Assembly (NCBI GenBank): GCA_904386005.1
Contig: CAJFKR010000002.1
Location: forward strand, 741-64,740
Direction: 5' to 3'
Source of the DNA: Candidatus Flemingiibacterium merdigallinarum
Lineage (GTDB): Bacteria; Bacillota; Clostridia; Oscillospirales; CAG-272
DNA: 64,000 bases
The position numbers were made by a program, and so were the translations under genes. Shown one piece after another: positions 1 to 64,000 of this stretch (within the stretch, counting starts at the first letter, position 1; each line of letters starts with the position of its first letter). A model generated the notes under the pieces. That model saw only the letters and a list, made by a program, of their open reading frames with translations, did no database searches and was not told the origin of the DNA.

Positions 1-1
1 C

Positions 2-874
2 AGAGTGAAGCCCGACTGCGCGTATATCCTCTGCGAGAATGTACAAAAGCCGCGGGTCGCGCTCGAGTGCGCGCGGCGGGGCGTCAACATAATAATCGAA
101 AAGCCGCTCGCCGCCGACCTCGCGGGCGCGGAGGTGATTGCCGGCGCGGCCGAAAAATACGGCGTCGAGGTAATAGTAAACTGGCCGGTCGCGTGGCGGG
201 GATATCTGCACCGGCAGAAGCGGGCGGCTGACGACCTACTTCTCGGCAGGTCGCTGCGGCTAAATTATCAGAATGGTCACACCGGTCCGCTCGGACAGGG
301 CGCGCGTCACCGCGGCGTCGCTGAAACAGCCGACGAAATGACCGACGAGGAACGGGGGAGCTGCTGGTGGTACCACTCGGACTGCGGAGGCGGAGCGCTG
401 CTCGACATACTCTGCTATGGCTGCTATTTTTCGCGCTGGTATTTCGGTCTGCCGCTCGGAGTGTCGGCGAGCGAGCAAAGACTTTCGCTGTCGTACGCCG
501 ATTGCGGCGACAACGCGGCGGCGATATTCAGATACGCCGACCGGCTCACGGTCGCCGAAGGCAGCTGGACGATACCGCGCCGGCTCGTGCCTGCCGGACC
601 GCAGCTGCTCTGCGAGGACGGCGCGCTCTGGTGCTCGGGCGGCGCTGATTCGAATCAGTCGGTCGAAGCCTGCACGCTCGCGGGCGAGGATGTGGTCGTT
701 CCCGAATTCGAGCTTTCGGACGATATGCGAAATCTGCCGTGGCACTACGCGGCACACCGGCTGCGCGGTAAGAAGCTGTTCGAGACGTTGGACCTCGGGT
801 TCAATCTCGACGTCATGCGTATGCTCGACACCGCGACGCGGTCGTCGCGCGAGGGACGAGAGGTCGAGCTGTGA
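2..874 (+). CDS. Gfo/Idh/MocA family oxidoreductase (5' end lies outside the window)
   Basis: The frame is open from the window edge. It carries the EKPLA motif (NIIIEKPLAADL) typical of the family. The stop codon TGA is at 872-874, directly ahead of the activase gene. Confidence 0.75.
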   Translation, partial: RVKPDCAYILCENVQKPRVALECARRGVNIIIEKPLAADLAGAEVIAGAAEKYGVEVIVNWPVAWRGYLHRQKRAADDLLLGRSLRLNYQNGHTGPLGQGARHRGVAETADEMTDEERGSCWWYHSDCGGGALLDILCYGCYFSRWYFGLPLGVSASEQRLSLSYADCGDNAAAIFRYADRLTVAEGSWTIPRRLVPAGPQLLCEDGALWCSGGADSNQSVEACTLAGEDVVVPEFELSDDMRNLPWHYAAHRLRGKKLFETLDLGFNLDVMRMLDTATRSSREGREVEL

Positions 875-885
875 GAGTGCACGCA

Positions 886-1737
886 ATGAGCGGCAGCGTC
901 GAGAGTGGGTTCGCGGTCGGTGAGCGCACGGCAGACATTTCAGGCGGCGATAATGCCGAGCCGGTTTACGGTCTCGTCGCCGACATTGAGCGCGGATCGC
1001 TGCACGACGGACCGGGTATACGCACCGCGGTATTCATGAAGGGCTGTCCGCTCGACTGCGCGTGGTGTCACAATCCCGAGTGCATATCGCCGAAGCCGCA
1101 GACTCTTTACTATCCCGAAAAATGCGTCGGCTGCGGGCACTGCGCCGACGGCTGTCACAACGGCGCTCGGGTCGTGTGCGGGAAAAGAATGACTCCGGAC
1201 GAGCTGCTTTTGGTGCTGCTCGAGGACCGCGAATACTACGGCGACACCGGCGGGCTTACGCTGACCGGCGGAGAACCGCTGATGCAGCCCGCGTTCGCGC
1301 GCGAGCTGATACGGCTCGCGCGGCGCGAGCGAATCGGCGTCGCGGTCGAGACCTCGCTGTATTATTATGACGAGGAGCTGCTTAAGTCATTCGACCTCAT
1401 AATGTTCGACCTGAAGCTGCCCGACGACGAACGTCACCGCAAATACACCGGAGTCGGCGTGACAAACATAAAGGAGCATATCCTTAAGGTCGCGCGTCTG
1501 GGTGTGAAGCTGCTCGCGCGCACACCGGTCGTGCCGGGAGTCAACGCCGACATTGAGACTATCGCCGAGATATCCGACTTTCTGTATTCGCTGCCCGCGG
1601 TGTACAAATACGAGCTGCTGCCCTATCATCCGCTCGGTCGACCCAAGCGGGAAGCGCTCGGGCTTCGGCCCGACCGATTCGATGTACCGGATAGGAAACT
1701 TATGGAGGAGCTTAACAGATATGCTTTCGTACGCTGA
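886..1737 (+). CDS. glycyl-radical enzyme activating protein (radical SAM)
   Basis: It has the CX3CX2C motif CPLDCAWC, a ferredoxin-type CVGCGHCADGC cluster and an LTGGEPL SAM-binding motif. I chose ATG 886 as the start; GTG 871 is an alternative. Confidence 0.9.
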   Translation: MSGSVESGFAVGERTADISGGDNAEPVYGLVADIERGSLHDGPGIRTAVFMKGCPLDCAWCHNPECISPKPQTLYYPEKCVGCGHCADGCHNGARVVCGKRMTPDELLLVLLEDREYYGDTGGLTLTGGEPLMQPAFARELIRLARRERIGVAVETSLYYYDEELLKSFDLIMFDLKLPDDERHRKYTGVGVTNIKEHILKVARLGVKLLARTPVVPGVNADIETIAEISDFLYSLPAVYKYELLPYHPLGRPKREALGLRPDRFDVPDRKLMEELNRYAFVR

Positions 1738-3934
1738 CCGAATCAAACTGATACGTGAAACCAAGCTGCGCCACACACTCGAAAAGCGCCGGCAGAACGG
1801 ATATACCGATCTCGACGATTTCGGCACGGTACCGCTGCCCGAGGGGTACGAGGTCCTGCCGCTGTATACGAGCGAAAACGGCAGCTTTTACGGATATGAG
1901 GGAATGGCGGAGAATTTCGTCCGCGTCCTCGACGCGCATCCGGCATATGTAGACCCGGCAGAGATGCTCTGCGGGCGCTGGCGGGATATGCTCGTCAACT
2001 ATCGCGGAGATTTGCACTATATGCCCGACTGGATGAAGAAAAACAAGCGGCTGCGCGACTTTATGTCGAGCTCGACCGAGCTGTGGTCGAAGCGTTGGGA
2101 CGAGAAGCGCTTTCCGTACGACGACCTCAAGGAGTCACAGCGGAAATACAACATCGCGTCGGGCATAGACGGAGACGCGCACTTCGCGTGCGATTGGCGA
2201 ATCGGCTTCGAGCTCGGGTTCGGGGGATTTCTCGAGAAGATAGAGAAGTACCGCCGACTGAATCCGGGGCGCGACGATTTCTACGACGCCGAGAAAAAGT
2301 GCGTTTTGGCTATGATACGCTTTATCGACCGCCATATCGCGAAAATCGGCGAGCTTATTGAGGTTGAGACGCGTCCCGAGCTTAAAGCGAGTCTCGAGAA
2401 AATGCGCGCTGTTTGTCAAAATATTCGCACCGGCAGACCTGAAACCTTTCACGAGGTCTGTCAGTGGACGGCGTTTTTCTGCTGCTTTTCGCGTATATAC
2501 ACGCGCGACGGCGCGGGATATCAGCTCGACACACTGCTCTACCCGTATTATGAGGCTGATATCGCGGCGGGGCGGCTCGACGACGAGACGGCGAAGTTCC
2601 TGATCGCGAACCTGCTGCTGATCGACCCGCATTATTATCAGCTGAGCGGTGTCGACGCGGACGACAAGGATCTTACGAACCGGCTGTCCTATCTGATCCT
2701 TGACGCCGCCGACCTTATCAACATCAGCTGCAACATGACCGTGCGGGTAGACGAGAGGTGCGATCCGGCGTTTTTGCGGCGGGCGGTCGAGTATCTGTAC
2801 AAAAATAAGAACGGCTGGCCGCGCTTCTGCTCGGACAGGAATCTCTGCGAGGGTTACATGAAAAACGGCGTCGACAAGGCGACGGCGCGCGAGCGTATCG
2901 CGGTCGGCTGCCACTGGATGTGCGTCCCGGGGCGAGAATTTCCGATGAACGACACGGTGAAGATAAACATCGCGAAGGTGCTCGAGCAGGCGATGATATC
3001 GCTGCGCGAGGAGGGACAGCCGAGTCTTGAGCGGCTGTACAGTCTCTGGGAGGAGCACCTCGGTTACGCGGCTGAAACGGTTGCGGCGGGGGTGAACCTG
3101 CACCTCGACCACATAGCCGACGTCACACCCGAGCTTGTGATGAACCTGATGTTTCACGGCTCGCTCGAGCGGGGACTGGACGCGTCGCGCTGCGCGGAGC
3201 TTTATACTGTCGGCTGCGACGGCGCGGGACTGGCTACCGTAGCCGACTCGCTCGCGGCTATCGAGGTCCGCGTCGAGCGGGAGGGACTGGTCAGCTGGGA
3301 GGAGCTGTTCGAGCAGCTCGACAGCGACTTTTCGGACGAGCGCATACGCGGTATTATGCAGTCGGCGCCGCGCTACTGTGAGGGAAATTCGTCAGGCGAC
3401 TACTGGGCGAAGCGGCTTACCGAGAGCTTTTCGCGGATAATCCGCGCCGTCCGTATGCCGAAAGGACGTAGGCTTATTCCCGGTTGGTTCTCGTGGGCGA
3501 GGACTATCGAATACGGTCGCGCGGTCGGCGCGACTCCGAACGGGCGGCGCGCGGGCGAGCCGATCTCGCACGGCGCGAATCCCAATCCCGGCTTCCGCCG
3601 CGACGGCGCGGTCACGGCGCAGTCAAACGGAATCGCCGCGGTACAGCCCGGATACGGCAACACCGCTCCGCTGCAGCTCGAATTCGATCCGCTGCTCAGT
3701 GCGGAGGAGGGCGGAGTCGATGTAGTGCTCGCGCTGATCAAAGGGCATTTCGCACGCGGAGGCACGCTGATAAACATCAACATCCTCGACGGCGCGAAGC
3801 TGCTCGAGGCGAATCGTGACCCCGACCGTTATCCGGATCTTGTGGTGCGGGTGACCGGCTTCACGGCCTATTTCGCGTCGCTGTCACCCGAATTCAGGCA
3901 GCTTGTGGTCGATCGGTTCCTTGAAATGAAATAA
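1721..3934 (+). CDS. glycyl radical enzyme, PFL-like fold, subfamily unassigned
   Basis: The C-terminal glycyl radical motif is VVRVTGFTAYF (Gly713). The conserved ATPNGRRAGEPISHGANP segment is present. The Cys loop reads AVGCHWMCVPG (Cys397). ATG 1721 lies 10 nt after GGAGGAG and overlaps the end of the activase gene. Confidence 0.9.
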   Translation: MLSYADRIKLIRETKLRHTLEKRRQNGYTDLDDFGTVPLPEGYEVLPLYTSENGSFYGYEGMAENFVRVLDAHPAYVDPAEMLCGRWRDMLVNYRGDLHYMPDWMKKNKRLRDFMSSSTELWSKRWDEKRFPYDDLKESQRKYNIASGIDGDAHFACDWRIGFELGFGGFLEKIEKYRRLNPGRDDFYDAEKKCVLAMIRFIDRHIAKIGELIEVETRPELKASLEKMRAVCQNIRTGRPETFHEVCQWTAFFCCFSRIYTRDGAGYQLDTLLYPYYEADIAAGRLDDETAKFLIANLLLIDPHYYQLSGVDADDKDLTNRLSYLILDAADLINISCNMTVRVDERCDPAFLRRAVEYLYKNKNGWPRFCSDRNLCEGYMKNGVDKATARERIAVGCHWMCVPGREFPMNDTVKINIAKVLEQAMISLREEGQPSLERLYSLWEEHLGYAAETVAAGVNLHLDHIADVTPELVMNLMFHGSLERGLDASRCAELYTVGCDGAGLATVADSLAAIEVRVEREGLVSWEELFEQLDSDFSDERIRGIMQSAPRYCEGNSSGDYWAKRLTESFSRIIRAVRMPKGRRLIPGWFSWARTIEYGRAVGATPNGRRAGEPISHGANPNPGFRRDGAVTAQSNGIAAVQPGYGNTAPLQLEFDPLLSAEEGGVDVVLALIKGHFARGGTLININILDGAKLLEANRDPDRYPDLVVRVTGFTAYFASLSPEFRQLVVDRFLEMK

Positions 3935-3936
3935 AA

Positions 3937-3970
3937 CGGGCGGGGATATTCTCCCTGCCCGCGTTTATTA
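3937..3970 (+). terminator. putative intrinsic terminator after the GRE gene
   Basis: The stem is cgggcgggga / tccctgcccg with one G-U pair and a tattc loop. It is followed by gcgTTTATT. Confidence 0.55.
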
Positions 3971-4054
3971 AGTTACGGTACAAATAGGCGTCGAGGCGTA
4001 AAAGCAGTTCCGACGTATTATATTTATTCGCGGCACTTCGACAGACTCAATATG

Positions 4055-4858
4055 TCACCTCTCGCTCGTGCCGACCGTCAGCTCGAGACCCCAGTTGCCG
4101 TCAGCCGAGACCGACAGCTCGCGCGCTCCAGTGAGCCGTTCGGTGAGCTCGCTCGGAATCTCGATATCGCGTATCAGACTGCCGTCCGCGTCATACGCGA
4201 GCCAGCTGCCGCCGTTGTATTCGAGATAGGAGTCGACCGGCAGACGACCGATTTCGTAATCGCAGCCGTTGACAGTCAGCGTAAGACGCTCGAGCGGTGC
4301 CTTTTCGAGCGGCAGCGCGGCGATGTCTCCGATTGTGACTGAACACTCCTCGCCGTCGGGCAGGTGGTTCAGCCAGACCGACAGACTGTATATGTTCGCG
4401 AAGCTTATCGACTCGCGCACGACCTGATACAAATCGGCGTCGGTCGACGACGGGTGCCATTCGTACTGCGAATAGGGGATATCCTGAGCTATGCGGAAGA
4501 TTGAAGCCTGCTTCGCAGTGTTGTAGTGACCGCCGCCCGAGAAGGGCCACGCGTCCTCGCTCGTGCGCTCGGCGTCGCTCTCGATGAGCTCAAAGTATTT
4601 CCAGCCGACAAAGTCGATGTCGACAATCCGGTCGAGAAGTCCGCTGTTCGTGTATTTCGGCGAGCGCAGCTGGAAGTCGAGCTTCTCGCCCTTGCCGTCG
4701 CCGCGGATGTATACTCTGATGCCGCGGCAGCCGCCGAGATTGAGCGTCGGCTCGTATACGCGGTCGATGCGCGCGTAGCCGTTCGCTCCGTCCTGCTTCG
4801 CGTTGATGCGTATCGCGTCCTTGCCGTCACTGTCGGTGTCGGCGCTGACGCTGGTCAT
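4055..4858 (-). CDS. hypothetical protein; probably the C-terminal part of the interrupted upstream gene
   Basis: This is a 267-aa ORF. Its frame stays open and protein-like upstream of the ATG as far as 5032 (…KLRLYNNSPSSVKISEGEKLEGLRIENRPF…). I recognised no family motif. Confidence 0.6.
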   Translation of the reverse strand: MTSVSADTDSDGKDAIRINAKQDGANGYARIDRVYEPTLNLGGCRGIRVYIRGDGKGEKLDFQLRSPKYTNSGLLDRIVDIDFVGWKYFELIESDAERTSEDAWPFSGGGHYNTAKQASIFRIAQDIPYSQYEWHPSSTDADLYQVVRESISFANIYSLSVWLNHLPDGEECSVTIGDIAALPLEKAPLERLTLTVNGCDYEIGRLPVDSYLEYNGGSWLAYDADGSLIRDIEIPSELTERLTGARELSVSADGNWGLELTVGTSER

Positions 4859-6783
4859 TACATTGGTCGACGACCACAGCTTGATTTTGCCGAAATCGTC
4901 ACTCGCCGACAGCAGAATTGATGTGTCTGCCGTCCTCGATGGGAAGGGGCGGTTCTCGATACGCAGCCCCTCGAGCTTTTCGCCCTCGGAAATTTTGACG
5001 CTGCTCGGCGAGTTATTATATAGACGAAGCTTTTATAACTTATCGGAATCGGTACGCCGCCGCGCAGAATCGCTTCTCCGTCGGGGTATTCGCCGTTAGG
5101 GGAATTGTGACGCAGCCGCTCGTAGCCCGAGATGATGTCAGAAAAGCGCCCGAGCTCGTCGTTCTGCTTGCAGCCGCCGACTATAAACGACAGCGACCAG
5201 TCGCCGCACAGCGAGCGATAACCGAAATATTCGTAGTCGTCGGCGAACATCCGGCGGGTCTGTATCGGGTCGTTCGGGTCGACGTGCGGATAGCACCACC
5301 AGCCGAAATTCTGCGGCAGCGTCGTCGCGGCACGTATGCGCTGATTGCTCCTGTCGTGCTGCGACAGCAGGAACTTGTGCGCGCGCCGCGAGTGGTCCCA
5401 CGCGCCCATGCGCGAACGATAGTACCAGAAATGGTGCCACATCTGGCTCATCTCGAGTATCGGCGGGCGATTTACATTCTTCATTATCTCGGCGACAAAT
5501 CTGTTCGCGTAGTACCAAGCCTTTTCGTATCCGGCGAAGATGTCGCTGCCGTCGATAGCGTCGAGGTAAATCATATCGAAGCCGAGGTCGTTGTAAAACT
5601 CCGCGGTGCGGCGGGCGATTTCGAGGTAGAGGTCGCTGTCCTTGTCGGCGCAGAACAGCCCGAACACCGAGTGCAGATGCTTTACATTCGCTCCGGTAGA
5701 ATGCGGCGCGGCAGTCGTGCCGAGCGCGCCCCGCTCGCAGCTCATGAACGCGCTGTCGCCGACCGCGCCGAAGCGGATCACCTCATTGTCCACGACCAAA
5801 TACACGCTGTTGCGGACAAAGAAGCCGGTCAGTGTCGACACATCCTTGGTCGACTCAATCGTCGGCAGCGAGTCAGCCGCCGCGTCGACGTCGACCGCGA
5901 GCGAAAACAGGTCGCCGCCGAGTCCGGGGTCGGGAACCGGTGTGACGAACTCTGAGCGCGGGTCGATGAACTGCGCGTAGGTGTGCAGCCCCGCCTGAAT
6001 GCCCGCCGAATGCAGCCGGTCGATTATCTTGCGGAAGTCGTCACGTCCGTGTGGGAAGCAGCTCTCGTTCAGCTTGAAGTCGCCGAAGCGGAAGGTCGAG
6101 CCGCCGTGAAAGTCGAGCTGAGACGCTCCGAAACGTTTGACTGTGGCGATCCAGTCGTCGACGCTGTCGATATCGATTCCGGTCGTATTCATAAGGTAGG
6201 AGCTGCGCACATCGCTGTTGTCGGCGGCATATGCTCCGCCCTTTTTCGACCACGGGATATCCTCGGTAAGATTTGACGTGACCCACTTCATACGCTCGCG
6301 CAGCCGTTCGGCTTCACAGAGCAGCACCGCGAACGCTCCGCCCTCGATGCCGAATTCGGAGAAGCACTCGGCGTGCGTGCGGTCAGACGCGGACAAAAGC
6401 TCGGACGAGTTTGTATGGCTGTTCAGCGCCATACCGACCGAAGCGTATTCTTTACCATGCTCAGGGCAAAAGACGCCGGCGAATTTCAGCCGCTCGAAGC
6501 TGTCCGGACAGGACACGATTTCAAAGCGCGCGCAGTATTCGTACATATCGACCTTGATTCTGACGTCGCCGTCGTCGAAGCGCGAGACGATACAGCCGTC
6601 TTTGTATGAAGCTGATGTAGGGAAAACGGTTCCGCCTTCAAGCTCTGCCGAGACAAACGGCAGTTGGCTTATCTCAAACCTGTCATAAAAGAGCGTGCAG
6701 GAGTTTTTTTTAATGAGAAAACGAAGATGTAGCCTATCCTTGGTCAATGTGAATTCATCGTTGTCGGAAAAGTATTGTAGCAT
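4858..6783 (-). CDS. hypothetical protein, possibly TIM-barrel glycosidase-like; the last ~55 codons look out of frame
   Basis: This is a 641-aa ORF. Its composition is protein-like up to ...GVPIPISYK, after which the tail is Arg/Ser/Cys-rich junk (ITRRAASKFPRAKSSRGCVSR...). The functional guess rests only on segments resembling alternating beta/alpha structure (DFHGGSTFRFGD, DMIYLDAIDGSD). Confidence 0.55.
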   Translation of the reverse strand: MLQYFSDNDEFTLTKDRLHLRFLIKKNSCTLFYDRFEISQLPFVSAELEGGTVFPTSASYKDGCIVSRFDDGDVRIKVDMYEYCARFEIVSCPDSFERLKFAGVFCPEHGKEYASVGMALNSHTNSSELLSASDRTHAECFSEFGIEGGAFAVLLCEAERLRERMKWVTSNLTEDIPWSKKGGAYAADNSDVRSSYLMNTTGIDIDSVDDWIATVKRFGASQLDFHGGSTFRFGDFKLNESCFPHGRDDFRKIIDRLHSAGIQAGLHTYAQFIDPRSEFVTPVPDPGLGGDLFSLAVDVDAAADSLPTIESTKDVSTLTGFFVRNSVYLVVDNEVIRFGAVGDSAFMSCERGALGTTAAPHSTGANVKHLHSVFGLFCADKDSDLYLEIARRTAEFYNDLGFDMIYLDAIDGSDIFAGYEKAWYYANRFVAEIMKNVNRPPILEMSQMWHHFWYYRSRMGAWDHSRRAHKFLLSQHDRSNQRIRAATTLPQNFGWWCYPHVDPNDPIQTRRMFADDYEYFGYRSLCGDWSLSFIVGGCKQNDELGRFSDIISGYERLRHNSPNGEYPDGEAILRGGVPIPISYKSFVYIITRRAASKFPRAKSSRGCVSRTAPSHRGRQTHQFCCRRVTISAKSSCGRRPM

Positions 6784-6880
6784 AATACTTGCTGTCCAGC
6801 GTGCGGACAGCGACCTCCTTTCGGGGCGGTTATTTAATGATATTCAGTTGAGATATGCTGACAATAGCCAAACTAAAATT

Positions 6881-6948
6881 TGTCAGTATGAAAATGCTGT
6901 CAGTATGATAATACTGTCAGTATGATAATACTGTCAGTATGATAGCAC
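6881..6948. repeat. four tandem 17-bp units TGTCAGTATGA(W)AAT(R)C in a divergent promoter region
   Basis: The unit starts are at 6881, 6898, 6915 and 6932, so the period is exactly 17 bp. The array lies between the minus-strand gene start at 6783 and the AIM24 start at 7126. Confidence 0.85.
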
Positions 6949-7125
6949 ATAATTTTGAGTTTGTCAATAAAATTTAATGCAATCGGGAAAATCTATTGAC
7001 ATTGCGTACCGGTTGTGGTAACATTTAATATAGTAAGACGGTGAGGTTATGCTAAATATGCCCGCCAAGTCTGATATCGAATGAAAGGATGCTTTTTGCT
7101 TTAATAAAAGCCATGGTCAATTGAT

Positions 7126-7896
7126 ATGTACGAAATAAAGAATTTGTTTGACAACGACGACATAAAGGTGCTGACGACGCTCGGCTGCTTCACGGTCATC
7201 GAATACCAACGCGACCTGAGCGTCATGCCCGAGGATGCGCAGACTGCCTATTTTTGCAGCGAGATGAATGTGCGCCGCCGTCAGGTGATCTGCGACGTTG
7301 GAAAGTCGAATGTCACTTTGCAGGCGGGGGCTATGCAGTGGTCGGTCGGCAGCGTCGCGGCTACCACAGGCATCAAGGGCGTCGGCGATTTCTTCAATAA
7401 GGCAATTCGCGGCAGCGTCACCGGCGAGTCGGCGATCAAGCCCGAATATACCGGAAACGGCGTGCTCGTCCTTGAGCCGACCTACAAGCATATAATTCTC
7501 ATCGATGTCGCCGACTGGAACGGCGAGATTGTACTCGACGATGGACTCTTTCTCGCCTGCGAGTCGACGCTCGGACACAAGGCGGTCATGCGTTCGAACA
7601 TCTCGTCGGCAGTCGCCGGAGGAGAGGGTCTGTTCAACCTCGGCATTTCGGGCAGCGGTATCCTCTGTCTCGAATCGCCCTGTCCGCGTGAGGAGCTTAT
7701 CGAGATAAATCTCGTTGACGACGTATTGAAGATAGACGGAAATATGGCGGTCGCGTGGAGCCAGAGCCTTGAATTCACAGTAGAGCGTTCGGGCAAGACG
7801 CTGATCGGCTCGGCGGCTTCGGGCGAAGGGCTGGTCAATGTATACCGCGGCACGGGTAAGGTTCTGCTCGCTCCGGTCGTCAAGCCGGCACATTGA
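7126..7896 (+). CDS. AIM24 family protein (DUF124)
   Basis: The 256-aa ORF has the family-typical layout (NVRRRQVI..., GGEGLFNLGISGSGILCLESP, KIDGNMAVAWS). Recognition is by eye only. Confidence 0.7.
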   Translation: MYEIKNLFDNDDIKVLTTLGCFTVIEYQRDLSVMPEDAQTAYFCSEMNVRRRQVICDVGKSNVTLQAGAMQWSVGSVAATTGIKGVGDFFNKAIRGSVTGESAIKPEYTGNGVLVLEPTYKHIILIDVADWNGEIVLDDGLFLACESTLGHKAVMRSNISSAVAGGEGLFNLGISGSGILCLESPCPREELIEINLVDDVLKIDGNMAVAWSQSLEFTVERSGKTLIGSAASGEGLVNVYRGTGKVLLAPVVKPAH

Positions 7897-7919
7897 TAAT
7901 AAACTATTATAAACAGGCA

Positions 7920-7955
7920 GCCGCCCCGGGAGAGATTCGGGGCGGCGCATTTTAT
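7920..7955 (+). terminator. putative terminator after the AIM24 gene
   Basis: The stem is gccgccccg / cggggcggc, followed by gcATTTTAT. Confidence 0.5.
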
Positions 7956-8055
7956 CTATATTTACCGCGACGCTTCCGCGGAGATGTCGCGGATCATTTT
8001 TGGTCTGATATTACAGCTGTGATTTTAAATTGTGCGATCAATATGACTGCTGTCA

Positions 8056-9546
8056 TCAGCCGAGATCGCTGTTTTCAGCCGCCTTGTCCTCAAACGCGGA
8101 GGTGTCGGTCGTGGCGGTCGTCGGCACATATTCGTGCAGCGTTACCTCGACGTCGTAGTACTGTCCGCCGCGGATGACCTTGATTGTCACAACGTCGCCG
8201 ACCTCGTGCTCCTTGAGTATCGCCTTGATGTCGCTGCTGTAGGTTACCTGCTCGTCGTCTATGCCTACGATGCGGTCGCCGGCCTTGAGCTCGTCAGTGT
8301 ATTCGGACGAAACTACGTATACGCCGTAGTCGCTGACACGATAGTACATAGCTTCCATCTGACTGTCAATGTCGATGTAGCTGATGCCGAGCATTACCTT
8401 GCCGCGCACGTAGCCGTAGTTGACAAGCTCGGTCGAGACCTTGACGGCGGTGTTGACCGGGATCGCGAAGGCTATGCCCTCGACCGATGTGCCGGACGAT
8501 GAGGTCGTCGATTTCGCGTTGACGATACCGATGAGCTCGCCGTACATATTGAACAGTCCGCCGCCCGAGTTGCCGGGGTTGACGGCAGCGTTGGTCTGTA
8601 TAAGGGTCATTTCGGTGCCCTCGATGTTGACGTCACGCGAAAGCGCGCTGATGATACCGTTGGTGACGGTGCCGCCAAGCTCGCCGAGCGGGTTGCCGAC
8701 CGCTACGACTTCCTGACCGACCTTAAGCTCGTCGCTGTCGCCGATGAGCGCGAACGGAAGGTCGGTGGCGTCAATCTTGATGACCGCGATATCGCTCTCC
8801 GAGTCAGTGCCGATGAGCTCTGCCGGATATTCGGTTCCGTCCTTGGTTGTGACGGTTATCGTGTTCGCGCCCTCAACGACGTGGTTGTTAGTTATAATCA
8901 GACCGTCGGCGCTGATTATAACGCCGCTGCCCGCGCCGGATGTGATGTAGCCGCCGCCCCAGAACGAGGTGTCAGTCGATATTGACTCGGTGACAATCTC
9001 AACTACGGTCGGGGTTACCGCTTCAGCCACCTGCTCGTAGGTGCCGGCGGTCTTGTTTTCGTTGTCATACGACTGGAAGATTACCGACGGGCTGCCCGAC
9101 GAAGCGTTCGACGAGTTCGGAGCGGAATCCGGGGTTTTGGAAAGGCTGTTCGCAAGATACGTGCCGCCGAACGCCGCGCCGCCCGAGAAGACCATGCAGA
9201 TCGCGACTACAGCCGCAACCGCGCCTACGCTAAGGCGACCCTTCGGAGCCTTCTGCTTCTTAGATTCGGGCTTGTTGTTGATGTAGACCGGCTCGTTCGA
9301 GATCTTAGCGAAATTAGAGGTTGTGTCGTGGTAGCGCGAGAAGTCCGGACTGCCGTTATTTGCGGCGTGTTGAGATTCGGTGTGTACCGAATCAGCCTGC
9401 GGTGTGCTTGTCTGCGTGTTCTCGGCAGCTTTGTTCATCGGCTCGGAGGAAGCCGCGCCGACTGTGCCAGATGCCGACTCGTTCGTTACGCGATTGGTAT
9501 TTTCATCGCTTTGATTATTGTCTTTATAAAGATTGTTGTTATCCAT
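8056..9546 (-). CDS. S1C (HtrA/DegP-like) serine protease with a PDZ domain and an N-terminal membrane anchor
   Basis: The catalytic triad contexts are TNNHVVEGA, DIAVIKI and GNSGGGLFN. A C-terminal PDZ-like region is present. The N-terminus is low-complexity and is followed by a hydrophobic segment (VAAVVAICMVFSGGAAFGG). Confidence 0.9.
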   Translation of the reverse strand: MDNNNLYKDNNQSDENTNRVTNESASGTVGAASSEPMNKAAENTQTSTPQADSVHTESQHAANNGSPDFSRYHDTTSNFAKISNEPVYINNKPESKKQKAPKGRLSVGAVAAVVAICMVFSGGAAFGGTYLANSLSKTPDSAPNSSNASSGSPSVIFQSYDNENKTAGTYEQVAEAVTPTVVEIVTESISTDTSFWGGGYITSGAGSGVIISADGLIITNNHVVEGANTITVTTKDGTEYPAELIGTDSESDIAVIKIDATDLPFALIGDSDELKVGQEVVAVGNPLGELGGTVTNGIISALSRDVNIEGTEMTLIQTNAAVNPGNSGGGLFNMYGELIGIVNAKSTTSSSGTSVEGIAFAIPVNTAVKVSTELVNYGYVRGKVMLGISYIDIDSQMEAMYYRVSDYGVYVVSSEYTDELKAGDRIVGIDDEQVTYSSDIKAILKEHEVGDVVTIKVIRGGQYYDVEVTLHEYVPTTATTDTSAFEDKAAENSDLG

Positions 9547-9774
9547 AATATATTACCTCCGTTATCAGATATTCAAATTCATTTATGTAATCTCTGTTTT
9601 GATTACGGTTATATTATAAAGCCCGAATGTGACGGCTGTATGACGGCGCATGGAAAATTTTTTGAAATAATCTGATTTATTTGCGTTTGTTTTGCTGATT
9701 GAATTCTTTCATTATTATATATGGCAGTCATATTGTCCGGCGGCGCGAATATACTTGTCTCGGAGGTGTATTCA

Positions 9775-10905
9775 ATGAAGCTGCTACATAAATTTATAGT
9801 ACTCATAGTCGCGACGGCGCTGCTGATTTCTCCGGTCGCGGCATCCGAGTTTGGCGCGCCGAGCTGCATATTGATGGAGGCGTCGACCGGACTTGTGCTT
9901 TATGAAGAAAACGCGGACGAAGCCCTGCCGCCGGCGTCAGTCACGAAAATCATGACGCTGCTGCTTGTCATGGAGGCGGTCGACGAAGGTCGACTCGGCT
10001 GGGAGGACATGATTACGACCAGCGAATACGCGGCGTCGATGGGCGGCTCGCAGGTCTATCTCGAGCCGGGCGAGGAGATGCCGGTCTGGGAGATGGTGAA
10101 GTGCGTAGTCGTAGCCAGCGCGAACGACGCCGCGGTCGCGCTCGCCGAGGCGATAGCGGGCAGCGAGGAGGCGTTCGTTTCGATGATGAACGCGCGCGCC
10201 GCCGAGCTGGGAATGACGAGCACGCATTTCGAGAACACGAACGGTCTCGACGACGACACGACGAACCACGTCACCAGCGCGCGCGACATCGCGATAATGT
10301 CGCGGGAGCTGATCACGAAGCACCCGAAGATACTCGAATACTCGTCGATTTGGATGGACACTATCCGAAACGGCGAATTCGGGCTTACCAACACGAACCG
10401 GCTGATACGCTTCTACCGCGGCGCGAACGGGCTGAAGACCGGCTCTACCGCCAAGGCGAAATTCTGCATATCGGCGACGGCAGAGCGGGACGGTATGCAA
10501 CTGATCGCGGTTATTATGGCGTCGCCGAGCCGGGACGAGCGCAACGAATCGGCGAAACGGCTGCTCGATTATGGATTTGCGAACTGGGAGGTTGCACACC
10601 TTGTTTCCGAGCCGCTCGACGACATTGTTTTGAACGGCGGAGTCTATCCGACGCTGCCGATAAAATACGAGGACTCTCAGCTGGTGCTTAAGAAGGGCAG
10701 CGCGGCGAAGCTCACAAAGAATCTGGTTTTGCCCGAGACAATCTCCGCTCCGGTCGCGGCGGGCGACGAGGTCGGGAAAATCGAGTACTTACTTGACGGC
10801 GAGGTAGTGGCGACCCTGCCCATAGTGGCGGCAGAGGATCGCGACCGGATCGGATTCGGCGAGGTTTTATCGCGCTTTCTGCGCGCGCTGACGCTCGCGG
10901 GCTGA
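9775..10905 (+). CDS. D-alanyl-D-alanine carboxypeptidase (S11, PBP5-type)
   Basis: The SxxK (SVTK), SxN (SAND) and KTG (KTGST) motifs are present, along with a signal peptide. ATG 9775 is preceded by GGAGG; the ORF track starts earlier, at 9721. Confidence 0.9.
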   Translation: MKLLHKFIVLIVATALLISPVAASEFGAPSCILMEASTGLVLYEENADEALPPASVTKIMTLLLVMEAVDEGRLGWEDMITTSEYAASMGGSQVYLEPGEEMPVWEMVKCVVVASANDAAVALAEAIAGSEEAFVSMMNARAAELGMTSTHFENTNGLDDDTTNHVTSARDIAIMSRELITKHPKILEYSSIWMDTIRNGEFGLTNTNRLIRFYRGANGLKTGSTAKAKFCISATAERDGMQLIAVIMASPSRDERNESAKRLLDYGFANWEVAHLVSEPLDDIVLNGGVYPTLPIKYEDSQLVLKKGSAAKLTKNLVLPETISAPVAAGDEVGKIEYLLDGEVVATLPIVAAEDRDRIGFGEVLSRFLRALTLAG

Positions 10906-11176
10906 AATCGGGGCGGCTTTTAGTATTAGCCGGTGCGCGGGAAATATGAGCTGAATGTAATATTAAATAGCGTTTAAAATTACAAATTGCTTACAAAAGC
11001 GCATATCCCCTTGAAAAAAAGATTGAGTTGTAGTATGATATTGTCAGGGAAAAAATTCATAGCGTGGCAGCGATTTCACCGCGAAGCAGACATTCCCGTG
11101 AGACCGGATGGCGGCATCGCGGCGGGCGAGGTCAGGCGTGAATCCCTAAAATAAATCTAACAAGGAGAAAAACACG

Positions 11177-14100
11177 ATGAGAAATCTTAAGAAATTTCTC
11201 GCATTAGTACTTGCAATGCTCATGATTGTAAGTGCTTCTGCAGCAGTTTCTGCTTCCGATTTCAGCGACGTCGCTGACGACAGCATTTATGCTGAAGCCA
11301 TTGCCGACCTCGTTGAAAAAGGAATCACGAACGGTGTTGCCGAAGGTCAGTTCGGACCGGATCAGCCCGTTCAGAGATTCCAGATGGCTCTCTTCATGGC
11401 GCGTGCACTCGAGCCTGATGTAGACGACTGGATGACCGGTATGCAGGTCTTCACCGACGTTACCGAATGGTACGGCGCAATTGCATACGCTTATGTTAAC
11501 AACATTGTTACCGGTATGGGTAACAACCTGTTCGCTCCGCACGACGGAATCAGATATCAGGATGCCCTGATTATGGCTCTCCGTGCTCTGGGCTACAAGG
11601 TTGATGTATCCGGCGATCCTTACTGGCTCGAAGCTTACAACCAGGCTCAGGCTCTTGGTCTCACAAAGGGTGTTGAAGTTTATGTTGGCGAGCAGGTTCT
11701 TACCAGAGCCGAGACCGCTCAGATAATCTACAACATGCTGTACACCACTCCGGCTGACGGCGGCGCAACTATCGCAGCTAAGAACTTCGGCGAGGCTACC
11801 GCGGCTAATACCACTACCATGGTTGTAACCGCTACTCCGAAGCAGGCTTATGCTGAGTCGTACAAGGCTGCTGAAGAGGGCTATCTTGGACTTCAGACTG
11901 TTGTTAACGGTCTGCCTGCTGGCGATGTACTCTATCTCCCTGCTGCTGTTCTCGGCGTTGATGCTGACGACGTTGAAGCATACTTCGGTTATTCTTTCGA
12001 TTTCGTTAACTACGATGCAGAGAATGGATCTTTTGACAATGTTATGATTGGCGAGGATCCGGTTGTTGTTTACAGCACCGATGTCACCAAGAATTCCAAT
12101 GAAAAGATCACCATTGATGGCACTGCTTACTACACTGTTGACGAATTTGAAGGTGCAGCCCTGAAGAACGAAATCGTTGTTTACAATGCTGGCGATCTCG
12201 CATATCTCCAGAAGGTTCTGTACACCGACAAGGACGGAAATGTTGTTAATTCTAATGGCGATATAGTAGCTCGTTACTCGCACAAGTCGTCTGATGGAAC
12301 TAAGTTCTATCTTGACCTTGCTGCAAATGTAATCATCACTGAAGAAGCTGCTCTTGCTAAGTATGGTATTGATGTTGCTGACGACAGCTATATCAAGTAT
12401 TCTACTCTTTCCGCTAAAGATCTTGATGAAATCGGCAACTATCAGCTGACCCTCTTTGATGACGACCGCGACGGCAAGTTCGAGCGCGCAATCGTTACCA
12501 ACGTTTACATGTCCGCATTCAAGGCTAAGGACAGCGGCAAGGAAACCTTTGGTCCGATGAAGGACGAAAAGGATGTTGTTTATACTGAAGACCTTACTAA
12601 GGGCGAAGTATTCACCTACACCTACAACTCTCAGACCAAGGTTGTAACCGTTCTTGATGTTCTTGACATCAACTATGGTACTCTGACCAAGATCGACACC
12701 ACTAAGGTTGGCGATAAGGTTGTTAAGCTTACCATTGACGGCGAAGTTTACACTGTAGCTAACGCAGATCTCGCAAAGAAGACCGGCGCTACAATCTATG
12801 ATTACAACTCCAACGGTTTCGACAACATCGCTAAGGAAGCACAGCTCGGTTATGCTGATTATAAGGATCTTACTATTGGTTCGGCTATTGCTTACTATGA
12901 GTACAATGGCTATATAATCAACGCTAAGACCTATCCTATTGATGAAGCATTTGATCGCGTAGTTATCGACCAGATCGTTTCATACGACAGCGAAAATGTT
13001 TATGCTGACCTCTACATAGGCGGTAAGCTCGTTTCTAACGTAGCTATTTCTAATGTTGAGGGCACGAAGATTTCTTCGATGAATATCTTCCAGCTTTCGA
13101 GACTCCTCTCCGATGATGCTTGGAATCGTGGTAATGTCTTTAAGGCTGTAAAACTGTCTGATGGTTCATATCAGATTAGCGAAGAGCTTGTTCTGAGTGG
13201 CGATGACAAGAATGTAGTTGACTTCAAGCTTGTTACTGAGACATTTGGTACTGTTGTTTCGTTTGAAGATGGTATTGCTGATATCTACAATTCTGATAAT
13301 ACCATTGAACGTGATCGTGTAATTCGTTCGGATGAGAAAACTGTTTTCTACTTCCTCAAGAAGAACGATGAGGGCAAGGTCGTTTCTATCGCTACATTCG
13401 TAGGCGCAGCTGACAATTCGTCTATTGATTTCACTGGTTCCGATAAGCCTGTGATTTACGCTGATAAGATTGGTTACGGTAATAATGATAGCTACACAGA
13501 TGGCAAAGTCAATGGCGTAGCATCGTTCGTACTCGTTTACTACACTGATTCTAATGACATCTCTGGCTTTGGCGTAGCAAACATTGACTACTCCACTGTT
13601 TATGTTGTTAACAATACTGACAAGGTTAAGGCTTATGAAGCAGCTTCTGCTGAAGAGCTTGGTCTTGTTGGCAGCGAATACACCGGTAAGTACTTCGTAC
13701 GTTACACCGCTGATGGACTCGCTGTTGACATGAGCACTGGTAAGAAAGTTAACACCATCTATGTTGAAGTTGGCAAAGAAATTGAAGCTGATAACTTCTA
13801 TGTACTCTCTGTTGATAATGTAGTCCTCTTCAATAAGAAGGCTAATGTAACAGGTGCAGTTCTTAAGGCTAACGGATTCACAGATGCACGTTACTGGACA
13901 ATTACTGATGTTGACGGTAAAAAGATTGTTAATAACACTGTTGATAAGGTAAGCTCTGTATATCTCACTGCTGATACAGCAATTGATGTTAAGACTTCCG
14001 CTAAGGATGTCCTCACTGATGGTAAGGCATATACTGTTAAGTATGTTCCGAACTTCACCGATGGAACATTCGTTGGTATCGTTGTTAAGAGCTCTGATTC

Positions 14101-14500
14101 TGTAGATCCTAATCCTGACAAAGCAAACGCTACTTGGAAGACCACTGGTGGCAATGTACTGGATGCTGTAAAGGATTTGAATGTTGAAGCTAAGGGTACT
14201 ATTACTCTCTACAAGAGCGGCGACGGTACTGCTACTGGTGTTAGCACTCGTAGCGAAGCAGCTTCCGCTAATTGGACTGCTAAAGTTATGAAGTATGATG
14301 GATTTGATTCCACCGAAATCAAGGGCGTAAATGTTGACGCTACTCTTAAGGACGGTGTTATCACCATCAATGGTTACAAGAACAATCTTGGCAACAAGAC
14401 TGAACTTGCAGCTGGTGATTATGAGATTGTACTTACCTGTGACAACACTACTCCTGATGGTAAGGCAGTAGAAGTTACTTTCACAGTAACCGTTAAATAA
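11177..14500 (+). CDS. SLH-domain cell-wall / S-layer protein
   Basis: It has a signal peptide and N-terminal SLH repeats (FSDVADDSIYAEAIADLVEKGITNG..., FAPHDGIRYQDALIMALRALG). A long Thr/Val/Asp-rich beta-type region follows. Upstream is a strong AAGGAG Shine-Dalgarno site. G+C is visibly lower than in the neighbouring genes. Confidence 0.9.
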   Translation: MRNLKKFLALVLAMLMIVSASAAVSASDFSDVADDSIYAEAIADLVEKGITNGVAEGQFGPDQPVQRFQMALFMARALEPDVDDWMTGMQVFTDVTEWYGAIAYAYVNNIVTGMGNNLFAPHDGIRYQDALIMALRALGYKVDVSGDPYWLEAYNQAQALGLTKGVEVYVGEQVLTRAETAQIIYNMLYTTPADGGATIAAKNFGEATAANTTTMVVTATPKQAYAESYKAAEEGYLGLQTVVNGLPAGDVLYLPAAVLGVDADDVEAYFGYSFDFVNYDAENGSFDNVMIGEDPVVVYSTDVTKNSNEKITIDGTAYYTVDEFEGAALKNEIVVYNAGDLAYLQKVLYTDKDGNVVNSNGDIVARYSHKSSDGTKFYLDLAANVIITEEAALAKYGIDVADDSYIKYSTLSAKDLDEIGNYQLTLFDDDRDGKFERAIVTNVYMSAFKAKDSGKETFGPMKDEKDVVYTEDLTKGEVFTYTYNSQTKVVTVLDVLDINYGTLTKIDTTKVGDKVVKLTIDGEVYTVANADLAKKTGATIYDYNSNGFDNIAKEAQLGYADYKDLTIGSAIAYYEYNGYIINAKTYPIDEAFDRVVIDQIVSYDSENVYADLYIGGKLVSNVAISNVEGTKISSMNIFQLSRLLSDDAWNRGNVFKAVKLSDGSYQISEELVLSGDDKNVVDFKLVTETFGTVVSFEDGIADIYNSDNTIERDRVIRSDEKTVFYFLKKNDEGKVVSIATFVGAADNSSIDFTGSDKPVIYADKIGYGNNDSYTDGKVNGVASFVLVYYTDSNDISGFGVANIDYSTVYVVNNTDKVKAYEAASAEELGLVGSEYTGKYFVRYTADGLAVDMSTGKKVNTIYVEVGKEIEADNFYVLSVDNVVLFNKKANVTGAVLKANGFTDARYWTITDVDGKKIVNNTVDKVSSVYLTADTAIDVKTSAKDVLTDGKAYTVKYVPNFTDGTFVGIVVKSSDSVDPNPDKANATWKTTGGNVLDAVKDLNVEAKGTITLYKSGDGTATGVSTRSEAASANWTAKVMKYDGFDSTEIKGVNVDATLKDGVITINGYKNNLGNKTELAAGDYEIVLTCDNTTPDGKAVEVTFTVTVK

Positions 14501-14518
14501 TCACTCATCGTGATTTCT

Positions 14519-14550
14519 CCCCCGCTCCCATTCGGGAGCGGGGATTTTTT
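14519..14550 (+). terminator. intrinsic terminator of the SLH gene
   Basis: The stem is ccccgctccc / gggagcgggg with an attc loop, followed by ATTTTTT. Confidence 0.85.
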
Positions 14551-14554
14551 ATAT

Positions 14555-14580
14555 AAAAAAAGAGCGGCGCTGTGCCGCTC
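14555..14580 (-). terminator. intrinsic terminator of mazF (minus strand)
   Basis: The stem is gagcggc / gccgctc, followed on the minus strand by TTTTTTT. Confidence 0.8.
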
Positions 14581-14612
14581 GTAATATTTATATGCCATTG
14601 CGCATATATTTG

Positions 14613-14960
14613 TCAATTACTCGTATCTGTTTCCTCTCTGCTGATTTCTAATATGAGGATGCTTAGAACTTCTTCCAATATGTCATAAGGGATTTGTTCG
14701 ATATAACGATAGGTTCTTTGGCTTAAATCCATTGTTCGTATTTGCTCACACATAATAAATCCGGTTGTAGAACAGCGGCTGTCAAGGGCAACATGAAATG
14801 GATTGTTTCTTTGCGTATTTGTGATGGGACAGAGTATTGTCAGATTGCAATTTGCATTATAAAAGTCGTTGCTCACTACTAAGGCAGGTCTGCGTCCGGC
14901 TTGTTCATGCCCTATCTGAGGGTCAAAGCTGACTATAATAATGTCGCCTTGCTTTACCAT
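14613..14960 (-). CDS. mazF: MazF/PemK family type II toxin (endoribonuclease)
   Basis: The N-terminus KQGDIIIVSFDPQIGHEQAGRRPALVV closely parallels E. coli MazF (GDLIWVDFDPTKGSEQAGHRPAVV). Its start overlaps the mazE stop codon (ATGGTAA). Confidence 0.9.
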   Translation of the reverse strand: MVKQGDIIIVSFDPQIGHEQAGRRPALVVSNDFYNANCNLTILCPITNTQRNNPFHVALDSRCSTTGFIMCEQIRTMDLSQRTYRYIEQIPYDILEEVLSILILEISREETDTSN

Positions 14961-15184
14961 ACTTCATCCCCCACCGGCGCGCCCCAATCGACTTCTTCTT
15001 CGACAACTTTTCCAGTAAAGCCGCGCGCCGCGAATAATTCTTTCAAGCTGTCATAACGTTTCGTTGTCTTCGTTATTACGATTTTGCCGTCAGACACGTC
15101 AACTGACACATTGTCGTCAATACTGATCCGCGCCGAATCGAGAATAGCTTTGGGTATGCTCCATTTTTGTATGTTCGTGGTCAT
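14954..15184 (-). CDS. mazE: MazE (AbrB/SpoVT-fold) antitoxin
   Basis: The C-terminus VDWGAPVGDEVW parallels E. coli MazE (IDWGEPKDKEVW). GAGGTG lies 6 nt upstream of the ATG. Confidence 0.85.
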   Translation of the reverse strand: MTTNIQKWSIPKAILDSARISIDDNVSVDVSDGKIVITKTTKRYDSLKELFAARGFTGKVVEEEVDWGAPVGDEVW

Positions 15185-15204
15185 GTTATCACCTCACTTG
15201 GTTT

Positions 15205-15245
15205 GTTTATATAGTATATACTATTATCTCGCTGTTGTCATTTTT
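15205..15245 (-). promoter_or_regulatory. mazEF promoter with a palindromic operator
   Basis: On the minus strand the layout is ATGACA, 17 nt, then TATACT. The palindrome TAGTATATACTA overlaps the -10 box. The 23-nt core at 15208-15230 is identical to 15668-15690. Confidence 0.65.
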
Positions 15246-15626
15246 ATGGCGGTGGCTATATATTTTGTGCTGATATTCGGAATCGTATTTCGCTAAAAGA
15301 TATAAGCAGTATTGATTAAAGCTGATACCCTCGGCGCGTGAGTGCTCGGCAAGTGATTTGTGCAGTGATTTCGGCACCGTGAGCCGGAATTGTCCGGAGT
15401 ATTCGTTTTGCGGCGTCGGCTCGGGAATGTCAATGCCGTCTTCAATAGCCGCGGAGAGCCACTCGCGCTTGCAGTCAATTGCCGATTTCATTGCTTCTTC
15501 CATAGTGTCCGCACAACTTATGCAGCCTGGCAGCTCCGGAAAACATACCGCGAACCCACCCTCGGCAGCGTCCGGTATTATCTCCATGCGGTAGGGGAGC
15601 TGCATATATTCGTCAATTGTTCGCAT
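15207..15626 (-). CDS. hicB: HicB family antitoxin with a C-terminal ribbon-helix-helix domain; no hicA partner seen
   Basis: The HicB core is YRMEIIPDAAEGGFAVCFPELPGCISCADTMEEAM and the RHH-like tail is FRLTVPKSLHKSLAEHSRAEGISFNQY. ATG 15626 is preceded by GGAGGA; the ORF track starts at 15644. Confidence 0.8.
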   Translation of the reverse strand: MRTIDEYMQLPYRMEIIPDAAEGGFAVCFPELPGCISCADTMEEAMKSAIDCKREWLSAAIEDGIDIPEPTPQNEYSGQFRLTVPKSLHKSLAEHSRAEGISFNQYCLYLLAKYDSEYQHKIYSHRHKNDNSEIIVYTI

Positions 15627-15664
15627 CTGTTTCCTCCATTTCATACATTGTTTTGATTTATATT

Positions 15665-15705
15665 GTATATATAGTATATACTATTATCTCACAATTGTCA
15701 ATACA
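15665..15705 (-). promoter_or_regulatory. hicB promoter with the same palindromic operator
   Basis: On the minus strand the layout is TTGACA, 17 nt, then TATACT. It carries an identical 23-nt core, tatatagtatatactattatctc. Confidence 0.65.
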
Positions 15706-15721
15706 CATTATGTAAATTCAC

Positions 15722-15759
15722 ATAAGAATAAACCCGAGCGGTAGTCTACCGCTCGGGTT
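15722..15759 (-). terminator. intrinsic terminator after the yhaN-like gene
   Basis: A 14-bp stem, aacccgagcggtag / ctaccgctcgggtt, is followed on the minus strand by TATTCTTAT. Confidence 0.7.
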
Positions 15760-15770
15760 CATAATTATAC

Positions 15771-17957
15771 TTACATCTTGATCAGCTTGAATTCGCCCAG
15801 CGCGCGCATCGCGTCCGCGTCGCGGCTGTTCGACGTCAGGATTATGCTTTGTTCCTGCGTCGCGACTATGCGCAGTAGTATCGCCAGACGCTTGTCGTCG
15901 ATGTGCGCGAAGCTCTCGTCGAATATCATCGGCGGGGCGCATTTCGTGAATACCAGCCGGGTCAGCGCGAATCGCAGACAGAGATACGCCGCGTCGCGTG
16001 TGCCCGTGCTCAAGAAATTAATCGACTTCGTGCCGTTATCGGTGAGCGCCGACAGCTCAAGCTCGCCGCCGACTCCGACCTCTGTGTACTTTCCTCCGGT
16101 CACCGCGCCGAGCAGCTTCGACGCGTCGGCTGACAGCCGCGGCGATACGCTCCGGCGCAGATTTTCGCTCGCTTCGACCAGCTTGTCATACGCGAGCAGA
16201 TACGCCGCGTGCTTCGCGCGCAGTGACTCGCGTTCGCGCTTCAGCGACTCGAGCCGGTCTGATAGCTTCGCAGGATTCTCGCTCACCGGATAGAGTCCGG
16301 CAAGCTCCTTCTCGGTCGCGTTCGCCGCGACTCCGAGCGATGCTGAGCTCTTCTCGCAGAAGTCAGCCAGCCGCTTCATGTCGTTGTAGTTAGCCTTGTC
16401 AATGTCCGAAATGTCAATCGACATATCGACCGCGGCAGTGACGTCGGCTTCGTTGTAGCGCGACAGCTGCTCGCGCATCTCGCCGAGCCGCTCCGAGCTC
16501 TTGTCGTACTCGGCCTTCAGACTTTCCGCCGAGCCGAGCTGCGATGTGAGCTCATTAAGACGCGCGGTCAGTGCCGCCGTTATGTCGTCGTCCGACGCGC
16601 CTGTGAGCCCCAGCTCGCGCGACAGGTTGGCGATGAATTCCTCGTACCGCTTCTTTGCTTCGTCGCGTGCGCGAGCCGCGTATTTCGCGGTCTCCTCGGC
16701 TTCGCAGCGAGCCGCGAGCTCGTTTTCGAGTGTATCCACGTCGAATTCCTCGTACAGCTTCGCTGCCGCGCTCCGACTTCGCGCCGACAATATGAACAGC
16801 GTCACGCCGATCGCGGCTATGACCGCGCCGATGACCGCGATCAGCTTCGGCAGTATCGACGGCAGCAGGAATGGCAGCACTGCCGCGACCACGCCTATGA
16901 CCAAAGTCGCCGCCGCGCCGAACGCGAATGCCGACGACTTCGACTTGAGCGTGCTGTATTCGGCGTTGATTCCGTCCGCGCCGCCGCGCCGCGTATATTC
17001 GTCGAGCTTCGAGTCGAGCTGCGGGTCGCGCGGCGGCAGGCTGTCGTCGGCGCAGGCAGCCTCGGCGGCGTCATAATCACTGCGCAGGGACGCAAACCGC
17101 TCGCTCTCGCTGCGCAGCTTATTGATAAGCTCGGGATCCGGCGCGCCCGACGCGTCGATTTTCTGCCGCAGCTCGGCGGTCTGCTGCTCGTATTCGTGCA
17201 TCCGCTTGAAAAAGCGGGCGATCGTGCGCAGCTCGAACTGCGACAGCTTCCGTCGGAGCAGCTCGGCTTTTTTACTGTTGTCGCTCGCGTTTTTGCGCAG
17301 GTCGGCGAGCTTCGATTCCTTTTTCGCGATCTCATCATGATTTTTCAGCGCGTTCGCGAGCCTGCCCTCAAGCTCGGCGCACTCGGTGTCGAGCTCGTAC
17401 AGCCGCCCGCCACTGCCGTTTTTATGCAGCAGCTTCACCCGCGCCGCGTCGAGCTTGGACAACGCGCGCTGTGTGTTCACCGTCTCGTCTGCTGAAAACA
17501 GCAGATTCTCGATTCCCTCGGCGACCTTCGCGCCGCCGGTCGAATTCCCGAGCTGCGACACGAATGCCGTCGCCGCGAACATATCCGCGTCGGGACCGAA
17601 GAACAGCTCGCCCGGTGACTCACCTTTGTGACAGGGGCTGTTGTCGGCAAGGTCGATTATTTGCAGCGACTCGCGGAAGGACTGCCGCTCGCCGTTCGGC
17701 GTCAGCGACCGCTCGACGCGGTAGCGATGCCCGTCGACGCTGAATGTGAGCGAGCCGTCGGCGCGGCTGTCGCTCCAGCTGGCATAAGCGGCGCGCTCTT
17801 TTGCCGGTATGCCGTAGAAGATGAATTTGATGAAGGCGCAGAGCGTCGATTTGCCGCTCTCGTTCTCGCCCTCGATGATGTTGACGCCCGGCGACAATTC
17901 GAGCTCGTAGTCTCGCAGCCTGCCGAAAGCTTTGATGTTCAGTTTTTCTATTATCAT
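15771..17957 (-). CDS. YhaN-like AAA / Rad50-SbcC-type ATPase with a membrane hairpin in the coiled coil
   Basis: The N-terminal Walker A context is IIEGENESGKST. Long Ala/Glu/Lys/Leu-rich coiled-coil regions follow. Two hydrophobic helices lie mid-protein. The C-terminal signature and Walker B region is LSTGTRDAAYLCLRFAL...PPMIFDESFAHID. Confidence 0.8.
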   Translation of the reverse strand: MIIEKLNIKAFGRLRDYELELSPGVNIIEGENESGKSTLCAFIKFIFYGIPAKERAAYASWSDSRADGSLTFSVDGHRYRVERSLTPNGERQSFRESLQIIDLADNSPCHKGESPGELFFGPDADMFAATAFVSQLGNSTGGAKVAEGIENLLFSADETVNTQRALSKLDAARVKLLHKNGSGGRLYELDTECAELEGRLANALKNHDEIAKKESKLADLRKNASDNSKKAELLRRKLSQFELRTIARFFKRMHEYEQQTAELRQKIDASGAPDPELINKLRSESERFASLRSDYDAAEAACADDSLPPRDPQLDSKLDEYTRRGGADGINAEYSTLKSKSSAFAFGAAATLVIGVVAAVLPFLLPSILPKLIAVIGAVIAAIGVTLFILSARSRSAAAKLYEEFDVDTLENELAARCEAEETAKYAARARDEAKKRYEEFIANLSRELGLTGASDDDITAALTARLNELTSQLGSAESLKAEYDKSSERLGEMREQLSRYNEADVTAAVDMSIDISDIDKANYNDMKRLADFCEKSSASLGVAANATEKELAGLYPVSENPAKLSDRLESLKRERESLRAKHAAYLLAYDKLVEASENLRRSVSPRLSADASKLLGAVTGGKYTEVGVGGELELSALTDNGTKSINFLSTGTRDAAYLCLRFALTRLVFTKCAPPMIFDESFAHIDDKRLAILLRIVATQEQSIILTSNSRDADAMRALGEFKLIKM

Positions 17958-17969
17958 TGCGGACCTCTA

Positions 17970-19100
17970 TCAGAAATCAATGATGTCGCCGTCAGACAGC
18001 GCGGCGAGTCCGTATCGGAGCGCGAGCGCTGCCGTCTCGCGCTGCGCCTGGTCGTCGCCCTCGAGCATATCGGCAAGCGAAGCATAGAGCGCGCCGCGTA
18101 TCGTCGGGTCGGCGCGAAGCGCGGCGGCGTCATACATCGGCGAAGTCTCGTCGACCACCTCGAGCGTGAACAGCCGCGGAAACTGTGCGGTGACATAGCT
18201 CTGCGACAGACGCAGCCCGCTTGACACATTGCCGGTAAGTATCAGCCGGAGCGCGGTTTTATCGTCGTAGTGCCGCTCGGCGATGAGCGACGATATCCTC
18301 TCGCAGACGTCGGCGTTCGTCTCGGCGCCGGTGATATCGAGACGTTCGAGCTCGTATATACACTTTGACAACGGCAGGAATTTTGCGGCGAGCTGCGCCT
18401 GACCGCCCGATTTATCGATAGCGCCGATGATCACGCCTTTCGGACCGCACTCGTCGAAGCCGCGTCCCTCGACGCAGCCGGGGTATGCGTAATATGTACG
18501 ACCGACCTGATTGATTCCGCTGAATTTATGAATGTGACCGAGCGCGATGTAGTCGACGCCGCAGCCTGCCGCGATGTTTTCGGGCAGCGGACAGTATGCC
18601 GACTGCGATGTGCCGTAGTCGGCGTGTACGGCGAGGATATTGATTCGGTCGGGATTTTCGGGGGTAAAGTGCTCGGCGGGACAGAATTCAAGGCTTGGCT
18701 CGGTGAACGCCCAGCCGTAGATTGTCGTATTCTTGTCCGGAAAATCAAAGCAGGACAGCTCGCTCGAATCGAATATGTATACATTGTCCGGAAAGTCGGC
18801 GCGGCGGTAGCAGCTCTGTTTGGTATACGGGTCGTGGTTGCCGGGGGCGATTATGACCTTGCAGTCGGGTATTTTGGCGAACTCGGATGTGATGAGCGCG
18901 ATTGTATCCTTTGTGACATAGTCGCTGTCAAAAAGGTCGCCCGAAATCAGCAGAAAGTCGAGCTTATTGGTCGCGGCGTACAGCGTAATCGACGTGAACG
19001 ACGCGCGCATCTCGTTTCGCCGCACCTCTGCTTTTTGCAGGTCGAGCGCAGACAGCGGGCTGTCGAGGTGCAAGTCCGCGCAGTGCAGAAATTTTATCAT
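17970..19100 (-). CDS. SbcD/Mre11-type metallophosphoesterase exonuclease (YhaO-like)
   Basis: It carries the motifs FLHCADLHLD, ISGDLFD, GNHD and GHIH. It lies directly upstream of, and is co-oriented with, the ATPase gene. Confidence 0.85.
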   Translation of the reverse strand: MIKFLHCADLHLDSPLSALDLQKAEVRRNEMRASFTSITLYAATNKLDFLLISGDLFDSDYVTKDTIALITSEFAKIPDCKVIIAPGNHDPYTKQSCYRRADFPDNVYIFDSSELSCFDFPDKNTTIYGWAFTEPSLEFCPAEHFTPENPDRINILAVHADYGTSQSAYCPLPENIAAGCGVDYIALGHIHKFSGINQVGRTYYAYPGCVEGRGFDECGPKGVIIGAIDKSGGQAQLAAKFLPLSKCIYELERLDITGAETNADVCERISSLIAERHYDDKTALRLILTGNVSSGLRLSQSYVTAQFPRLFTLEVVDETSPMYDAAALRADPTIRGALYASLADMLEGDDQAQRETAALALRYGLAALSDGDIIDF

Positions 19101-19322
19101 GTTGAATCTCCGATGTTATATTAGTCCATGCCGCGTCCGGCGCGGCGAATAAAAATTATCATACAATAATTATACCGCATTTGCGCGGTTATTTCAAGTC
19201 ATTATGTAAAAATATTATATAACGCGGGCTCAATTGATTGACCGGACCGAGCTTATGATTATTTTCGGAACCTTTTGCGGGTATTTCCGTCTAAACAAAC
19301 AGAATATGATGGAGGTGCTCGG

Positions 19323-19718
19323 ATGATGAAATACCCGGTATTTATTTTCGCGGTAATCTGCGCGTTGGGGCTGACAGGATGTCAGAAAACAATCAGCGGT
19401 ACACAATTGTATTCGTTCCCCGAACCGACCGGACATATTAGCTGTACTTTCACGTCGCAAGGTCAGGACATCAAATATGAAATCGGCGCGGTCGAATACG
19501 ACCCGACCGATTTTTCGACAATACCGCTGATCGCGTGGTTCTACAATCTCAATCTCATTAAGTGTGAGGTCGACGCTGTGGAGGGCGCGGAATGCTACAG
19601 CTTTGCGGTCGGCGGCGTGCCGGCGTTCAGCTACGAGGTCAGGGGAAGCGAAGCATATGTGGTTATTGACGGCGAATACTACAGGGTGAACAATCCGTCG
19701 ACTCCGCCGGTTGGCTGA
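19323..19718 (+). CDS. small lipoprotein, function unknown
   Basis: The signal peptide has a lipobox (FAVICALGLTGC). GGAGG lies upstream of ATG 19323; the ORF track starts at 19275. Confidence 0.7.
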   Translation: MMKYPVFIFAVICALGLTGCQKTISGTQLYSFPEPTGHISCTFTSQGQDIKYEIGAVEYDPTDFSTIPLIAWFYNLNLIKCEVDAVEGAECYSFAVGGVPAFSYEVRGSEAYVVIDGEYYRVNNPSTPPVG

Positions 19719-19727
19719 CAGGACAAA

Positions 19728-19755
19728 GGGCGTATCGGTGTGATACGCCCTTTTT
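19728..19755 (+). terminator. intrinsic terminator
   Basis: The stem is gggcgtatc / gatacgccc, followed by TTTTT. Confidence 0.85.
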
Positions 19756-19995
19756 GAACATTGCTATCGTCGATTGCTGTTGTCGCGACTATTGAACAAT
19801 ATTATTTTCGCGATTATTGAACATTACTAGCGTCGCGATTATTGAATATTGCCGTAGTCGTGACAATTGAGCAATGCCATTGCCGTGACAGTTGGATATT
19901 GCCATTACAGCAATTATTAACATTGTCGTTGCGGCAATTATAAATCATAGCCGTTGCCGCGACATTTGAACATTGTCATTGCCGCTTTGACACAG
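19755..19995. repeat. degenerate ~25-bp tandem array (about 10 units; consensus near TTGAACATTGCCRTTGYCGCGACWA)
   Basis: I parsed the units by eye: TTGAACATTACTAGCGTCGCGATTA, TTGAATATTGCCGTAGTCGTGACAA, TTGAGCAATGCCATTGCCGTGACAG and so on. The array is non-coding and lies between convergent genes. Confidence 0.8.
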
Positions 19996-20000
19996 CCTCG

Positions 20001-21938
20001 TCACTTAATTTCCTTGGTTGCGATTTCAGTCAGAGCCATCGACATAAAGTCGCTGAGCGGCATCGCGCCGAGGTCGACTCCGCTGCGGTGACGCGGCGCA
20101 ACTGTGCCATCGGTCTTTTCCTTTTCGCCGATTACGAGCATATACGGAATCTTCTCGAGCTGCGCCGAGCGAATCTTGTATCCGATCTTTTCGTTGCGTT
20201 CGTCAAGGAAAGTGCGGATTCCGGCAGCTTCGAGCTTCCGGTTGATTTCGCGCGCGTAATCGTACTGTTCGCTGCCAATCGGCAGGATTGCAACCTGCGT
20301 CGGCGACAGCCACATCGGGAACGCGCCGGCGTATTTTTCTATCAGCAGCGCGAGCGTGCGCTCGTAGCAGCCGATCGACGTGCGGTGGATGATGTACGGA
20401 CGGCGCTTCTGTCCGTCAACGTCGACATATTCCATTCCGAACAGCTCGGCGAGCATCTGGTCGATCTGAATCGTGATCAGCGTGTCCTCCTTGCCATGGA
20501 CATTCTTGATCTGGATGTCGAGCTTAGGACCGTAGAACGCGGCTTCGCCAATGCCTATAGTGTACTTGATTCCGAGGTGGTCGAGGATCTTCTTCATCGC
20601 GTCCTGAGCCTCAGCCCACTGCTCGGGTGTGCCGATATACTTCTTGCGATCGTTCGGATCCCACTGCGAGAAACGGAACGAGACGTCATCACCGAGTCCT
20701 ACCGTGTCGAGCATATACTTCGCGAGCTCGACGCAGCCGCGGAACTCCTCCTCGAGCTGCTCGGGGCGCAGGATCAGGTGACCCTCCGAAATTGTGAACT
20801 GGCGCACGCGGATAAGACCGTGCATTTCGCCGCTGTCCTCATTGCGGAAGAGCGTAGAGGTCTCGCCGAGTCGCATCGGCAGGTCGCGGTAGGAGCGCTG
20901 ACGGTTCAGGAATACCTGATACTGGAACGGGCAGGTCATCGGACGCAGAGCGTAGACTTCCTTGTCCTTTTCCTCGTCGCCGAGTACGAACATACCCTCT
21001 TTGTAATGATCCCAGTGACCTGAAATCTTGTAGAGATCGGATTTAGCCATGAACGGTGTCTTGGTGAGAAGATAGCCGCGCTTCTGCTCCTCGTCCTCGA
21101 CCCAGCGCTGTAAGAGCTGCACAATGCGCGCGCCCTTCGGCAGCAGTATCGGCAGACCCTGACCGATTACGTCGACGGTCGTGAACAGCTCGAGCTCGCG
21201 TCCGAGCTTGTTGTGGTCGCGCTTCTTCGCTTCCTCGAGCTGTGCGAGGTGAGCTTTCAGCATATCCTTCTGCGGGAAAGCCACTCCGTAGATGCGCTGC
21301 AGCTGTTTGTTGTTCTGGTCGCCCTTCCAGTAAGCGCCGGTACACTGTAAGAGCTTCAACGCCTTGACCGCGCCGGTCGAATGGAGGTGCGGCCCGGCGC
21401 AGAGGTCGACGAATTCGCCCTGCTTGTAGAACGAAATCTCCTCGCCCTCGGGCAGCTCCTCAATGAGCTGTACCTTATACGGCTCGTCGCGCTCGGTCAT
21501 TAGCTTGATTGCCTCGTCACGCGGCAGGACGAAGCGCTCGATCAGCAGATTTTCTTTGACTATCTTCTGCATCTCGGCTTCAAGCTGCGCTAAAATCTCG
21601 GGTGTGAACGAGGTCTCGCTGTCTATGTCGTAGTAGAAGCCGTTTTCGATAGCCGGACCGATGGTCAGCCTGGCTTCGGGATAGAGACGCTTTACCGCCT
21701 GCGCGAGTATGTGCGACGCGGTGTGCCAGAACACGTGCTTGCCCTCCGGGTCATCGAAGGTCAGCAGCTTCGCGTCACAGTCGGCCGACACTACATAGTC
21801 GAGCGCGTGAACGTCGTCGCCGATTTTAACGGCGAGGGTAGAGCGGTCGACGAGATTTCCGCTCTTTGCCGCTTCGTAGACTGTAATCGGCGAGTCGAAT
21901 TCGAGGACTGCCGATTCGCCAAAATTGATTTTGAACAT
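20001..21938 (-). CDS. thrS: threonine--tRNA ligase
   Basis: The protein has a TGS-type N-terminus, an editing-domain motif (FWHTASHILAQAV), a class II catalytic core and an anticodon-binding C-terminus. ATG 21938 is preceded by AGGGGGA. The longer track ORF runs into the leader RNA. Confidence 0.95.
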   Translation of the reverse strand: MFKINFGESAVLEFDSPITVYEAAKSGNLVDRSTLAVKIGDDVHALDYVVSADCDAKLLTFDDPEGKHVFWHTASHILAQAVKRLYPEARLTIGPAIENGFYYDIDSETSFTPEILAQLEAEMQKIVKENLLIERFVLPRDEAIKLMTERDEPYKVQLIEELPEGEEISFYKQGEFVDLCAGPHLHSTGAVKALKLLQCTGAYWKGDQNNKQLQRIYGVAFPQKDMLKAHLAQLEEAKKRDHNKLGRELELFTTVDVIGQGLPILLPKGARIVQLLQRWVEDEEQKRGYLLTKTPFMAKSDLYKISGHWDHYKEGMFVLGDEEKDKEVYALRPMTCPFQYQVFLNRQRSYRDLPMRLGETSTLFRNEDSGEMHGLIRVRQFTISEGHLILRPEQLEEEFRGCVELAKYMLDTVGLGDDVSFRFSQWDPNDRKKYIGTPEQWAEAQDAMKKILDHLGIKYTIGIGEAAFYGPKLDIQIKNVHGKEDTLITIQIDQMLAELFGMEYVDVDGQKRRPYIIHRTSIGCYERTLALLIEKYAGAFPMWLSPTQVAILPIGSEQYDYAREINRKLEAAGIRTFLDERNEKIGYKIRSAQLEKIPYMLVIGEKEKTDGTVAPRHRSGVDLGAMPLSDFMSMALTEIATKEIK

Positions 21939-22064
21939 AATAATCCCCCTTTTTGTGTAGCCGCTCGGTTTAAGTTTCGCTGTTGCCGGCACAGTCTGAC
22001 CGATACAGTGCGTACAGTATAACCCACACATCGGCGTCAAGACAGGACATAGCCGTGAACGCAA

Positions 22065-22420
22065 ACAAAAAACCGAAGGCGGCAGAATGCAAAACGCATT
22101 GTGCAATACCTTCGGGGTGAGAATATTCCCACGGTTCCACCCGATTTTTTCACTCATTGACAGAAGCTGACCGGCTTTTATTGCCGCGGCAACTTCGTTT
22201 CCATATAACGCTGGACGGCGGCGCGCCATTTCCTGCGCGCGGCAATATCAGCTGTGCTCTTGTCGTCGATTGGGACGGAGTTCAAACTGACGATATAGAG
22301 CTGACATTGAGCTGCTGATTTGAACGGCGGTTGCGGTTCACTCTACGCGCCGAGTCCGGTCACAGCTAATCCGGTCTCTCTCTGAGACGCGTGTCAGAAT
22401 AAATCGCTCCGTTCTGCCTG
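22065..22420 (-). promoter_or_regulatory. T-box leader (tRNA-sensing riboswitch) of thrS with terminator/antiterminator
   Basis: On the minus strand the T-box core is AAAATCGGGTGGAACCGTGGGAAT (22130-22148). It is followed by a terminator, CCGAAGG...CCTTCGG plus TTTTTTG (22065-22116). A stem I-like AGAGAGAGACCGG... lies downstream of a TATAAT box at 22428-22433. ACC triplets are present, but I did not assign the specifier confidently. Confidence 0.8.
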
Positions 22421-22639
22421 TACCTTTATTATACTCCTTATTAAATAATGCTGTCAATAGGAAACTAAAAAATTAATCAAATATTTACAAATCACTGATG
22501 CGGATAATTTTTATATACATCAAGCAAATATTGCGAGTAACTATTGCATAAAGAGATAAAATAGTGTATAATTGAATCAGCAAACTATATAATACGGTAT
22601 CAGCAAGCTGTATATTACACTACAACTGCGGAGGTAACT

Positions 22640-23710
22640 ATGAATATAACGACAGTTATCGCGGCGAAGCTGCTCGCCGAATTCGGAATTTCAAGCAAAA
22701 TCGAGAATATGTCCTACTGTCAGAACTCTGACGGCAAGACAGTACTGCGGCTTGACGTCGAAGCGCGTCCGCCGCTCGTCTTGAAGCTATTTGACAGCGC
22801 GTCCCGCGGCTGGGAGACGACCGAGCGGCAGTGTGTGTTTATCGAGCATCTGCGACGTAACGGCATACCTACTCCCGAGCACTATTCGCGCGGCGGCGAA
22901 TATTGTCTCGAGCGGAACGTGCTCGGCAATCGCGTCTTTGTGACGCTCGAGGATTTCTGCGGCGAGACGCCGGAGCGGCTCGACGAAGTGCTCGCGCGTT
23001 CGGCAGGCGAGCTGATGGCGCGGATTCACCGTATCTCGTTCCGCGACAATTTCAAGATAGGAAAGGTCTGCGAGTCGAGAGCGGCGGCAGGCTTCAAAGC
23101 CGCGTATGAGCGTTTCGTTCGGCTCGCGAAGCTGGCGGAAGAAAGCCAGATAAAATCGGTACGCTATCCGCACCGTCTTTGTAAGAAGCCCGAGCTGTTC
23201 GGCGAGATTATCGACATATACAAGCGCCGAATCGCCGCGCTCGACGATATCGGCGGACGTCTGCCGCACGGCGCGGTACACGGCGACTATACGCTTGACA
23301 ATTTCACTTTAGGGCAGGGAGCATATGTCGGCAGACTGACGCTGTTCGGATTCGACAGCGCGGGCGACGATATGCTGCTGTCGGATATGCTGCTTGCCGG
23401 ACTGAGTCTCGCGTATGATTCGCCGGTCGATGAAGGTACCGATCGCCGGAGTCTGTTCGCGGCGTTTCTCGACGGCTACCGTTCGGTCTGCCCGCTGACG
23501 CACGACGAGAAGGTCGCCGCCTGCGAACTGTTTCCGGCGTACAACGCGCTGTCGCTGTCGAGGGTCGCGAATACTCCCGACTCGCTCGAGGAGATAATGC
23601 TGTCGGGCGATAACTGCGACAGAGCCGACACGAAGCTCGAGGAGATATACTCGCTGATAACCGCCGACGCGCGTCAGCTGTTCGCGAGCGAGCTGTTTGG
23701 CAAGGGTTGA
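22640..23710 (+). CDS. phosphotransferase-family kinase (APH / choline-kinase fold)
   Basis: The Brenner-type catalytic motif is AVHGDYTLDNF and the downstream metal-binding segment is LFGFDSAGDD. Confidence 0.75.
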   Translation: MNITTVIAAKLLAEFGISSKIENMSYCQNSDGKTVLRLDVEARPPLVLKLFDSASRGWETTERQCVFIEHLRRNGIPTPEHYSRGGEYCLERNVLGNRVFVTLEDFCGETPERLDEVLARSAGELMARIHRISFRDNFKIGKVCESRAAAGFKAAYERFVRLAKLAEESQIKSVRYPHRLCKKPELFGEIIDIYKRRIAALDDIGGRLPHGAVHGDYTLDNFTLGQGAYVGRLTLFGFDSAGDDMLLSDMLLAGLSLAYDSPVDEGTDRRSLFAAFLDGYRSVCPLTHDEKVAACELFPAYNALSLSRVANTPDSLEEIMLSGDNCDRADTKLEEIYSLITADARQLFASELFGKG

Positions 23711-23775
23711 CTATGGTCGAGAAGGACTGGTTATGGTCGAGGAGGACTGACTATGGTCGAGGAGGACTGACTATG
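23711..23775 (+). repeat. three tandem 20-bp copies of a Shine-Dalgarno/start-codon module
   Basis: The unit is TATGGTCGAGGAGGACTGAC. ATG codons occur at 23713, 23733, 23753 and 23773. Confidence 0.9.
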
Positions 23776-24276
23776 GCTGAACTGTGGGACATTTACGACG
23801 CCGACCGTAAGCCGACCGGTAAGACTATCGAGCGCGGTCAGCCGTTGCCGGACGGTTACTATCACATAGCCGTGCAGGTGTGGATACGGAATCGCGATGG
23901 CGAATGGCTGATTTCGCGGCGCGCGCCGAACAAGAAGCACCCGCTCGAGTGGGAGCCGACCGGCGGTTCGGTCATAGCCGGTGAGGACAGCTTTACGGCG
24001 GCTCTGCGCGAGGTGCGCGAGGAGCTGGGGATTGCGCTCGACCCGTCGCGCGGCAGACTCTGGTCGTCGCACCGGAACGAGCGTCCCGACTGGTTCAATC
24101 CGGGCTTTCTCGATGTCTGGCTATTCGACGCCGATGTAGATATTGCGGATGTGGTATTGTGTCCGGACGAGACGGTCGAAGCGATGTACGCGAGCGCGGA
24201 GCGGATACGTGAGATGATGGAGTCGGGCGAGTTTGTGCCCTTCAGCCACCCGCTGCCGCCCTTTTGCGGGGAGTGA
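23773..24276 (+). CDS. NUDIX hydrolase
   Basis: The Nudix box is GGSVIAGEDSFTAALREVREELGI. I favour ATG 23773 (GAGGAGGA 6 nt upstream). In-frame ATG 23713 and the track start at 23707 are alternatives. Confidence 0.85.
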   Translation: MAELWDIYDADRKPTGKTIERGQPLPDGYYHIAVQVWIRNRDGEWLISRRAPNKKHPLEWEPTGGSVIAGEDSFTAALREVREELGIALDPSRGRLWSSHRNERPDWFNPGFLDVWLFDADVDIADVVLCPDETVEAMYASAERIREMMESGEFVPFSHPLPPFCGE

Positions 24277-25175
24277 TTGAATTGTGTAGAGGAAGACTTA
24301 TCAAACGATTCAGTTTTGCGCTGATTATTTCGTCGCTGATATCGATTCTGTATTATAGCTGTGATTACAGTGACACAGATGAGGTCGAGACGGCAGATTC
24401 CGGAGCCGAGACTCAAAATCAAGCCGCGGTCAGCCATATCGAGCGCGGAGACGGTAACGAGCTGATTCTGTCCGGCACTGATAGCTTTGACACCGCGGTG
24501 TTCGATTTCGCTGATGAGCTCGGCGCGGATTTTGCCGAAAATGGGTTTAGCGTGGTGTTTGGCGACGCGGTTCTCTATTTCGGCGAGCCAATAAGTGGCG
24601 AGGGCGGAGCCGCGGCGCGTAAGCTCGATTCAATTGAAGCGTATGGGCAGACGGTCAAGCTCGGAATGTCATTTCTCGGCGACCATGCGGTTAATATCCG
24701 GTATTTCGACGGCGGGATTTTGGTGACCGACTATAGCTACGGCGTCGGCGACACGTATATAATCACGGCTGACGGCGTCTGGGAGCAGCACACCGAAGCG
24801 AATCTCGGCGCGGACAACTGCAATGAGCCGGTCATCAGCTTTTCGGTCGCGGGCGGTCGGCTCGAGTTCGTTTGCAGACCGAGAAAGTATATAGGCGGCG
24901 GAATAGGCGGCGACCTACTTATGTACAGCACGGGCAGAGACGAAATCTATTCGGTAGAGGGTTTAGTGGTGCTTGACGGCTGCACGCCGAAATATACGAC
25001 AGTCGAGGTAAAACGGCTGAATGACACTTACACCGACGACCAGCTGCAAGCCGAGTTTGAACTGCTGTATGATTTCATCGACGGAAAGTATGTGCCGGTC
25101 AGCGATTATGAGACGCTCGATTCGCTGTTTGAAAAGAACAAGGCGACATACGGCGAGTTTATATGGGGAGACTGA
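24264..25175 (+). CDS. hypothetical membrane-anchored protein
   Basis: This is a 303-aa ORF with an N-terminal hydrophobic segment (FALIISSLISILYY). The start codon is uncertain (non-ATG). I recognised no family. Confidence 0.55.
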   Translation: MRGVIELCRGRLIKRFSFALIISSLISILYYSCDYSDTDEVETADSGAETQNQAAVSHIERGDGNELILSGTDSFDTAVFDFADELGADFAENGFSVVFGDAVLYFGEPISGEGGAAARKLDSIEAYGQTVKLGMSFLGDHAVNIRYFDGGILVTDYSYGVGDTYIITADGVWEQHTEANLGADNCNEPVISFSVAGGRLEFVCRPRKYIGGGIGGDLLMYSTGRDEIYSVEGLVVLDGCTPKYTTVEVKRLNDTYTDDQLQAEFELLYDFIDGKYVPVSDYETLDSLFEKNKATYGEFIWGD

Positions 25176-25183
25176 AATAAATA

Positions 25184-25214
25184 AACCGGCAGCGATTGAC
25201 TGCCGGTTATTTTA
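25184..25214. terminator. bidirectional intrinsic terminator
   Basis: The stem aaccggcag / ctgccggtt is flanked by an A-run on one side and a T-run on the other. Confidence 0.75.
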
Positions 25215-25306
25215 ATGTCAATTAGGTTTGTGATATTTGAGCGTGCCATATTCGATTGCGGCTCATTCAAGCGTGCCATATGTGTGCTTGTTCATTCGAG
25301 CACACT

Positions 25307-25705
25307 TCAATGAAGCGCTTCGTCCGAGAACGCCGCCGGAAGCAGCTCGGACAGCATATATTCACGCCGTCCTCCGTCGTCGCCTGCGCAGATTACAGCC
25401 ATGTCGCCGAATTCGGACAGCGCCTGACGGCAGATTCCGCAGGGCGTGACCGTGCGGTCGGCGTATACGCAGATGGCTTCGAACTCGCGCTCGCCGGCAG
25501 CGAGCGCGCTGCCGAGCGCGACCCGTTCGGCGCAGCTTCCGGCACCGAACGACGAGTTCTCGAAGTTCGCGCCGATGTAGATTCTGCCGCTTTTCGCGAG
25601 CAGCGCCGCGCCGACTCGGAAACGCGAGTAGGGCGAGTAGGAGTTCTCATGTGCCGACCGGGCGAGCTCGGTCAGTTTGATTATCATTTCTTCGTTTGGT
25701 TTCAT
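25307..25705 (-). CDS. cdd: cytidine deaminase
   Basis: The zinc motifs are CAERVA and PCGICRQ, and the substrate segment is SYSPYSRFRVGAALL. The start is uncertain: ATG 25705 gives a typical ~132 aa, whereas the track ORF starts at 25762. Confidence 0.85.
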   Translation of the reverse strand: MKPNEEMIIKLTELARSAHENSYSPYSRFRVGAALLAKSGRIYIGANFENSSFGAGSCAERVALGSALAAGEREFEAICVYADRTVTPCGICRQALSEFGDMAVICAGDDGGRREYMLSELLPAAFSDEALH

Positions 25706-25782
25706 TTTACAAATCGGGATTTGCCGTCGGCAAATCCCGTCTCCTTTTAATAAATATTTCATTTATGGCTGTGGTGATTGTT

Positions 25783-27600
25783 TCAATCCTCAACCGCGAC
25801 TTTCTTCCGGTACTGCTCGGCTTGCAGGTTGAACATCTGTGCGTACTTGCCGCCGCGCGTTATAAGCTCGTCGTGACTGCCCGATTCGATGATTCTGCCG
25901 CTGTCGAACATATATATCCGGTCGGCGGAGCGCGTCGTCGACAGGCGGTGCGAGATGAATACTATCGCCTTGTCCTTCGCGTAGTCGGAAATCGCTCGGT
26001 TCAGCGCGTACTCGGCAATCGGGTCGAGCGCGCTCGACGGCTCGTCGAGGATTATCAGGTCGGCCTGCTTGTAGAACGCGCGCGCGATCGCGACCTTCTG
26101 CGCCTCGCCGCCCGAAAGCTGCGTACCCTCGTCGTCGAATTCGCGGGTCAGCACTGTGTCGATACCTTTAGGCAGCGCGTTCAGCTTATCCGTGAACGCG
26201 CTCGCGTCGAGTGCCGCGCGGACCTCCGGCTCCATGCTCGCGTCGTAATGCCCGCCGACCACATTCTCGCCAAGCGTCGCCGCGAATATGCGGTAGTCCT
26301 GGAATACCGCCGCGATGCGACCGCGCAGACTGTCGAGCTTGTAAGCGGACAGTGGCTTGCCGTTGTAGCAGATCTCGCCGCCGGTCGGGTCGTAGAGCCG
26401 CATCAGCAGCTTTGTCAGCGTGGTCTTGCCCGCGCCGTTGTAGCCGACTATAGCTATCTTTTCGCCGCGCTTTATCGTCATGTCGATGTCCTCGAGCACG
26501 GTCTTAGCCTTGTCGCCGCTGCCGTATGCGAAGCTTACGCCCTTGATTGTCAGACTTTCGAGCGGCTCGGCGCTGCTGTCGCCGTCGACAATCTCCGGCT
26601 TGCAGTCGAGGAAGGTTATCAGCTTGTCGATAAACAGGCTGTGCGCGTGGTAGTTCATGACGCGGTTGACCAGATCCCCGATCTGCCAAGTCATCTTCCA
26701 GTAGGCGTTCAGCGCGATAGCGAAGCCGCCGAGCAGCACGCTTTGCGCGACCATCACCTGATAGAGCATGAACACGATCATGCCCACCTCGGCTACTATG
26801 TTTACAATATTGATTGTAGAGTAGAATATAATATATCGGTTGGAATATTTGAGTTTAATTTGCTTGCAGCCTTCATAATATTTCTTGTATTTGCCGAGCA
26901 TGATGTCGCCGATATCGGACGTGCGCAGCTCCTTTGCCCAGTCGGGCAGGCGGAATATGCGCATGACATAGCTGCCCTCGCGATTGAGCGGATTCATATC
27001 CTCAGACATTTCCTTGTTGATCCGGTTGCCGTACCGCTGCAAAAAGAACATGATTATCGACACGGCTACTATCACAACCGCCATGACGACGTTGACCGAG
27101 AGGAGCAGCGACACCAGTGTCACCGACGCTATAAGTCGGTTGATGAGCTTGCCGGTGTCCTCCATTGTGCCGATGATGTGCGACAGCGACTGCTCCATCG
27201 ACCAGACGAAATCGTTGTAGAATTCGGGGTCGTCGTACTTCGCGAGGTCGAGCCGCACTGCCTGCCGGAACAGCTCGCTGTTCAGCGCGATACTCAGCCG
27301 CTTCTGTATGCGCGGGTTGTATATCGTCCAGTAGAGTTGGTGGAATATGTTGAACAGCAGCAGGTAGACCGCGTATGCCAGTATGATTTTCGCGGTGTGC
27401 TCGAAGCCGATACCGCTGTCGAGTGAGTTGAACAATAGCTCGATGTAGAGTATTCCTATCGAGTGGTTGAAGCCCCAGACCACGCCCTCGAAAATCATCC
27501 AGAATATGTAACCGGGAGTGTGCCGCCAGACTACCTTGAACATCCACATCATGTTCTTTAGCGTGTTGGTCTTTTGCTTCGGTTTCTGGTTCTGCTTCAT
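25783..27600 (-). CDS. ABC exporter, fused permease/ATPase subunit
   Basis: It has an N-terminal six-helix TMD, Walker A (GYNGAGKTT), the signature LSGGEAQK and Walker B (LIILDEP). It overlaps the upstream paralogue by 4 nt. Confidence 0.9.
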   Translation of the reverse strand: MKQNQKPKQKTNTLKNMMWMFKVVWRHTPGYIFWMIFEGVVWGFNHSIGILYIELLFNSLDSGIGFEHTAKIILAYAVYLLLFNIFHQLYWTIYNPRIQKRLSIALNSELFRQAVRLDLAKYDDPEFYNDFVWSMEQSLSHIIGTMEDTGKLINRLIASVTLVSLLLSVNVVMAVVIVAVSIIMFFLQRYGNRINKEMSEDMNPLNREGSYVMRIFRLPDWAKELRTSDIGDIMLGKYKKYYEGCKQIKLKYSNRYIIFYSTINIVNIVAEVGMIVFMLYQVMVAQSVLLGGFAIALNAYWKMTWQIGDLVNRVMNYHAHSLFIDKLITFLDCKPEIVDGDSSAEPLESLTIKGVSFAYGSGDKAKTVLEDIDMTIKRGEKIAIVGYNGAGKTTLTKLLMRLYDPTGGEICYNGKPLSAYKLDSLRGRIAAVFQDYRIFAATLGENVVGGHYDASMEPEVRAALDASAFTDKLNALPKGIDTVLTREFDDEGTQLSGGEAQKVAIARAFYKQADLIILDEPSSALDPIAEYALNRAISDYAKDKAIVFISHRLSTTRSADRIYMFDSGRIIESGSHDELITRGGKYAQMFNLQAEQYRKKVAVED

Positions 27601-29417
27601 TGTGCCACCTCCGCGCTTTCGACATAGTTTTCAGCCTGATGGCGGAACATCTGCGCGTACTTGCCGTCAAGGCGCATCAGCTCCTCGTGGCTGCCAGACT
27701 CGGCGACGCTGCCGTCCTCGATTAAGTATATCCTATCCGCGGACACCGCCGACGACAGCCGGTGCGAGATGAATATCACACCGCAGTCGCCCGAGGCGCG
27801 CAGCATATTTTCGTACATCTCGTGCTCGGCAATCGGGTCGAGCGCGCTCGACGGCTCGTCCAGAATCACAAACCGGTTGTCTTTCGCGTAGATGCTCGAT
27901 ATCGCGAGCTTCTGCGCCTCGCCGCCCGACAGGTTCTCGCCGTCGTCGGCGAATTCCTTTGTTATCTGCGTGTCAATGCCCCACTCGAAGGTCGACAGCT
28001 TGCCGCCAAAGCCGGCTTTGGCGAGCGCGTCGAGTATCATGTCGTCGCTGTCAGCCGCAGTGCGTGCGCGGCGCAGCACGTTCTCGGCGACCGACAGCGC
28101 GAACACGTGGTAGTCCTGCATGACCGAGCCGAATATATCGCGGTAGGCTTTGAGGGGCAGGTCGCGCACGTCGACGCCGCCGTAGCTGACGCTGCCCGAA
28201 TCGGCGTCGTACAGCCGCAACAGCAGCTTGACGAGCGTAGTCTTGCCCGCGCCGTTGTGACCGACTATCGCCACCTTTTCATGCGGCTTTATGCGCAGAG
28301 AGAGGTTTTTCAGCGTGCAGTTCTCCGCGCCCGAATACTTGAACGAGACGTTGTCAAGCACCAAATCGCCGTCGTCGGGGAGCGGCTTCGCGCCGTCGAC
28401 GATGCGCGGCTGATAATCGAGAAAATCGCGCAGGTTGTCAATGTAGAGCGCGTGGTTGTGGAACTGCAGAGCGTAGTTGCTCGAATTCGACAATATGTAC
28501 GTTATCATATTGAGCGAGTTTAGTATGACAAGGCAGTCGCCGAGCCCCATTGTGCCGACGACGAGCGTTTTCCAGACCGAGTACATAGTCGCGCCGAGAG
28601 TGGTCACGACCTCCTGAATCTCGTTTGTCGCGTAGTCGATAATCGCGAGCTTGACACCATAGCGGCGGATAATTTCGAGTATCTTTTTGCCGCTCTCGAC
28701 AAATCGGTCGAGCATAAACGTCGGCATACCACTAAGGCGCATTTCCTTTGCGTAGTCGGCAAGGTAGAAGGTGCGCAGCGAATAGTCGCTGCGGCGGTTC
28801 TGCACGGTCGACTCCATGTCGCGGTCGTAGTTTAATTTGTTGCGCTTAATATTCAGCGGCAGATTGATAAGCGGTATCAGCGAGAAAATGAGCAGCACCG
28901 GGTCGATGAGTATGACCAGCAGCGTATTCGCCGAAAACGAGATGATGAAGTATACAATCTGCACCAGCGACGACTGTACTTGAAATACACTGTTTAGTCC
29001 GCCGTCGAGCGCTTTCGCGAGCTTGTCATAGAATTCGGGGTTCTCGTAGCAGTCGAGGTCGCACTTCTCGGCGTGCTCGAGCAGCCGTCGATTGACAAGC
29101 TCAGACACCTTCAGCGACGCGATATTGACGTATTTGTAGTTGAAAAACTGCTTTGCGACCCAGAACACGATACGGACAGCCATCCAGATTAAGATGACCG
29201 TGGTGATACGCGAAAAGGTCAAGCCTTCCTCAATGCCGTTTATCGCGTAGCGCAGCAGGTAGGCGTTTGAAATGACACTGATGAGTGATTGCAGTATCGC
29301 GTCAATGATTAAAGCGGCAGTTAAAAACGGCGCGGCTTCGTGTATCAGCTTCAGCGCGAACAGGTTGTTTTCGACCACGCGCTTGACCGAATATTTTTTA
29401 TCGTCCTTTTTTGCCAT
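27597..29417 (-). CDS. ABC exporter, fused permease/ATPase subunit (partner of a heterodimer)
   Basis: It has Walker A (GHNGAGKTT), the signature LSGGEAQK and Walker B (FVILDEP). Confidence 0.9.
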   Translation of the reverse strand: MAKKDDKKYSVKRVVENNLFALKLIHEAAPFLTAALIIDAILQSLISVISNAYLLRYAINGIEEGLTFSRITTVILIWMAVRIVFWVAKQFFNYKYVNIASLKVSELVNRRLLEHAEKCDLDCYENPEFYDKLAKALDGGLNSVFQVQSSLVQIVYFIISFSANTLLVILIDPVLLIFSLIPLINLPLNIKRNKLNYDRDMESTVQNRRSDYSLRTFYLADYAKEMRLSGMPTFMLDRFVESGKKILEIIRRYGVKLAIIDYATNEIQEVVTTLGATMYSVWKTLVVGTMGLGDCLVILNSLNMITYILSNSSNYALQFHNHALYIDNLRDFLDYQPRIVDGAKPLPDDGDLVLDNVSFKYSGAENCTLKNLSLRIKPHEKVAIVGHNGAGKTTLVKLLLRLYDADSGSVSYGGVDVRDLPLKAYRDIFGSVMQDYHVFALSVAENVLRRARTAADSDDMILDALAKAGFGGKLSTFEWGIDTQITKEFADDGENLSGGEAQKLAISSIYAKDNRFVILDEPSSALDPIAEHEMYENMLRASGDCGVIFISHRLSSAVSADRIYLIEDGSVAESGSHEELMRLDGKYAQMFRHQAENYVESAEVAQ

Positions 29418-29654
29418 GGATAAATCCTCCGAGGCTGTGATTTTGTGTGCGGATAGGGATATTTATATGGTGTAGGAAACGCGGAATTTGGTGTATTAGC
29501 TGTATTATGTTATATGGGTTTGGTATGATTGAAAATGTAAACTATCAGCGCTGTCAAATAGATTCACTGTAATGAAAAATTTGCGTTATTAACAGATTCG
29601 CTGAAATAAACCATCTGTGCCATTGAAGGCGCAAAAGAAAGGTCACGCACAATA

Positions 29655-29812
29655 CGGTCGCTGGGGCAGGGGCCCCAGCTATTGGTGTGGTTGAATGAGA
29701 ATAGTACAATCTTCCCCACGAGGCAGAATGTAACGGCAAGCACAAAATATAATAAATCTGCAAAAAGTTTTGAGGGGGTCTGGGGGAACTTTTTCAAAAG
29801 TTCCCCCAGAAT
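29655..29812 (+). repeat. copy a of a ~150-190-nt intergenic element (module X plus hairpin module Y)
   Basis: Module X is ctggggcaggggccccag (29661-29679). Module Y is AATCTGCAAAAAGTTTTGAGGGGGTCTGGGGGA-AC-TTTTTCAAAA-GT-TCCCCCAG (29755-29809). Related copies are at 55403-55585 and 56311-56506. Confidence 0.8.
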
Positions 29813-29819
29813 AATCCAA

Positions 29820-31061
<1,242 letters not shown>

Positions 31062-31086
31062 TTGTTTGTACTCCTTTTGTTTGTTG

Positions 31087-31782
31087 TTAGTTTTTCTGCT
31101 TCGGCTCGCCGCGGCGGCGGATGATTCGCGCCGGATTGCCGACTGCCACGCTGTACGTCGGCAGCGGCTTGACCACGACTGAACCCGACCCTACGACCGA
31201 GCCCTCGCCGATATCGGCTGAATAGAGCACCGTGACGCGCATTCCGAGGTAGCAGTCGCGCCCGATTGTCACCTTGCGCGTGTGACCGCCCTGCTCGCAG
31301 ATATATCTGTCCTTGTCCTCGAAAATATGCGAATAGGGCGTAATCGTGATATTCTGCGCGAGCAGTGAGTGCGAGCCGATTTCGAGTCCGCAGTGACCGA
31401 ACAGCGTCGTGCCCGTGCCGATGTAGACGTTGTCCTCGACGTTGATGTAGCCGTCCGGACGCTCGGTGTCAAGATACACGCGCTCCTGCACGCGCACTCC
31501 GTCGGCGAGCGTGATACCGCCCTCGCCGCGGGCAATCAGTGTCGAGCCGTCGCCGATCGACACGTTGTCGCCGAGCGATATGTACTGCGGGTTCTCGATT
31601 TTCACGTTCGCGCCGATATAGACGTTCTCGCCCATATGCTTGAGCTTTGACTTGTAATATTCGCGCCTGACCCCGGCGGCGTAGTCGGAGCTTTCAGCCA
31701 TGAACACCGTGCGGTAGAAGCTCTCGCGGTCGGGGTGTGACTCGAACGCTTTGGTGAAGAAATCCTCCATGATGTTTTCCAC
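31087..31782 (-). CDS. hexapeptide-repeat (left-handed beta-helix) acyltransferase
   Basis: It has repeated [LIV]G-x4 hexapeptides (IGANVKI, LGDNVSIGDGSTL, IGTGTTL) and a VAVGNPARII tail. Confidence 0.8.
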   Translation of the reverse strand: MENIMEDFFTKAFESHPDRESFYRTVFMAESSDYAAGVRREYYKSKLKHMGENVYIGANVKIENPQYISLGDNVSIGDGSTLIARGEGGITLADGVRVQERVYLDTERPDGYINVEDNVYIGTGTTLFGHCGLEIGSHSLLAQNITITPYSHIFEDKDRYICEQGGHTRKVTIGRDCYLGMRVTVLYSADIGEGSVVGSGSVVVKPLPTYSVAVGNPARIIRRRGEPKQKN

Positions 31783-31901
31783 GTCTCCGGTCGATGCCGG
31801 AGACTTCCTTTCGTTTTGTTATATCCTGTCAGACTAATTCTGTCAGATTAATTCTGTCAGACTATCAGCGACCCGCGGGTCGACGACCGCGCAGTCCGCG
31901 G

Positions 31902-32771
31902 TCAGATGATACCAAGCTCGCGGGCGGCTCGTTCCCAGTATTCCTCGGGCAGGACGGCGCCGTCGAACTTCTCCGACGCCGCAATCCGCCAAGCGAGCGC
32001 GACGCAGCGCGCGGCAAAATCGCGCTCCTCATACATCGAGCGGATGATACATTTTGCCCAGACTCCCGCCTTTTCGATAAGCCCGCTGCGCTCGAACTCG
32101 GCCGCCATTTTGTCCTTGTCGTAGTCGGCGATATAGGTGCGGTAGCGCCAGACTCCGCGCTTCGGCTCGAGCAGCAGAAATTTCGCGCCGGGGCGTCTGT
32201 CCATAGGCAGACCGACCGACGGGCAGAATATGACCCGCTTGTGGTTCGACTCGGCTATTCCGCCGCGGTGGGTATGACCGCAGAGCAGCGCGCTGCCCTT
32301 GACCTCGGAGAGACACTGTTCAATCAGCGCGGGGCGGTTCATGATCCACTCCTTGGTCGCGCGGGGCGACGCGTGGCAGGCTGAAAGCGGCGGCAGCGAG
32401 CTGTCGCCGGTGAGCGCGGCAAAGTCGATATCGATCGATATCGGCATGGACTCGAAGCGGTCGAGGTCGTCCTTTGTCAGATTCTCATAGGTATAGAGCA
32501 GCGAGCCGCTGCTCGACGAGTAACGCCAGCCGTCGGTCGGGTCGCGCCGGTGCGACAGCAGGTAGTCCTCGCGGTTGCCGCGCACGAACCAGCAGGGAAA
32601 GGTCGCGCGGCATTCGTCAATCAGCCGCAGCGTATTCTGCGGGTAGGGGAAATCGGTGAGGTAATCGCCGAGGAAGATCATCCCGTCGGGGTGCAGTCCC
32701 TCGAGCTGGCAGAGCGCGTTTTCAAGCGCCATGTAGTTTGAATGTATGTCCGAAATTATCGCTAAGTACAT
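31902..32771 (-). CDS. metallophosphoesterase
   Basis: The motifs are ISDIHSN, LGDYL, GNRE and GHTH. ATG 32771 is preceded by AAGGAG. The upstream extension in the track ORF is AT-rich non-coding sequence. Confidence 0.8.
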   Translation of the reverse strand: MYLAIISDIHSNYMALENALCQLEGLHPDGMIFLGDYLTDFPYPQNTLRLIDECRATFPCWFVRGNREDYLLSHRRDPTDGWRYSSSSGSLLYTYENLTKDDLDRFESMPISIDIDFAALTGDSSLPPLSACHASPRATKEWIMNRPALIEQCLSEVKGSALLCGHTHRGGIAESNHKRVIFCPSVGLPMDRRPGAKFLLLEPKRGVWRYRTYIADYDKDKMAAEFERSGLIEKAGVWAKCIIRSMYEERDFAARCVALAWRIAASEKFDGAVLPEEYWERAARELGII

Positions 32772-33227
32772 CCATCGGCTCCTTTCGTCGGCAGAAAAAT
32801 CTCTATGCGCCATTTGCTTCATAATAATATTATACGATTTTTTTAATTGTGTGTCAATGGCTTTGCAGGCGATGATTATAATTATTCGACTATTTTGTAT
32901 TGGAGCCGTTGTGCGGAGCGATCGGCGGACAGATAGTCGTATCAACTTGCCACATATAAAACGCGTGCTTTTGCAAGGATAATTGGTATTATATAATATC
33001 ATGGACGATATTAAATGTTTAATAGCATACCTATTATACAAAAAATCGAATATATGTCAATAGCTATTGCGATTTATCTATGCAAATTGAGTGAAATATC
33101 GTTAAATACAGTCAAGGCAATGAGCGTATATTCGAAATAATCGAATATATACGTCGAAAACAGACACACCTTCTGCCGGTCGTTTTTGACGGGCAGAATT
33201 TAATTCTGTAAAATCGCGAGAATTCTA

Positions 33228-33256
33228 TTGACAAGCTAAAATCGGCATGGTATAAT
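33228..33256 (+). promoter_or_regulatory. consensus sigma-A-type promoter (TTGACA, 17 nt, TATAAT)
   Basis: There is an exact TTGACA at 33228-33233 and an exact TATAAT at 33251-33256. The promoter is bracketed by the inverted repeats GAATTCTAT (33220-33228) and ATAGAATTC (33264-33272). Confidence 0.7.
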
Positions 33257-33339
33257 ATGCACGATAGAATTCCCGAATGAGATTTTACGGGAATCCCATT
33301 TGTATAGCAAATTCAATCTCGAAAGGACGGTACATAACC

Positions 33340-34383
33340 ATGTCTAAACTAAGAGTTGCGCAGATTGGCTGCGGCGGAAGAAACGGCGCGCATTTCCAGA
33401 AGCTGTCGAGCTTCGACGACGTCGACATAGTCGGCTTTTGCGACGTGATACTCGAGCGCGCCGAGGCGAGAGCTAAGGCTTACGGCTCGGGCAAGTGCTT
33501 TGTCGACTACAAGGAAATGCTTGACGAGACGAAGCCCGAGGTCGTGTTCATCGCGGTTCCGCCGCACGTACACGGCGAAATCGAGCCTGAAATCATCAAG
33601 AGAGGCATCCACTTCCTCGTTGAGAAGCCGATGGCGCTTGAATATTCTGTAGCCGAGAAGATCTGCGACGAGGCTGAGGCCGCTGGAATTATGACCGCGG
33701 TCGGCTTCCAGGACAGATATCAGAGCATTACCGAGATCATGAAGGATTACATTCAGGGCAAGGAAGTCGGACTTGTCACCGGTTCGTGGATCGGCGGCAT
33801 ACCCGGCGTGCCGTGGTGGAGAACCTTCGAAACCTCCGGCGGTCAGGTCGTTGAGCAGAACATCCACCTGTTCGACCAGCTCCGCTTCATCTTCGGCGAG
33901 CCGGAAAACGTATACTGCGCATCCGGCAAGGGTATTGTCGACCCTGACAAGTATGGAGTTCCCGGATACAATGTGGACGACTACTCGTCCGCGGTAATGA
34001 AGTTCAAATGCGGCATCGTCGCAAACCTGTTTACCGCCTGCTATGTAGTTTCGGGCTCGCACGTAATCAACGGCATCACCGTCTGGGGCAAGGACTTCAC
34101 GGTCGAGTACGCGCTCAGAAGCTGGCTGAAGATATACGACAAGGACGGCTGCCGCACCTACACCCGTTCGAACGACCAGCTCACCATAACCGAGCCGGAC
34201 GGCACCACTACGGTCAAGCCGGACATCGAACAGACCGGTATTCAGGACAGAGCCTTCCTCGACGCCATCAAGACGAAGAATCCGTCGCTGATTCGCTCGA
34301 CCTACCGCGACGCGCTCAAGTCGCTGAAGCTGACTCTCGCGTGCAACGAGTCGGCTGCTACCGGCAAGGTAATCGAGCTGTAA
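33340..34383 (+). CDS. Gfo/Idh/MocA family oxidoreductase
   Basis: The Rossmann N-terminus is LRVAQIGCGGRNGAHF and the EKP motif is FLVEKPMA. The start is ATG 33340. Confidence 0.85.
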   Translation: MSKLRVAQIGCGGRNGAHFQKLSSFDDVDIVGFCDVILERAEARAKAYGSGKCFVDYKEMLDETKPEVVFIAVPPHVHGEIEPEIIKRGIHFLVEKPMALEYSVAEKICDEAEAAGIMTAVGFQDRYQSITEIMKDYIQGKEVGLVTGSWIGGIPGVPWWRTFETSGGQVVEQNIHLFDQLRFIFGEPENVYCASGKGIVDPDKYGVPGYNVDDYSSAVMKFKCGIVANLFTACYVVSGSHVINGITVWGKDFTVEYALRSWLKIYDKDGCRTYTRSNDQLTITEPDGTTTVKPDIEQTGIQDRAFLDAIKTKNPSLIRSTYRDALKSLKLTLACNESAATGKVIEL

Positions 34384-34398
34384 GCGGGGTCATTAAAA

Positions 34399-35190
34399 AT
34401 GCTGAAACTTTCAGCCTGCATTGATATGCTCTACCGCGAGCTCGACTTCTATGACCGCTTTGCGGCGGCAAAGAGGGCGGGACTTGACGCGGTCGAGTTC
34501 TGGGGCTTTCAGGGGCGCGACCTTGCGCGCGTGCGCGAGGAGTGCGACAAAAACGGGCTGACGCTAGCCGCCGTCTGCGTGGGCGGCACAGGCGAGGCTG
34601 CCGACCGCTTCAATTCGCGCAGACTGCTCTATCGCGACGGAATCGACGATTTCGTCGAGGTGACGAAGCAGTCGGCCAAGGCGGCGGAGGTCCTCGGCTG
34701 CAAGACCTTCATCATAACCGTTGGTCAGGAGAGAAACGACGCTACCCGCTATGAGCAGCACGCGAACATCGTGCTCGCCCTGAAGGCGGCGGCTCCGATT
34801 TTCGAGGACGCGGGGCTTACAATGGTAGTCGAGCCGCTGAATGTGCTCTGTAACCATCGCGGCTACTTCCTGCCGTCGTCCTACGAGGCTTTCGAGATTT
34901 TGGAGGAGGTCGGCTCTCCGGCGATAAAGCTGCTGTATGACATCTATCACCAGCAGATTTCCGAGGGCAACCTGATTCCGACGATAGAAAAGAACATCTC
35001 GCTCATCGGTCACTTCCACGTCGCCGACAATCCGGGTCGTCACGAGCCGGGCACCGGCGAAATCAACTATCGGAAAGTATTCGAGGCTATCGACAAGACC
35101 GACTACGACAAGTATGTCGGGCTTGAATATTCGAACACTATCGACACGACCGAGACGATACGCAACACGCTTGAGCTGGCAAGCTTCTGA
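34399..35190 (+). CDS. xylose-isomerase-like TIM-barrel protein (hydroxypyruvate isomerase family-like)
   Basis: Family-typical segments are present: DAVEFW, MVVEPLN, YDIYHQQ, GHFHVADNPGRHEPGTGEINY. Confidence 0.8.
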   Translation: MLKLSACIDMLYRELDFYDRFAAAKRAGLDAVEFWGFQGRDLARVREECDKNGLTLAAVCVGGTGEAADRFNSRRLLYRDGIDDFVEVTKQSAKAAEVLGCKTFIITVGQERNDATRYEQHANIVLALKAAAPIFEDAGLTMVVEPLNVLCNHRGYFLPSSYEAFEILEEVGSPAIKLLYDIYHQQISEGNLIPTIEKNISLIGHFHVADNPGRHEPGTGEINYRKVFEAIDKTDYDKYVGLEYSNTIDTTETIRNTLELASF

Positions 35191-35271
35191 ACGGTAATTT
35201 AGTATAATCAAACAAAGGCAGGCGAGCTGTTCGGGTTCGTCTGCCTGTTTTGTATTCGGGAGGTGAAGCGC

Positions 35272-36312
35272 TTGTCATTTGCTGCTTTTATCATATGTAT
35301 AGTTATCGCCGCAGCGCCGCTGTTTGGCTGCGAGTTCAATACTGCCGAAAAGCTGTGGCTTTATGGCTTGGTCGTCGATTCGTTTGATACCGACGACGGG
35401 CATATCTTCATAATCGAGGGGCAGAATGGAGTGGTCGCCGGCGCGCTGTGTGACAATGAGACGCGGTATGACACTTTCATCAGCAGTATGGGTGTTATCG
35501 GTGTCGACGACATCACGGTCGGCGGCTCATATGTGAACATATACTGGGAGGGCGACAGCTCCGAATATATATATGACGGTGATAAAATCGAGCTGCACGA
35601 CGTATACAATGTCAACCTTGAAATGCGCCGCGAGGACATATTGAGCCTTTCGGACGGAACTACGGTCGAGGTCTGGCTGTGGCGGCGTGAAAAACGCTAT
35701 CAATTGACCGACGGAACCGAGCTTATGCGTGAGGACATATACGAAAGCGACGATGAATCGGTACATATTACATATGGCTATGAGAATCTGATAAGTGAGC
35801 GTGCCGAGAGGGCGATTGACGATTTCTACGATGAGAGGAATAAGGACTTCGACCTTATGGCAGAGCTTGAAGCCGCGCTCGCTGAAGTTAGGGCAGGGAA
35901 AGAGAGCCGCCGTCACGTCTCGCACCGAAAGGAGCTCTCGTCATACAATAACGACGTGATATATCTTTTGTCGTCGTACAAATTGCCGTATGAAGGCGGC
36001 GAACACTATATCGGCAATATGTGCGACGGATTTGACCGAGTGACCGGCGAGCATTTCGGCATGGCTGAAATCTTTGACTGCGACAAGGAGACGCTGATTT
36101 GCACGATGCTCGACAGCATACGCATGACCGACCCCGAGAAGCGAAAGCAATTTATCGATAATTTCGAATATGAGTACATATGGGTGACCGGCGAATATAT
36201 ATACGCGAGATATCCGGACGGAGTGATATCAGAATCCAGTGCTATAATCGCCGCGGATATCGACGATATGCGCCCGCTGATGCACGACTGGGCGGTACCG
36301 AAAAACGAATAA
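35272..36312 (+). CDS. hypothetical lipoprotein
   Basis: The signal peptide has a lipobox (AAAPLFGC). TTG 35272 lies 8 nt after GGGAGG; the track start is GTG 35263. Confidence 0.6.
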   Translation: MSFAAFIICIVIAAAPLFGCEFNTAEKLWLYGLVVDSFDTDDGHIFIIEGQNGVVAGALCDNETRYDTFISSMGVIGVDDITVGGSYVNIYWEGDSSEYIYDGDKIELHDVYNVNLEMRREDILSLSDGTTVEVWLWRREKRYQLTDGTELMREDIYESDDESVHITYGYENLISERAERAIDDFYDERNKDFDLMAELEAALAEVRAGKESRRHVSHRKELSSYNNDVIYLLSSYKLPYEGGEHYIGNMCDGFDRVTGEHFGMAEIFDCDKETLICTMLDSIRMTDPEKRKQFIDNFEYEYIWVTGEYIYARYPDGVISESSAIIAADIDDMRPLMHDWAVPKNE

Positions 36313-36441
36313 AGCAACGCCGCCCGTCAGCATGACAGGCGGCGATATTATTGCGATATTTCATATGACAATGGTGCATAATAACAGCTCTGCCGGTAAA
36401 TCCTGTTATTAGCGGATATAACCGCGAGGGAGGTACTCAAG

Positions 36442-36861
36442 TTGATATTACAATACACCGAATATCCGACGGTGTTTCTCACCGGAGCGGTCGGCTACAG
36501 TCTTATCGAAATCGTCTGGCGCGGCTATACCCACTGGTCGATGGCGCTGACCGGCGGGATTTGCTTTCTGTTTCTCTACATTATCGAGCGCGGTTATAAT
36601 AATGAGCCGCTCTGGAAAAAATGCGCGGCGGGCAGCTTGTTCATAACCAATCTTGAGCTTGTGGTCGGGTTCGTGGTCAACATCCTGCTCGGCTGGGCGG
36701 TCTGGGATTACTCCGACCTCACGTTCAACATCGCCGGACAAATCTGCCCGCTTTATACTGTGCTGTGGTTCGTTCTCTGCTTTCCGGTCAGCCTTGTCTG
36801 TACCGTACTGCGGCGGCTGTACAGTCAGCTCGGCGCGTCGCCCGCGACCTCGATTCGGTAG
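36442..36861 (+). CDS. small polytopic membrane protein (resembles the putative ABC-transporter type IV / DUF1113 family)
   Basis: It has four hydrophobic segments. The start TTG lies 8 nt after GGGAGG. The family assignment is from memory of the YSLIEIVWRG..HWSM pattern. Confidence 0.55.
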   Translation: MILQYTEYPTVFLTGAVGYSLIEIVWRGYTHWSMALTGGICFLFLYIIERGYNNEPLWKKCAAGSLFITNLELVVGFVVNILLGWAVWDYSDLTFNIAGQICPLYTVLWFVLCFPVSLVCTVLRRLYSQLGASPATSIR

Positions 36862-38633
36862 CCGGGGGCGGTCACGAGGTGGCGTATCCTGCCGCCGTAG
36901 AGCGGAACAAGCTCTTTTAAGTGCGTGACCGCGATGAAGTTGACGCCGTGGCGCATGAAATAATTCAGTATGTGATACAGCCCTTCGGCGCCCTCGGAAT
37001 AGGCGGTCGTCTGAAACACCTCGTTTAACAGCAGCAGCGAGTTCGGCTGAATCCTTTCGGCGAGCTGCGAGAGGATGCGCACCTCCTGCTCGAAGCGTCC
37101 GGCGTCGTTGCCCGACACGAACTCCTTTTCGGCTGCGGCGTAGCAGGTGTAGACCGCGCTCAATATCCGCATCCTCGCCGACTCGCAGGGGACGGGAAGT
37201 CCGGCTTGAAACAACAGCTGCGCCGTTCCGACCGAGCGCAGATATACCGTCTTGCCGCTGTTGTTCTCCCCGGTTATCAGTATGCCCGGCACGCCCGCGG
37301 CTTTACTGGAATTATCGTCAGCAGAACCCGTGACAGAAACATTGTCGGCTTGGCTCGCGTCGGAGTCATTGTCGGCTCGGCTTGCGCCGGAGTCATTGTA
37401 GGCTTGGCTTGCGTCGGAGTCATTGTCGGCTCGGCTTGTGCCGGAAACATTGTCAGCTCGGTTCGCGACAGAATCGCTGGTCGGAAAGCAGATGTCGTTC
37501 GGCACTACATCCTTCGCGGCGAGCGCGCGCCCCGCGAGCAAAAGGTCGTACAGCCGCGATATCTCTATTGGCTCGCGCTGATCCGATTCAGGCTCGATTA
37601 TCTCGGGATAGCAGAGCGGCAGCTCTTTTTCCTTTGCCATATTTATGTAGTCGAGCGCGAGCTCGTAGAAGGTCAGCTCGTCGGACAGCCGCGAAAAGCC
37701 TTCGATAAGCTCGCGGACAAAGCCGGACAGGATGTTCGACAGAGTCACATAGGCTTCATATGACAAGCGGTTGCGCAGCCGGCTGCCCGGGTCGGGCAGC
37801 TGCACCCGCCGCTCGATGCGCGTCTCGGGAGCACTTATCTGACCGGCGCGGCGATTATTCGATTTCGCGCCGACATTGCCGGTATTTTCGGCGCGGCTTG
37901 TAATATTGCCGGCAGAATCTCCGGCGGCTTTTTCATGCTTTGACGGCTTCGAGAAAAGCTTCATGATCGACAGCGGCGGCTTTATATTCAGCGGCGACCT
38001 CGTCTCCTCGGAGGGGGTCGATACCCGTCCCGACGCGAATTCAAAGCCGCATACCCGACCGCCGTCGTTTATTTTCAGCCGAACTAACATATTGCCGCCG
38101 TTGGACAACAGCGACGTGATTCGACCGCATATGTCGGCAAGCTCGGACGCGTATTTTGTGCAGCTCTCGGCGTGACGCATAAGCTCGCAGAGTCTCGGCG
38201 ACGTCGGGTGACCGCGGCGCAGAAGCTCGGCTATGCGCACGACGACCTCGAGCGACTTTTCGACGCTGACCGCGAGAAATATCAGCGCGTGCTTCTGATT
38301 TTCCGAGGACGCCTCGCTGTATGTGCCGCGCGACAATGAAGCCGAGCGCGCGCGGTCACGGTTTACCTCGCCGTGCAGTCGCGACAGCTCGTCGAGCTCG
38401 CGCCGCAGCTCGGACAAGAGACTCGGGTTCGAGACGAAGTCGGCGAGCACTTCCCGCCGAAGTACAAGCTCTTCGCGGCTTTGTGACAGATCGGTCAGTA
38501 CCGATAAAAATACGCGCTGGCGTTCGGTGTTCGGACAGAAGTTTGAGACAGTCTCGCTAAGGCGCAGATCGTCGTCGAGCGTCGTGTCGGGCGGCGCGAG
38601 CTCGCGATTGTCAAGACAAATTATACTTATCAT
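36825..38633 (-). CDS. MutS-family ATPase (domain V) paralogue B, lacking mismatch-binding and Smr domains
   Basis: Walker A is ITGENNSGKTVYLRS. The Walker B-like segment is LLLLNEVF (Asn in place of Asp). The His-switch segment is AVTHLKEL. A 5 x 9-aa acidic Ser/Asp repeat sits just before the P-loop. The gene overlaps paralogue A by 4 nt. Confidence 0.8.
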   Translation of the reverse strand: MISIICLDNRELAPPDTTLDDDLRLSETVSNFCPNTERQRVFLSVLTDLSQSREELVLRREVLADFVSNPSLLSELRRELDELSRLHGEVNRDRARSASLSRGTYSEASSENQKHALIFLAVSVEKSLEVVVRIAELLRRGHPTSPRLCELMRHAESCTKYASELADICGRITSLLSNGGNMLVRLKINDGGRVCGFEFASGRVSTPSEETRSPLNIKPPLSIMKLFSKPSKHEKAAGDSAGNITSRAENTGNVGAKSNNRRAGQISAPETRIERRVQLPDPGSRLRNRLSYEAYVTLSNILSGFVRELIEGFSRLSDELTFYELALDYINMAKEKELPLCYPEIIEPESDQREPIEISRLYDLLLAGRALAAKDVVPNDICFPTSDSVANRADNVSGTSRADNDSDASQAYNDSGASRADNDSDASQADNVSVTGSADDNSSKAAGVPGILITGENNSGKTVYLRSVGTAQLLFQAGLPVPCESARMRILSAVYTCYAAAEKEFVSGNDAGRFEQEVRILSQLAERIQPNSLLLLNEVFQTTAYSEGAEGLYHILNYFMRHGVNFIAVTHLKELVPLYGGRIRHLVTAPGYRIEVAGDAPS

Positions 38634-40111
38634 GTAACAAGCCCCTCCGCTTTCAGCTTTTCCTCGAGCGACTGCGCGTCGAGATTATACTTTTTCAGAA
38701 TATCGCGCGCGTAGGACGAAAGGTCGGGCTTTTGTCTGACTATTTTGAACGTGCGCTTTGCGGTATCCTCGCCCATCAATGTGGTAAGGCAGCAGTAGCC
38801 GGCCATGACTACCTCGTGAAAGTGAGTGACCCAGAGCGAAAAGCAGCCGAGCGTCTTTAGCTTATCGGCGGTTTCGAGCGTCAGCTCGGCGCCCTTGCGG
38901 TCGTCGGCGCCCGAGTAGGTTTCGTTCATGAAAACGAAGCTGTCGGCAGTCAGACCGGCGAGTATCGAGTTCACGCGCGCAAGCTCCTCCATGAGCCGAC
39001 CCGAATTCGTGAATTCCTCGTCGGCGGGGAAGTGCGTGACGACTCGGTCGAAGCGGTAGACCGACGCGCGGCGGGCGAATATCGGCGCTCCGCCGAGCGC
39101 GAGCAGCAGGTTTCCGGCGGCGCAGCGCAGATACGCGGTCTTGCCGCCGCCGTTCGCTCCGGTGAGAAAGCAGACGTCCGAGCCGGACGCGGCGTCGAAA
39201 TCGATGTCGTTCGGCACGACCTCGCAGCCCTTTACAAGCAGCGAGAAGTCGCAGGCATCCTCGGCGTAAAACCGCTTGTCCTCGCAAAGCTCGGGATAGA
39301 CTGTCGGAAATCCGGCCGCGCGTCCGCGTTCGATGAGCCGGACAATGTCAAAGCAGAACGACAGCTCACCCTTAAGCGAGAGCGGCGAGTCGTCGAGCCG
39401 AAACTCCCACTCGCCGCGCAGCGCGACGAGCGGGCGCAGGTCGTCGTGGTGAAGCTCGGCGAGCGCGACCGACAGCTCGGCAGGCATACGCAGCTCGTGC
39501 GAGACAACGCGCGGCTTGTACGTGTCGGTCTCGCAGACGAGGCAGAGCCGTTCGGTCAGGTTTTCGTCGATTATGTTTGTGAGCGAAAGCCCGCGCTCGG
39601 TCAGCTCGACTCCGGTGTTCGACAATATTCCGGCAATCCCGTCGCATTCGGCTGCCATCTGTCCGAGTTCATTTTCGATAGCGGCTTTGCTCATAAGCTC
39701 GGACTTCACGGCTATTACCGTTTCCGGCAGGTCGAGCTTATATTCAGCCGCGAGCCGCTCGGCGAGGGCGCAGAGGTCGAGAATGCGGTTATGCGATTCG
39801 AGATGGATTTTGCAGCGTCCGAGAAAGCAGAGGAGCCCCTCGATGCTGTTCGCGGCGTTCTTGAAGGCTGCCACCGACTGCGAATACGCGGACAATGTCT
39901 CGTCGAGCAGCTTCGCCGCGGCGATGAATTCGGGCAGCTCCAGGAGCCGGAAGAGCCGCTGCCGGGCGAGCCGTTCATCCGGCTTCAGCGTGACCAGCAG
40001 GAATTCGACGGTATCGGCTTCGAGCAGACGGGGGAGCATGAGGTCGTCGGCAATGTGCGCGGGGTGAGTCGCGCGTCCGTCGCGGTCATATAAGTACAGC
40101 AGTGAAATCAT
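38630..40111 (-). CDS. MutS-family ATPase (domain V) paralogue A
   Basis: Walker A is LTGANGGGKTAYLRC. The Walker B-like segment is FVFMNETY. The signature-like segment is NSGRLMEEL and the His-switch segment is VTHFHEV. The N-terminal half is helical and has no recognisable mismatch clamp. Confidence 0.8.
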   Translation of the reverse strand: MISLLYLYDRDGRATHPAHIADDLMLPRLLEADTVEFLLVTLKPDERLARQRLFRLLELPEFIAAAKLLDETLSAYSQSVAAFKNAANSIEGLLCFLGRCKIHLESHNRILDLCALAERLAAEYKLDLPETVIAVKSELMSKAAIENELGQMAAECDGIAGILSNTGVELTERGLSLTNIIDENLTERLCLVCETDTYKPRVVSHELRMPAELSVALAELHHDDLRPLVALRGEWEFRLDDSPLSLKGELSFCFDIVRLIERGRAAGFPTVYPELCEDKRFYAEDACDFSLLVKGCEVVPNDIDFDAASGSDVCFLTGANGGGKTAYLRCAAGNLLLALGGAPIFARRASVYRFDRVVTHFPADEEFTNSGRLMEELARVNSILAGLTADSFVFMNETYSGADDRKGAELTLETADKLKTLGCFSLWVTHFHEVVMAGYCCLTTLMGEDTAKRTFKIVRQKPDLSSYARDILKKYNLDAQSLEEKLKAEGLVT

Positions 40112-40126
40112 ATATCGGTCACACTG

Positions 40127-41326
40127 TCATATCGCGGTCACGCCGTCAGAATTTATCAGAAATCCTCCCGGCTTCAGCAGACGTTTTAATTCGGGCTTAT
40201 CGGCGGTGTGGTCGGCGGTGAAGTCGACTATCATGTCGAACGAGCCGGGGATGATATGCGGCGAGTCGACGTCGTCCAGTACGAACTGCATATCGGCGTA
40301 GACCTTTGAATGGAGCGCTTCCTCGACTGCCTTCAGACGCTTGACGTCCGAGTCGAGGACTATGTATTCGACCTCGCGCTGCTTGTCGGTGTAGTAGAAC
40401 TGTGTAACAAAATCAGGGTCGGGCGAGCCGAGCAGGAGTATGAGCTGATACGAATCGAGCCGCAGGCTGATTTCGTCCGCGTTCGGAAGCTTTGTGAGCG
40501 GCGGTATGCGCGCTCCGGACTCATCGTCGATCATGCGCAGAATATTGTCGACATATTCGGGCTTGACGCCGCAGCGGCAGCGGCGGGCGTAGAAGCCGGG
40601 TATCGGCTGCGAGCAGACCGGACAGGTGAAAAGGCTGAACGCGGGTCGGGTCTCGCTGCGCAGGCGCGCGTAGTTGTTGCGCCGCATGATATTCAGCGCG
40701 TCGCCGTCGATGATACCGAACACGACCGCCGATTCGACCGCCGTCTGCGAGTAGCTGCCGAGCAGGTCGAGGAAGTGATAGTCGAGCTCTCCGTCGATTA
40801 TTTTTTGGAAGATGACGTCGGCCGCGTACGGACCGAGCAGCGGCATCAGATGTTCGAGCAGATTCATGTCGGTGTCGGCGAGCGAGTCGAACGACGCCGA
40901 CTGCATGAGCTTGCCGGTGTCGGTTTCGTTCAGATATTCGGCGAGCGACAGCAGGTGCGATATATTCAGTCCCTGCTTTGACAGGCTCTCGGCGAGCTTG
41001 TTTAGGACGCTCGGCTTGAACAGCGGCGCGAGGTTGACGACATCCTCGGCGTTTGTCGGCGAGACGTCCTGACCCTTAGCGACGGCGTCGAGTATCTCGG
41101 CCTCGCCGCGGCTGGGCGTTCCCGAGCCGATAAGCGTGTCGACCGTGACTCCGAATATCTCGGCGAGCTTGCCGAGCACGGTCACGTCCGGGAAGCTCTC
41201 GCCGCACTCGTAACGCGATATTGCCTGACGCGTAAGTCCGAGCCTGTCTCCGAGCTCCGACTGCGTCATATCGGCGGCCTTTCTGAGACTTGCGATATAT
41301 GAGCCGAATTTTGCGGTATCAAACAT
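40127..41326 (-). CDS. XRE-family helix-turn-helix protein with a zinc ribbon and a C-terminal methyltransferase-like remnant
   Basis: The HTH is MTQSELGDRLGLTRQAISRYECGESFP. The Cys4 motif is CPVCSQ...CRCG. The tail is GSFDMIVDF...LKPGGFLI. ATG 41326 follows AAAGGA; GTG 41344 is an alternative. Confidence 0.8.
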   Translation of the reverse strand: MFDTAKFGSYIASLRKAADMTQSELGDRLGLTRQAISRYECGESFPDVTVLGKLAEIFGVTVDTLIGSGTPSRGEAEILDAVAKGQDVSPTNAEDVVNLAPLFKPSVLNKLAESLSKQGLNISHLLSLAEYLNETDTGKLMQSASFDSLADTDMNLLEHLMPLLGPYAADVIFQKIIDGELDYHFLDLLGSYSQTAVESAVVFGIIDGDALNIMRRNNYARLRSETRPAFSLFTCPVCSQPIPGFYARRCRCGVKPEYVDNILRMIDDESGARIPPLTKLPNADEISLRLDSYQLILLLGSPDPDFVTQFYYTDKQREVEYIVLDSDVKRLKAVEEALHSKVYADMQFVLDDVDSPHIIPGSFDMIVDFTADHTADKPELKRLLKPGGFLINSDGVTAI

Positions 41327-41434
41327 ATTTTTCAGTCCTTTCACAGAATTTTATGCTACCATTATACCACAACTTCGGGCAAATAACAAGCAATAATTTC
41401 GTGCATATGTATGCGGTGATATTAATAATACGGC

Positions 41435-41904
41435 GGGCTGAATGATAGTCGGGATGGCGGGCTGAATGGCAGTCGGAATTGCGGGCTGAATGTAGTTGGA
41501 ACGACGGACTGAATGGCAGTCGGAATTGCGGGCTGAATGATAGTTGGAACAGCGAGCTGAATGGCAGTCGGGACAGCGAGCTTAATGTAGCTGGAACAGC
41601 GGACTGAATATAGTTGGAACGATGGGTTGAATGACAGTCGGAACGATGGGCTGAATGATAGTCTGAACGGCGAGCTGAATGGCAGTCGTGACAGTAGGCT
41701 GAATGGTAGTCTGAACAGCGGGCTGAATGACAGTCGGAACGATGGGCTGAATGATAGTCGGGACAGCGGACAGAATGACAGTCGTAACGACGGACTGAAT
41801 TAAGTCGTGACAGTGGGCTGAATTTAGTCGTGACAGCGGGCGTAATGACAGTTGTAACAGCAGGCTGAATGGTTGTTTGATTGGCAGGGATTACAGCAGG
41901 AATT
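41435..41904. repeat. degenerate 23-24-bp tandem array, about 19-20 units (consensus GGGCTGAATGRYAGTCGGAACRRC)
   Basis: I parsed the units consecutively by eye. Stop codons occur in all frames. The array lies between the spoIVA terminator cluster and the HTH gene. Confidence 0.9.
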
Positions 41905-41948
41905 ACTGTCGGCGATGATATTCGGCGTCAGGATATCTATTAACGATT

Positions 41949-42072
41949 ATAATAAAAGGAATTCGCCGCAGGCGAATTCCTACCACAGCTCTCCTGCTCC
42001 GCCTACAGCGGAGCAGGAGACCACTCTCCACTCTCTGCTTTGCAAAGCAAAGCAGACCACTCTCCACTCTTA
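41949..42072 (-). terminator. three-hairpin modular element downstream of spoIVA; the last hairpin is a T-tailed terminator
   Basis: The hairpins are at 42034-42056, 41990-42020 and 41958-41980. The last one is ggaattcgcc/gcgaattcc followed on the minus strand by TTTTATTAT. They are separated by the conserved linkers ACCACTCTCCACTCT and CCACAGCTCT. Confidence 0.7.
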
Positions 42073-42096
42073 TAACGCAGCTGCTTCAACCCGCGC

Positions 42097-43575
42097 TTAA
42101 AGTATAATACAGATGAGCCCTCCGCTGCCCTCGTTGATGATGCGGGCGAGCGTCTCGGACAGCTTCGCCCTCGCGTCGTCCGGCATATGGTCGAGCTTGG
42201 TGTGCAGCCCCTCGTTGACCAGCTCGTATAGGGTCTTGCCGAATAGGTTCGAGTCCCAGATCTTCTTCGGGTTCTCCTCGAATTCCTTCAGCATATACTT
42301 GACCAGCTCCTCCGATTGCTGCTCGGTGCCGACTACCGGACTGATTTCAGTCTCGATTTCAGCCTTGATCATGTGTATGCTCGGCGCGGACGCGCGCAGG
42401 CGGACGCCATATCCGCCCGACTGCTTGACAATCTCCGGCTCCTCGAGCTTGAGGTCGTCAATCTCGGGCGTGACTATGCCGTATCCCTTCTTCTCAACCT
42501 CGTCGAGCGCTTCGGCGACCCGGTCGTATTTCTCCTTCATCCCCGCAAGCTCGCGCAGCAGAGTTATCAGCTTCTCCTCACTCGATATGTCAAACCCGCA
42601 GAGCTCGCTGATCGTCTTGTAATATAGCCCGTCGCAGAGCTCGACCGTCAGCGACGCCCTGCCTTTGCCAAGGTCGATTTTGTCCACCTTGACCGACTTT
42701 ACGATATCGCTTTGTCCGACGTCGGTGAAGACGCGCGAGATTTCGCCTATCTTTGTCACCGCCGACGCGCGTTCCATTATAAAGTCGTTCAGTTCGCCGC
42801 GCAGACTGTGCGTCACTTCGAGCGCGTTCAGCCAGTCGGGCAGCTTCACATTGATTTCACAGACCGGGAACTCGCACAGCACCAGCTCGAGTATATGTCT
42901 GATGTCGTCGCTGTCAAGCTCAAGACAGTTGACGAGCGCGACCGGAGCGCCGTATTTTTCTTCAAGCTTATACGCGAGGCTGACCGCGGTGTCGCTGCGC
43001 GGATTCGCTGAATTTAAGATTATCGCGAACGGCTTGTTTATCTCCTTTAGCTCGCGGACGACCCGCTCCTCGGCTTCGACGTAATTTTCACGCGGCAGCT
43101 CGCCTATCGTGCCGTCGGTAGTGACGAGCATACCGACGGTCGAGTGCTCGTTTATGACCTTGCGCGTGCCGAGCTCGGCGGCTTCAATGAACGGCATCGG
43201 CTCGGACTGCCACGGCGTGTGTACCATGCGCGGATGCCCGTCCTCGATATGTCCTATAGCGTCGGGGATTATGTATCCGACGCAGTCGATGATTTTGACT
43301 TTCATCACGGCGTTGTCGGCGAGAGTTATCTCGACCGCTTCGTCGGGGATGAACTTTGGCTCGGTCGTCATGACCGTCTTGCCGGCCGCGCTCTGCGGCA
43401 TCTCGTCGCGGGCGCGCTCGCGCTCGTTTTCGTCGCGGATGTTCGGGATGACGAGCGCTTCCATGAATTTTTTGATAAATGTGGATTTTCCGGTGCGCAC
43501 CGGTCCGATAACTCCGAGATAGAAGGTATTCGCGGTGCGCTCGGCTATATCCTTGTAGATTGAGGTATCAGCCAT
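42097..43575 (-). CDS. spoIVA: stage IV sporulation protein A
   Basis: The N-terminus is IYKDIAERTANTFYLGVIGPVRTGKSTFIKKFME. The length of 492 aa and overall collinearity match SpoIVA. Confidence 0.95.
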   Translation of the reverse strand: MADTSIYKDIAERTANTFYLGVIGPVRTGKSTFIKKFMEALVIPNIRDENERERARDEMPQSAAGKTVMTTEPKFIPDEAVEITLADNAVMKVKIIDCVGYIIPDAIGHIEDGHPRMVHTPWQSEPMPFIEAAELGTRKVINEHSTVGMLVTTDGTIGELPRENYVEAEERVVRELKEINKPFAIILNSANPRSDTAVSLAYKLEEKYGAPVALVNCLELDSDDIRHILELVLCEFPVCEINVKLPDWLNALEVTHSLRGELNDFIMERASAVTKIGEISRVFTDVGQSDIVKSVKVDKIDLGKGRASLTVELCDGLYYKTISELCGFDISSEEKLITLLRELAGMKEKYDRVAEALDEVEKKGYGIVTPEIDDLKLEEPEIVKQSGGYGVRLRASAPSIHMIKAEIETEISPVVGTEQQSEELVKYMLKEFEENPKKIWDSNLFGKTLYELVNEGLHTKLDHMPDDARAKLSETLARIINEGSGGLICIIL

Positions 43576-43779
43576 TTATATATTCCTCCTTAATATATCG
43601 CGATAAATCGCCGCCGTATACCGCCGGCATACGCTTGTCATCGGCGGATATCACTGCTGCTTTAATATATGAGACATGGCTTGCGAATATGCTCGCCGCC
43701 GCGGATTTTCGGATGGCGAGACGCGATTAACAATTTTTCAGGGCTGGTACGCATTTATAATCAAATTTGAGAAATTATC

Positions 43780-43808
43780 TTGACAAGTAAAATACAGCAT
43801 GATATAAT
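43780..43808 (+). promoter_or_regulatory. consensus promoter (TTGACA, 17 nt, TATAAT) of the corrinoid operon
   Basis: There is an exact TTGACA at 43780-43785 and an exact TATAAT at 43803-43808. A leader of about 235 nt follows. Confidence 0.7.
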
Positions 43809-44043
43809 TCACATAAGCGATGTTAAATCATCGCGTGCGTGCGATTAATTCCAACGCTGTGTCCATTTCACCTCCCCCCCTTCCATGTTGAGCACCGCGT
43901 TGGAATCCGCGCGCATATGACTGCAAGGCAGGACAATATGCTAACTGTGATGGCAGGACCGAAATGTGCTGCCGAACAGTCGGTCGGATCAGCCGGACCA
44001 AGCGGTCGGAAACCATTAAAATCTGTTTATAAGGAGAACTATC

Positions 44044-44685
44044 ATGAGCATTCTCAATGAAATTTCCGAAAACCTCCAGAAGGGTAAGGCAAAGATCGTA
44101 AAGCAGCTGGTACAGCAGGCTATCGACGAAAAGGTGCCGGTTGACGAGATACTCAATCAGGGTCTGCTCGACGGTATGAGCGTGATCGGCGAAAAGTTCA
44201 AGAACAACGAGGTGTTCGTGCCCGAGGTTCTCGTAGCGGCGCGCGCTATGAACGCCGGCGTCGAGCTTATCAAGCCGCTGCTCGCAGCCGCAGGCGTAAA
44301 GGCTACCGGCCGCGTCTGCATCGGAACCGTCCGCGGAGACCTGCACGACATCGGCAAGAACCTTGTCAAGATGATGCTCGAGGGCAAGGGTCTTGAGGTT
44401 ATCGACCTCGGTACCGACGTCTCGCCCGACACGTTCGTTCAGACCGCGATCGACCAGAACTGCCAGATCATCTGCTGCTCGGCTCTGCTCACGACCACGA
44501 TGTCCGAGATGGAGAACGTCGTCAAGAAGGCTACCGAGGCCGGAATCCGCGACAAGGTCAAGATCATGATCGGCGGCGCGCCGGTAACTCAGGCGTTCTG
44601 CGACCAGATCGGCGCTGACTGCTACACGCCCGACGCGGCGAGCGCGGCTGACGCTGCCGCTGAATTCTGCAAGGCGATGGCATAA
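44044..44685 (+). CDS. corrinoid (cobalamin-binding) protein of a methyltransferase system
   Basis: The B12-binding DxHxxG motif is GDLHDIGKNLV. The protein has an N-terminal helical cap and a Rossmann-like C-terminus (KIMIGGAP). AAGGAG lies upstream. Confidence 0.9.
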   Translation: MSILNEISENLQKGKAKIVKQLVQQAIDEKVPVDEILNQGLLDGMSVIGEKFKNNEVFVPEVLVAARAMNAGVELIKPLLAAAGVKATGRVCIGTVRGDLHDIGKNLVKMMLEGKGLEVIDLGTDVSPDTFVQTAIDQNCQIICCSALLTTTMSEMENVVKKATEAGIRDKVKIMIGGAPVTQAFCDQIGADCYTPDAASAADAAAEFCKAMA

Positions 44686-44708
44686 AGCGGCCTCGGTATT
44701 TCTCCGAT

Positions 44709-45731
44709 ATGGCAGAAAGACAGAATATGAGAGCGTGGCTTGATTCACAGCTGCGCTCTAAGGTTAAACGAGCGATGCCGGTGCTGTCCTTTCCGGCAGT
44801 GCAGCTCATGGGCATAAGCGTCCGCGAGCTGATTTCGGACAGCGACGCGCAGGCGCGCGGTATGAAGCTGGTCGCCGACCGAATCGATTCGGCGGCTTCG
44901 GTCAGTCTGATGGATCTGTCGGTCGAAGCCGAGTGCTTCGGCTCGACGATACGCGTGTCGGACGACGAGGTGCCGACCGTAGTCGGCGCGGTCGTACATG
45001 ACGAGGACGAGGCAAGGGCGCTTGAGGTTCCGAAGGTCGGCGCGGCTCGTTCGGGGCTGTATGTCGACGCGATGAGAAAGGCGGTCGGGCTGATTTCGGA
45101 TCGTCCGGTGTTCGCCGGCGTCATAGGTCCGTTCTCGCTCGCGGCGAGACTGCTCGACGTCACCGAGATCATGGTGGACTGCTACGACGAGCCGGACATG
45201 GTACACATAGTCCTCGACAAGGCGGCACAATTCCTCACCGAATACTGTCTTGCCTATAAAGCGACCGGAGCGAACGGCGTCGTCGTCGCCGAGCCGGTGG
45301 CGGGGCTTCTGTCGCCGTCGCTCGCCGAGGAATTCGCCGCGCCCTACATCAATCGGATAATCGACGCGGTGCAGGACGACGAATTCATCGTCATATACCA
45401 CAACTGCGGCAACGCGGTGCCGAATCTGCTCGACACGATATATTCAATCGGCGCGTCGGCCTATCATTTCGGCAACGCGGTCGACATGGCCGACATCCTG
45501 TCGCGCACGCCCGACGACATCATCGTCATGGGCAACATCGACCCCGCAGGAGAGTTCCGTCAGGGCACTCCCGAATCCATGCGCAAGGCAGTGCTCGAGC
45601 TGCTCGAAAAATGCGCTCCGGCGCATCCGAACTTCATCATATCGTCCGGATGCGACATTCCTCCGCTCTCGAAGTGGGAGAACATCGACGCGTTCTTCGC
45701 GGCGGTGCGGGAATACTATGGTAGTTGTTAG
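44709..45731 (+). CDS. uroporphyrinogen-decarboxylase-family methyltransferase (MtaA/CmuA-like)
   Basis: It is URO-D-fold collinear (PVLSFPAVQLMG..., IYHNCGN..., ISSGCDIPP). Its position next to the corrinoid protein fits this role. Confidence 0.8.
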   Translation: MAERQNMRAWLDSQLRSKVKRAMPVLSFPAVQLMGISVRELISDSDAQARGMKLVADRIDSAASVSLMDLSVEAECFGSTIRVSDDEVPTVVGAVVHDEDEARALEVPKVGAARSGLYVDAMRKAVGLISDRPVFAGVIGPFSLAARLLDVTEIMVDCYDEPDMVHIVLDKAAQFLTEYCLAYKATGANGVVVAEPVAGLLSPSLAEEFAAPYINRIIDAVQDDEFIVIYHNCGNAVPNLLDTIYSIGASAYHFGNAVDMADILSRTPDDIIVMGNIDPAGEFRQGTPESMRKAVLELLEKCAPAHPNFIISSGCDIPPLSKWENIDAFFAAVREYYGSC

Positions 45732-45920
45732 TTGTTAGGGATTAGTTGTTAGTTGGTAGGTATTAGTCGGCTTGTGCCGGGAGCGGCGGGATACGATTTG
45801 ACGCATCTATATTCCTGATAAATTCACGCTGAACGAATACCGTACACATTGATTCTACCGGCGGACGCCTGACCGGCACGGCTGTGTGACCGAGAGAGCG
45901 TCCGCTGATTTACAATTATA

Positions 45921-46361
45921 ATGAATATAAGGCTTATGACCGCAGACGATTACGACGCGGTCTATTCGCTTTGGCTGTCCTGCGCCGGAATGGGGCTGAA
46001 CAGCGTCGACGACTCACGCGAGGGAATTGCGAGGTTCCTTGGTCGCAACCCCGAGACCTGCTTCGTCGCGCTCGAAAATGACGAGCTTATCGGCACTATC
46101 CTCGCCGGAAACGACGGGCGCCGAGGCTATATTTACCACACCACGGTGCGAGCCGACAAGCGCGGGCAGGGTATCGGTCGTGCTTTGGTCGAGAGCGCGA
46201 TGTGTGCGCTCGAACGGCTCGGAATAACAAAAGCCGCGCTGGTGGTGTTCGGGCACAATCAGGACGGCAACGCCTTTTGGGAGTGTCTCGGCTTTACCGA
46301 ACGGCAGGATATTATATATCGAAACAAGGAAATCACAAAAACACAACGGATTGACACCTGA
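45921..46361 (+). CDS. GNAT family N-acetyltransferase
   Basis: The acetyl-CoA binding segment is RGQGIGRALVE within a 146-aa GNAT layout. Confidence 0.8.
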   Translation: MNIRLMTADDYDAVYSLWLSCAGMGLNSVDDSREGIARFLGRNPETCFVALENDELIGTILAGNDGRRGYIYHTTVRADKRGQGIGRALVESAMCALERLGITKAALVVFGHNQDGNAFWECLGFTERQDIIYRNKEITKTQRIDT

Positions 46362-46456
46362 TATCGAAGCAAGGAGTCAAAGAAAAAAGCTCGACTCTTT
46401 AAATCGAAGCAAGGATATCTAAATACAAAGGGTTTTAACCCTGATGAGCAATTGTT

Positions 46457-47032
46457 ATGAAAGATTATACACAAATAGCCGACAAAATCAAGAGCTGTGC
46501 CGACGACGGCTACACCTGTAATTCCGCTGTGGTCGAGGCCTGCAATATCGTGTTCGACCCGGCGTTTCGGCGCGCCTGCGAAGCCAACACCTGCGGCAAC
46601 TACGGCCGCTCGTGGACCTGTCCGCCCGACGTCGGCGACATTGGCGAGCTGATAAGGCAGGCAAGCTCATACAAATACGCCGTAGTTTACCAGACAATAC
46701 ATCCGCTCGAGGACAGCTACGACTTCGAGGGAATGGTCGAAGCCGGAGAGCTGCACTCGAAGCTGTCGCAAAGGCTTTCGAGCTATTTTGACACGCTCGA
46801 CTTTCCGAAAAAGCTGCACCTCGCCGCCGGCGGATGCAGGGTATGTCCGGTCTGCGCGAAGCGGACGATGGAGACCTGCCGTCACCCCGACCGAGCTCTC
46901 GCGTCGCTCGAAGCGTACGGGGTGAACGTGTCCGCGCTCGCCCGCGCCTGCGGGATGAAGTATACAAACGGTCAGAACACCGTCACCTATTTCGGCGCGC
47001 TGTTCTTTACGCCCGCCGAATGCGAGGACTAA
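46457..47032 (+). CDS. DUF2284-type Cys-rich metal-binding protein
   Basis: The Cys pattern is CEANTCGNYGRSWTCPP ... CRVCPVC. Members of this family often accompany corrinoid methyltransferases. Confidence 0.7.
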   Translation: MKDYTQIADKIKSCADDGYTCNSAVVEACNIVFDPAFRRACEANTCGNYGRSWTCPPDVGDIGELIRQASSYKYAVVYQTIHPLEDSYDFEGMVEAGELHSKLSQRLSSYFDTLDFPKKLHLAAGGCRVCPVCAKRTMETCRHPDRALASLEAYGVNVSALARACGMKYTNGQNTVTYFGALFFTPAECED

Positions 47033-47075
47033 AGGGATAATATTCGTAAAACAACACGAAAGGAGTCAGAATCCG

Positions 47076-48587
47076 ATGGCTGAAATTAAGATAAACGGCA
47101 CGGCGTATACTGTGCCAAGCGGAATCAGGCTCAGCGAGGCGTTGAAAATCGAACATTCGATATCAGTACCCCAGCCCTGCGCAGGGCTGGGGCGCTGTGC
47201 GAAATGCCGCGTTTATGCCTCGGGACAGCTGAGCCCGCTCTCCGCGCCCGAAAAGCAGCATTTAAGCGAGAAAGATATTAAAGACGGAATCCGTCTCGCC
47301 TGTCTGACGTACATAACCGGAGACTGTGAGGTCAGGGTTGACAAAGCCGCCGAAATGACAATCGCGCTCGGAGCGGCAGAATCGGGCGCGGCGGTAGACC
47401 CGGCGTTCGAAAAATACGGCGTCGCGGTCGATATCGGCACGACTACGCTTGCCGTCGCGCTGTATGACAGAACCGGTACGCGGCTCGCGGCTTTGGGTCG
47501 TCCGAATCCGCAGGCGAGATGGGGCGCGGACGTAATTTCCCGAATCGCGGCGTCGATGGCGGGCGAGCGCGAGGAGCTCGCCGCCGCGGTCAGGGGCGCG
47601 ATCGACGGTCTGCTCGGCGAGCTGGCCGCGAAAGCCGGAATTGACAAGTCCGACATCGACGGCATGGTCATAACCGGCAACACCGCGATGCTGTATCTAT
47701 TGACCGCGACTCCGCCGGACGCGCTGTCGCGCGCGCCGTTCATAGCCGACCGGCTGTTCGGCGAGCTTGTCCCGGCGCGCGAGCTTGGGCTTGACTGCGG
47801 CGCGGAGGTGTACCTCGTGCGCTGTATGTCGGCGTTCGTCGGCGCGGACATCACGTCGGCGCTGCTCGCGAGTGGAATCTGCCGTCAGGACGGCACGCGT
47901 ATGCTCATCGACATCGGCACGAACGGCGAGATGGCGATCTGGCATAACGGCAGGCTATACTGCTGCTCGACCGCGGCCGGACCTGCGTTTGAGGGCGCGG
48001 GACTGTCCATGGGTATGCCGGGCGAGGTCGGGGCTATCGACCACGTTTCGCTCGACGGCGACAGGCTCGCGGCGCACGTGATCGGCGACGTCACGCCGCG
48101 CGGAATCTGCGGCAGCGGCATAGTCGACGCGCTCGCCTGCCTTATGCAGACCGAGCAGCTCGACGAGAGCGGTCTTATCGACGACGACCCGACCGAGATA
48201 GCGTCTCCGGTAGCTGTGACGCAAAAGGACATCCGCATGGTGCAGCTCGCGAAAAGCGCGATCCACGCCGGGCTTTGTACCCTTGTCGACAACGTAAGTC
48301 TCGGCTGGGACGACATCGCCGGACTGTCAATAGCCGGCGGCTTCGGCAGCTATCTCAATCTCGAGAGCGCGGCGAAGATCGGACTGCTCGTTCCCGAGCT
48401 GCTCGACCGGACGATTGTTATCGGCAACGCCGCGCTGGGCGGAGCGTCGATGCTGCTGTTGGACAAGGGTCTGCGCGCCGAGAGCGAGAAGCTGGCGAGG
48501 AGCAGCGAGACGGTCGACCTGTCGTCGAATCCGGTGTTCACACGGTACTACACCGAGGGTATGCTGTTTTGTGACGAGATCGAATGA
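47076..48587 (+). CDS. corrinoid reductive activase (2Fe-2S ferredoxin domain plus ASKHA ATPase domain)
   Basis: The N-terminal plant-type ferredoxin Cys motif is PCAGLGRCAKC...ACL. The ASKHA phosphate-1 motif is VAVDIGTTTLAVAL, with a second motif, IDIGTNGEM. Confidence 0.85.
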   Translation: MAEIKINGTAYTVPSGIRLSEALKIEHSISVPQPCAGLGRCAKCRVYASGQLSPLSAPEKQHLSEKDIKDGIRLACLTYITGDCEVRVDKAAEMTIALGAAESGAAVDPAFEKYGVAVDIGTTTLAVALYDRTGTRLAALGRPNPQARWGADVISRIAASMAGEREELAAAVRGAIDGLLGELAAKAGIDKSDIDGMVITGNTAMLYLLTATPPDALSRAPFIADRLFGELVPARELGLDCGAEVYLVRCMSAFVGADITSALLASGICRQDGTRMLIDIGTNGEMAIWHNGRLYCCSTAAGPAFEGAGLSMGMPGEVGAIDHVSLDGDRLAAHVIGDVTPRGICGSGIVDALACLMQTEQLDESGLIDDDPTEIASPVAVTQKDIRMVQLAKSAIHAGLCTLVDNVSLGWDDIAGLSIAGGFGSYLNLESAAKIGLLVPELLDRTIVIGNAALGGASMLLLDKGLRAESEKLARSSETVDLSSNPVFTRYYTEGMLFCDEIE

Positions 48588-48731
48588 AGCTCGCCATGCA
48601 CTTCCGCGGCGGTCGGTATGAGTTGATCTGGCATAATCTTGGACTGGCAGCCGGCGACAGGTGCCGACCGCCAATCGGGGCTTGACTCTGCCGATCGGGT
48701 TTTGAATTTGGTAAAGGGGAAGACGTCAATC

Positions 48732-49156
48732 ATGATGACTCAACGAGAAAATGTGTTGCGGCTGCTGCGCCGCGAGGAGCACGAATTCGCGCCGGTCGAT
48801 TTCAGTCTCTGCCCGAAGCTCAACGAGACCTACCGCCCTGCGGCTATGTCGAGCCGTTCATCGACGACCTCATCGAAGCCGGAGTCGACACCCTGAACCC
48901 GATTCAGTCCGAGTGCATGGACTTCGCTGAAATCTACAAGAAGTACCACGACAAGCTGACCTTCCACGGCACGATAGGCACGCAGACGGTCATGCCGTTC
49001 GGCACACCCGACGAGGTGCGCGAGACGGTATGGCGCAATCTCGACATAGCAAAGGACGGCGGTCTCATCGCCGCGCCGACTCATATGCTCGAGCCGGAGG
49101 TGCCGTGGGCAAATGTGCGCGCGTACGTTGACGCGTGCAGGGCGTACAAGCGCTGA
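48732..49156 (+). pseudogene. internally deleted, frameshifted remnant of a second URO-D-family methyltransferase
   Basis: About 35 N-terminal codons are present (MMTQRENVLRLLRREEHEFAPVDFSLCPKLNETY). They are joined out of frame to a C-terminal ~100 codons (GYVEPFIDDLIEAGVDTLNPIQSECMDF...PTHMLEPEVPWANVRAYVDACRAY). The central ~200 codons of the fold are missing. Confidence 0.75.
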
Positions 49157-49385
49157 GCGTCGGTGTGAGGACAAGGCAGCCGGACAGCGTCGCTGCGGTG
49201 CGATATGCAAAACATTCGCGGCGGTGCAGACAGCTCAGCCGGACAATGTGTTAGCAGTGCAATCCGCAAGTTGGTCGCGCCGGTTTGTACAAGCAGCCGG
49301 ACAGTGTGACGCAGTGCAATTATCAAATCGTATGCGGCGGTGCGTGGAGCGCGGACAGTGTTGGTATGCGTATCATATGCAAAAA

Positions 49386-49420
49386 CAGAGATGACGGCGG
49401 CGTCATCTCTGTTTGTTTTT
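49386..49420. terminator. bidirectional intrinsic terminator
   Basis: The stem cagagatgac / gtcatctctg is flanked by AAAAA on one side and TTTGTTTTT on the other. Confidence 0.85.
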
Positions 49421-49429
49421 AATTACGGT

Positions 49430-50236
49430 TCAGCGCTTTTTCTTTGCCGCTATAATTCCCGCAGCACAAAGAACCGCGGAGAGCGCGGCGAGCGTCGCGG
49501 CGTCGAAGGTCTGCGGAGCGGCGGCAGTCTCGTCGGCTGCGGCTTCAGCTTCAGCTTCAGCCGGAGCTGACGGCAGCGGCTCGCCGAGCACGAAGTAGTA
49601 GTATTCGGGCGTGTTCCACGCGTCTTCGACGAGATAGCTCGTCGCCGAGACGCCGTTTACTTGTATGTTGTAGCCGACCTCGCCGCCCTCGTCGGCGTCG
49701 AGCGGAATCCGCATCTCGGCGGTGTAGCCGTCGTCGGTGCTTTGCGCGGCGTAGAGGAAGTCGTCGCCGATCACGTCAGGGGTGTAGTAGTTCACGTTCG
49801 CGTTGCGGTCCTTCCATGTGCCGTAGCCGGTGAAGTCGACGCGGTACTGCATACCATAGTTCTCGCCGTCGTTGTCGTCGTCAATCAGAATCTCGATGCT
49901 GTCGGCGGTCCACGGCGATGTGGCTTTCTCGGACTCCGAAATGTCGTTTTCCTCCGGGTCGACTACCTCGGCGTAGACATACAGCCAGCCGTCGCTCCAC
50001 AGCACCCATGTGTCGGCACTGATGCCGCTATTGTTGATTTCGGTCTTGATGTTCAGAGCCTGGTCGTACAGCTCGTCCTTGCTGCCGTCGACCGTTATCG
50101 CCGACGCGTCGACCTTCGGCACATCTCCGAGATTCTTCGTCCCGGGCGCGGCCGACAACGACGTGCAGAGAGAAGCGGCAATCAATGCCGCTGTGGATAG
50201 TGAGAGTGTGCGGTTAAGTATTGACATAGATTTCAT
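49430..50236 (-). CDS. secreted CBM9/DOMON-like carbohydrate-binding protein with a C-terminal membrane anchor
   Basis: It has a signal peptide, the segments ITVDGSKDELYDQA and WSDGWLYVYAEV, an (AE)n linker, and a hydrophobic tail ending in KKKR. Confidence 0.6.
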   Translation of the reverse strand: MKSMSILNRTLSLSTAALIAASLCTSLSAAPGTKNLGDVPKVDASAITVDGSKDELYDQALNIKTEINNSGISADTWVLWSDGWLYVYAEVVDPEENDISESEKATSPWTADSIEILIDDDNDGENYGMQYRVDFTGYGTWKDRNANVNYYTPDVIGDDFLYAAQSTDDGYTAEMRIPLDADEGGEVGYNIQVNGVSATSYLVEDAWNTPEYYYFVLGEPLPSAPAEAEAEAAADETAAAPQTFDAATLAALSAVLCAAGIIAAKKKR

Positions 50237-50429
50237 ATTGCTCGCCTTTCATTATTAATATAAAATGTCGGATGTTTGCCAAAATACGTGCGCACGTTGT
50301 CAGGCTGCTTGGCAGGTGTGATGTATACCTCGCCAAACTCATTCCTGAATCTGTATAAATTGTACCATGATTTTAACAATATAGCAATACAAAAACACGC
50401 AAATAATTTTAACTTTTCAGCAAGCGGAT

Positions 50430-51470
50430 TTACAATATTCCCGAGACATCCTCCCTCGACCTGCCCTGCATATGCTCGCGGAATTCGGTCGGAGTCTGTC
50501 CGGATATCTTCTTGAATACGACGCTGAAATAGGCCGCCGACATGAATCCGCACTGCGTTCCAATCTGCTCTATGCCCAGTGAAGTGTTCATTATCATATA
50601 TTTCGCGCGGTTTACCCGCTGTATAGACACGAATTCGGGAATTGTCCGTCCCATTACCGCGCTGAACAGATGGTTCAGCGTTGACTTCGAGCACATACAA
50701 TAGACCGCCATATCCGCGACCGAGATCTTTTGCGACAGGTTTTTCGTGATGTAGTCTATCGCCAGATTGACTATGCGGTGGCGGTTGGTGCGTTCGGTCG
50801 CGGTGTCGAACGCCGCTATCAGCGGATATTCAATGTAGTATTCGGCGAGCATCGACAGATATTCGGCGAGCATCGATACCCGCAGCTCGAATTGCTGCCG
50901 CGTCTCGGGCAGCATATCGGTCGACTCGTCGTAACGGGCGCGCAGATTCCGGCTGTCGAAGCCCCAGCGCGACTCGAGCCGCGAAAAGCTGTGCGAAAGC
51001 CGCTTTTCGTCGCTGCGGAAAGCTCCGGCGAGCAGCGCGCCGATGACGACTCCGTTGTGGCATATCGGGTAGACGTATTCGCCGATTCCGCACCAGCAGA
51101 CTCCGTAGTAGCCGTAGCGCAGACTGCGGTGGCGCGGCGGCATAGTGCGGCGCAGCTTCGCGAGCCGCCGTCTTAAGTGCTGCATCATCAGCTCATTGCT
51201 CGTGATTATGCACTTTTCGTTTGTGTCGTGATTGCTTTTGACATAGTTGCAGAAGGAATTTTCGTGGTAGAGATAGCTTCCGGCGAATTCTCCCAGAACC
51301 GGATGAGCCAATATGTAGCCGCAGAAATCCTTGATGTGCAGCGGCATACCGAATTCCGAGCGGAATCTGCTGAAATCCTCGCTCAGCAGCTCGAGCCGCA
51401 TCCGCATCTCCTCGTCGCGCGAAATGTCAGCTGATTTTTTGTCTGCCGGCGTTGCTTCGACCTTGGGCAT
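50430..51470 (-). CDS. AraC family transcriptional regulator
   Basis: The C-terminal double HTH is STLNHLFSAVMGRTIPEF...IEQIGTQCGFMSAAYFSVVFKK. Confidence 0.85.
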   Translation of the reverse strand: MPKVEATPADKKSADISRDEEMRMRLELLSEDFSRFRSEFGMPLHIKDFCGYILAHPVLGEFAGSYLYHENSFCNYVKSNHDTNEKCIITSNELMMQHLRRRLAKLRRTMPPRHRSLRYGYYGVCWCGIGEYVYPICHNGVVIGALLAGAFRSDEKRLSHSFSRLESRWGFDSRNLRARYDESTDMLPETRQQFELRVSMLAEYLSMLAEYYIEYPLIAAFDTATERTNRHRIVNLAIDYITKNLSQKISVADMAVYCMCSKSTLNHLFSAVMGRTIPEFVSIQRVNRAKYMIMNTSLGIEQIGTQCGFMSAAYFSVVFKKISGQTPTEFREHMQGRSREDVSGIL

Positions 51471-51510
51471 ATACGAACTCCTTTCGTTTGTCGTCGTTAT
51501 ATCGCTTTAT

Positions 51511-52599
51511 TCAGTCCGAATACACATGAACCGCGAATGTCGTGCCGTCGCTGCCGTATTTCTCGCAGCCCTTCGGTTGCATCCACTCGGCGGCGGTGAT
51601 GAGCGCGTGGTTTTCATCTACCATTGTCACGCCGAAGTTGCCGAGCCGCGCTCCGCGCTCGGGCACGACTATGATCTCGCTTTCGCGGACAAGGCGCATC
51701 GTGTCGGGGTCGACACGCGACATGAACAGCGGCGCGCGGTGGCGGAACACGTGGTCGTTATTTCCGGCGCGGCGGGTGTAGACGAGGTAGAGACCGCCGC
51801 CGAGCTCGAGCCAGTGCTGCTGTGTGTTGTAATTTTCGAGCACCTCGCCGTCGTCCCAGCGCCAGAGCCGCGGCTCGCCGAAGGATTCGGGCGTGTCGCC
51901 GACCGAAAAGTGCCCGTACGCGTCGTTCCGGAGCGTCAGCAGCCAGTGGTCGCCGAATTTGCAGAGCGAGCCCTCATACAGCCCGCGCGGAACGTTGATA
52001 TACAGCTCGTTGCTCATGCCCTTATAGCGCAGGGTCTCGCCGTCGAACTCACAGCGCATGACTCCGGTCGCGTAGCTGCCGCCGCGCGGGATCGCGACGG
52101 GTATCAGCAGGTCTCCGTTCGTGTCCTCGACGAACTGCGAGCAGCCGGTCGCGCAGCCGAATTCGTAGCTGTCGGGCACTTCGACTATCCTTGCCGGCGT
52201 GAAACGGCGGTTTGCGCGGTCAAGGGTCGAATAGAAGGTCTGCCGGACGCCGCCCGATATCGGCACTTTCTGACCGGGCGCGTACGCGACGGTGTGTCCG
52301 CAGAGTATTACTGTGCCGGTCGCGCGGTGCAGAAGGGGCGTAGCGTCACAGCCGAGCCGGCGCGTGCCGTCGGCGTCGGTTCTGACCGTGAACGCATCGT
52401 CAGGTCGCGGCTCGCTCCAGCTCCTGCCGCCGTCCGAGCTGTACGAAGCGTAGAGCGGCGAGAACAGATCGCTGCCGCTGACGTCGAGCTTTTGCAGTGT
52501 CATCACGTATTCGCCGCCGCCGATGTGACAGGCACGGGCGTGGACAAAGCACTCTCGCCCGTCGAAGTGCCCGGGTACGCGATAGGTTTCAATGCGCAT
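51511..52599 (-). CDS. BNR/Asp-box (sialidase-fold) protein
   Basis: The Asp-box is SSDGGRSW. The composition is beta-propeller-like. No signal peptide is present. Confidence 0.6.
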   Translation of the reverse strand: MRIETYRVPGHFDGRECFVHARACHIGGGEYVMTLQKLDVSGSDLFSPLYASYSSDGGRSWSEPRPDDAFTVRTDADGTRRLGCDATPLLHRATGTVILCGHTVAYAPGQKVPISGGVRQTFYSTLDRANRRFTPARIVEVPDSYEFGCATGCSQFVEDTNGDLLIPVAIPRGGSYATGVMRCEFDGETLRYKGMSNELYINVPRGLYEGSLCKFGDHWLLTLRNDAYGHFSVGDTPESFGEPRLWRWDDGEVLENYNTQQHWLELGGGLYLVYTRRAGNNDHVFRHRAPLFMSRVDPDTMRLVRESEIIVVPERGARLGNFGVTMVDENHALITAAEWMQPKGCEKYGSDGTTFAVHVYSD

Positions 52600-52734
52600 G
52601 GTATTTACCTCTTGGTCGATTGAAGATAATGTAAGTGTCTACAGTATAGCAGAAAAATATGAATACAATATTAACGCATAAGAAATCCGTCCTCACGACA
52701 TAGCGTTAAGGACGGTATTTCTGTATTTGGTCGA

Positions 52735-55350
<2,616 letters not shown>

Positions 55351-55402
55351 TGATAATACTCCTTTATATGGGTGTGCGAAAGTGCGAACTTGTTCGTTTT
55401 CT

Positions 55403-55585
55403 CTGGGGGAGGAGCCTTTTGAAAAAGGCTCCTCCCCCAGACCCCCTCCGCGAAAACTTTTGCAGATTTGGGTCATGGTGTAATTGTTTATAACTGCGCA
55501 AATATTTTATTACTGCTTGTTGTTTGAAACCACAGGGGCGCGCCGCCTAATGGGACCCTGCTTCCCAACCGGCGGCTTGGTTTGT
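55403..55585 (-). repeat. copy b of the X+Y intergenic element (inverted relative to copy c)
   Basis: Hairpin Y, CTGGGGGA-GGAGCC-TTTTGAAAAA-GGCTCC-TCCCCCAG, is at 55403-55440, with the conserved flank extending to 55470. Module X, tgggaccctgcttcccaa, is at 55551-55569. Confidence 0.8.
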
Positions 55586-55743
55586 ACATGGTTGTTTGAA
55601 ACTTATGTTGTTTGCTTGATTATATTGTTATGATTTCCATCGAACTCACGTTAATTACTTTTTTTCCGACTTATGCAATCGGCTTATGGGTGTGCGAATT
55701 GAATCAGGTTTACGGTTCTGTTATTATTTTGCCCAGTCGCGTA

Positions 55744-56049
55744 TTATTTCATCAGCTTTTGCAGAGTTTCTACCAGCTCGTCGATCACCGCGTCGTCGCC
55801 GTTTTTGATGTCGCGGACGACACAGGTTCGGATATGGCTGGCTATCAAATCCTTGTTGAACGAGTTGACCGCCGCGCTGACTGCCGCAGATTGAATAAGT
55901 ATGTCGTTGCAGTAGGCGTCGCGCTCGAGCATACCGATGATTCCGCGCACCTGTCCCTCGACGCGTTTTAAGCGGTTTATCAGCTTTTTTCGCTCCTCGT
56001 CTGAGCGCTTTGTGGTTTTGCAATGGCAGCAAGGTTTGTTTTCTTGCAT
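55744..56049 (-). CDS. csoR: CsoR-family copper-sensing repressor
   Basis: It has the DUF156 layout: LINRLKRVEGQVRGIIGMLERDAYCNDILIQSAAV...H..C. Confidence 0.9.
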   Translation of the reverse strand: MQENKPCCHCKTTKRSDEERKKLINRLKRVEGQVRGIIGMLERDAYCNDILIQSAAVSAAVNSFNKDLIASHIRTCVVRDIKNGDDAVIDELVETLQKLMK

Positions 56050-56114
56050 GGCGGATATCTCCTATGGTTATTATGATTTAGGGATTGGCGTTTGATTGAA
56101 GCCCAGTGGCTGAT

Positions 56115-56156
56115 TACCCCCACCGGGTATTTATATTATATACCCCCGATGGGTAT
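56115..56156 (-). promoter_or_regulatory. two CsoR-type operators flanking a -10 box
   Basis: The operators are TACCCCCACCGGGTA (56115-56129) and ATACCCCCGATGGGTAT (56140-56156). A TATAAT box on the minus strand lies between them. Confidence 0.8.
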
Positions 56157-56310
56157 TTGTCAAGAGATATGAGGCGATGTTTACATTTTGTTTATATTTG
56201 CCGCGTGGGCTGTTACCGACATTGATACTATCGTAGTCCTATCGGTTATCAGAAATAATATAACGACGCAGTGACAATGAATAAAGAATACAAACAATTA
56301 CGCAAAAACA

Positions 56311-56506
56311 AAGCCGCCGATTGGGAAGCAGTGGTCCCAGCAGTTTCGTCCTGCGGACGAACCTGCCCAAGGCGGCGCGCCACTGTAGACCAAGCGGTTT
56401 GCACTGATAATCGTCAGTGACAGTGACTATAAAAATAATATAACCTAATCTGCGAAAGTTTTCGGAGGGGGTCTGGGGGAGTCCTTTTTCAAAAGGACTC
56501 CCCCAG
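56311..56506 (+). repeat. copy c of the X+Y intergenic element
   Basis: Module X, ttgggaagcagtggtcccag, is at 56321-56340, with a 28-nt hairpin insert. Module Y, AATCTGCGAAAGTTTTCGGAGGGGGTCTGGGGGA-GTCC-TTTTTCAAAA-GGAC-TCCCCCAG, is at 56446-56505. Confidence 0.8.
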
Positions 56507-56512
56507 TGGTAT

Positions 56513-57370
56513 TTATGGATTAAGCTCAGCTATAATATGAGCAATCGCGTCGTCGGTGTTCGCGACGGTGACGCGGTCGGCGGCGGCTTTTACGCTGTCG
56601 AGGGCGTTTGCTACCGCGTAGCCGATGTCGGCGCGGCGGAGCATGGGGATGTCGTTTTCGTAGTCGCCGACGCAGACGATGGTGTGAATTTTGTCCCTGC
56701 CGCCGAGCAGATCGCGCAGGGCGAGGACGCCGTTGCCTTTGCCGCCGGATATGGGGTTTATCTCGAGTCCGGCGGGCCAGCTGCGCTGACAGCTGATACC
56801 GCCGACGTTCGATTCGAGCCAGCAACCGAAATCGGGATCGATCGCGGGTTCAAGCATCAGTATCATTTTGTATACCGGACTTGCGCCGATACGCTCGAGG
56901 ACGACCTCGGGGTTTATACAGTCGGCTCGCGCAAAGCTAAGCCGATCCGACAGTGTATAGACGTGCAGCTCGTTCCAGTCGAACTCGCTGTCATACGCGG
57001 TTTGTATCGCTGATATAATCACTTCCGGCTCGAGCCGGCTCTCCCACAGGACGTCGCCGTTTTTCGGATCATAGACAAGGTTGCCGTTAAGCAGCAGCGC
57101 GTAGGACGATAGCTCTATGCCCATACTGTCGAGGTAGGACGGGTAGCGCCCCGACGCTATTGTGAATATGCCGCCCTCAGATTCGAAACGCGCTATAGCG
57201 TCAAGGTTCGCTTCCGAGACATTCCGACCATCCGAGGTCAGCGTCCCGTCCCAGTCGGAGCAGAGCAGAAAGCCAGAATATCTGCCGGAACGGCGTGACC
57301 CTGAAAGGTCAGAGCCGCGAGCTCCGACGGGGGTGTCAAAGCCGCGGCTCATCATAATATTGCCAGCCAA
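56513..57370 (-). CDS. Cof-type HAD-IIB phosphatase
   Basis: The motifs are CSDWDGTL (motif I) and GDYENDIPML (motif IV). The start codon is uncertain within the first ~7 codons. Confidence 0.8.
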   Translation of the reverse strand: MAGNIMMSRGFDTPVGARGSDLSGSRRSGRYSGFLLCSDWDGTLTSDGRNVSEANLDAIARFESEGGIFTIASGRYPSYLDSMGIELSSYALLLNGNLVYDPKNGDVLWESRLEPEVIISAIQTAYDSEFDWNELHVYTLSDRLSFARADCINPEVVLERIGASPVYKMILMLEPAIDPDFGCWLESNVGGISCQRSWPAGLEINPISGGKGNGVLALRDLLGGRDKIHTIVCVGDYENDIPMLRRADIGYAVANALDSVKAAADRVTVANTDDAIAHIIAELNP

Positions 57371-57376
57371 CGAATA

Positions 57377-58192
57377 TTACCAGCCAAGCAGCTTTAAGTA
57401 GTCGCGGCTCAGCTTCGCGCACTCGAGCGGAGTCTTGCCCATGGACGGCTGATCCTGCTCGACGACGACCCAGCTTGCACCGGCTTTGACCGACGCGTCA
57501 AGGATGTTCGGCGCGTTCTGCAGTCCGAAGCCGAACGGGCGGAACTCAAAGCCGGACGGACGCTTCGGAGCGTCCTTCTTGATTCCGATCAGCTCGTACA
57601 TATCGTCTGATTTTTCGCCCGAGAAGTCCTTTAAGTGTACGACCGGAGCGCGGCCTGTGTACTTAATCACATAGTTTGACGGGTTCTCGCCGCCGACGTT
57701 GACCCAGCAGGTGTCAAGCTCGGTCTGTAAAAGCTCGGCGGGAACCTTCTTATAAAGCAGGTCGAGACCGTACTCGCCGTCTATCTTCACGAATTCGAAG
57801 TCGTGGTTGTGGTAGAGCAGGGTCATGCCGTACTTGTTGGCGAGCGCGCCGATCATCTTGATATCCTCGACCGTCTCTTCGAACTTGGACGCGCCCGGGC
57901 GGCGTTCCTCGATGACGTAGGGAACGGCGATGTATTTGCAGCCGATATCGGCGTAGGTCTTGACCGTCTCCTCGGGCTTTGCCACAAGCTCGTCGATCGG
58001 CACGTGAGCCGAAATCGGAACGAGTCCGACCGCCTCGCAGGCTGCCTTGATTTCAGCCGGCGACTTGCCGTTGAGTCCGGCGAATTCGACTCCGTCGTAA
58101 CCCATTTCCTTTACCTTTTTGAGAGTGCCCTCCATATCGGCCGCGAAATCGTCGCGAACCGAATAGAGCTGCAATGCTACTGGAAGTGCCAT
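57377..58192 (-). CDS. sugar phosphate isomerase/epimerase (xylose-isomerase-like TIM barrel)
   Basis: Family-typical segments are LQLYSVRD, GYDGVEFAG, LLYHNHDFEF and VVEQD. Confidence 0.8.
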   Translation of the reverse strand: MALPVALQLYSVRDDFAADMEGTLKKVKEMGYDGVEFAGLNGKSPAEIKAACEAVGLVPISAHVPIDELVAKPEETVKTYADIGCKYIAVPYVIEERRPGASKFEETVEDIKMIGALANKYGMTLLYHNHDFEFVKIDGEYGLDLLYKKVPAELLQTELDTCWVNVGGENPSNYVIKYTGRAPVVHLKDFSGEKSDDMYELIGIKKDAPKRPSGFEFRPFGFGLQNAPNILDASVKAGASWVVVEQDQPSMGKTPLECAKLSRDYLKLLGW

Positions 58193-58317
58193 GATTTTAT
58201 CCTCCGTGTAATTATAATGATTTCAGTATATGCTGATAGGACAAGTATATCATACCGCGGCGCAAATTTCAACCGCCTTTTATGAATTTTTACGATTTTA
58301 ATCGAGAGAAGTTCAAA

Positions 58318-58434
58318 GGAGAGCGGAGAGTGGAGAGCGGAGAGCGGAGAGTGGAGAGCGGAGAGCGGAGAGTGGTCTCGGATTCGCGGAGCGAATCCGA
58401 GAGCTGTGGAAGAAAATCGCCGGAGGCGATTTTC
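58318..58434 (+). repeat. eight GGAGAGY heptamers followed by two modular hairpins (same family as 41949-42072, opposite orientation)
   Basis: The heptamers span 58318-58373. The hairpins are tctcggattcgc/gcgaatccgaga (58376-58402) and gaaaatcgcc/gcgattttc (58412-58434). The linker between them is AGCTGTGG. Confidence 0.85.
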
Positions 58435-58440
58435 GATATG

Positions 58441-59442
58441 TCAGTTGTAATACTTGCTCTGCGGATCGGCGGTGATGACGCCGGTTATATCCGCGTTCAG
58501 ATTGACGTTTTCGGCGGTGAGTCCCGATTCGGTGAATTCGTTAAGACCGCGCACGGCGATACCGGCGGCGCTGCCGGGCGTCGTCAGCGTCGGGAAGGTA
58601 GAGATATTGCAGTCGCGGTACTTTACGTTGTCAACTGTCGCCGAGGCGCATTCGAGCGCGCAGGCTGACGAATAGGTCAGCGCCGTGACGCTCGCGCGGG
58701 ATATCTCGCAGTCGGTCAGATTGAGACTGCCGACTGTGCGGACAATCAGCGACGAATCGGTCGTGAGCTGTCCATACAGCGACTGCACGGCAAACGAGCC
58801 GATATTGAGCCGCGCGGCGTCGAGACTGTCACAGCTGCCTATAAGTCCGGCGGCTGATTCATAGCTTGACACGACGGCGTTGAAAATCCTGATATCGTCA
58901 AGCCTGACGTCGCCGCCCGTGCCGAGCAGAATCGGACTGTCGAAAAACAGCGTTTCGGGTGACGGTACAATTGAGGTGCCGTCCTCGCTTGTACTCGAAT
59001 TCAGTCTGATGTTCGTGAACTCGGCTCTCCCGGTGCAGCTTGCGACAATCGAGCCGAGGACGCGGCGCTCGCCATTCGAATAGACGCAGAGGTCGGATAT
59101 GCTGACGTCGTCGGCGTAAGCGACAAGGTTTTTCGCGAATACGACTCGGCTGCCGTTGAAGCGCAGTTCACCGCGAAACGGTATTTCGGGCGTTCCGAGG
59201 CTACAGTCGGCGACAAGCTCAAGCTCGGGTGCAAATTCGACGGTGATACCTACAGTGCCGCTGTCGGCATTGTCATTGCGGTCACTGACGGTATATTCGC
59301 CGCTGTTATAGCGCTCGACAAAGTCATTCCAGTCGTCGCTGCTGTCGATGGTTATGGTCGTCGGCGTTTCGTTTAGGGTTTCGGTGCAGGATACGAGGGA
59401 AAATACAAGGCAGAAAATCAAACCAACTACTATTCTTGACAT
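58441..59442 (-). CDS. hypothetical lipoprotein (repetitive beta-rich)
   Basis: ATG 59442 is preceded by AGAGGT. The lipobox is VFSLVSC. The 5' two-fifths of the 560-aa track ORF is antisense to the TraX gene and I reject it. Confidence 0.65.
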   Translation of the reverse strand: MSRIVVGLIFCLVFSLVSCTETLNETPTTITIDSSDDWNDFVERYNSGEYTVSDRNDNADSGTVGITVEFAPELELVADCSLGTPEIPFRGELRFNGSRVVFAKNLVAYADDVSISDLCVYSNGERRVLGSIVASCTGRAEFTNIRLNSSTSEDGTSIVPSPETLFFDSPILLGTGGDVRLDDIRIFNAVVSSYESAAGLIGSCDSLDAARLNIGSFAVQSLYGQLTTDSSLIVRTVGSLNLTDCEISRASVTALTYSSACALECASATVDNVKYRDCNISTFPTLTTPGSAAGIAVRGLNEFTESGLTAENVNLNADITGVITADPQSKYYN

Positions 59443-59462
59443 TGCAATACCTCTTGTTCGGA

Positions 59463-60278
59463 TTAGCTCGGACAGAGCACGAGCATAATCAGTTTTAACA
59501 CAAATATGTGCGCCGGATAGTATATGTAGAAAAACCACTTCATCGCCCGACCGCGCTGTCCGTTGTACAGCAGCAAAAACACGCTCGACAGCGACGCTGA
59601 CAGCGTATACATCAGCGAGCCGAACGAAATATAGCTCCACTCGAAGCCGCTGCCGTAATACGCCTGCCGCAATATGTATGTGAGCACTGCCCACACGCAG
59701 ACGACGGCAGCCTGCCTGCCGCGGCGAGCCGCGAAATAAAGCCCGATTATCAGCAGCACACCGAGCGCGCCGTAGTCGCAGTCGATATATTCGGCAATGA
59801 ACAGCGCGGCGAGCGATACAAGCAGATCGAGTATCGGCGCGTATTTCGGAATAACGCCGTCGATATATCGAAACAGCGCGAGCGCCGAAGCCGATATCGC
59901 GAGTGTGAAGAACACGTTCGTGAAATTGAGCCGCGCGAGACTTGAGAAAAAGCCGCCGACACTCGCTTCGCCCGTGAAGCCGAAATAGTAGAACGGCTCG
60001 GATATGACGGCGAATATAAACAGCCGCAAAAGGTAGCGTCTGACATTTCGCGTGTGCAGTATGCCCTCGACAATGAAAAACGCGAACAGCGGGAACGCCA
60101 TTCTGCCGACGACTCGAAGCCACGCGGCGATAGTTCCCGCCATGCTTGACGGCAGGGGCGGGATGAGTATTGACAGACCGGATTGCCCGAGTATCGCGCC
60201 GATGTGGTCGAGCGTCATGATTATAATCGCGGCGAGCTTGATTTTATAGGACGTGAGTCCGATTTTTTCTGTAAGCAT
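59463..60278 (-). CDS. TraX family membrane protein
   Basis: The N-terminus is LKLAAIIIMTLDHIGAIL. The protein is polytopic and hydrophobic and is 271 aa long. Confidence 0.75.
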   Translation of the reverse strand: MLTEKIGLTSYKIKLAAIIIMTLDHIGAILGQSGLSILIPPLPSSMAGTIAAWLRVVGRMAFPLFAFFIVEGILHTRNVRRYLLRLFIFAVISEPFYYFGFTGEASVGGFFSSLARLNFTNVFFTLAISASALALFRYIDGVIPKYAPILDLLVSLAALFIAEYIDCDYGALGVLLIIGLYFAARRGRQAAVVCVWAVLTYILRQAYYGSGFEWSYISFGSLMYTLSASLSSVFLLLYNGQRGRAMKWFFYIYYPAHIFVLKLIMLVLCPS

Positions 60279-60436
60279 GACGACAATTCGTCCTTATATT
60301 ATCAGTGAATGCGGTTTGGCGGCAGACCGATGTGGAATCAGTCCGCCGCCTGTTTTGGTCGATAGAGTGCGCCGTGATTTATGACGCGCGGCGATTTTCG
60401 CGGACTATCGAGCTGTTTTTGTGACTTGCCGCAATA

Positions 60437-61693
60437 TCACTTGAAGTATTTCGTCACGCCGAGCGTCGCGAAGTAGTCGTCCGGAGTCTCGGCGCGGCGG
60501 ATGAGCTCGACCGAGCCGTCCTCGTGTAGCAGCAGCTCGCTCGACCGCAGCTTGCCGTTGTAGTTGTAGCCCATGGCGAAGCCGTGCGCGCCGGTATCGT
60601 GTATCGCGAGGATGTCGCCGATGTCGATTTTCGGCAGCATTCGGTCTATAGCGAATTTGTCGTTGTTCTCGCAGAGACCGCCGGTCACGTCGTACATATG
60701 GTCCGAGGGCTCGTTCTCCTTGCCCATGACCGTGATGTGGTGGTACGCGCCGTACATCGCCGGACGCATCAGGTTCGCGGCGCAGGCGTCGCAGCCGATA
60801 TATTCCTTGTAGATGTGCTTTTCGTGTATCGCTTTTGTTATAAGCATACCGTTCGGCGCGAGCATATAGCGTCCGAGCTCGGTGTAAATGGCCACGTCGT
60901 CAAGTCCTGCCGGAACGAGTATCTCGTCGTATACGCGGTGTACTCCGTCGCCGATAACGCCGATGTCCGCCGGCTCGGCGTCGGGCAGGTAGGGTACGCC
61001 GACTCCGCCCGAAAGGTTGATGAACGATACCGAGATTCCGGTCAGCTCCTTTAGCTTGACCGCGAGTCGGAACAATACTCCGGCGAGCGTCGGGTAGTAT
61101 TCGTTATTAGTGTTGTTGCTCGAAAGGAAGGCGTGAATGCCGAATTTCTCCGCGCCTTTTTCTTTCAGTATACGGAAGGCTTCTATCAGCTGCTCCTCGG
61201 TCATGCCGTATTTGGCTTCGCTCGGGCTGCCCATTATCTGCGTGCTGATTTTGAAGTCTCCGCCCGGGTTGTAGCGGCAGCAGATGGTCTTTGGTATCGA
61301 GCCGGTGACCTTTTCGAGAAAATCGATGTGCGTGAAGTCGTCGAGGTTTATAATAGCTCCGAGCCGTCTCGCCTCAACAAAGTCGGCGGCGGGAGTCGCG
61401 TTGGACGAGAACATGATCTCCTCGCCCTTGAAGCCTACGCGGTCGCTCATCATAAGCTCGGTCAGCGACGAGCAGTCGACTCCGCAGCCCTCGCTTTTCA
61501 GGATATCGAGTATCACCGGATTCGGCGTCGCCTTGACGGCGAAGTACTCGCGGAAGCCCTTGTTCCACGCGAACGCCTTGTTAAGCGCGCGCGCCCGCTC
61601 GCGTATGCCGCGCTCGTCGTAGATGTGGAACGGGGTGGGATATTTTTCGATTATTTTTTCAAGCTGTGCCTTTGTGACAAATGGCTTTTTCAA
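60437..61693 (-). CDS. PLP-dependent decarboxylase of the diaminopimelate/ornithine decarboxylase fold (group IV)
   Basis: The PLP-Lys context is YFAVKATPNP. It also has the Gly-rich loop LSGGVGVPY and the C-terminal segment GGLCENNDKF. Confidence 0.8.
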   Translation of the reverse strand: MKKPFVTKAQLEKIIEKYPTPFHIYDERGIRERARALNKAFAWNKGFREYFAVKATPNPVILDILKSEGCGVDCSSLTELMMSDRVGFKGEEIMFSSNATPAADFVEARRLGAIINLDDFTHIDFLEKVTGSIPKTICCRYNPGGDFKISTQIMGSPSEAKYGMTEEQLIEAFRILKEKGAEKFGIHAFLSSNNTNNEYYPTLAGVLFRLAVKLKELTGISVSFINLSGGVGVPYLPDAEPADIGVIGDGVHRVYDEILVPAGLDDVAIYTELGRYMLAPNGMLITKAIHEKHIYKEYIGCDACAANLMRPAMYGAYHHITVMGKENEPSDHMYDVTGGLCENNDKFAIDRMLPKIDIGDILAIHDTGAHGFAMGYNYNGKLRSSELLLHEDGSVELIRRAETPDDYFATLGVTKYFK

Positions 61694-61841
61694 TTTACAC
61701 TTCTCCTGTCGAACGCCGGAGCCGCTCCGGCTTTATATAACTTATTATACCACAAATGCTTTCAAATGTCAAAGCCGCGCCGAATAAAAAATTCACGAAA
61801 TTGAGTATTGACAACGACCGATTTTAATGATATCCTTTAAT

Positions 61842-62009
61842 GTGAGTTAGGAGTGAGGAATGAGGAGTTAGGAGTGGAGGTACATAAAAATCCCCGTTGG
61901 GGATTTTTATGAAAATTTTATTATTAAGCTCGCGGGTGCTGCGGGGAGAGAGTTATAAGTTAGGAGTGGAAGTATATAAATCCCAGGATGGGGATTTTTT
62001 ATTAATACA
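61842..62009 (+). promoter_or_regulatory. structured leader of the MATE gene with two repeated hairpin/T-tract units
   Basis: The direct repeats AGTTAGGAGTGGARGTAYATAAA start at 61866 and 61958. Each runs into a hairpin followed by a T-run (61886-61910 and 61978-62000). Confidence 0.6.
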
Positions 62010-63350
62010 ATGAAACAATGTGATTTTACAAATGGAAATATAACGTCAAAGCTGATGGCGTTCGCTTTGCCGATGATAGCGGGAAACATATTGCAGCAGT
62101 GCTATAATATCGCGGACACGCTTATTGTCGGGCGGTGGCTCGGACGGGACGCGCTCGCCGCGGTCGGTTCGTCGTTTTCGCTTATGACCTTTATAACGTC
62201 GATAATACTCGGACTGTGCATGGGCAGCGGCGTCGCGTTTTCGATAAGCTACGGCGAGGGGGACGTACACAAGCTGAAAAGCGATATTCTGCACTCGTTC
62301 ATTCTCATCTTTCCGGCGGCGCTGCTAATCAACGTCGTCGCTGTCCTCGGACTTGACCCGATCATGACGCTGCTGCGCGTGCCGGACGAGGTAGTGCCGT
62401 ATATGCGCGAATATTTGCAGGTCATATTTGTCGGAATCATCGCGACCTTTTTATACAACTACTTCGCGTCGCTGCTGCGCGCGGTCGGAAACTCTGTAGC
62501 GCCGCTGATATTCCTCGGCGTGTCGGCGCTTTTGAATGTCGGGCTCGACCTTTTGTTCATACTCGCCTTTGACATGGGCGTCGGCGGCGCGGCATGGGCT
62601 ACCGTCATCGCGCAGTATGTCTCGGGAATCGGCGCGGCGGTTTATACGCTCGCCGCTTTCCCCGAATACCGAATTTCACGCGGCGAGACTACGTTTGACT
62701 CTGCCAAACTCAAAGGGATCGCCGGACTGTCGTTCATGACCTCGGTGCAGCAGTCGGTCATGAACTTCGGCATACTGATGGTTCAGGGACTCGTCAACAG
62801 CTTCGGCGCGGTGATAATGGCGGCGTTCGCGGCAGGAGTCAAGATAGACTCGTTCGCGTATATGCCGGTGCAGGATTTCGGCAACGCGTTTTCGACATTC
62901 ATCGCGCAGAATTACGGCGCGGGCAAGACCGAGCGCATCAAAAAGGGCATCCGCGGCGCGGTCATATGCGTATCGGTGTTCTGCGTAGCGGTCAGCGCGC
63001 TGATATTCGTCCTCGCGCCCATGCTCATCGGCATATTCGTCGAGCCGACCGAGACCGAAATCATCGCAGAGGGCGCGCGCTATCTGCGCGTCGAGGGCGT
63101 ATTATACATCGGCATCGGAATACTGTTCTTATTATACGGCTACTACCGCGCGGTCAAGCGTCCGGGTATGTCGGTGATACTGACTGTCTGCTCGCTCGGC
63201 ACGCGCGTCGCGCTCGCTTACATATTGTCGGCGATACCCTCGCTCGGCGTCGTCGGAATCTGGGTGTCGGTGCCGATTGGCTGGGCATTTGCCGATATCG
63301 TCGGGGCGGTATATTACCGGTATCTCTCGCGGCGAGAGCGAACGTTATAA
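62010..63350 (+). CDS. MATE family efflux transporter
   Basis: The N-terminus is FALPMIAGNILQQCYNIADTLIVGR. The protein is a 12-TM-type hydrophobic protein of 446 aa. Confidence 0.9.
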   Translation: MKQCDFTNGNITSKLMAFALPMIAGNILQQCYNIADTLIVGRWLGRDALAAVGSSFSLMTFITSIILGLCMGSGVAFSISYGEGDVHKLKSDILHSFILIFPAALLINVVAVLGLDPIMTLLRVPDEVVPYMREYLQVIFVGIIATFLYNYFASLLRAVGNSVAPLIFLGVSALLNVGLDLLFILAFDMGVGGAAWATVIAQYVSGIGAAVYTLAAFPEYRISRGETTFDSAKLKGIAGLSFMTSVQQSVMNFGILMVQGLVNSFGAVIMAAFAAGVKIDSFAYMPVQDFGNAFSTFIAQNYGAGKTERIKKGIRGAVICVSVFCVAVSALIFVLAPMLIGIFVEPTETEIIAEGARYLRVEGVLYIGIGILFLLYGYYRAVKRPGMSVILTVCSLGTRVALAYILSAIPSLGVVGIWVSVPIGWAFADIVGAVYYRYLSRRERTL

Positions 63351-63401
63351 TTTGTGCGATTATTGCGCAAAATAGCTGTGTTATAAGTGAGGAGGTTTAT
63401 T

Positions 63402-64000
63402 ATGCACGATAACTTTATTCTACGCGCCCGCGGGCTTATTTCAATGGACGATGAGACTTCGCCGGACGCCGATTCGGTCGCGGTCTCTGACGGCAGAATC
63501 GCGGCTGTAGGCAGCTTTCGCGAGCTTAAGTCACAGTTTCCGTTCTACCGCGTCGAGGACGCGGATGGATATCTTCAGCCGGCGTTTATCGATTCGCACA
63601 GCCACTACACGAATCTCGCGATGGCGCAGCTGCAAATACCGCTCGACGGGTGTAAATGTGAGGCGCAGATCGAAGCGGCGGTGCGCGAGTATCTGTCGCA
63701 AAACAATCCGGCTCGCGGCGAATGGCTGACCGCGCGCGGCTGGGACAACAACGGCTTTCCGATGGCGCGTCGCCTGACGCTCGAATTCATAGACCGGTTT
63801 ACGCCCGACAATCCGCTTATCATCTGCCACAAATCGGGTCACGTCGGCTATCTGAACAGCGAGGCTATGCGCCGGCTTAACATCGACGGCTCGACCGAGT
63901 CTCCGGCGGGCGGACTTATCGAAAAGCGGAACGGTCAGCCGACCGGATATTTTGAGGAGAACGCGTTCATCGAATATCAGAAAAAAATACCGCTGCCCGG
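63402..64000 (+). CDS. amidohydrolase (YtcJ-like, amidohydrolase 3 family); 3' end lies outside the window
   Basis: ATG 63402 lies 6 nt after GGAGG. My own translation is MHDNFILRARGLISMDDE...LQPAFIDSHSHYT..., and the frame stays open to the window edge. It is absent from the ORF track because it has no stop codon. Confidence 0.75.
   Translation, partial: MHDNFILRARGLISMDDETSPDADSVAVSDGRIAAVGSFRELKSQFPFYRVEDADGYLQPAFIDSHSHYTNLAMAQLQIPLDGCKCEAQIEAAVREYLSQNNPARGEWLTARGWDNNGFPMARRLTLEFIDRFTPDNPLIICHKSGHVGYLNSEAMRRLNIDGSTESPAGGLIEKRNGQPTGYFEENAFIEYQKKIPLP

Follow-up and report, generated by a model that had tools for sequence, protein, structure and literature searches.

A glycyl radical enzyme of a C-x-W clade, encoded beside Gfo/Idh/MocA oxidoreductases in a gut Clostridia bacterium, and its possible action on oxidised sugars

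The window analyzed here is a 64,000-nucleotide stretch of Candidatus Flemingiibacterium merdigallinarum DNA (GCA_904386005.1, CAJFKR010000002.1:741-64740), whose leading part carries the 3' portion of a Gfo/Idh/MocA oxidoreductase gene (GfoA2), the gene for a glycyl radical enzyme (GRE) activase, and the gene for the GRE itself, followed by a terminator (Table 1). The tight packing described in the first-pass annotation was verified in the sequence: the TGA at 872-874 is followed by the activase ATG at 886, with GTG 871 as a possible alternative start, and the activase stop (TGA 1735-1737) lies beyond the GRE ATG at 1721, which is preceded by the ribosome-binding site GGAGGAG, such that the two genes share 17 nt. 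Two other points need revision. The start of the window cuts off ~62 N-terminal codons of the first gene, and the operon, described earlier as three genes, is made larger by the upstream genes recovered from an identical public contig (L071), in the order AraC, GfoB1, GfoA1, GfoB2 (DgpA-like), GfoA2, activase, and GRE. The hairpin downstream of the GRE is the operon end, and the genes that follow it are convergent, on the minus strand. We read the locus as the 3'-terminal part of a catabolic operon under AraC control in an uncultured gut Clostridia bacterium.

Table 1. Features of the GRE locus, in window coordinates.
Feature	Position	Strand	Basis
GfoA2, divergent Gfo/Idh/MocA protein, 3' 290 codons	2..874	+	PF01408 and PF22725
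GRE activase, radical SAM, 283 aa from ATG 886	886..1737	+	TIGR02494, PF04055
Activase radical SAM cluster motif C54-x3-C58-x2-C61	1045..1068	+	read from sequence
Activase auxiliary Fe-S region	1123..1179	+	conserved Cys columns in an alignment of 43 activases; weak Fer4 matches
GRE of the C-x-W clade, 737 aa	1721..3934	+	PF02901, PF01228, AF2 model
GRE Cys (thiyl) loop A394-VGCHWMCVP-G404	2900..2932	+	HMMER alignments and loop conservation
GRE Asp411 (Cys+14)	2951..2953	+	alignment to solved GREs; clade conservation
GRE Glu471	3131..3133	+	signature-position analysis of 98 representatives
Glycyl radical motif VVRVTGFTAYF	3842..3874	+	sequence reading and PF01228
Intrinsic-terminator-like hairpin, then T-rich tail	3937..3971	+	10-bp stem with 8 GC pairs

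The protein contains both the PFL-like barrel (PF02901, E 3.6e-86) and the C-terminal glycyl radical domain (PF01228, E 1.7e-11). Its AF2 model (pLDDT 81.5, pTM 0.86), which drops to a pLDDT of 65-71 on the Cys and Gly loops, is closest in fold to 1r8w, 5i2a, and 2f3o (TM ~0.79). We confirmed the earlier reading of Gly713 (GGC 3857-3859) within VVRVTGFTAYF, of Cys397 (TGC 2909-2911) 316 residues upstream, and of the loop AVGCHWMCVPG around it. HMMER alignments to 2f3o, 1r8w, and 5i2a put Cys397 on the catalytic Cys, the residue that GREs carry on a finger loop between their two half-barrels, and align Trp399 (codon 2915-2917) with the Glu of their G-C-V-E loops. Homologues fall into >120 clusters at 90% identity; RVTGFTAYF is found in 118 of the 120 clusters over which motifs were counted, and Gly713 is conserved in at least 96% of representatives.

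The adjacent activase scores 245 bits against TIGR02494 (cutoff 174), and its gene overlaps the GRE start, which agrees with the earlier reading of the two genes as a GRE and its activase. The radical SAM cysteines C54, C58, and C61 are kept in 93% of 43 family activases. A single auxiliary motif (C80-x2-C83-x2-C86-x3-C90) accompanied by C98 suggests that the activase carries one auxiliary cluster, as opposed to the two typical of eliminase activases. With Cys397, Gly713, and the adjacent activase all in place, the protein is, by its sequence, a genuine GRE with a full catalytic apparatus, and it is predicted to form a glycyl radical.

What sets this GRE apart is its thiyl loop. As the first-pass annotation had noticed, the loop has neither the glutamate of C-x-E enzymes nor the CC pair of PFL, and Cys+2 is Trp399. 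In an analysis of 98 aligned GRE representatives, 26 form a deep, monophyletic C-x-W clade with a median length of 732 aa (vs 782 aa). A non-Glu residue at Cys+2 is not unique to this enzyme, given that 16 of the 98 have neither Glu nor Trp there. In the C-x-W clade, Cys397, Trp399, Asp411, and Glu471 are each 100% conserved, and Cys397 is the only conserved Cys. Asp411, present in 28% of C-x-E GREs, aligns with Asp447 of glycerol dehydratase (GD), which we take to bind substrate. Glu471 occurs in at most 15% of C-x-E GREs, which have a P-x-P motif at this point, and may be an acid/base that has moved to a new position; Glu406 is likewise a clade-specific carboxylate.

Within the immediate family (mean column identity in the alignment, 82%) the loop reads RIAVGC[N/H]WM[C/A/S]xPGxE. 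GCHWMC, singled out earlier, does not hold as a defining motif: the family as a whole has Asn at Cys+1, for which His substitutes only rarely (consensus GCNWMC, 116/120 clusters), and Cys401 at Cys+4 gives way to Ala or Ser in several members, with Cys found at this position in just 27% of the wider clade. Judged from the alignments, it is Trp at Cys+2, along with the clade-invariant Asp411 and Glu471, that defines the group.

According to a June 2026 review (PMC13450708), C-x-E is retained throughout the GRE eliminases and isomerases. The Glu of this motif, two residues past the thiyl Cys, hydrogen-bonds or deprotonates a substrate hydroxyl. This Glu is absent here, and so the enzyme departs from GD, propanediol dehydratase (PD), HypD, and CutC, and equally from IslA, HpsG, HplG, PflD, and YbiW. 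No NCBIfam equivalog model reaches its cutoff with this protein, and this includes the eliminase models TIGR01774 (241, cutoff 678), HpsG (181, cutoff 1000), HypD (169, cutoff 1100), and CutC (146, cutoff 1050). A GRE decarboxylase or X-succinate synthase was considered and rejected: the equivalog scores are far below cutoff (HPAD 88 vs 1150, indoleacetate decarboxylase 87 vs 1100), and the operon has no conserved ORFs for small accessory subunits. An aminoacyl radical enzyme was set aside as well, since that class is defined by Ala, Ser, or Thr as the radical-storage residue in place of Gly (PMC13450708), and here the residue is the conserved Gly713. The first-pass view that the reaction is uncharacterized is upheld by searches of NCBIfam equivalogs, solved structures (PDB sequence and fold), source names, and the literature, that review included, which returned no assigned reaction for the homologues and no function for the C-x-W clade.

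The portion of GfoA2 in the window matches both Gfo/Idh/MocA domains, retains the EKP and D-x3-Y catalytic motifs, and is 66% identical to residues 63-353 of a full-length orthologue (locus L005); the complete gene lies at 8009-9154 of contig L071. The earlier label of an NAD(P)-type sugar oxidoreductase stands as regards sugar-oxidoreductase context, but "NAD(P)-type" is not established because the dinucleotide-binding (Rossmann) motif of GfoA, G-x-A-H-x-H in the family consensus, is atypical. GfoA is the most faithful partner of the GRE, and its similarity to any solved enzyme is weak. GfoB2 of the window organism lies outside the window (contig L071, 6272-7417) and shares 80% identity with its L005 counterpart, for which the match to DgpA (PDB 7xr9) has E 1.4e-56. 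GfoB2 proteins match 7xr9 over their full length at 36% identity (E 1e-55 to 1e-57), far better than the second-best solved match (E 1e-24 to 1e-25). By sequence comparison, GfoB2 is a full-length homologue of DgpA, a C-glycoside 3-dehydrogenase, and is predicted to act as a C3-oxidase.

Synteny was surveyed over 60 species-representative loci, with denominators that vary by feature. The activase is directly upstream of the GRE in 45/51 species-level loci, and the Gfo/Idh/MocA linkage anticipated earlier holds in the form of a GfoA-activase-GRE order in 45/50; in the other 5 the GRE has no GfoA gene upstream, and at two further loci its partner is instead a canonical G-C-G-E GRE. GfoB is present in 34/46 loci and AraC in 24/39, and a DgpA homologue sits directly upstream of GfoA-activase-GRE in most species with the enzyme. 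We also agree with the first-pass annotation that the operon has no microcompartment genes and that its context is one of sugar oxidoreductases. No gene for a transporter, a kinase, or an aldolase is shared by the operons across loci, which leaves the substrate class loosely constrained, and flanking glycoside hydrolases vary between genomes. An AP_endonuc_2 TIM-barrel gene, whose product resembles Hyi/OtnI (hydroxypyruvate or 2-oxo-tetronate isomerases), occurs in 11/39 loci; contig L071 has none within the operon and one beyond a DarT-Macro pair. The partners of a sister subfamily are different (URO-D, FAD oxidoreductases, and sugar ABC transporters), and therefore the Gfo link cannot explain the Trp loop clade-wide.

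The absence of the catalytic Glu, combined with a conserved operon of sugar-oxidizing enzymes, makes it probable that the GRE catalyzes a previously undescribed radical reaction on a sugar. From this context, we assign a probability of roughly 0.5 to radical bond cleavage or isomerization on an oxidized (keto) sugar or glycoside. The Gfo/Idh/MocA enzymes would oxidize a sugar, a (C- or O-)glycoside, an anhydro-sugar, or a cyclitol to a keto intermediate, as paired Gfo oxidoreductases elsewhere work via 3-keto-glycosides (bioRxiv 10.1101/2024.03.25.586180; 10.1101/816074). The Cys397 thiyl radical of the activated GRE would then take a hydrogen atom next to the carbonyl or a hydroxyl, and the resulting carbonyl-conjugated radical could undergo C-O (or C-C) bond cleavage or isomerization before Cys397 quenches the product radical and the glycyl radical is regenerated. 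In this proposal the canonical loop Glu would be dispensable because the substrate is pre-oxidized or because Asp411 or Glu471 supplies the acid/base chemistry, and the GRE would stand in for, or broaden the scope of, the metal-dependent TIM-barrel lyases that serve the 3-keto-glycoside pathways (DgpABC, levoglucosan, and AL/BT). The first-pass annotation had likewise suggested an oxidized sugar or polyol; the DgpA homologue upstream strengthens that guess at the substrate, while the chemistry remains a proposal.

The strongest competitor, which we hold to be rather unlikely though worth keeping in view, reverses the order of events. The GRE would act first on a reduced substrate as a dehydratase or ring-opening isomerase of a polyol, an anhydro-sugar, or a cyclitol, like GD or PflD/YbiW, with Asp411, Glu471, or Glu406 replacing the loop Glu as base, and the Gfo enzymes would then reduce or oxidize the deoxy-keto product. 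The nearest sequence and fold matches (GD, PD, 2f3o, and PflD) point this way, as do the retention of GD His164 and Asp447 as His154 and Asp411, the clade-specific Glu471 and Glu406, and the DHDPS-type and RraA-type aldolases encoded at a sister-clade locus (L067), which would suit deoxy-keto products. Set against these are the retention of C-x-E in every characterized dehydratase and isomerase (PMC13450708), the low equivalog scores, and the DgpA-like gene, which is typical of oxidize-first pathways.

A net reduction along the lines of class III ribonucleotide reductase, for instance a reductive dehydroxylation or deglycosylation, strikes us as improbable. Electrons would come from Cys397 and Cys401 (with Met400) or from an external reductant, with the dehydrogenases balancing redox; the C-N/H-W-M-C loop of the immediate family, with Met at +3 and a second Cys at +4 in 116/120 clusters, the four oxidoreductase genes, and the FAD oxidoreductase downstream in 9 loci fit such a scheme, but neither Cys401 nor Met400 is conserved in the wider clade, and sequence affinity to NrdD is absent. 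Still less credible is a PFL/TdcE-like 2-keto-acid formate-lyase using two loop cysteines, despite database names that read 'formate acetyltransferase': the cysteines are four residues apart, TIGR01255 gives 77 bits (cutoff 994), among full-length GRE matches the PFL structures score lowest, and the fold favors eliminases. A degenerate or inactive paralogue, or a Trp loop produced by sequencing or assembly error, might be read from the missing Glu and the reduced AF2 confidence on both loops, and is hardly tenable when the loop, the Gly motif, and an activase of its own persist across >120 clusters and 60 species, the family alignment has the mean column identity given above, and the same sequence stands on 22 independent contigs.

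Among known systems, PFL/TdcE share with this GRE the superfamily domains and a loop bearing two or more cysteines, but the adjacent CC pair is missing from its G-C-H-W-M-C. GD (B12-independent, 1r8w) and PD (5i2a, 9rco) are the best folds (TM 0.78-0.79, E ~1e-34), 1r8w is also among the best sequence matches (E 6.5e-49), and both enzymes resemble this GRE in Cys-loop and Gly-loop placement and in using a TIGR02494-type activase. Identity is just 19-23%, however, and unlike them this GRE has an invariant Trp for the Cys+2 Glu, is ~50 residues shorter with the GD His281-Ser282 region deleted, has one C-x2-C-x2-C-x3-C motif in its activase instead of two, and lies near no microcompartment genes. 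The top PDB sequence match is Archaeoglobus fulgidus PFL2 (2f3o, E 1.3e-52), which is similar in length (776 aa) and, like this GRE, has no settled function, its own being debated (PMC13450708); it differs in its canonical G-C-V-E loop and falls outside the C-x-W clade.

PflD and YbiW (8id0, 8yjo, 8id7), isomerases that open the ring of 1,5-anhydrohexitol-6-phosphate, are GREs acting on sugar-derived substrates in gut bacteria, in a sugar-metabolic context and with fold matches of similar strength (TM 0.77-0.80). Their C-x-E is intact, and Glu433 and Glu443 hydrogen-bond the substrate C2-OH (PMC13450708); their substrates are phosphorylated while a kinase is not conserved at the loci described here, and their operon partners are different. 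For the DgpA/DgpBC system, literature searches found no link between a GRE and a DgpA-type pathway, a DgpB/DgpC-type lyase is not conserved at the GRE loci, and no DgpC match to the TIM-barrel protein of these loci reaches 1e-10. The likeness lies in the TIM-barrel gene found at some of the loci, in the paired Gfo/Idh/MocA oxidoreductases, which recur in the DgpA/DgpBC, AL/BT, and levoglucosan pathways, and in the full-length DgpA homologue encoded two genes upstream of the activase.

The glycyl radical enzyme (GRE) that ends the operon is a real, uncharacterised enzyme, in which a full GRE apparatus without the canonical base is tied to sugar-oxidising enzymes. The operon, the positions of Cys397 and Gly713, and the 316 residues between them, all reported in the first-pass annotation, are borne out by the sequence, with the activase stop and the GRE start overlapping by 17 nt. 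Since the GRE is followed by a strong hairpin that runs into a T-rich tail, with convergent genes next, it is the final gene of the operon. The upstream part, cut off by the window start within GfoA2 (one of several Gfo/Idh/MocA oxidoreductase, or Gfo, genes), is provided by a public contig, L071 (ENA ERZ1478594 scaffold_56), that shares 13,934 bp with the window at full identity and in which the order is divergent AraC regulator, GfoB1, GfoA1, GfoB2, a 590-bp spacer, GfoA2, activase, and GRE.

Features of the window and their coordinates
Feature	Position	Strand	Details
GfoA2, C-terminal 290 residues	from base 2 to TGA 872-874	+	both Gfo/Idh/MocA domains
Activase, 283-aa radical SAM protein	ATG 886 to stop 1735-1737	+	TIGR02494, 245 bits vs cutoff 174
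GRE, 737 aa	ATG 1721	+	PFL-like domain (E 3.6e-86) and glycine-radical domain
Cys397	2909-2911	+	within AVGCHWMCVPG
Gly713	3857-3859	+	within VVRVTGFTAYF
Strong hairpin with T-rich tail	3937-3971	+	3' of GRE stop codon
Two overlapping convergent ORFs, 641 aa and 267 aa	4055-6783	-	accompany the locus on every contig of this organism
728-aa AAA_23/SMC_N ATPase beside 376-aa calcineurin-like phosphoesterase	15771-19100	-	SbcCD-like nuclease pair
27/54-nt tandem array	37336-37467		
Tandem array	41433-41871		~18.5 copies of 24-nt unit (74% matches), 118-nt higher-order period

The AT-rich spacer (L071 7418-8008), just upstream of window base 1 between the DgpA-like GfoB2 and GfoA2, is a tandem pair of ~300-bp elements, 83-85% identical to each other, that bear 25-nt terminal inverted repeats; it thus resembles a MITE and may split the operon, giving GfoA2-activase-GRE a promoter. 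Beside AraC, upstream of the operon and outside the window, a DarT-like gene (PF14487) adjoins a Macro-domain gene (L071 815-2729), forming a DarTG-type toxin-antitoxin or defence pair. Eliminase-type GRE activases usually carry two C-x2-C-x2-C-x3-C motifs; the window activase has just one, together with one or two extra conserved Cys, which suggests a single auxiliary Fe-S cluster. For the 641-aa and 267-aa ORFs, no Pfam family scored above cutoff, the sole match being a weak CBM_11, and no similarity was found to DUF6259 or other unknowns beside homologues in other species. Farther along, G+C is 0.42-0.45 at 12000-16000 vs ~0.56 elsewhere, in a stretch that spans the 3' part of the gene for a 1107-aa SLH-domain protein (11177-14500) and the region beyond, and may be a cell-surface segment that is foreign or evolving fast. 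The 728-aa ATPase has an additional weak match to the S_4TM effector domain.

The assignment of Cys397 as the thiyl cysteine agrees with HMMER alignments in which it pairs with the catalytic Cys, and Trp399 with the Glu, in the G-C-V-E loops of three GREs of solved structure: A. fulgidus PFL2 (2f3o), glycerol dehydratase (GD, 1r8w), and propanediol dehydratase (5i2a). Cys397 is also the sole Cys conserved across the wider clade (100%, the other 15 of the protein's 16 cysteines all being at or below 38%). The window GRE belongs to a family whose clusters, drawn at 90% identity, number more than 120, with 71-81% identity and lengths of 735-746 aa; it is carried by 60 species-representative genomes, all gut, rumen, or faecal Clostridia MAGs together with the cultured Qingrenia yutianensis. 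Searched exhaustively, 1.8 billion cluster representatives gave 715 proteins at E <= 1e-30, and among the 98 full-length representatives aligned, the residue at Cys+2 divides them into 26 C-x-W, 56 C-x-E, and 16 with other residues. In a neighbour-joining tree of these 98, the 26 C-x-W sequences form one clade with nothing else within; their median length is 732 aa vs 782 aa for C-x-E. Trp399 is present in 100% of the former, with Glu at the same position in 100% of the latter. Two acidic residues accompany the Trp in every C-x-W sequence: Asp411 (vs 28% of C-x-E), which aligns with GD Asp447, and Glu471 (vs at most 15% of C-x-E, where P-x-P stands). Glu406 (88%) and Thr712 are further signature residues, and His154 aligns with GD His164. 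A sister subfamily, ~40% identical with a G-C-H-W-S/F loop, occurs in Chloroflexi, Poribacteria, Firmicutes, and Bathyarchaeota. Some sister-clade C-x-W GREs reach ~1050 aa (P0326, P0129); P0326 joins radical SAM and ferredoxin domains to the GRE and would represent a naturally fused activase and GRE.

Glu at Cys+2 and Glu471 replace one another with perfect reciprocity between the two groups, which suggests that the acid/base residue may have been relocated in the C-x-W clade. All C-O, C-N, and C-S eliminases and all three isomerases keep CXE (June 2026 review, PMC13450708). The AlphaFold2 model of the GRE (pLDDT 81.5, pTM 0.86) has GRE eliminases and isomerases as its top fold matches (TM ~0.79, 19-23% identity). 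A dehydratase or isomerase with a relocated base, working first on a reduced polyol, is doubtful, though the least improbable of the rivals to the main reading.

The DgpA homologue in the operon, where DgpA is the NAD-dependent C-glycoside 3-dehydrogenase of gut bacteria, strengthens the earlier proposal of an oxidised sugar or polyol as substrate. The GfoB2-type proteins are full-length homologues of DgpA (PDB 7xr9; E 1e-55 to 1e-57, 36% identity), and the next solved match is weaker by thirty orders of magnitude. In GfoA proteins the EKP and D-x3-Y motifs persist, G-x-A-H-x-H stands where G-x-G-x-x-G/A is expected, and similarity to solved structures is weak. Identities as inositol, levoglucosan, or UDP-GlcNAc dehydrogenases were rejected for the Gfo genes, every NCBIfam score lying far under its cutoff. 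Counting only species loci with enough flanking sequence, the genes upstream of the GRE include the activase (45/51 loci), GfoA (45/50, so that the Gfo/Idh/MocA linkage recurs in homologues' neighbourhoods), GfoB (34/46), AraC (24/39), a long Gfo protein, GfoL (10/39), and a Hyi/OtnI-like TIM barrel (11/39); where found, the GfoL and TIM-barrel pair stands in place of the first GfoB/GfoA pair. The linkage fails to extend to the sister subfamily, whose partners are URO-D (3/7 loci), FAD oxidoreductases, sugar ABC transporters, and GH31/36. None of the genes conserved across the family loci encodes a transporter, kinase, aldolase, or microcompartment component, and glycoside hydrolases, transporters, and CBM genes, considered as substrate clues, vary by genome and were set aside. 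In two Clostridia genomes (L048, L047), the activase and C-x-W GRE are immediately preceded by a second GRE, without Gfo genes; it has a canonical G-C-G-E loop and shares the activase, in what looks like a two-GRE, one-activase module, and in L048 (7061-9205) it is 715 aa long and 26% identical. An FAD oxidoreductase (PF12831) is found downstream of the GRE in nine loci. That the GRE runs a reductive reaction we consider improbable.

The first-pass annotation singled out the whole GCHWMC loop as non-canonical, of which the Trp has stood. The family consensus, RIAVGC-N-W-M-C-VPG-x-E, holds in 116/120 clusters, and His at Cys+1 is a rare variant of Asn seen just in the window's own cluster, L045, and L063. 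The second loop Cys, Cys401, is Cys in 27% of clade representatives and is replaced by Ala or Ser in eight loci (L014, L045, L046, L049, L052, L054, L059, L060), among which are all members 48-56% identical. With Asn the consensus at +1 and +4 variable, two of the three positions called unusual are incidental; on the aligned sequences, the invariant oddity is Trp at Cys+2, and the motif is to be corrected to C-x-W plus Asp411 and Glu471. C491-A-E493, weighed and rejected as an alternative catalytic site, falls beyond the finger loop in the alignment, opposite GD G540-A-E542, with Cys491 conserved at just 19%. A PFL-like lyase would accord with the source names in the family, solely "formate acetyltransferase" or "PFL family protein", and two loop cysteines occur among non-RNR GREs in PFL and TdcE alone (PMC13450708), but Cys401 was rejected as a PFL-like or RNR-like catalytic partner common to the clade, and this reading is poorly supported. 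An inactive paralogue is likewise poorly supported.

No homologue with an assigned reaction emerged: the GRE scores approach none of the NCBIfam equivalogs, and the PDB holds no solved clade structure, even when queried with the distant members P0151 and P0163. Full-text literature, with many subscription papers outside its coverage, yielded neither an assigned function for this clade nor a GRE linked to Gfo/Idh/MocA, DgpA, inososes, anhydro-sugars, or keto-glycosides. Entire GRE clades are still unannotated (PMC13450708).

The C-x-W clade is large and spans a wide phylogenetic range (gut and rumen Clostridia, Chloroflexi, Poribacteria, Bathyarchaeota), departs from the sole catalytic motif common to all eliminases and isomerases, and in gut Clostridia is tied to a C-glycoside 3-dehydrogenase homologue. 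For biochemists of GREs and the gut microbiome, the finding is of solid interest. Gut-microbial GRE reactions that affect the host include trimethylamine, p-cresol, skatole, and H2S formation, as well as hydroxyproline and anhydro-sugar use, and, to our knowledge, each new GRE functional class to date arose from an unannotated clade of this kind. Assigning the reaction would put to the test whether GRE chemistry can do without the loop glutamate, and could expose a radical step by which dietary glycosides or unusual sugars are oxidatively broken down; with Q. yutianensis, whose operon lies at L001 5005-12214 (assembly GCA_014385105.1), as a cultured carrier, the question is directly testable.

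Our main reading, to which we give about even odds, is that the GRE cleaves a bond in, or isomerises, a keto-sugar or keto-glycoside that the Gfo enzymes make. The Cys397 thiyl radical would abstract a neighbouring hydrogen of the keto substrate, and the resulting carbonyl-conjugated radical would undergo C-O or C-C cleavage, or isomerisation. The loop Glu would be unneeded: the substrate carbonyl may already stabilise and acidify the radical, or else Asp411 or Glu471 may serve as base. A bolder reading, to which we give roughly one chance in six, is that C-x-W marks a new GRE mechanistic class and that the window family is a radical deglycosylase or ring-opening lyase: the DgpA-like dehydrogenase would make a 3-keto-(C-)glycoside or keto-anhydro-sugar, the GRE would cut a C-C or C-O bond in it, and the acid/base role would have passed to Asp411 or Glu471, away from the Cys loop. 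Gut Clostridia would thereby gain a radical route, independent of metals, to linkages that withstand hydrolysis and E1cB elimination. For the main reading, the DgpABC, levoglucosan, and AL/BT pathways suggest by analogy that the Gfo enzymes would make the keto-sugar or keto-glycoside; in those pathways C3 is oxidised before a lyase step and 3-keto-glucose reduced after it, both by paired Gfo enzymes (bioRxiv 10.1101/2024.03.25.586180; 10.1101/816074).

Follow-up and report, generated by a model that had tools for sequence, protein, structure and literature searches.

MutS2, known from Bacillus subtilis and Thermus as a ribosome-collision sensor and a suppressor of recombination, is a homodimer that does without domains I and II and combines a lever/clamp and ATPase core, with an Asp-Glu Walker B pair, with KOW and Smr nuclease domains at the C terminus. 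MutS1/MSH proteins, which have both the mismatch-binding domain I and the connector domain II, are ABC ATPases with composite sites and include asymmetric paralogue heterodimers (MSH2-MSH3/6). Most characterised MutS relatives bind DNA. The family also has a member named for a non-DNA role, KamC (NF052383; lysine 5,6-aminomutase reactivase ATPase in NCBIfam), and MutS-family genes have been found in lysine-fermentation clusters (PMC3149608). MutS4A and MutS4B are defined as adjacent MutSac-only genes, with the stop codon of A overlapping the start codon of B (Lin et al. 2007, PMC2190696), and homologous recombination is reported to be increased in Mycobacterium smegmatis with a MutS4 operon (Kim et al. 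2017, PMC5742357).

Here, we describe an operon from a 64,000-nucleotide stretch of clostridial DNA (the window) that encodes a regulator and two MutS-type ATPase paralogues, A and B. Like MutS4A/MutS4B, the pair has an ATPase domain without domains I and II, consists of two paralogues in a fixed A-then-B order, and overlaps the stop of A with the start of B. The original prediction had pointed to adjacent pairs of MutS4 type, in agreement with the definition of Lin et al. 2007, and the MutS4A/B subfamily that A and B resemble has no defined function (PMC2190696, PMC5742357). The host is described as a chicken-gut Clostridium.

Organisation and expression of the operon

The features of the locus are collected in Table 1. 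The predicted three-gene unit is present in the sequence at the coordinates claimed for it, with a 15-nt gap between the regulator gene and A and a 4-nt ATGA overlap between A and B. This overlap, together with a GGAGGGG element inside A, implies that translation of the two ATPase genes is coupled.

Table 1. Features of the regulator-A-B locus; positions are those of the window unless residues are given
Feature	Position	Strand	Description
Paralogue B	36825..38633	-	602 aa, MutS4B-like
Coding tandem repeat in insert 2 of B	37336..37467	-	27 nt, in frame; 9-aa units rich in D, S, N, A
A/B stop/start overlap	38630..38633	-	ATGA, read from sequence
Ribosome-binding site for B	38642..38648	-	GGAGGGG within 3' end of A, read from sequence
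Paralogue A	38630..40111	-	493 aa, MutS4A-like
Parts of A	residues 1-270; 271-462; 463-493		lever/clamp-like N-terminal half; ABC ATPase; SSYAxDILKKYxL helix-turn-helix tail
Regulator (HTH) ORF	40127..41344 as listed; 40127..41326 corrected	-	
Methyltransferase-like domain of regulator	40130..40480 (residues ~283-399)	-	truncated, degenerate class-I SAM-methyltransferase-like Rossmann domain
Zinc ribbon of regulator	40541..40645 (residues ~228-262)	-	CPxC...CxC; Cys4 conserved in alignment
Helical domain of regulator	residues ~67-226	-	conserved
XRE HTH of regulator	41135..41296 (residues ~11-64)	-	Pfam HTH_3, E 2e-14
Sigma-A-type promoter	41361..41389	-	TTGTTA, 17-nt spacer, TG-extended TATAAT; top match of scan
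Operator-like palindrome	41390..41404	.	GCAC-N7-TTGC abutting -35 box, centre ~-43
Tandem array	41433..41871	.	non-coding, 24-nt unit, ~18.5 copies, consensus CATTCAGCCCGCTGTTCCGACTAT on gene strand
Intrinsic terminator of spoIVA	41957..41981	-	11-bp stem then T-run; upstream boundary of unit
spoIVA	42097..43575	-	upstream neighbour; identity via Pfam annotation of syntenic genes in L001, L092, L093, L095

Evidence that the operon is expressed and co-transcribed comes from metatranscriptome (Logan RNA) contigs, which carry no strand information and may derive from contaminating DNA: they bridge the HTH/A and A/B junctions and end at 41331-41375, whereas DNA contigs extend to 41491 or beyond. 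The promoter scores 10/12 matches plus the TG extension, and the same architecture is found in loci L001, L007 and L030. Service in sporulation would be a natural thought for an operon directly downstream of spoIVA, which is also the upstream neighbour in L092, L093 and L095 and is found no further than 5 kb away in L001. This reading is extremely improbable, given the terminator between spoIVA and the operon, the sigma-A type of the promoter, the loss of the linkage in nearly all other loci, and the arrangement in L001, where spoIVA and the operon are divergent with four genes between them.

A tandem array had been noted immediately upstream at 470 bp; the array stands, but measures 439 bp. 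It contains 17 near-consensus copies of its unit, compared with 0.03 expected by chance. At this position the arrays of close relatives have 11.6, 12.5 and 7.5 copies, DNA contigs of other strains lack 96-333 nt inside it, and all other loci compared are devoid of it. We found no long ORF within the array and no RNA contig covering it. Judged by these comparisons, it is a copy-number-variable, clade-specific repeat upstream of the promoter and outside the conserved system.

The regulator and its control region

The regulator starts at ATG 41326, not at GTG 41344, as indicated by a nearly invariant 'MFDTxKFG' in its homologues and an AAAGGA ribosome-binding site 9 nt upstream; the product is 399 aa long. 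Its predicted composition, an HTH followed by a Cys4 ribbon and a truncated methyltransferase-like tail, was borne out by Pfam, alignment, modelling and Foldseek. In the AF2 model (pLDDT 86), the HTH matches C.BclI at an rmsd of 1.7 A, and SAM-methyltransferases are matched at ~3 A over 111-126 alignment columns. The Methyltransf_25 match falls under its Pfam cut-off, and motif I has degenerated (LILLLGSPDPD, compared with VVLDLGCGLG in the aligned P0310). An N-terminal Cro/C1-type HTH is shared with the XRE autoregulators (lambda cI, the C-proteins of restriction-modification systems, RNPP), from which the protein differs by its C-terminal Cys4 ribbon and degenerate SAM-methyltransferase fold; RNPP regulators show only weak likeness to it by Foldseek (TM ~0.15-0.2). 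The C-terminal ribbon and methyltransferase-like domain may form a sensor or interaction module.

The palindrome next to the -35 box is most likely the site of the HTH protein, to judge from its conservation. An exact GCAA-N7-TTGC occurs at the equivalent spot 5' of the HTH gene in seven loci (L001, L016, L021, L030, L055, L096, L097), and 9 of 49 matches of this type in 1.17 Mb lie inside 14 x 160 nt; across five loci, which are close relatives, the palindrome is part of a ~165-nt block of ~99% identity. Binding there would let the XRE factor regulate its own operon, and autoregulation is the most likely mode of control. At the lambda promoter PRM, the palindromic site of cI likewise adjoins the -35 box at about -43. 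A site at this distance could support activation instead of repression.

The two ATPases and their relatives

Pfam finds MutS_V alone in both paralogues (residues 315-435 of A and 451-577 of B), as expected for the MutS-type ATPases without mismatch-binding or Smr domains that had been proposed; domains I, II and Smr are absent, as is KOW, and the pair carries no nuclease. All quoted motifs were located: the P-loops TGANGGGKT (A) and TGENNSGKT (B), the signature-like segments SGRLMEEL and AGRFEQEV, the His-switch segments THFHEV and THLKEL, and the Walker B segments FMNETY and LLNEVF, with Asn-Glu in place of Asp-Glu. The Asn-Glu pair is invariant in both families and corresponds to a change of D693 in E. 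coli MutS, whose D693N structure outscores the wild type against the A profile.

The earlier description of the N-terminal halves as divergent helical regions falls short. Homology between A and B extends along their whole length (hhalign from residue 1, 443 columns, probability 100). The A model (pLDDT 90.5) has MutS, MSH and MutS2 chains as its top Foldseek matches, end to end (485-603 columns, E ~1e-17), and at the sequence level the A profile aligns with MSH3 and MutS2 from position ~66-102 to ~430-475. Given these matches, the most likely counterpart of the N-terminal halves is the MutS lever/clamp, domains III/IV. The best PDB matches are to MutS1/MSH. The clamp of A and B is rudimentary and acidic, with average net charges at the clamp-like tip of -2.2 and -3.0 in the two families. 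The architecture of B is that of A without the C-terminal tail, with two lineage-specific low-complexity inserts (residues ~216-275 and ~384-449). The second, just upstream of the P-loop, holds a 27-nt repeat of strain-variable length: B ranges from 566 to 645 aa among relatives of 82-95% identity, DNA contigs of one strain have 81 extra nt in the repeat, and the insert is missing in L093, whose B has 523 aa.

The nearest relatives outside the Clostridial family found in annotated records are plasmid-borne pairs in fluoride-resistance islands of Mycobacterium, Rhodococcus, Rubrobacter, Alicyclobacillus, Burkholderia and Enterobacteriaceae. These overlapping A/B genes of ~500 aa each, which fit the published description of MutS4A/B, lie downstream of RF01734 fluoride riboswitches and are neighboured by eno, ppa, crcB, DUF190, cation/proton antiporter, USP and P-type ATPase genes. 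Their layout and motif set are those of the window pair, and the Asn-Glu Walker B is common to all four groups of proteins. In a neighbour-joining tree with E. coli MutS alone as outgroup, A grouped with the plasmid first genes (83% bootstrap) and B with the second genes (83.5%), an A + B grouping received 0%, and the window's A and B families formed their own clades with 100% support. Placement among the MutS subfamilies was obtained as far as the MutS4-type pairs, at ~83% and by comparison with their published description. Identity to these pairs is 25-38%, with BLAST aligning mainly the C-terminal half. The window family differs from them in retaining the switch His in A, in lacking the C-terminal tail in B, in being confined to Clostridia MAGs, and in that a protein factor would regulate it instead of a riboswitch. 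The A/B pair most likely constitutes a previously undescribed, Clostridia-specific sister clade of MutS4A/MutS4B-type pairs, with MutS4 matched by description.

This kinship, the shared Asn-Glu motif, the riboswitches and fluoride genes around the plasmid pairs, and the reported crcB motif upstream of mutS (PMC2864571) would all suit a fluoride-stress role that the Clostridial pairs share and merely regulate differently. We consider this very unlikely. No fluoride riboswitch was found in the window, a purpose-built covariance model, which recovered 5/5 control sites in two control loci, detected none in ~80 Clostridial loci, and no homologue of crcB, eno, ppa, DUF190, the antiporter or USP adjoins any Clostridial locus; moreover, the switch His retained in A is lost in the plasmid first-gene proteins. 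In place of riboswitch and fluoride genes, the Clostridial clade has the conserved palindrome adjoining the -35 box.

The sister clade shares its regulation with genes for enolase, pyrophosphatase and ion transporters instead of DNA-repair genes, which bears on another reading: the heterodimer would be a stress-response remodelling ATPase for a non-DNA substrate such as stalled ribosomes, RNA polymerase or a protein/cofactor complex, working much as MutS2 or KamC would. The MutS2-like core, with full-length Foldseek and profile matches that include the ribosome-bound 7qv3, the rank of KamC as top NCBIfam match for B, the lysine-fermentation context of other MutS-family genes and the acidic tips are in keeping with it. 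Yet the KOW and Smr domains of MutS2, like its Asp-Glu Walker B, are missing from A and B, KamC scores 48-64 bits over the ATPase domain against a 300-bit cut-off, neither kamDE or other aminomutase genes nor lysine-fermentation genes lie near the operon, and DNA is what most characterised relatives bind. We regard a non-DNA substrate as unlikely.

Distribution, divergence and proposed mode of action

The A-then-B pair recurs in loci of ~80 Clostridia species, adjacent and usually overlapping in essentially all loci of sufficient length, and the A family comprises 1,824 clusters at 50% identity (E<=1e-30). The HTH gene precedes the pair in ~11 of ~77 GTDB loci and in L092-L097, with HTH-A-B operons recurring at 36-49% A identity. 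Of the presumed three-gene synteny, the A-B part is therefore essentially universal, the HTH gene belongs to a subset of loci, and the array is confined to one clade. Most pair loci lack the HTH gene, which is therefore no obligate partner. From one lineage to another the upstream partner is exchanged, the place being taken either by the XRE regulator or by a sigma-like protein plus a ~190-aa membrane protein for which neither Pfam nor PDB gives a significant match.

Such exchange of partners would fit a reading of the pair as the sensor or motor of an anti-phage or anti-plasmid module with the variable upstream genes as regulators or effectors. A and B also evolve much faster than the genes around them. 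Compared with L093, A and B are 76-77.5% identical, whereas flanking proteins are 95-99.5% identical; nonsynonymous/synonymous differing codons stand at ~0.9 for A/B and 0.02-0.3 for the neighbours, and the changes cluster in the lever region. XRE regulators are common beside defence systems, PADLOC returns RmrA/capH-type HTH matches, two of 25 membrane-protein members show a faint CoiA nuclease-like match (E 0.13), and L003 has a second HTH/MutS_V operon with DUF559 genes nearby. Against this, PADLOC gives no match for B and only a P-loop-level one for A (E 0.005), no effector domain is present in the operon, and the membrane protein matches nothing significant. Relatives whose A is as little as 44% identical still keep the housekeeping context spoIVA ... 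CmpB, four metagenomes showed no empty site, and phage and plasmid searches yielded distant partial matches only. A defence role thus seems improbable to us.

The explanation that we favour, held tentatively and at somewhat less than even confidence as a whole, is a single sigma-A-driven operon of two components that encodes an autoregulated, non-mismatch, MutS4-like heterodimeric ATPase with a proposed nucleic-acid-clamping action. Gene order and translational coupling suggest that A and B most likely form an asymmetric heterodimer, which would be an ABC ATPase built of nothing but the lever/clamp-like part of MutS and domain V. Absence of domains I and II argues that it is not a mismatch-repair enzyme. 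Acidic clamp-like tips and the activity of MutS-family ATPases on non-DNA substrates count against the explanation. The Walker A Lys, Walker B Glu and switch His are kept in A and B, and the Mg-coordinating Asp is replaced by Asn. With Asn for Asp in both composite sites, the heterodimer may work as an ATP-binding switch in which Mg handling is altered and hydrolysis is slow, and would clamp and release a nucleic-acid structure, possibly branched or recombination DNA, in an ATP-driven manner.

Organization and control of the operon

Three minus-strand genes, encoding an XRE-type helix-turn-helix (HTH) regulator and two paralogues with MutS domain V, A and B, had been predicted to form a single transcription unit, in which a short gap separates the regulator gene from A, and A and B overlap by ATGA. 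The genes, the 15-nt spacer and the overlap were all found in place, as were the tandem array upstream and every sequence motif quoted for the two paralogues (see the table). The finding is real, and the overall reading was largely right. The identity and architecture of the encoded proteins are well supported. The start of the regulator was moved to an internal ATG because the motif MFDTxKFG is nearly invariant at the N-termini of the homologues and an AAAGGA site precedes this codon. The ribosome-binding site of B, GGAGGGG, is located within the 3' end of A, and no obvious Shine-Dalgarno sequence for A was seen in the regulator/A spacer. A 19-nt direct duplication (GTGACCGCGATATGA / GTGACCGATATATGA) at 40108..40148 spans the regulator stop and the start of A. 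Downstream, the 3' end of B overlaps a convergent gene for a CmpB-family membrane protein (36442..36861, plus strand) by 37 nt (36825..36861), an arrangement also present in the closely related loci L092, L093 and L095; in another compared locus, L001, the CmpB-family gene is likewise the convergent downstream neighbor, without overlapping B. Between these convergent genes of the window, no terminator could be identified.

Positions of features in the window and, where a locus is named, in the compared plasmid loci
Feature	Position	Strand	Remark
Regulator ORF	40127..41344	-	405 aa counted from GTG
Regulator, corrected start ATG 41326	40127..41326	-	399 aa
Paralogue A	38630..40111	-	493 aa
Paralogue B	36825..38633	-	602 aa
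ATGA stop/start overlap, A/B	38630..38633	-	from the sequence
Promoter TTGTTA-17-TGgTATAAT	41389..41361	-	best match in the region; transcription start predicted near 41354
Candidate operator GCAC-N7-TTGC	41404..41390	-	one mismatch to GCAA-N7-TTGC
Small palindrome GCATA-CA-TATGC	41403..41414	.	within the ~165-nt conserved block
Small palindrome TATTAATA	41420..41427	.	within the ~165-nt conserved block (41300..41470)
24-nt tandem array	41433..41871	.	18.5 copies
spoIVA terminator	41981..41957	-	upstream of the operon promoter
27-nt coding minisatellite in B	37336..37467	-	expands and contracts between strains
HicB-like antitoxin (look-alike)	15207..15644	-	by eye only
728-aa P-loop ATPase	15771..17957	-	by eye only; recalls SbcC/YhaN; has hydrophobic segments that may span the membrane
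Fluoride riboswitch, L085	5131-5191		Rfam
Fluoride riboswitch, L087	5140-5201		Rfam
Fluoride riboswitch, L090	5093-5157		Rfam
Fluoride riboswitch, L086	3112-3172		Rfam

The palindrome GCAA-N7-TTGC abuts the -35 box in more distant operons of the HTH-A-B type and is conserved at this position in seven other loci; a search of 1.17 Mb gave 49 matches to it, of which 9 lie in the 160-nt stretches preceding the 14 regulator genes. The regulator shares with XRE-family autoregulators both a Cro/C1-type HTH and a conserved palindrome in its own promoter. From these sequence patterns, we infer that the near-match in the window is a candidate for the regulator's operator; being centered near -43, it could serve either repression or activation.

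The window and the four close relatives L092-L095 share about 99% identity over the ~165 nt that run from the last two repeats of the array to the ATG; among these five loci, the operon DNA itself is about 80-96% identical (about 80% between the window and L093). Within this block, the sequence CATACA-T, contained in one of the two small palindromes, resembles a sigma-E -10 box. A sporulation role for the operon is unlikely. Chicken-gut metatranscriptome contigs from related strains, which carry no strand information and may include DNA, cross from the HTH gene into A (39664..41334) and from A into B (37402..39589). Their upstream ends lie at 41331..41375, and DNA contigs extend into or through the array, a pattern consistent with one transcript from the predicted promoter.

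The 24-nt array comprises 17 near-consensus copies, with 0.03 expected by chance, and occupies the same place in close relatives, where 11.6, 12.5 and 7.5 copies were counted and metagenome strains vary further. None of the other loci compared has it, it contains no long ORF, and no RNA contig covers it. We considered and rejected the array as the regulator's binding site, because it is confined to close relatives, varies in copy number and lacks the palindrome conserved across the HTH-A-B operons. The most plausible reading is a variable-number repeat specific to this clade, situated upstream of the promoter and outside the conserved system.

In the regulator, Pfam detects HTH_3 (E 2e-14) along with methyltransferase models below cut-off, and the AF2 model (pLDDT 86) consists of the XRE HTH, a helical domain, a beta-ribbon with conserved CPxC...CxC cysteines, and a Rossmann domain. 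By Foldseek, the HTH resembles C.BclI, a controller protein of restriction-modification, the similarity to RNPP regulators is only weak, and the Rossmann domain aligns with class I SAM methyltransferases (rmsd about 3 Å, 111-126 alignment columns). The tail shares the fold of these enzymes but not their intact glycine-rich motif I, which reads VVLDLGCGLG in P0310, a relative with an intact methyltransferase, and LILLLGSPDPD in the window family. Because this motif is degenerate and the domain is truncated in the window regulator family, the tail most likely functions in sensing or interaction rather than in catalysis. The family occurs in two forms, a long one of ~398 aa, as in the window, and a short one of ~225 aa with the HTH and helical domain only. 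The 398-aa HTH/pseudo-methyltransferase regulator of L001 (P0247) carries the NCBI name 'DNA (cytosine-5-)-methyltransferase', which, in view of the degenerate SAM motif, appears to be an annotation error.

Domain architecture of the paired ATPases

MutS_V is the sole Pfam domain in A and in B, and hhalign shows the two proteins to be homologous from their first residue through the ATPase (probability 100, 443 columns). For A, an AlphaFold2 model made with 43 homologues (pLDDT 90.5) has its best PDB matches in MutS, MSH2/3/6 and MutS2 chains (485-603 columns, E about 1e-17), and the A-family sequence profile also matches MSH3 and MutS2, starting at about profile position 66-102. In both the structure and the profile searches, matches begin at the lever region, and MutS domains I and II were never matched. 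Given these matches of model and profile, the N-terminal halves, originally described as divergent helical regions, most likely correspond to the lever and clamp of MutS (domains III/IV) rather than to a new fold, the tip being no more than a small beta-hairpin. The clamp-like tip is acidic on average in both families, which speaks neither for nor against DNA binding.

The absence of domains I, II and Smr from both proteins separates them from MutS1 and MutS2. MutS1 is defined by an N-terminal mismatch-binding domain I and connector II, neither of which is found in A or B by Pfam and NCBIfam (MutS1 models, 37-59 bits; cut-offs 480-642), and MutS2 carries a C-terminal Smr endonuclease/KOW region, whereas A and B have no Smr or KOW match (TIGR01069, 36-55 bits; cut-off 400). 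The only other NCBIfam match, likewise far below threshold, is to the MutS-like KamC, a reactivase ATPase (48 and 64 bits; cut-off 300), and no lysine-fermentation (kamDE) genes occur in the operon neighborhood. That the pair acts on a substrate other than DNA, in the manner of MutS2 or KamC, is a less likely rival reading. The KamC match, together with B12-binding and URO-D genes at 44044..45731, had also prompted us to consider a corrinoid/B12 link; it was dropped because spoIVA separates those genes from the operon and because they are linked to the pair in the close clade only.

The two subunits differ at the C-terminus. A keeps the helix-turn-helix tail typical of MutS proteins ('SSYAxDILKKYxL'); this tail is missing throughout the B family, in which the protein stops right after the ATPase. 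In the window lineage, B carries two low-complexity inserts; one, shortly before the P-loop, is a 27-nt repeat that keeps the reading frame and differs in length between strains; B is 566-645 aa long in close relatives, and one strain (metagenome run X9) has 81 extra nucleotides. Together with the 24-nt array, this repeat places two hypervariable repeats in one operon.

Relationship to MutS4 and the fluoride connection

Lin et al. 2007 (PMC2190696) defined MutS4 as proteins with a MutSac ATPase, optionally with MutSd, and without MutS-I or MutS-II, encoded by adjacent MutS4A and MutS4B genes with overlapping stop and start codons, and noted that their function was unstudied at the time. The window pair shares with MutS4 domain V without MutS-I or MutS-II, the A-then-B order, and the stop/start overlap. 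A tblastn search with A retrieved paired genes on plasmids of Mycobacterium, Rhodococcus, Rubrobacter, Alicyclobacillus, Burkholderia and Enterobacteriaceae, in which the first (A-like) and second (B-like) genes overlap in the same manner. The only functional MutS4 study since 2007 that we found in the open literature is Kim et al. 2017 (PMC5742357), which describes a MutS4 pair of Mycobacterium yongonense within an island that also holds genes for enolase, NADH dehydrogenase and hydrogenase, and reports more homologous recombination in M. smegmatis given the pair; in the sections consulted, the account of the island does not mention fluoride. Judging from the architecture and the mycobacterial island, the plasmid pairs are probably the MutS4 of Lin et al.

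By BLAST, A is slightly closer to first-gene than to second-gene proteins, and B is clearly closest to second-gene proteins. In a neighbor-joining tree (441 columns, 200 bootstraps, our own distance code) rooted with E. coli MutS as the sole outgroup, A groups with the plasmid first genes in 83% and B with the plasmid second genes in 83.5% of the replicates, and A with B in 0%. This grouping implies that the A/B duplication predates the split of the clades, and it places the window pair, on the sequence evidence, as a sister clade of the plasmid pairs. The clades have diverged in detail: the switch His that A keeps is lost in the plasmid first-gene proteins, and the loss of the C-terminal tail sets B apart from the plasmid pairs. 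Both subunits of both clades have Asn-Glu at Walker B, where MutS, MSH2 and other PDB relatives have Asp-Glu, and the structure of the E. coli MutS D693N mutant outscores the wild type against the A profile. The replacement of the Mg-coordinating Asp by Asn is a shared derived active-site change.

All six plasmid loci inspected are fluoride-resistance islands (eno, ppa, crcB, DUF190, cation/proton antiporter, USP, P-type ATPase). In three of them (L085, L087, L090), Rfam puts a fluoride riboswitch immediately before the first MutS gene, and in L086 one precedes the operon; the riboswitch-associated pairs are on plasmids of Actinomycetota, Pseudomonadota and Bacillota. These findings agree with the crcB motif noted upstream of 'mutS' genes by Weinberg 2010 (PMC2864571), beyond which we found nothing in the open literature connecting fluoride and MutS. 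No Rfam family, including the fluoride riboswitch RF01734, matches anywhere in the window. A covariance model (R1) built from 12 plasmid riboswitches recovers 5/5 sites in the control loci L085 and L087 and none in the window or ~80 Clostridial loci, and tblastn with 12 fluoride-island proteins found no homologue near any Clostridial locus. The fluoride-regulon pairs combine a riboswitch leader with a fluoride-gene neighborhood, whereas the window pair has neither, and a fluoride role for the Clostridial pair is unlikely. A Voltage_CLC gene that directly follows A-B on the same strand in one Clostridial metagenome-assembled genome (L098:12302-13900) is the only ion-channel or fluoride-type neighbor seen in this clade.

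Distribution, divergence and possible function

Homologues of A and of B, ~480-500 aa long, number in the hundreds; nearly all come from uncultured Clostridia of the gut or rumen, and they are recorded in databases as unnamed or 'MutS-related protein'; the A profile matches 1,824 clusters (50% identity) at E<=1e-30. The window species comes from chicken gut and has no locus of its own among the GTDB representatives returned, the closest of which is 44% identical. In ~70-80 species loci, wherever the contig permits, A and B stand in this order on one strand, in most cases with an overlap. By contrast, the gene upstream of the pair differs between loci: it is of the XRE-HTH type in about 11 GTDB loci and in L092-L097, and in 27 loci it encodes a protein of ~190 aa that has a membrane helix at its N-terminus, with the gene for a 553-aa sigma-70-region-4 protein often lying ahead of it; the remaining loci have neither the XRE-HTH gene nor the membrane protein. 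No homology among these three upstream partner types was detected by hhalign. In the alternative operon (L048:2964-8090, L071, L052, L069 and ~23 others), the genes for the sigma-like protein, the membrane protein, A and B follow one another in this order and all overlap. The membrane protein has conserved C-D...K-L-F residues and no significant Pfam or PDB sequence match; a faint CoiA_nuc hint suggests that it might be a PD-(D/E)xK-like nuclease.

In one genome (L003:1-3150, minus strand), a second operon located 4 kb from HTH-A-B encodes an HTH_3 protein (354 aa), proteins of 133 aa and 163 aa, and a MutS_V protein (520 aa), with DUF559 (Vsr-like) genes downstream. Elsewhere in the window, a stretch of low GC content (11177..17957; 0.42-0.45, compared with about 0.56) encodes, besides the two products listed in the table, a 1107-aa protein with an N-terminus that, by eye, looks like S-layer-homology repeats.

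The pair evolves far faster than its surroundings. Between the window and L093 (36825..40111 versus L093:4520-7572), A is 76.0% and B 77.5% identical, compared with 91.7% for the regulator and 95-99.5% for the flanking proteins (SpoIVA 98.6%, corrinoid protein 99.5%), and the ratio of nonsynonymous to synonymous differing codons is ~0.9 in A and B but 0.02-0.3 in the flanks. The changes gather in the lever helices (in A, residues 41-160 are at 42-68% identity and the ATPase at 88-92%), reflecting either relaxed constraint on the levers or diversifying selection on a recognition surface. Diversifying selection, if that is the cause, would keep alive a role of the pair as a defense or conflict module. 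Against such a role, PADLOC, run on all three proteins, returned no match for B, generic HTH matches, and for A only mad8 (E 0.005) in the P-loop region, and the context of the locus in the window lineage is stable and housekeeping. A tblastn search of phage records with A yielded no more than 14 matches, each weak and covering the ATPase domain in part, and most of these records are unannotated. A defense function is likewise a less likely rival reading.

As for substrate and role, we infer that the operon is most likely autoregulated and encodes an asymmetric, heterodimeric MutS4-like ATPase switch that would act on nucleic-acid structure rather than on mismatches. A broader scenario, which we offer as speculative and, taken as a whole, unlikely, is that MutS4-like heterodimers with the Walker B Asn are an ancient non-mismatch stress machine, in which the altered Mg site would yield an ATP-gated switch that tolerates metal-fluoride poisoning. 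This machine would have been deployed under fluoride riboswitches in several phyla and rewired in gut Clostridia to protein regulators, either the XRE factor with its pseudo-methyltransferase sensor or the sigma-like factor with the membrane protein; it would then answer another signal, and its targets would perhaps be stalled replication, transcription or translation complexes.

The large Clostridial sister clade of the MutS4-type pairs is new, as is the contrast between the plasmid pairs of several phyla, which lie behind fluoride riboswitches, and the Clostridial clade, which does not. For the Clostridial operon, an operator and a sensor-bearing regulator are predicted, and the Asn-for-Asp change in both subunits of both clades provides a concrete biochemical hypothesis. 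Work on MutS2 in 2022 reportedly widened the functions of the MutS family beyond repair, and if the pair is a non-DNA or fluoride-tolerant ATPase switch, the range of such functions would broaden further. The pair is of a known but functionally undefined kind, to the function of which the biochemistry of the Asn site or the fluoride contrast might lead.
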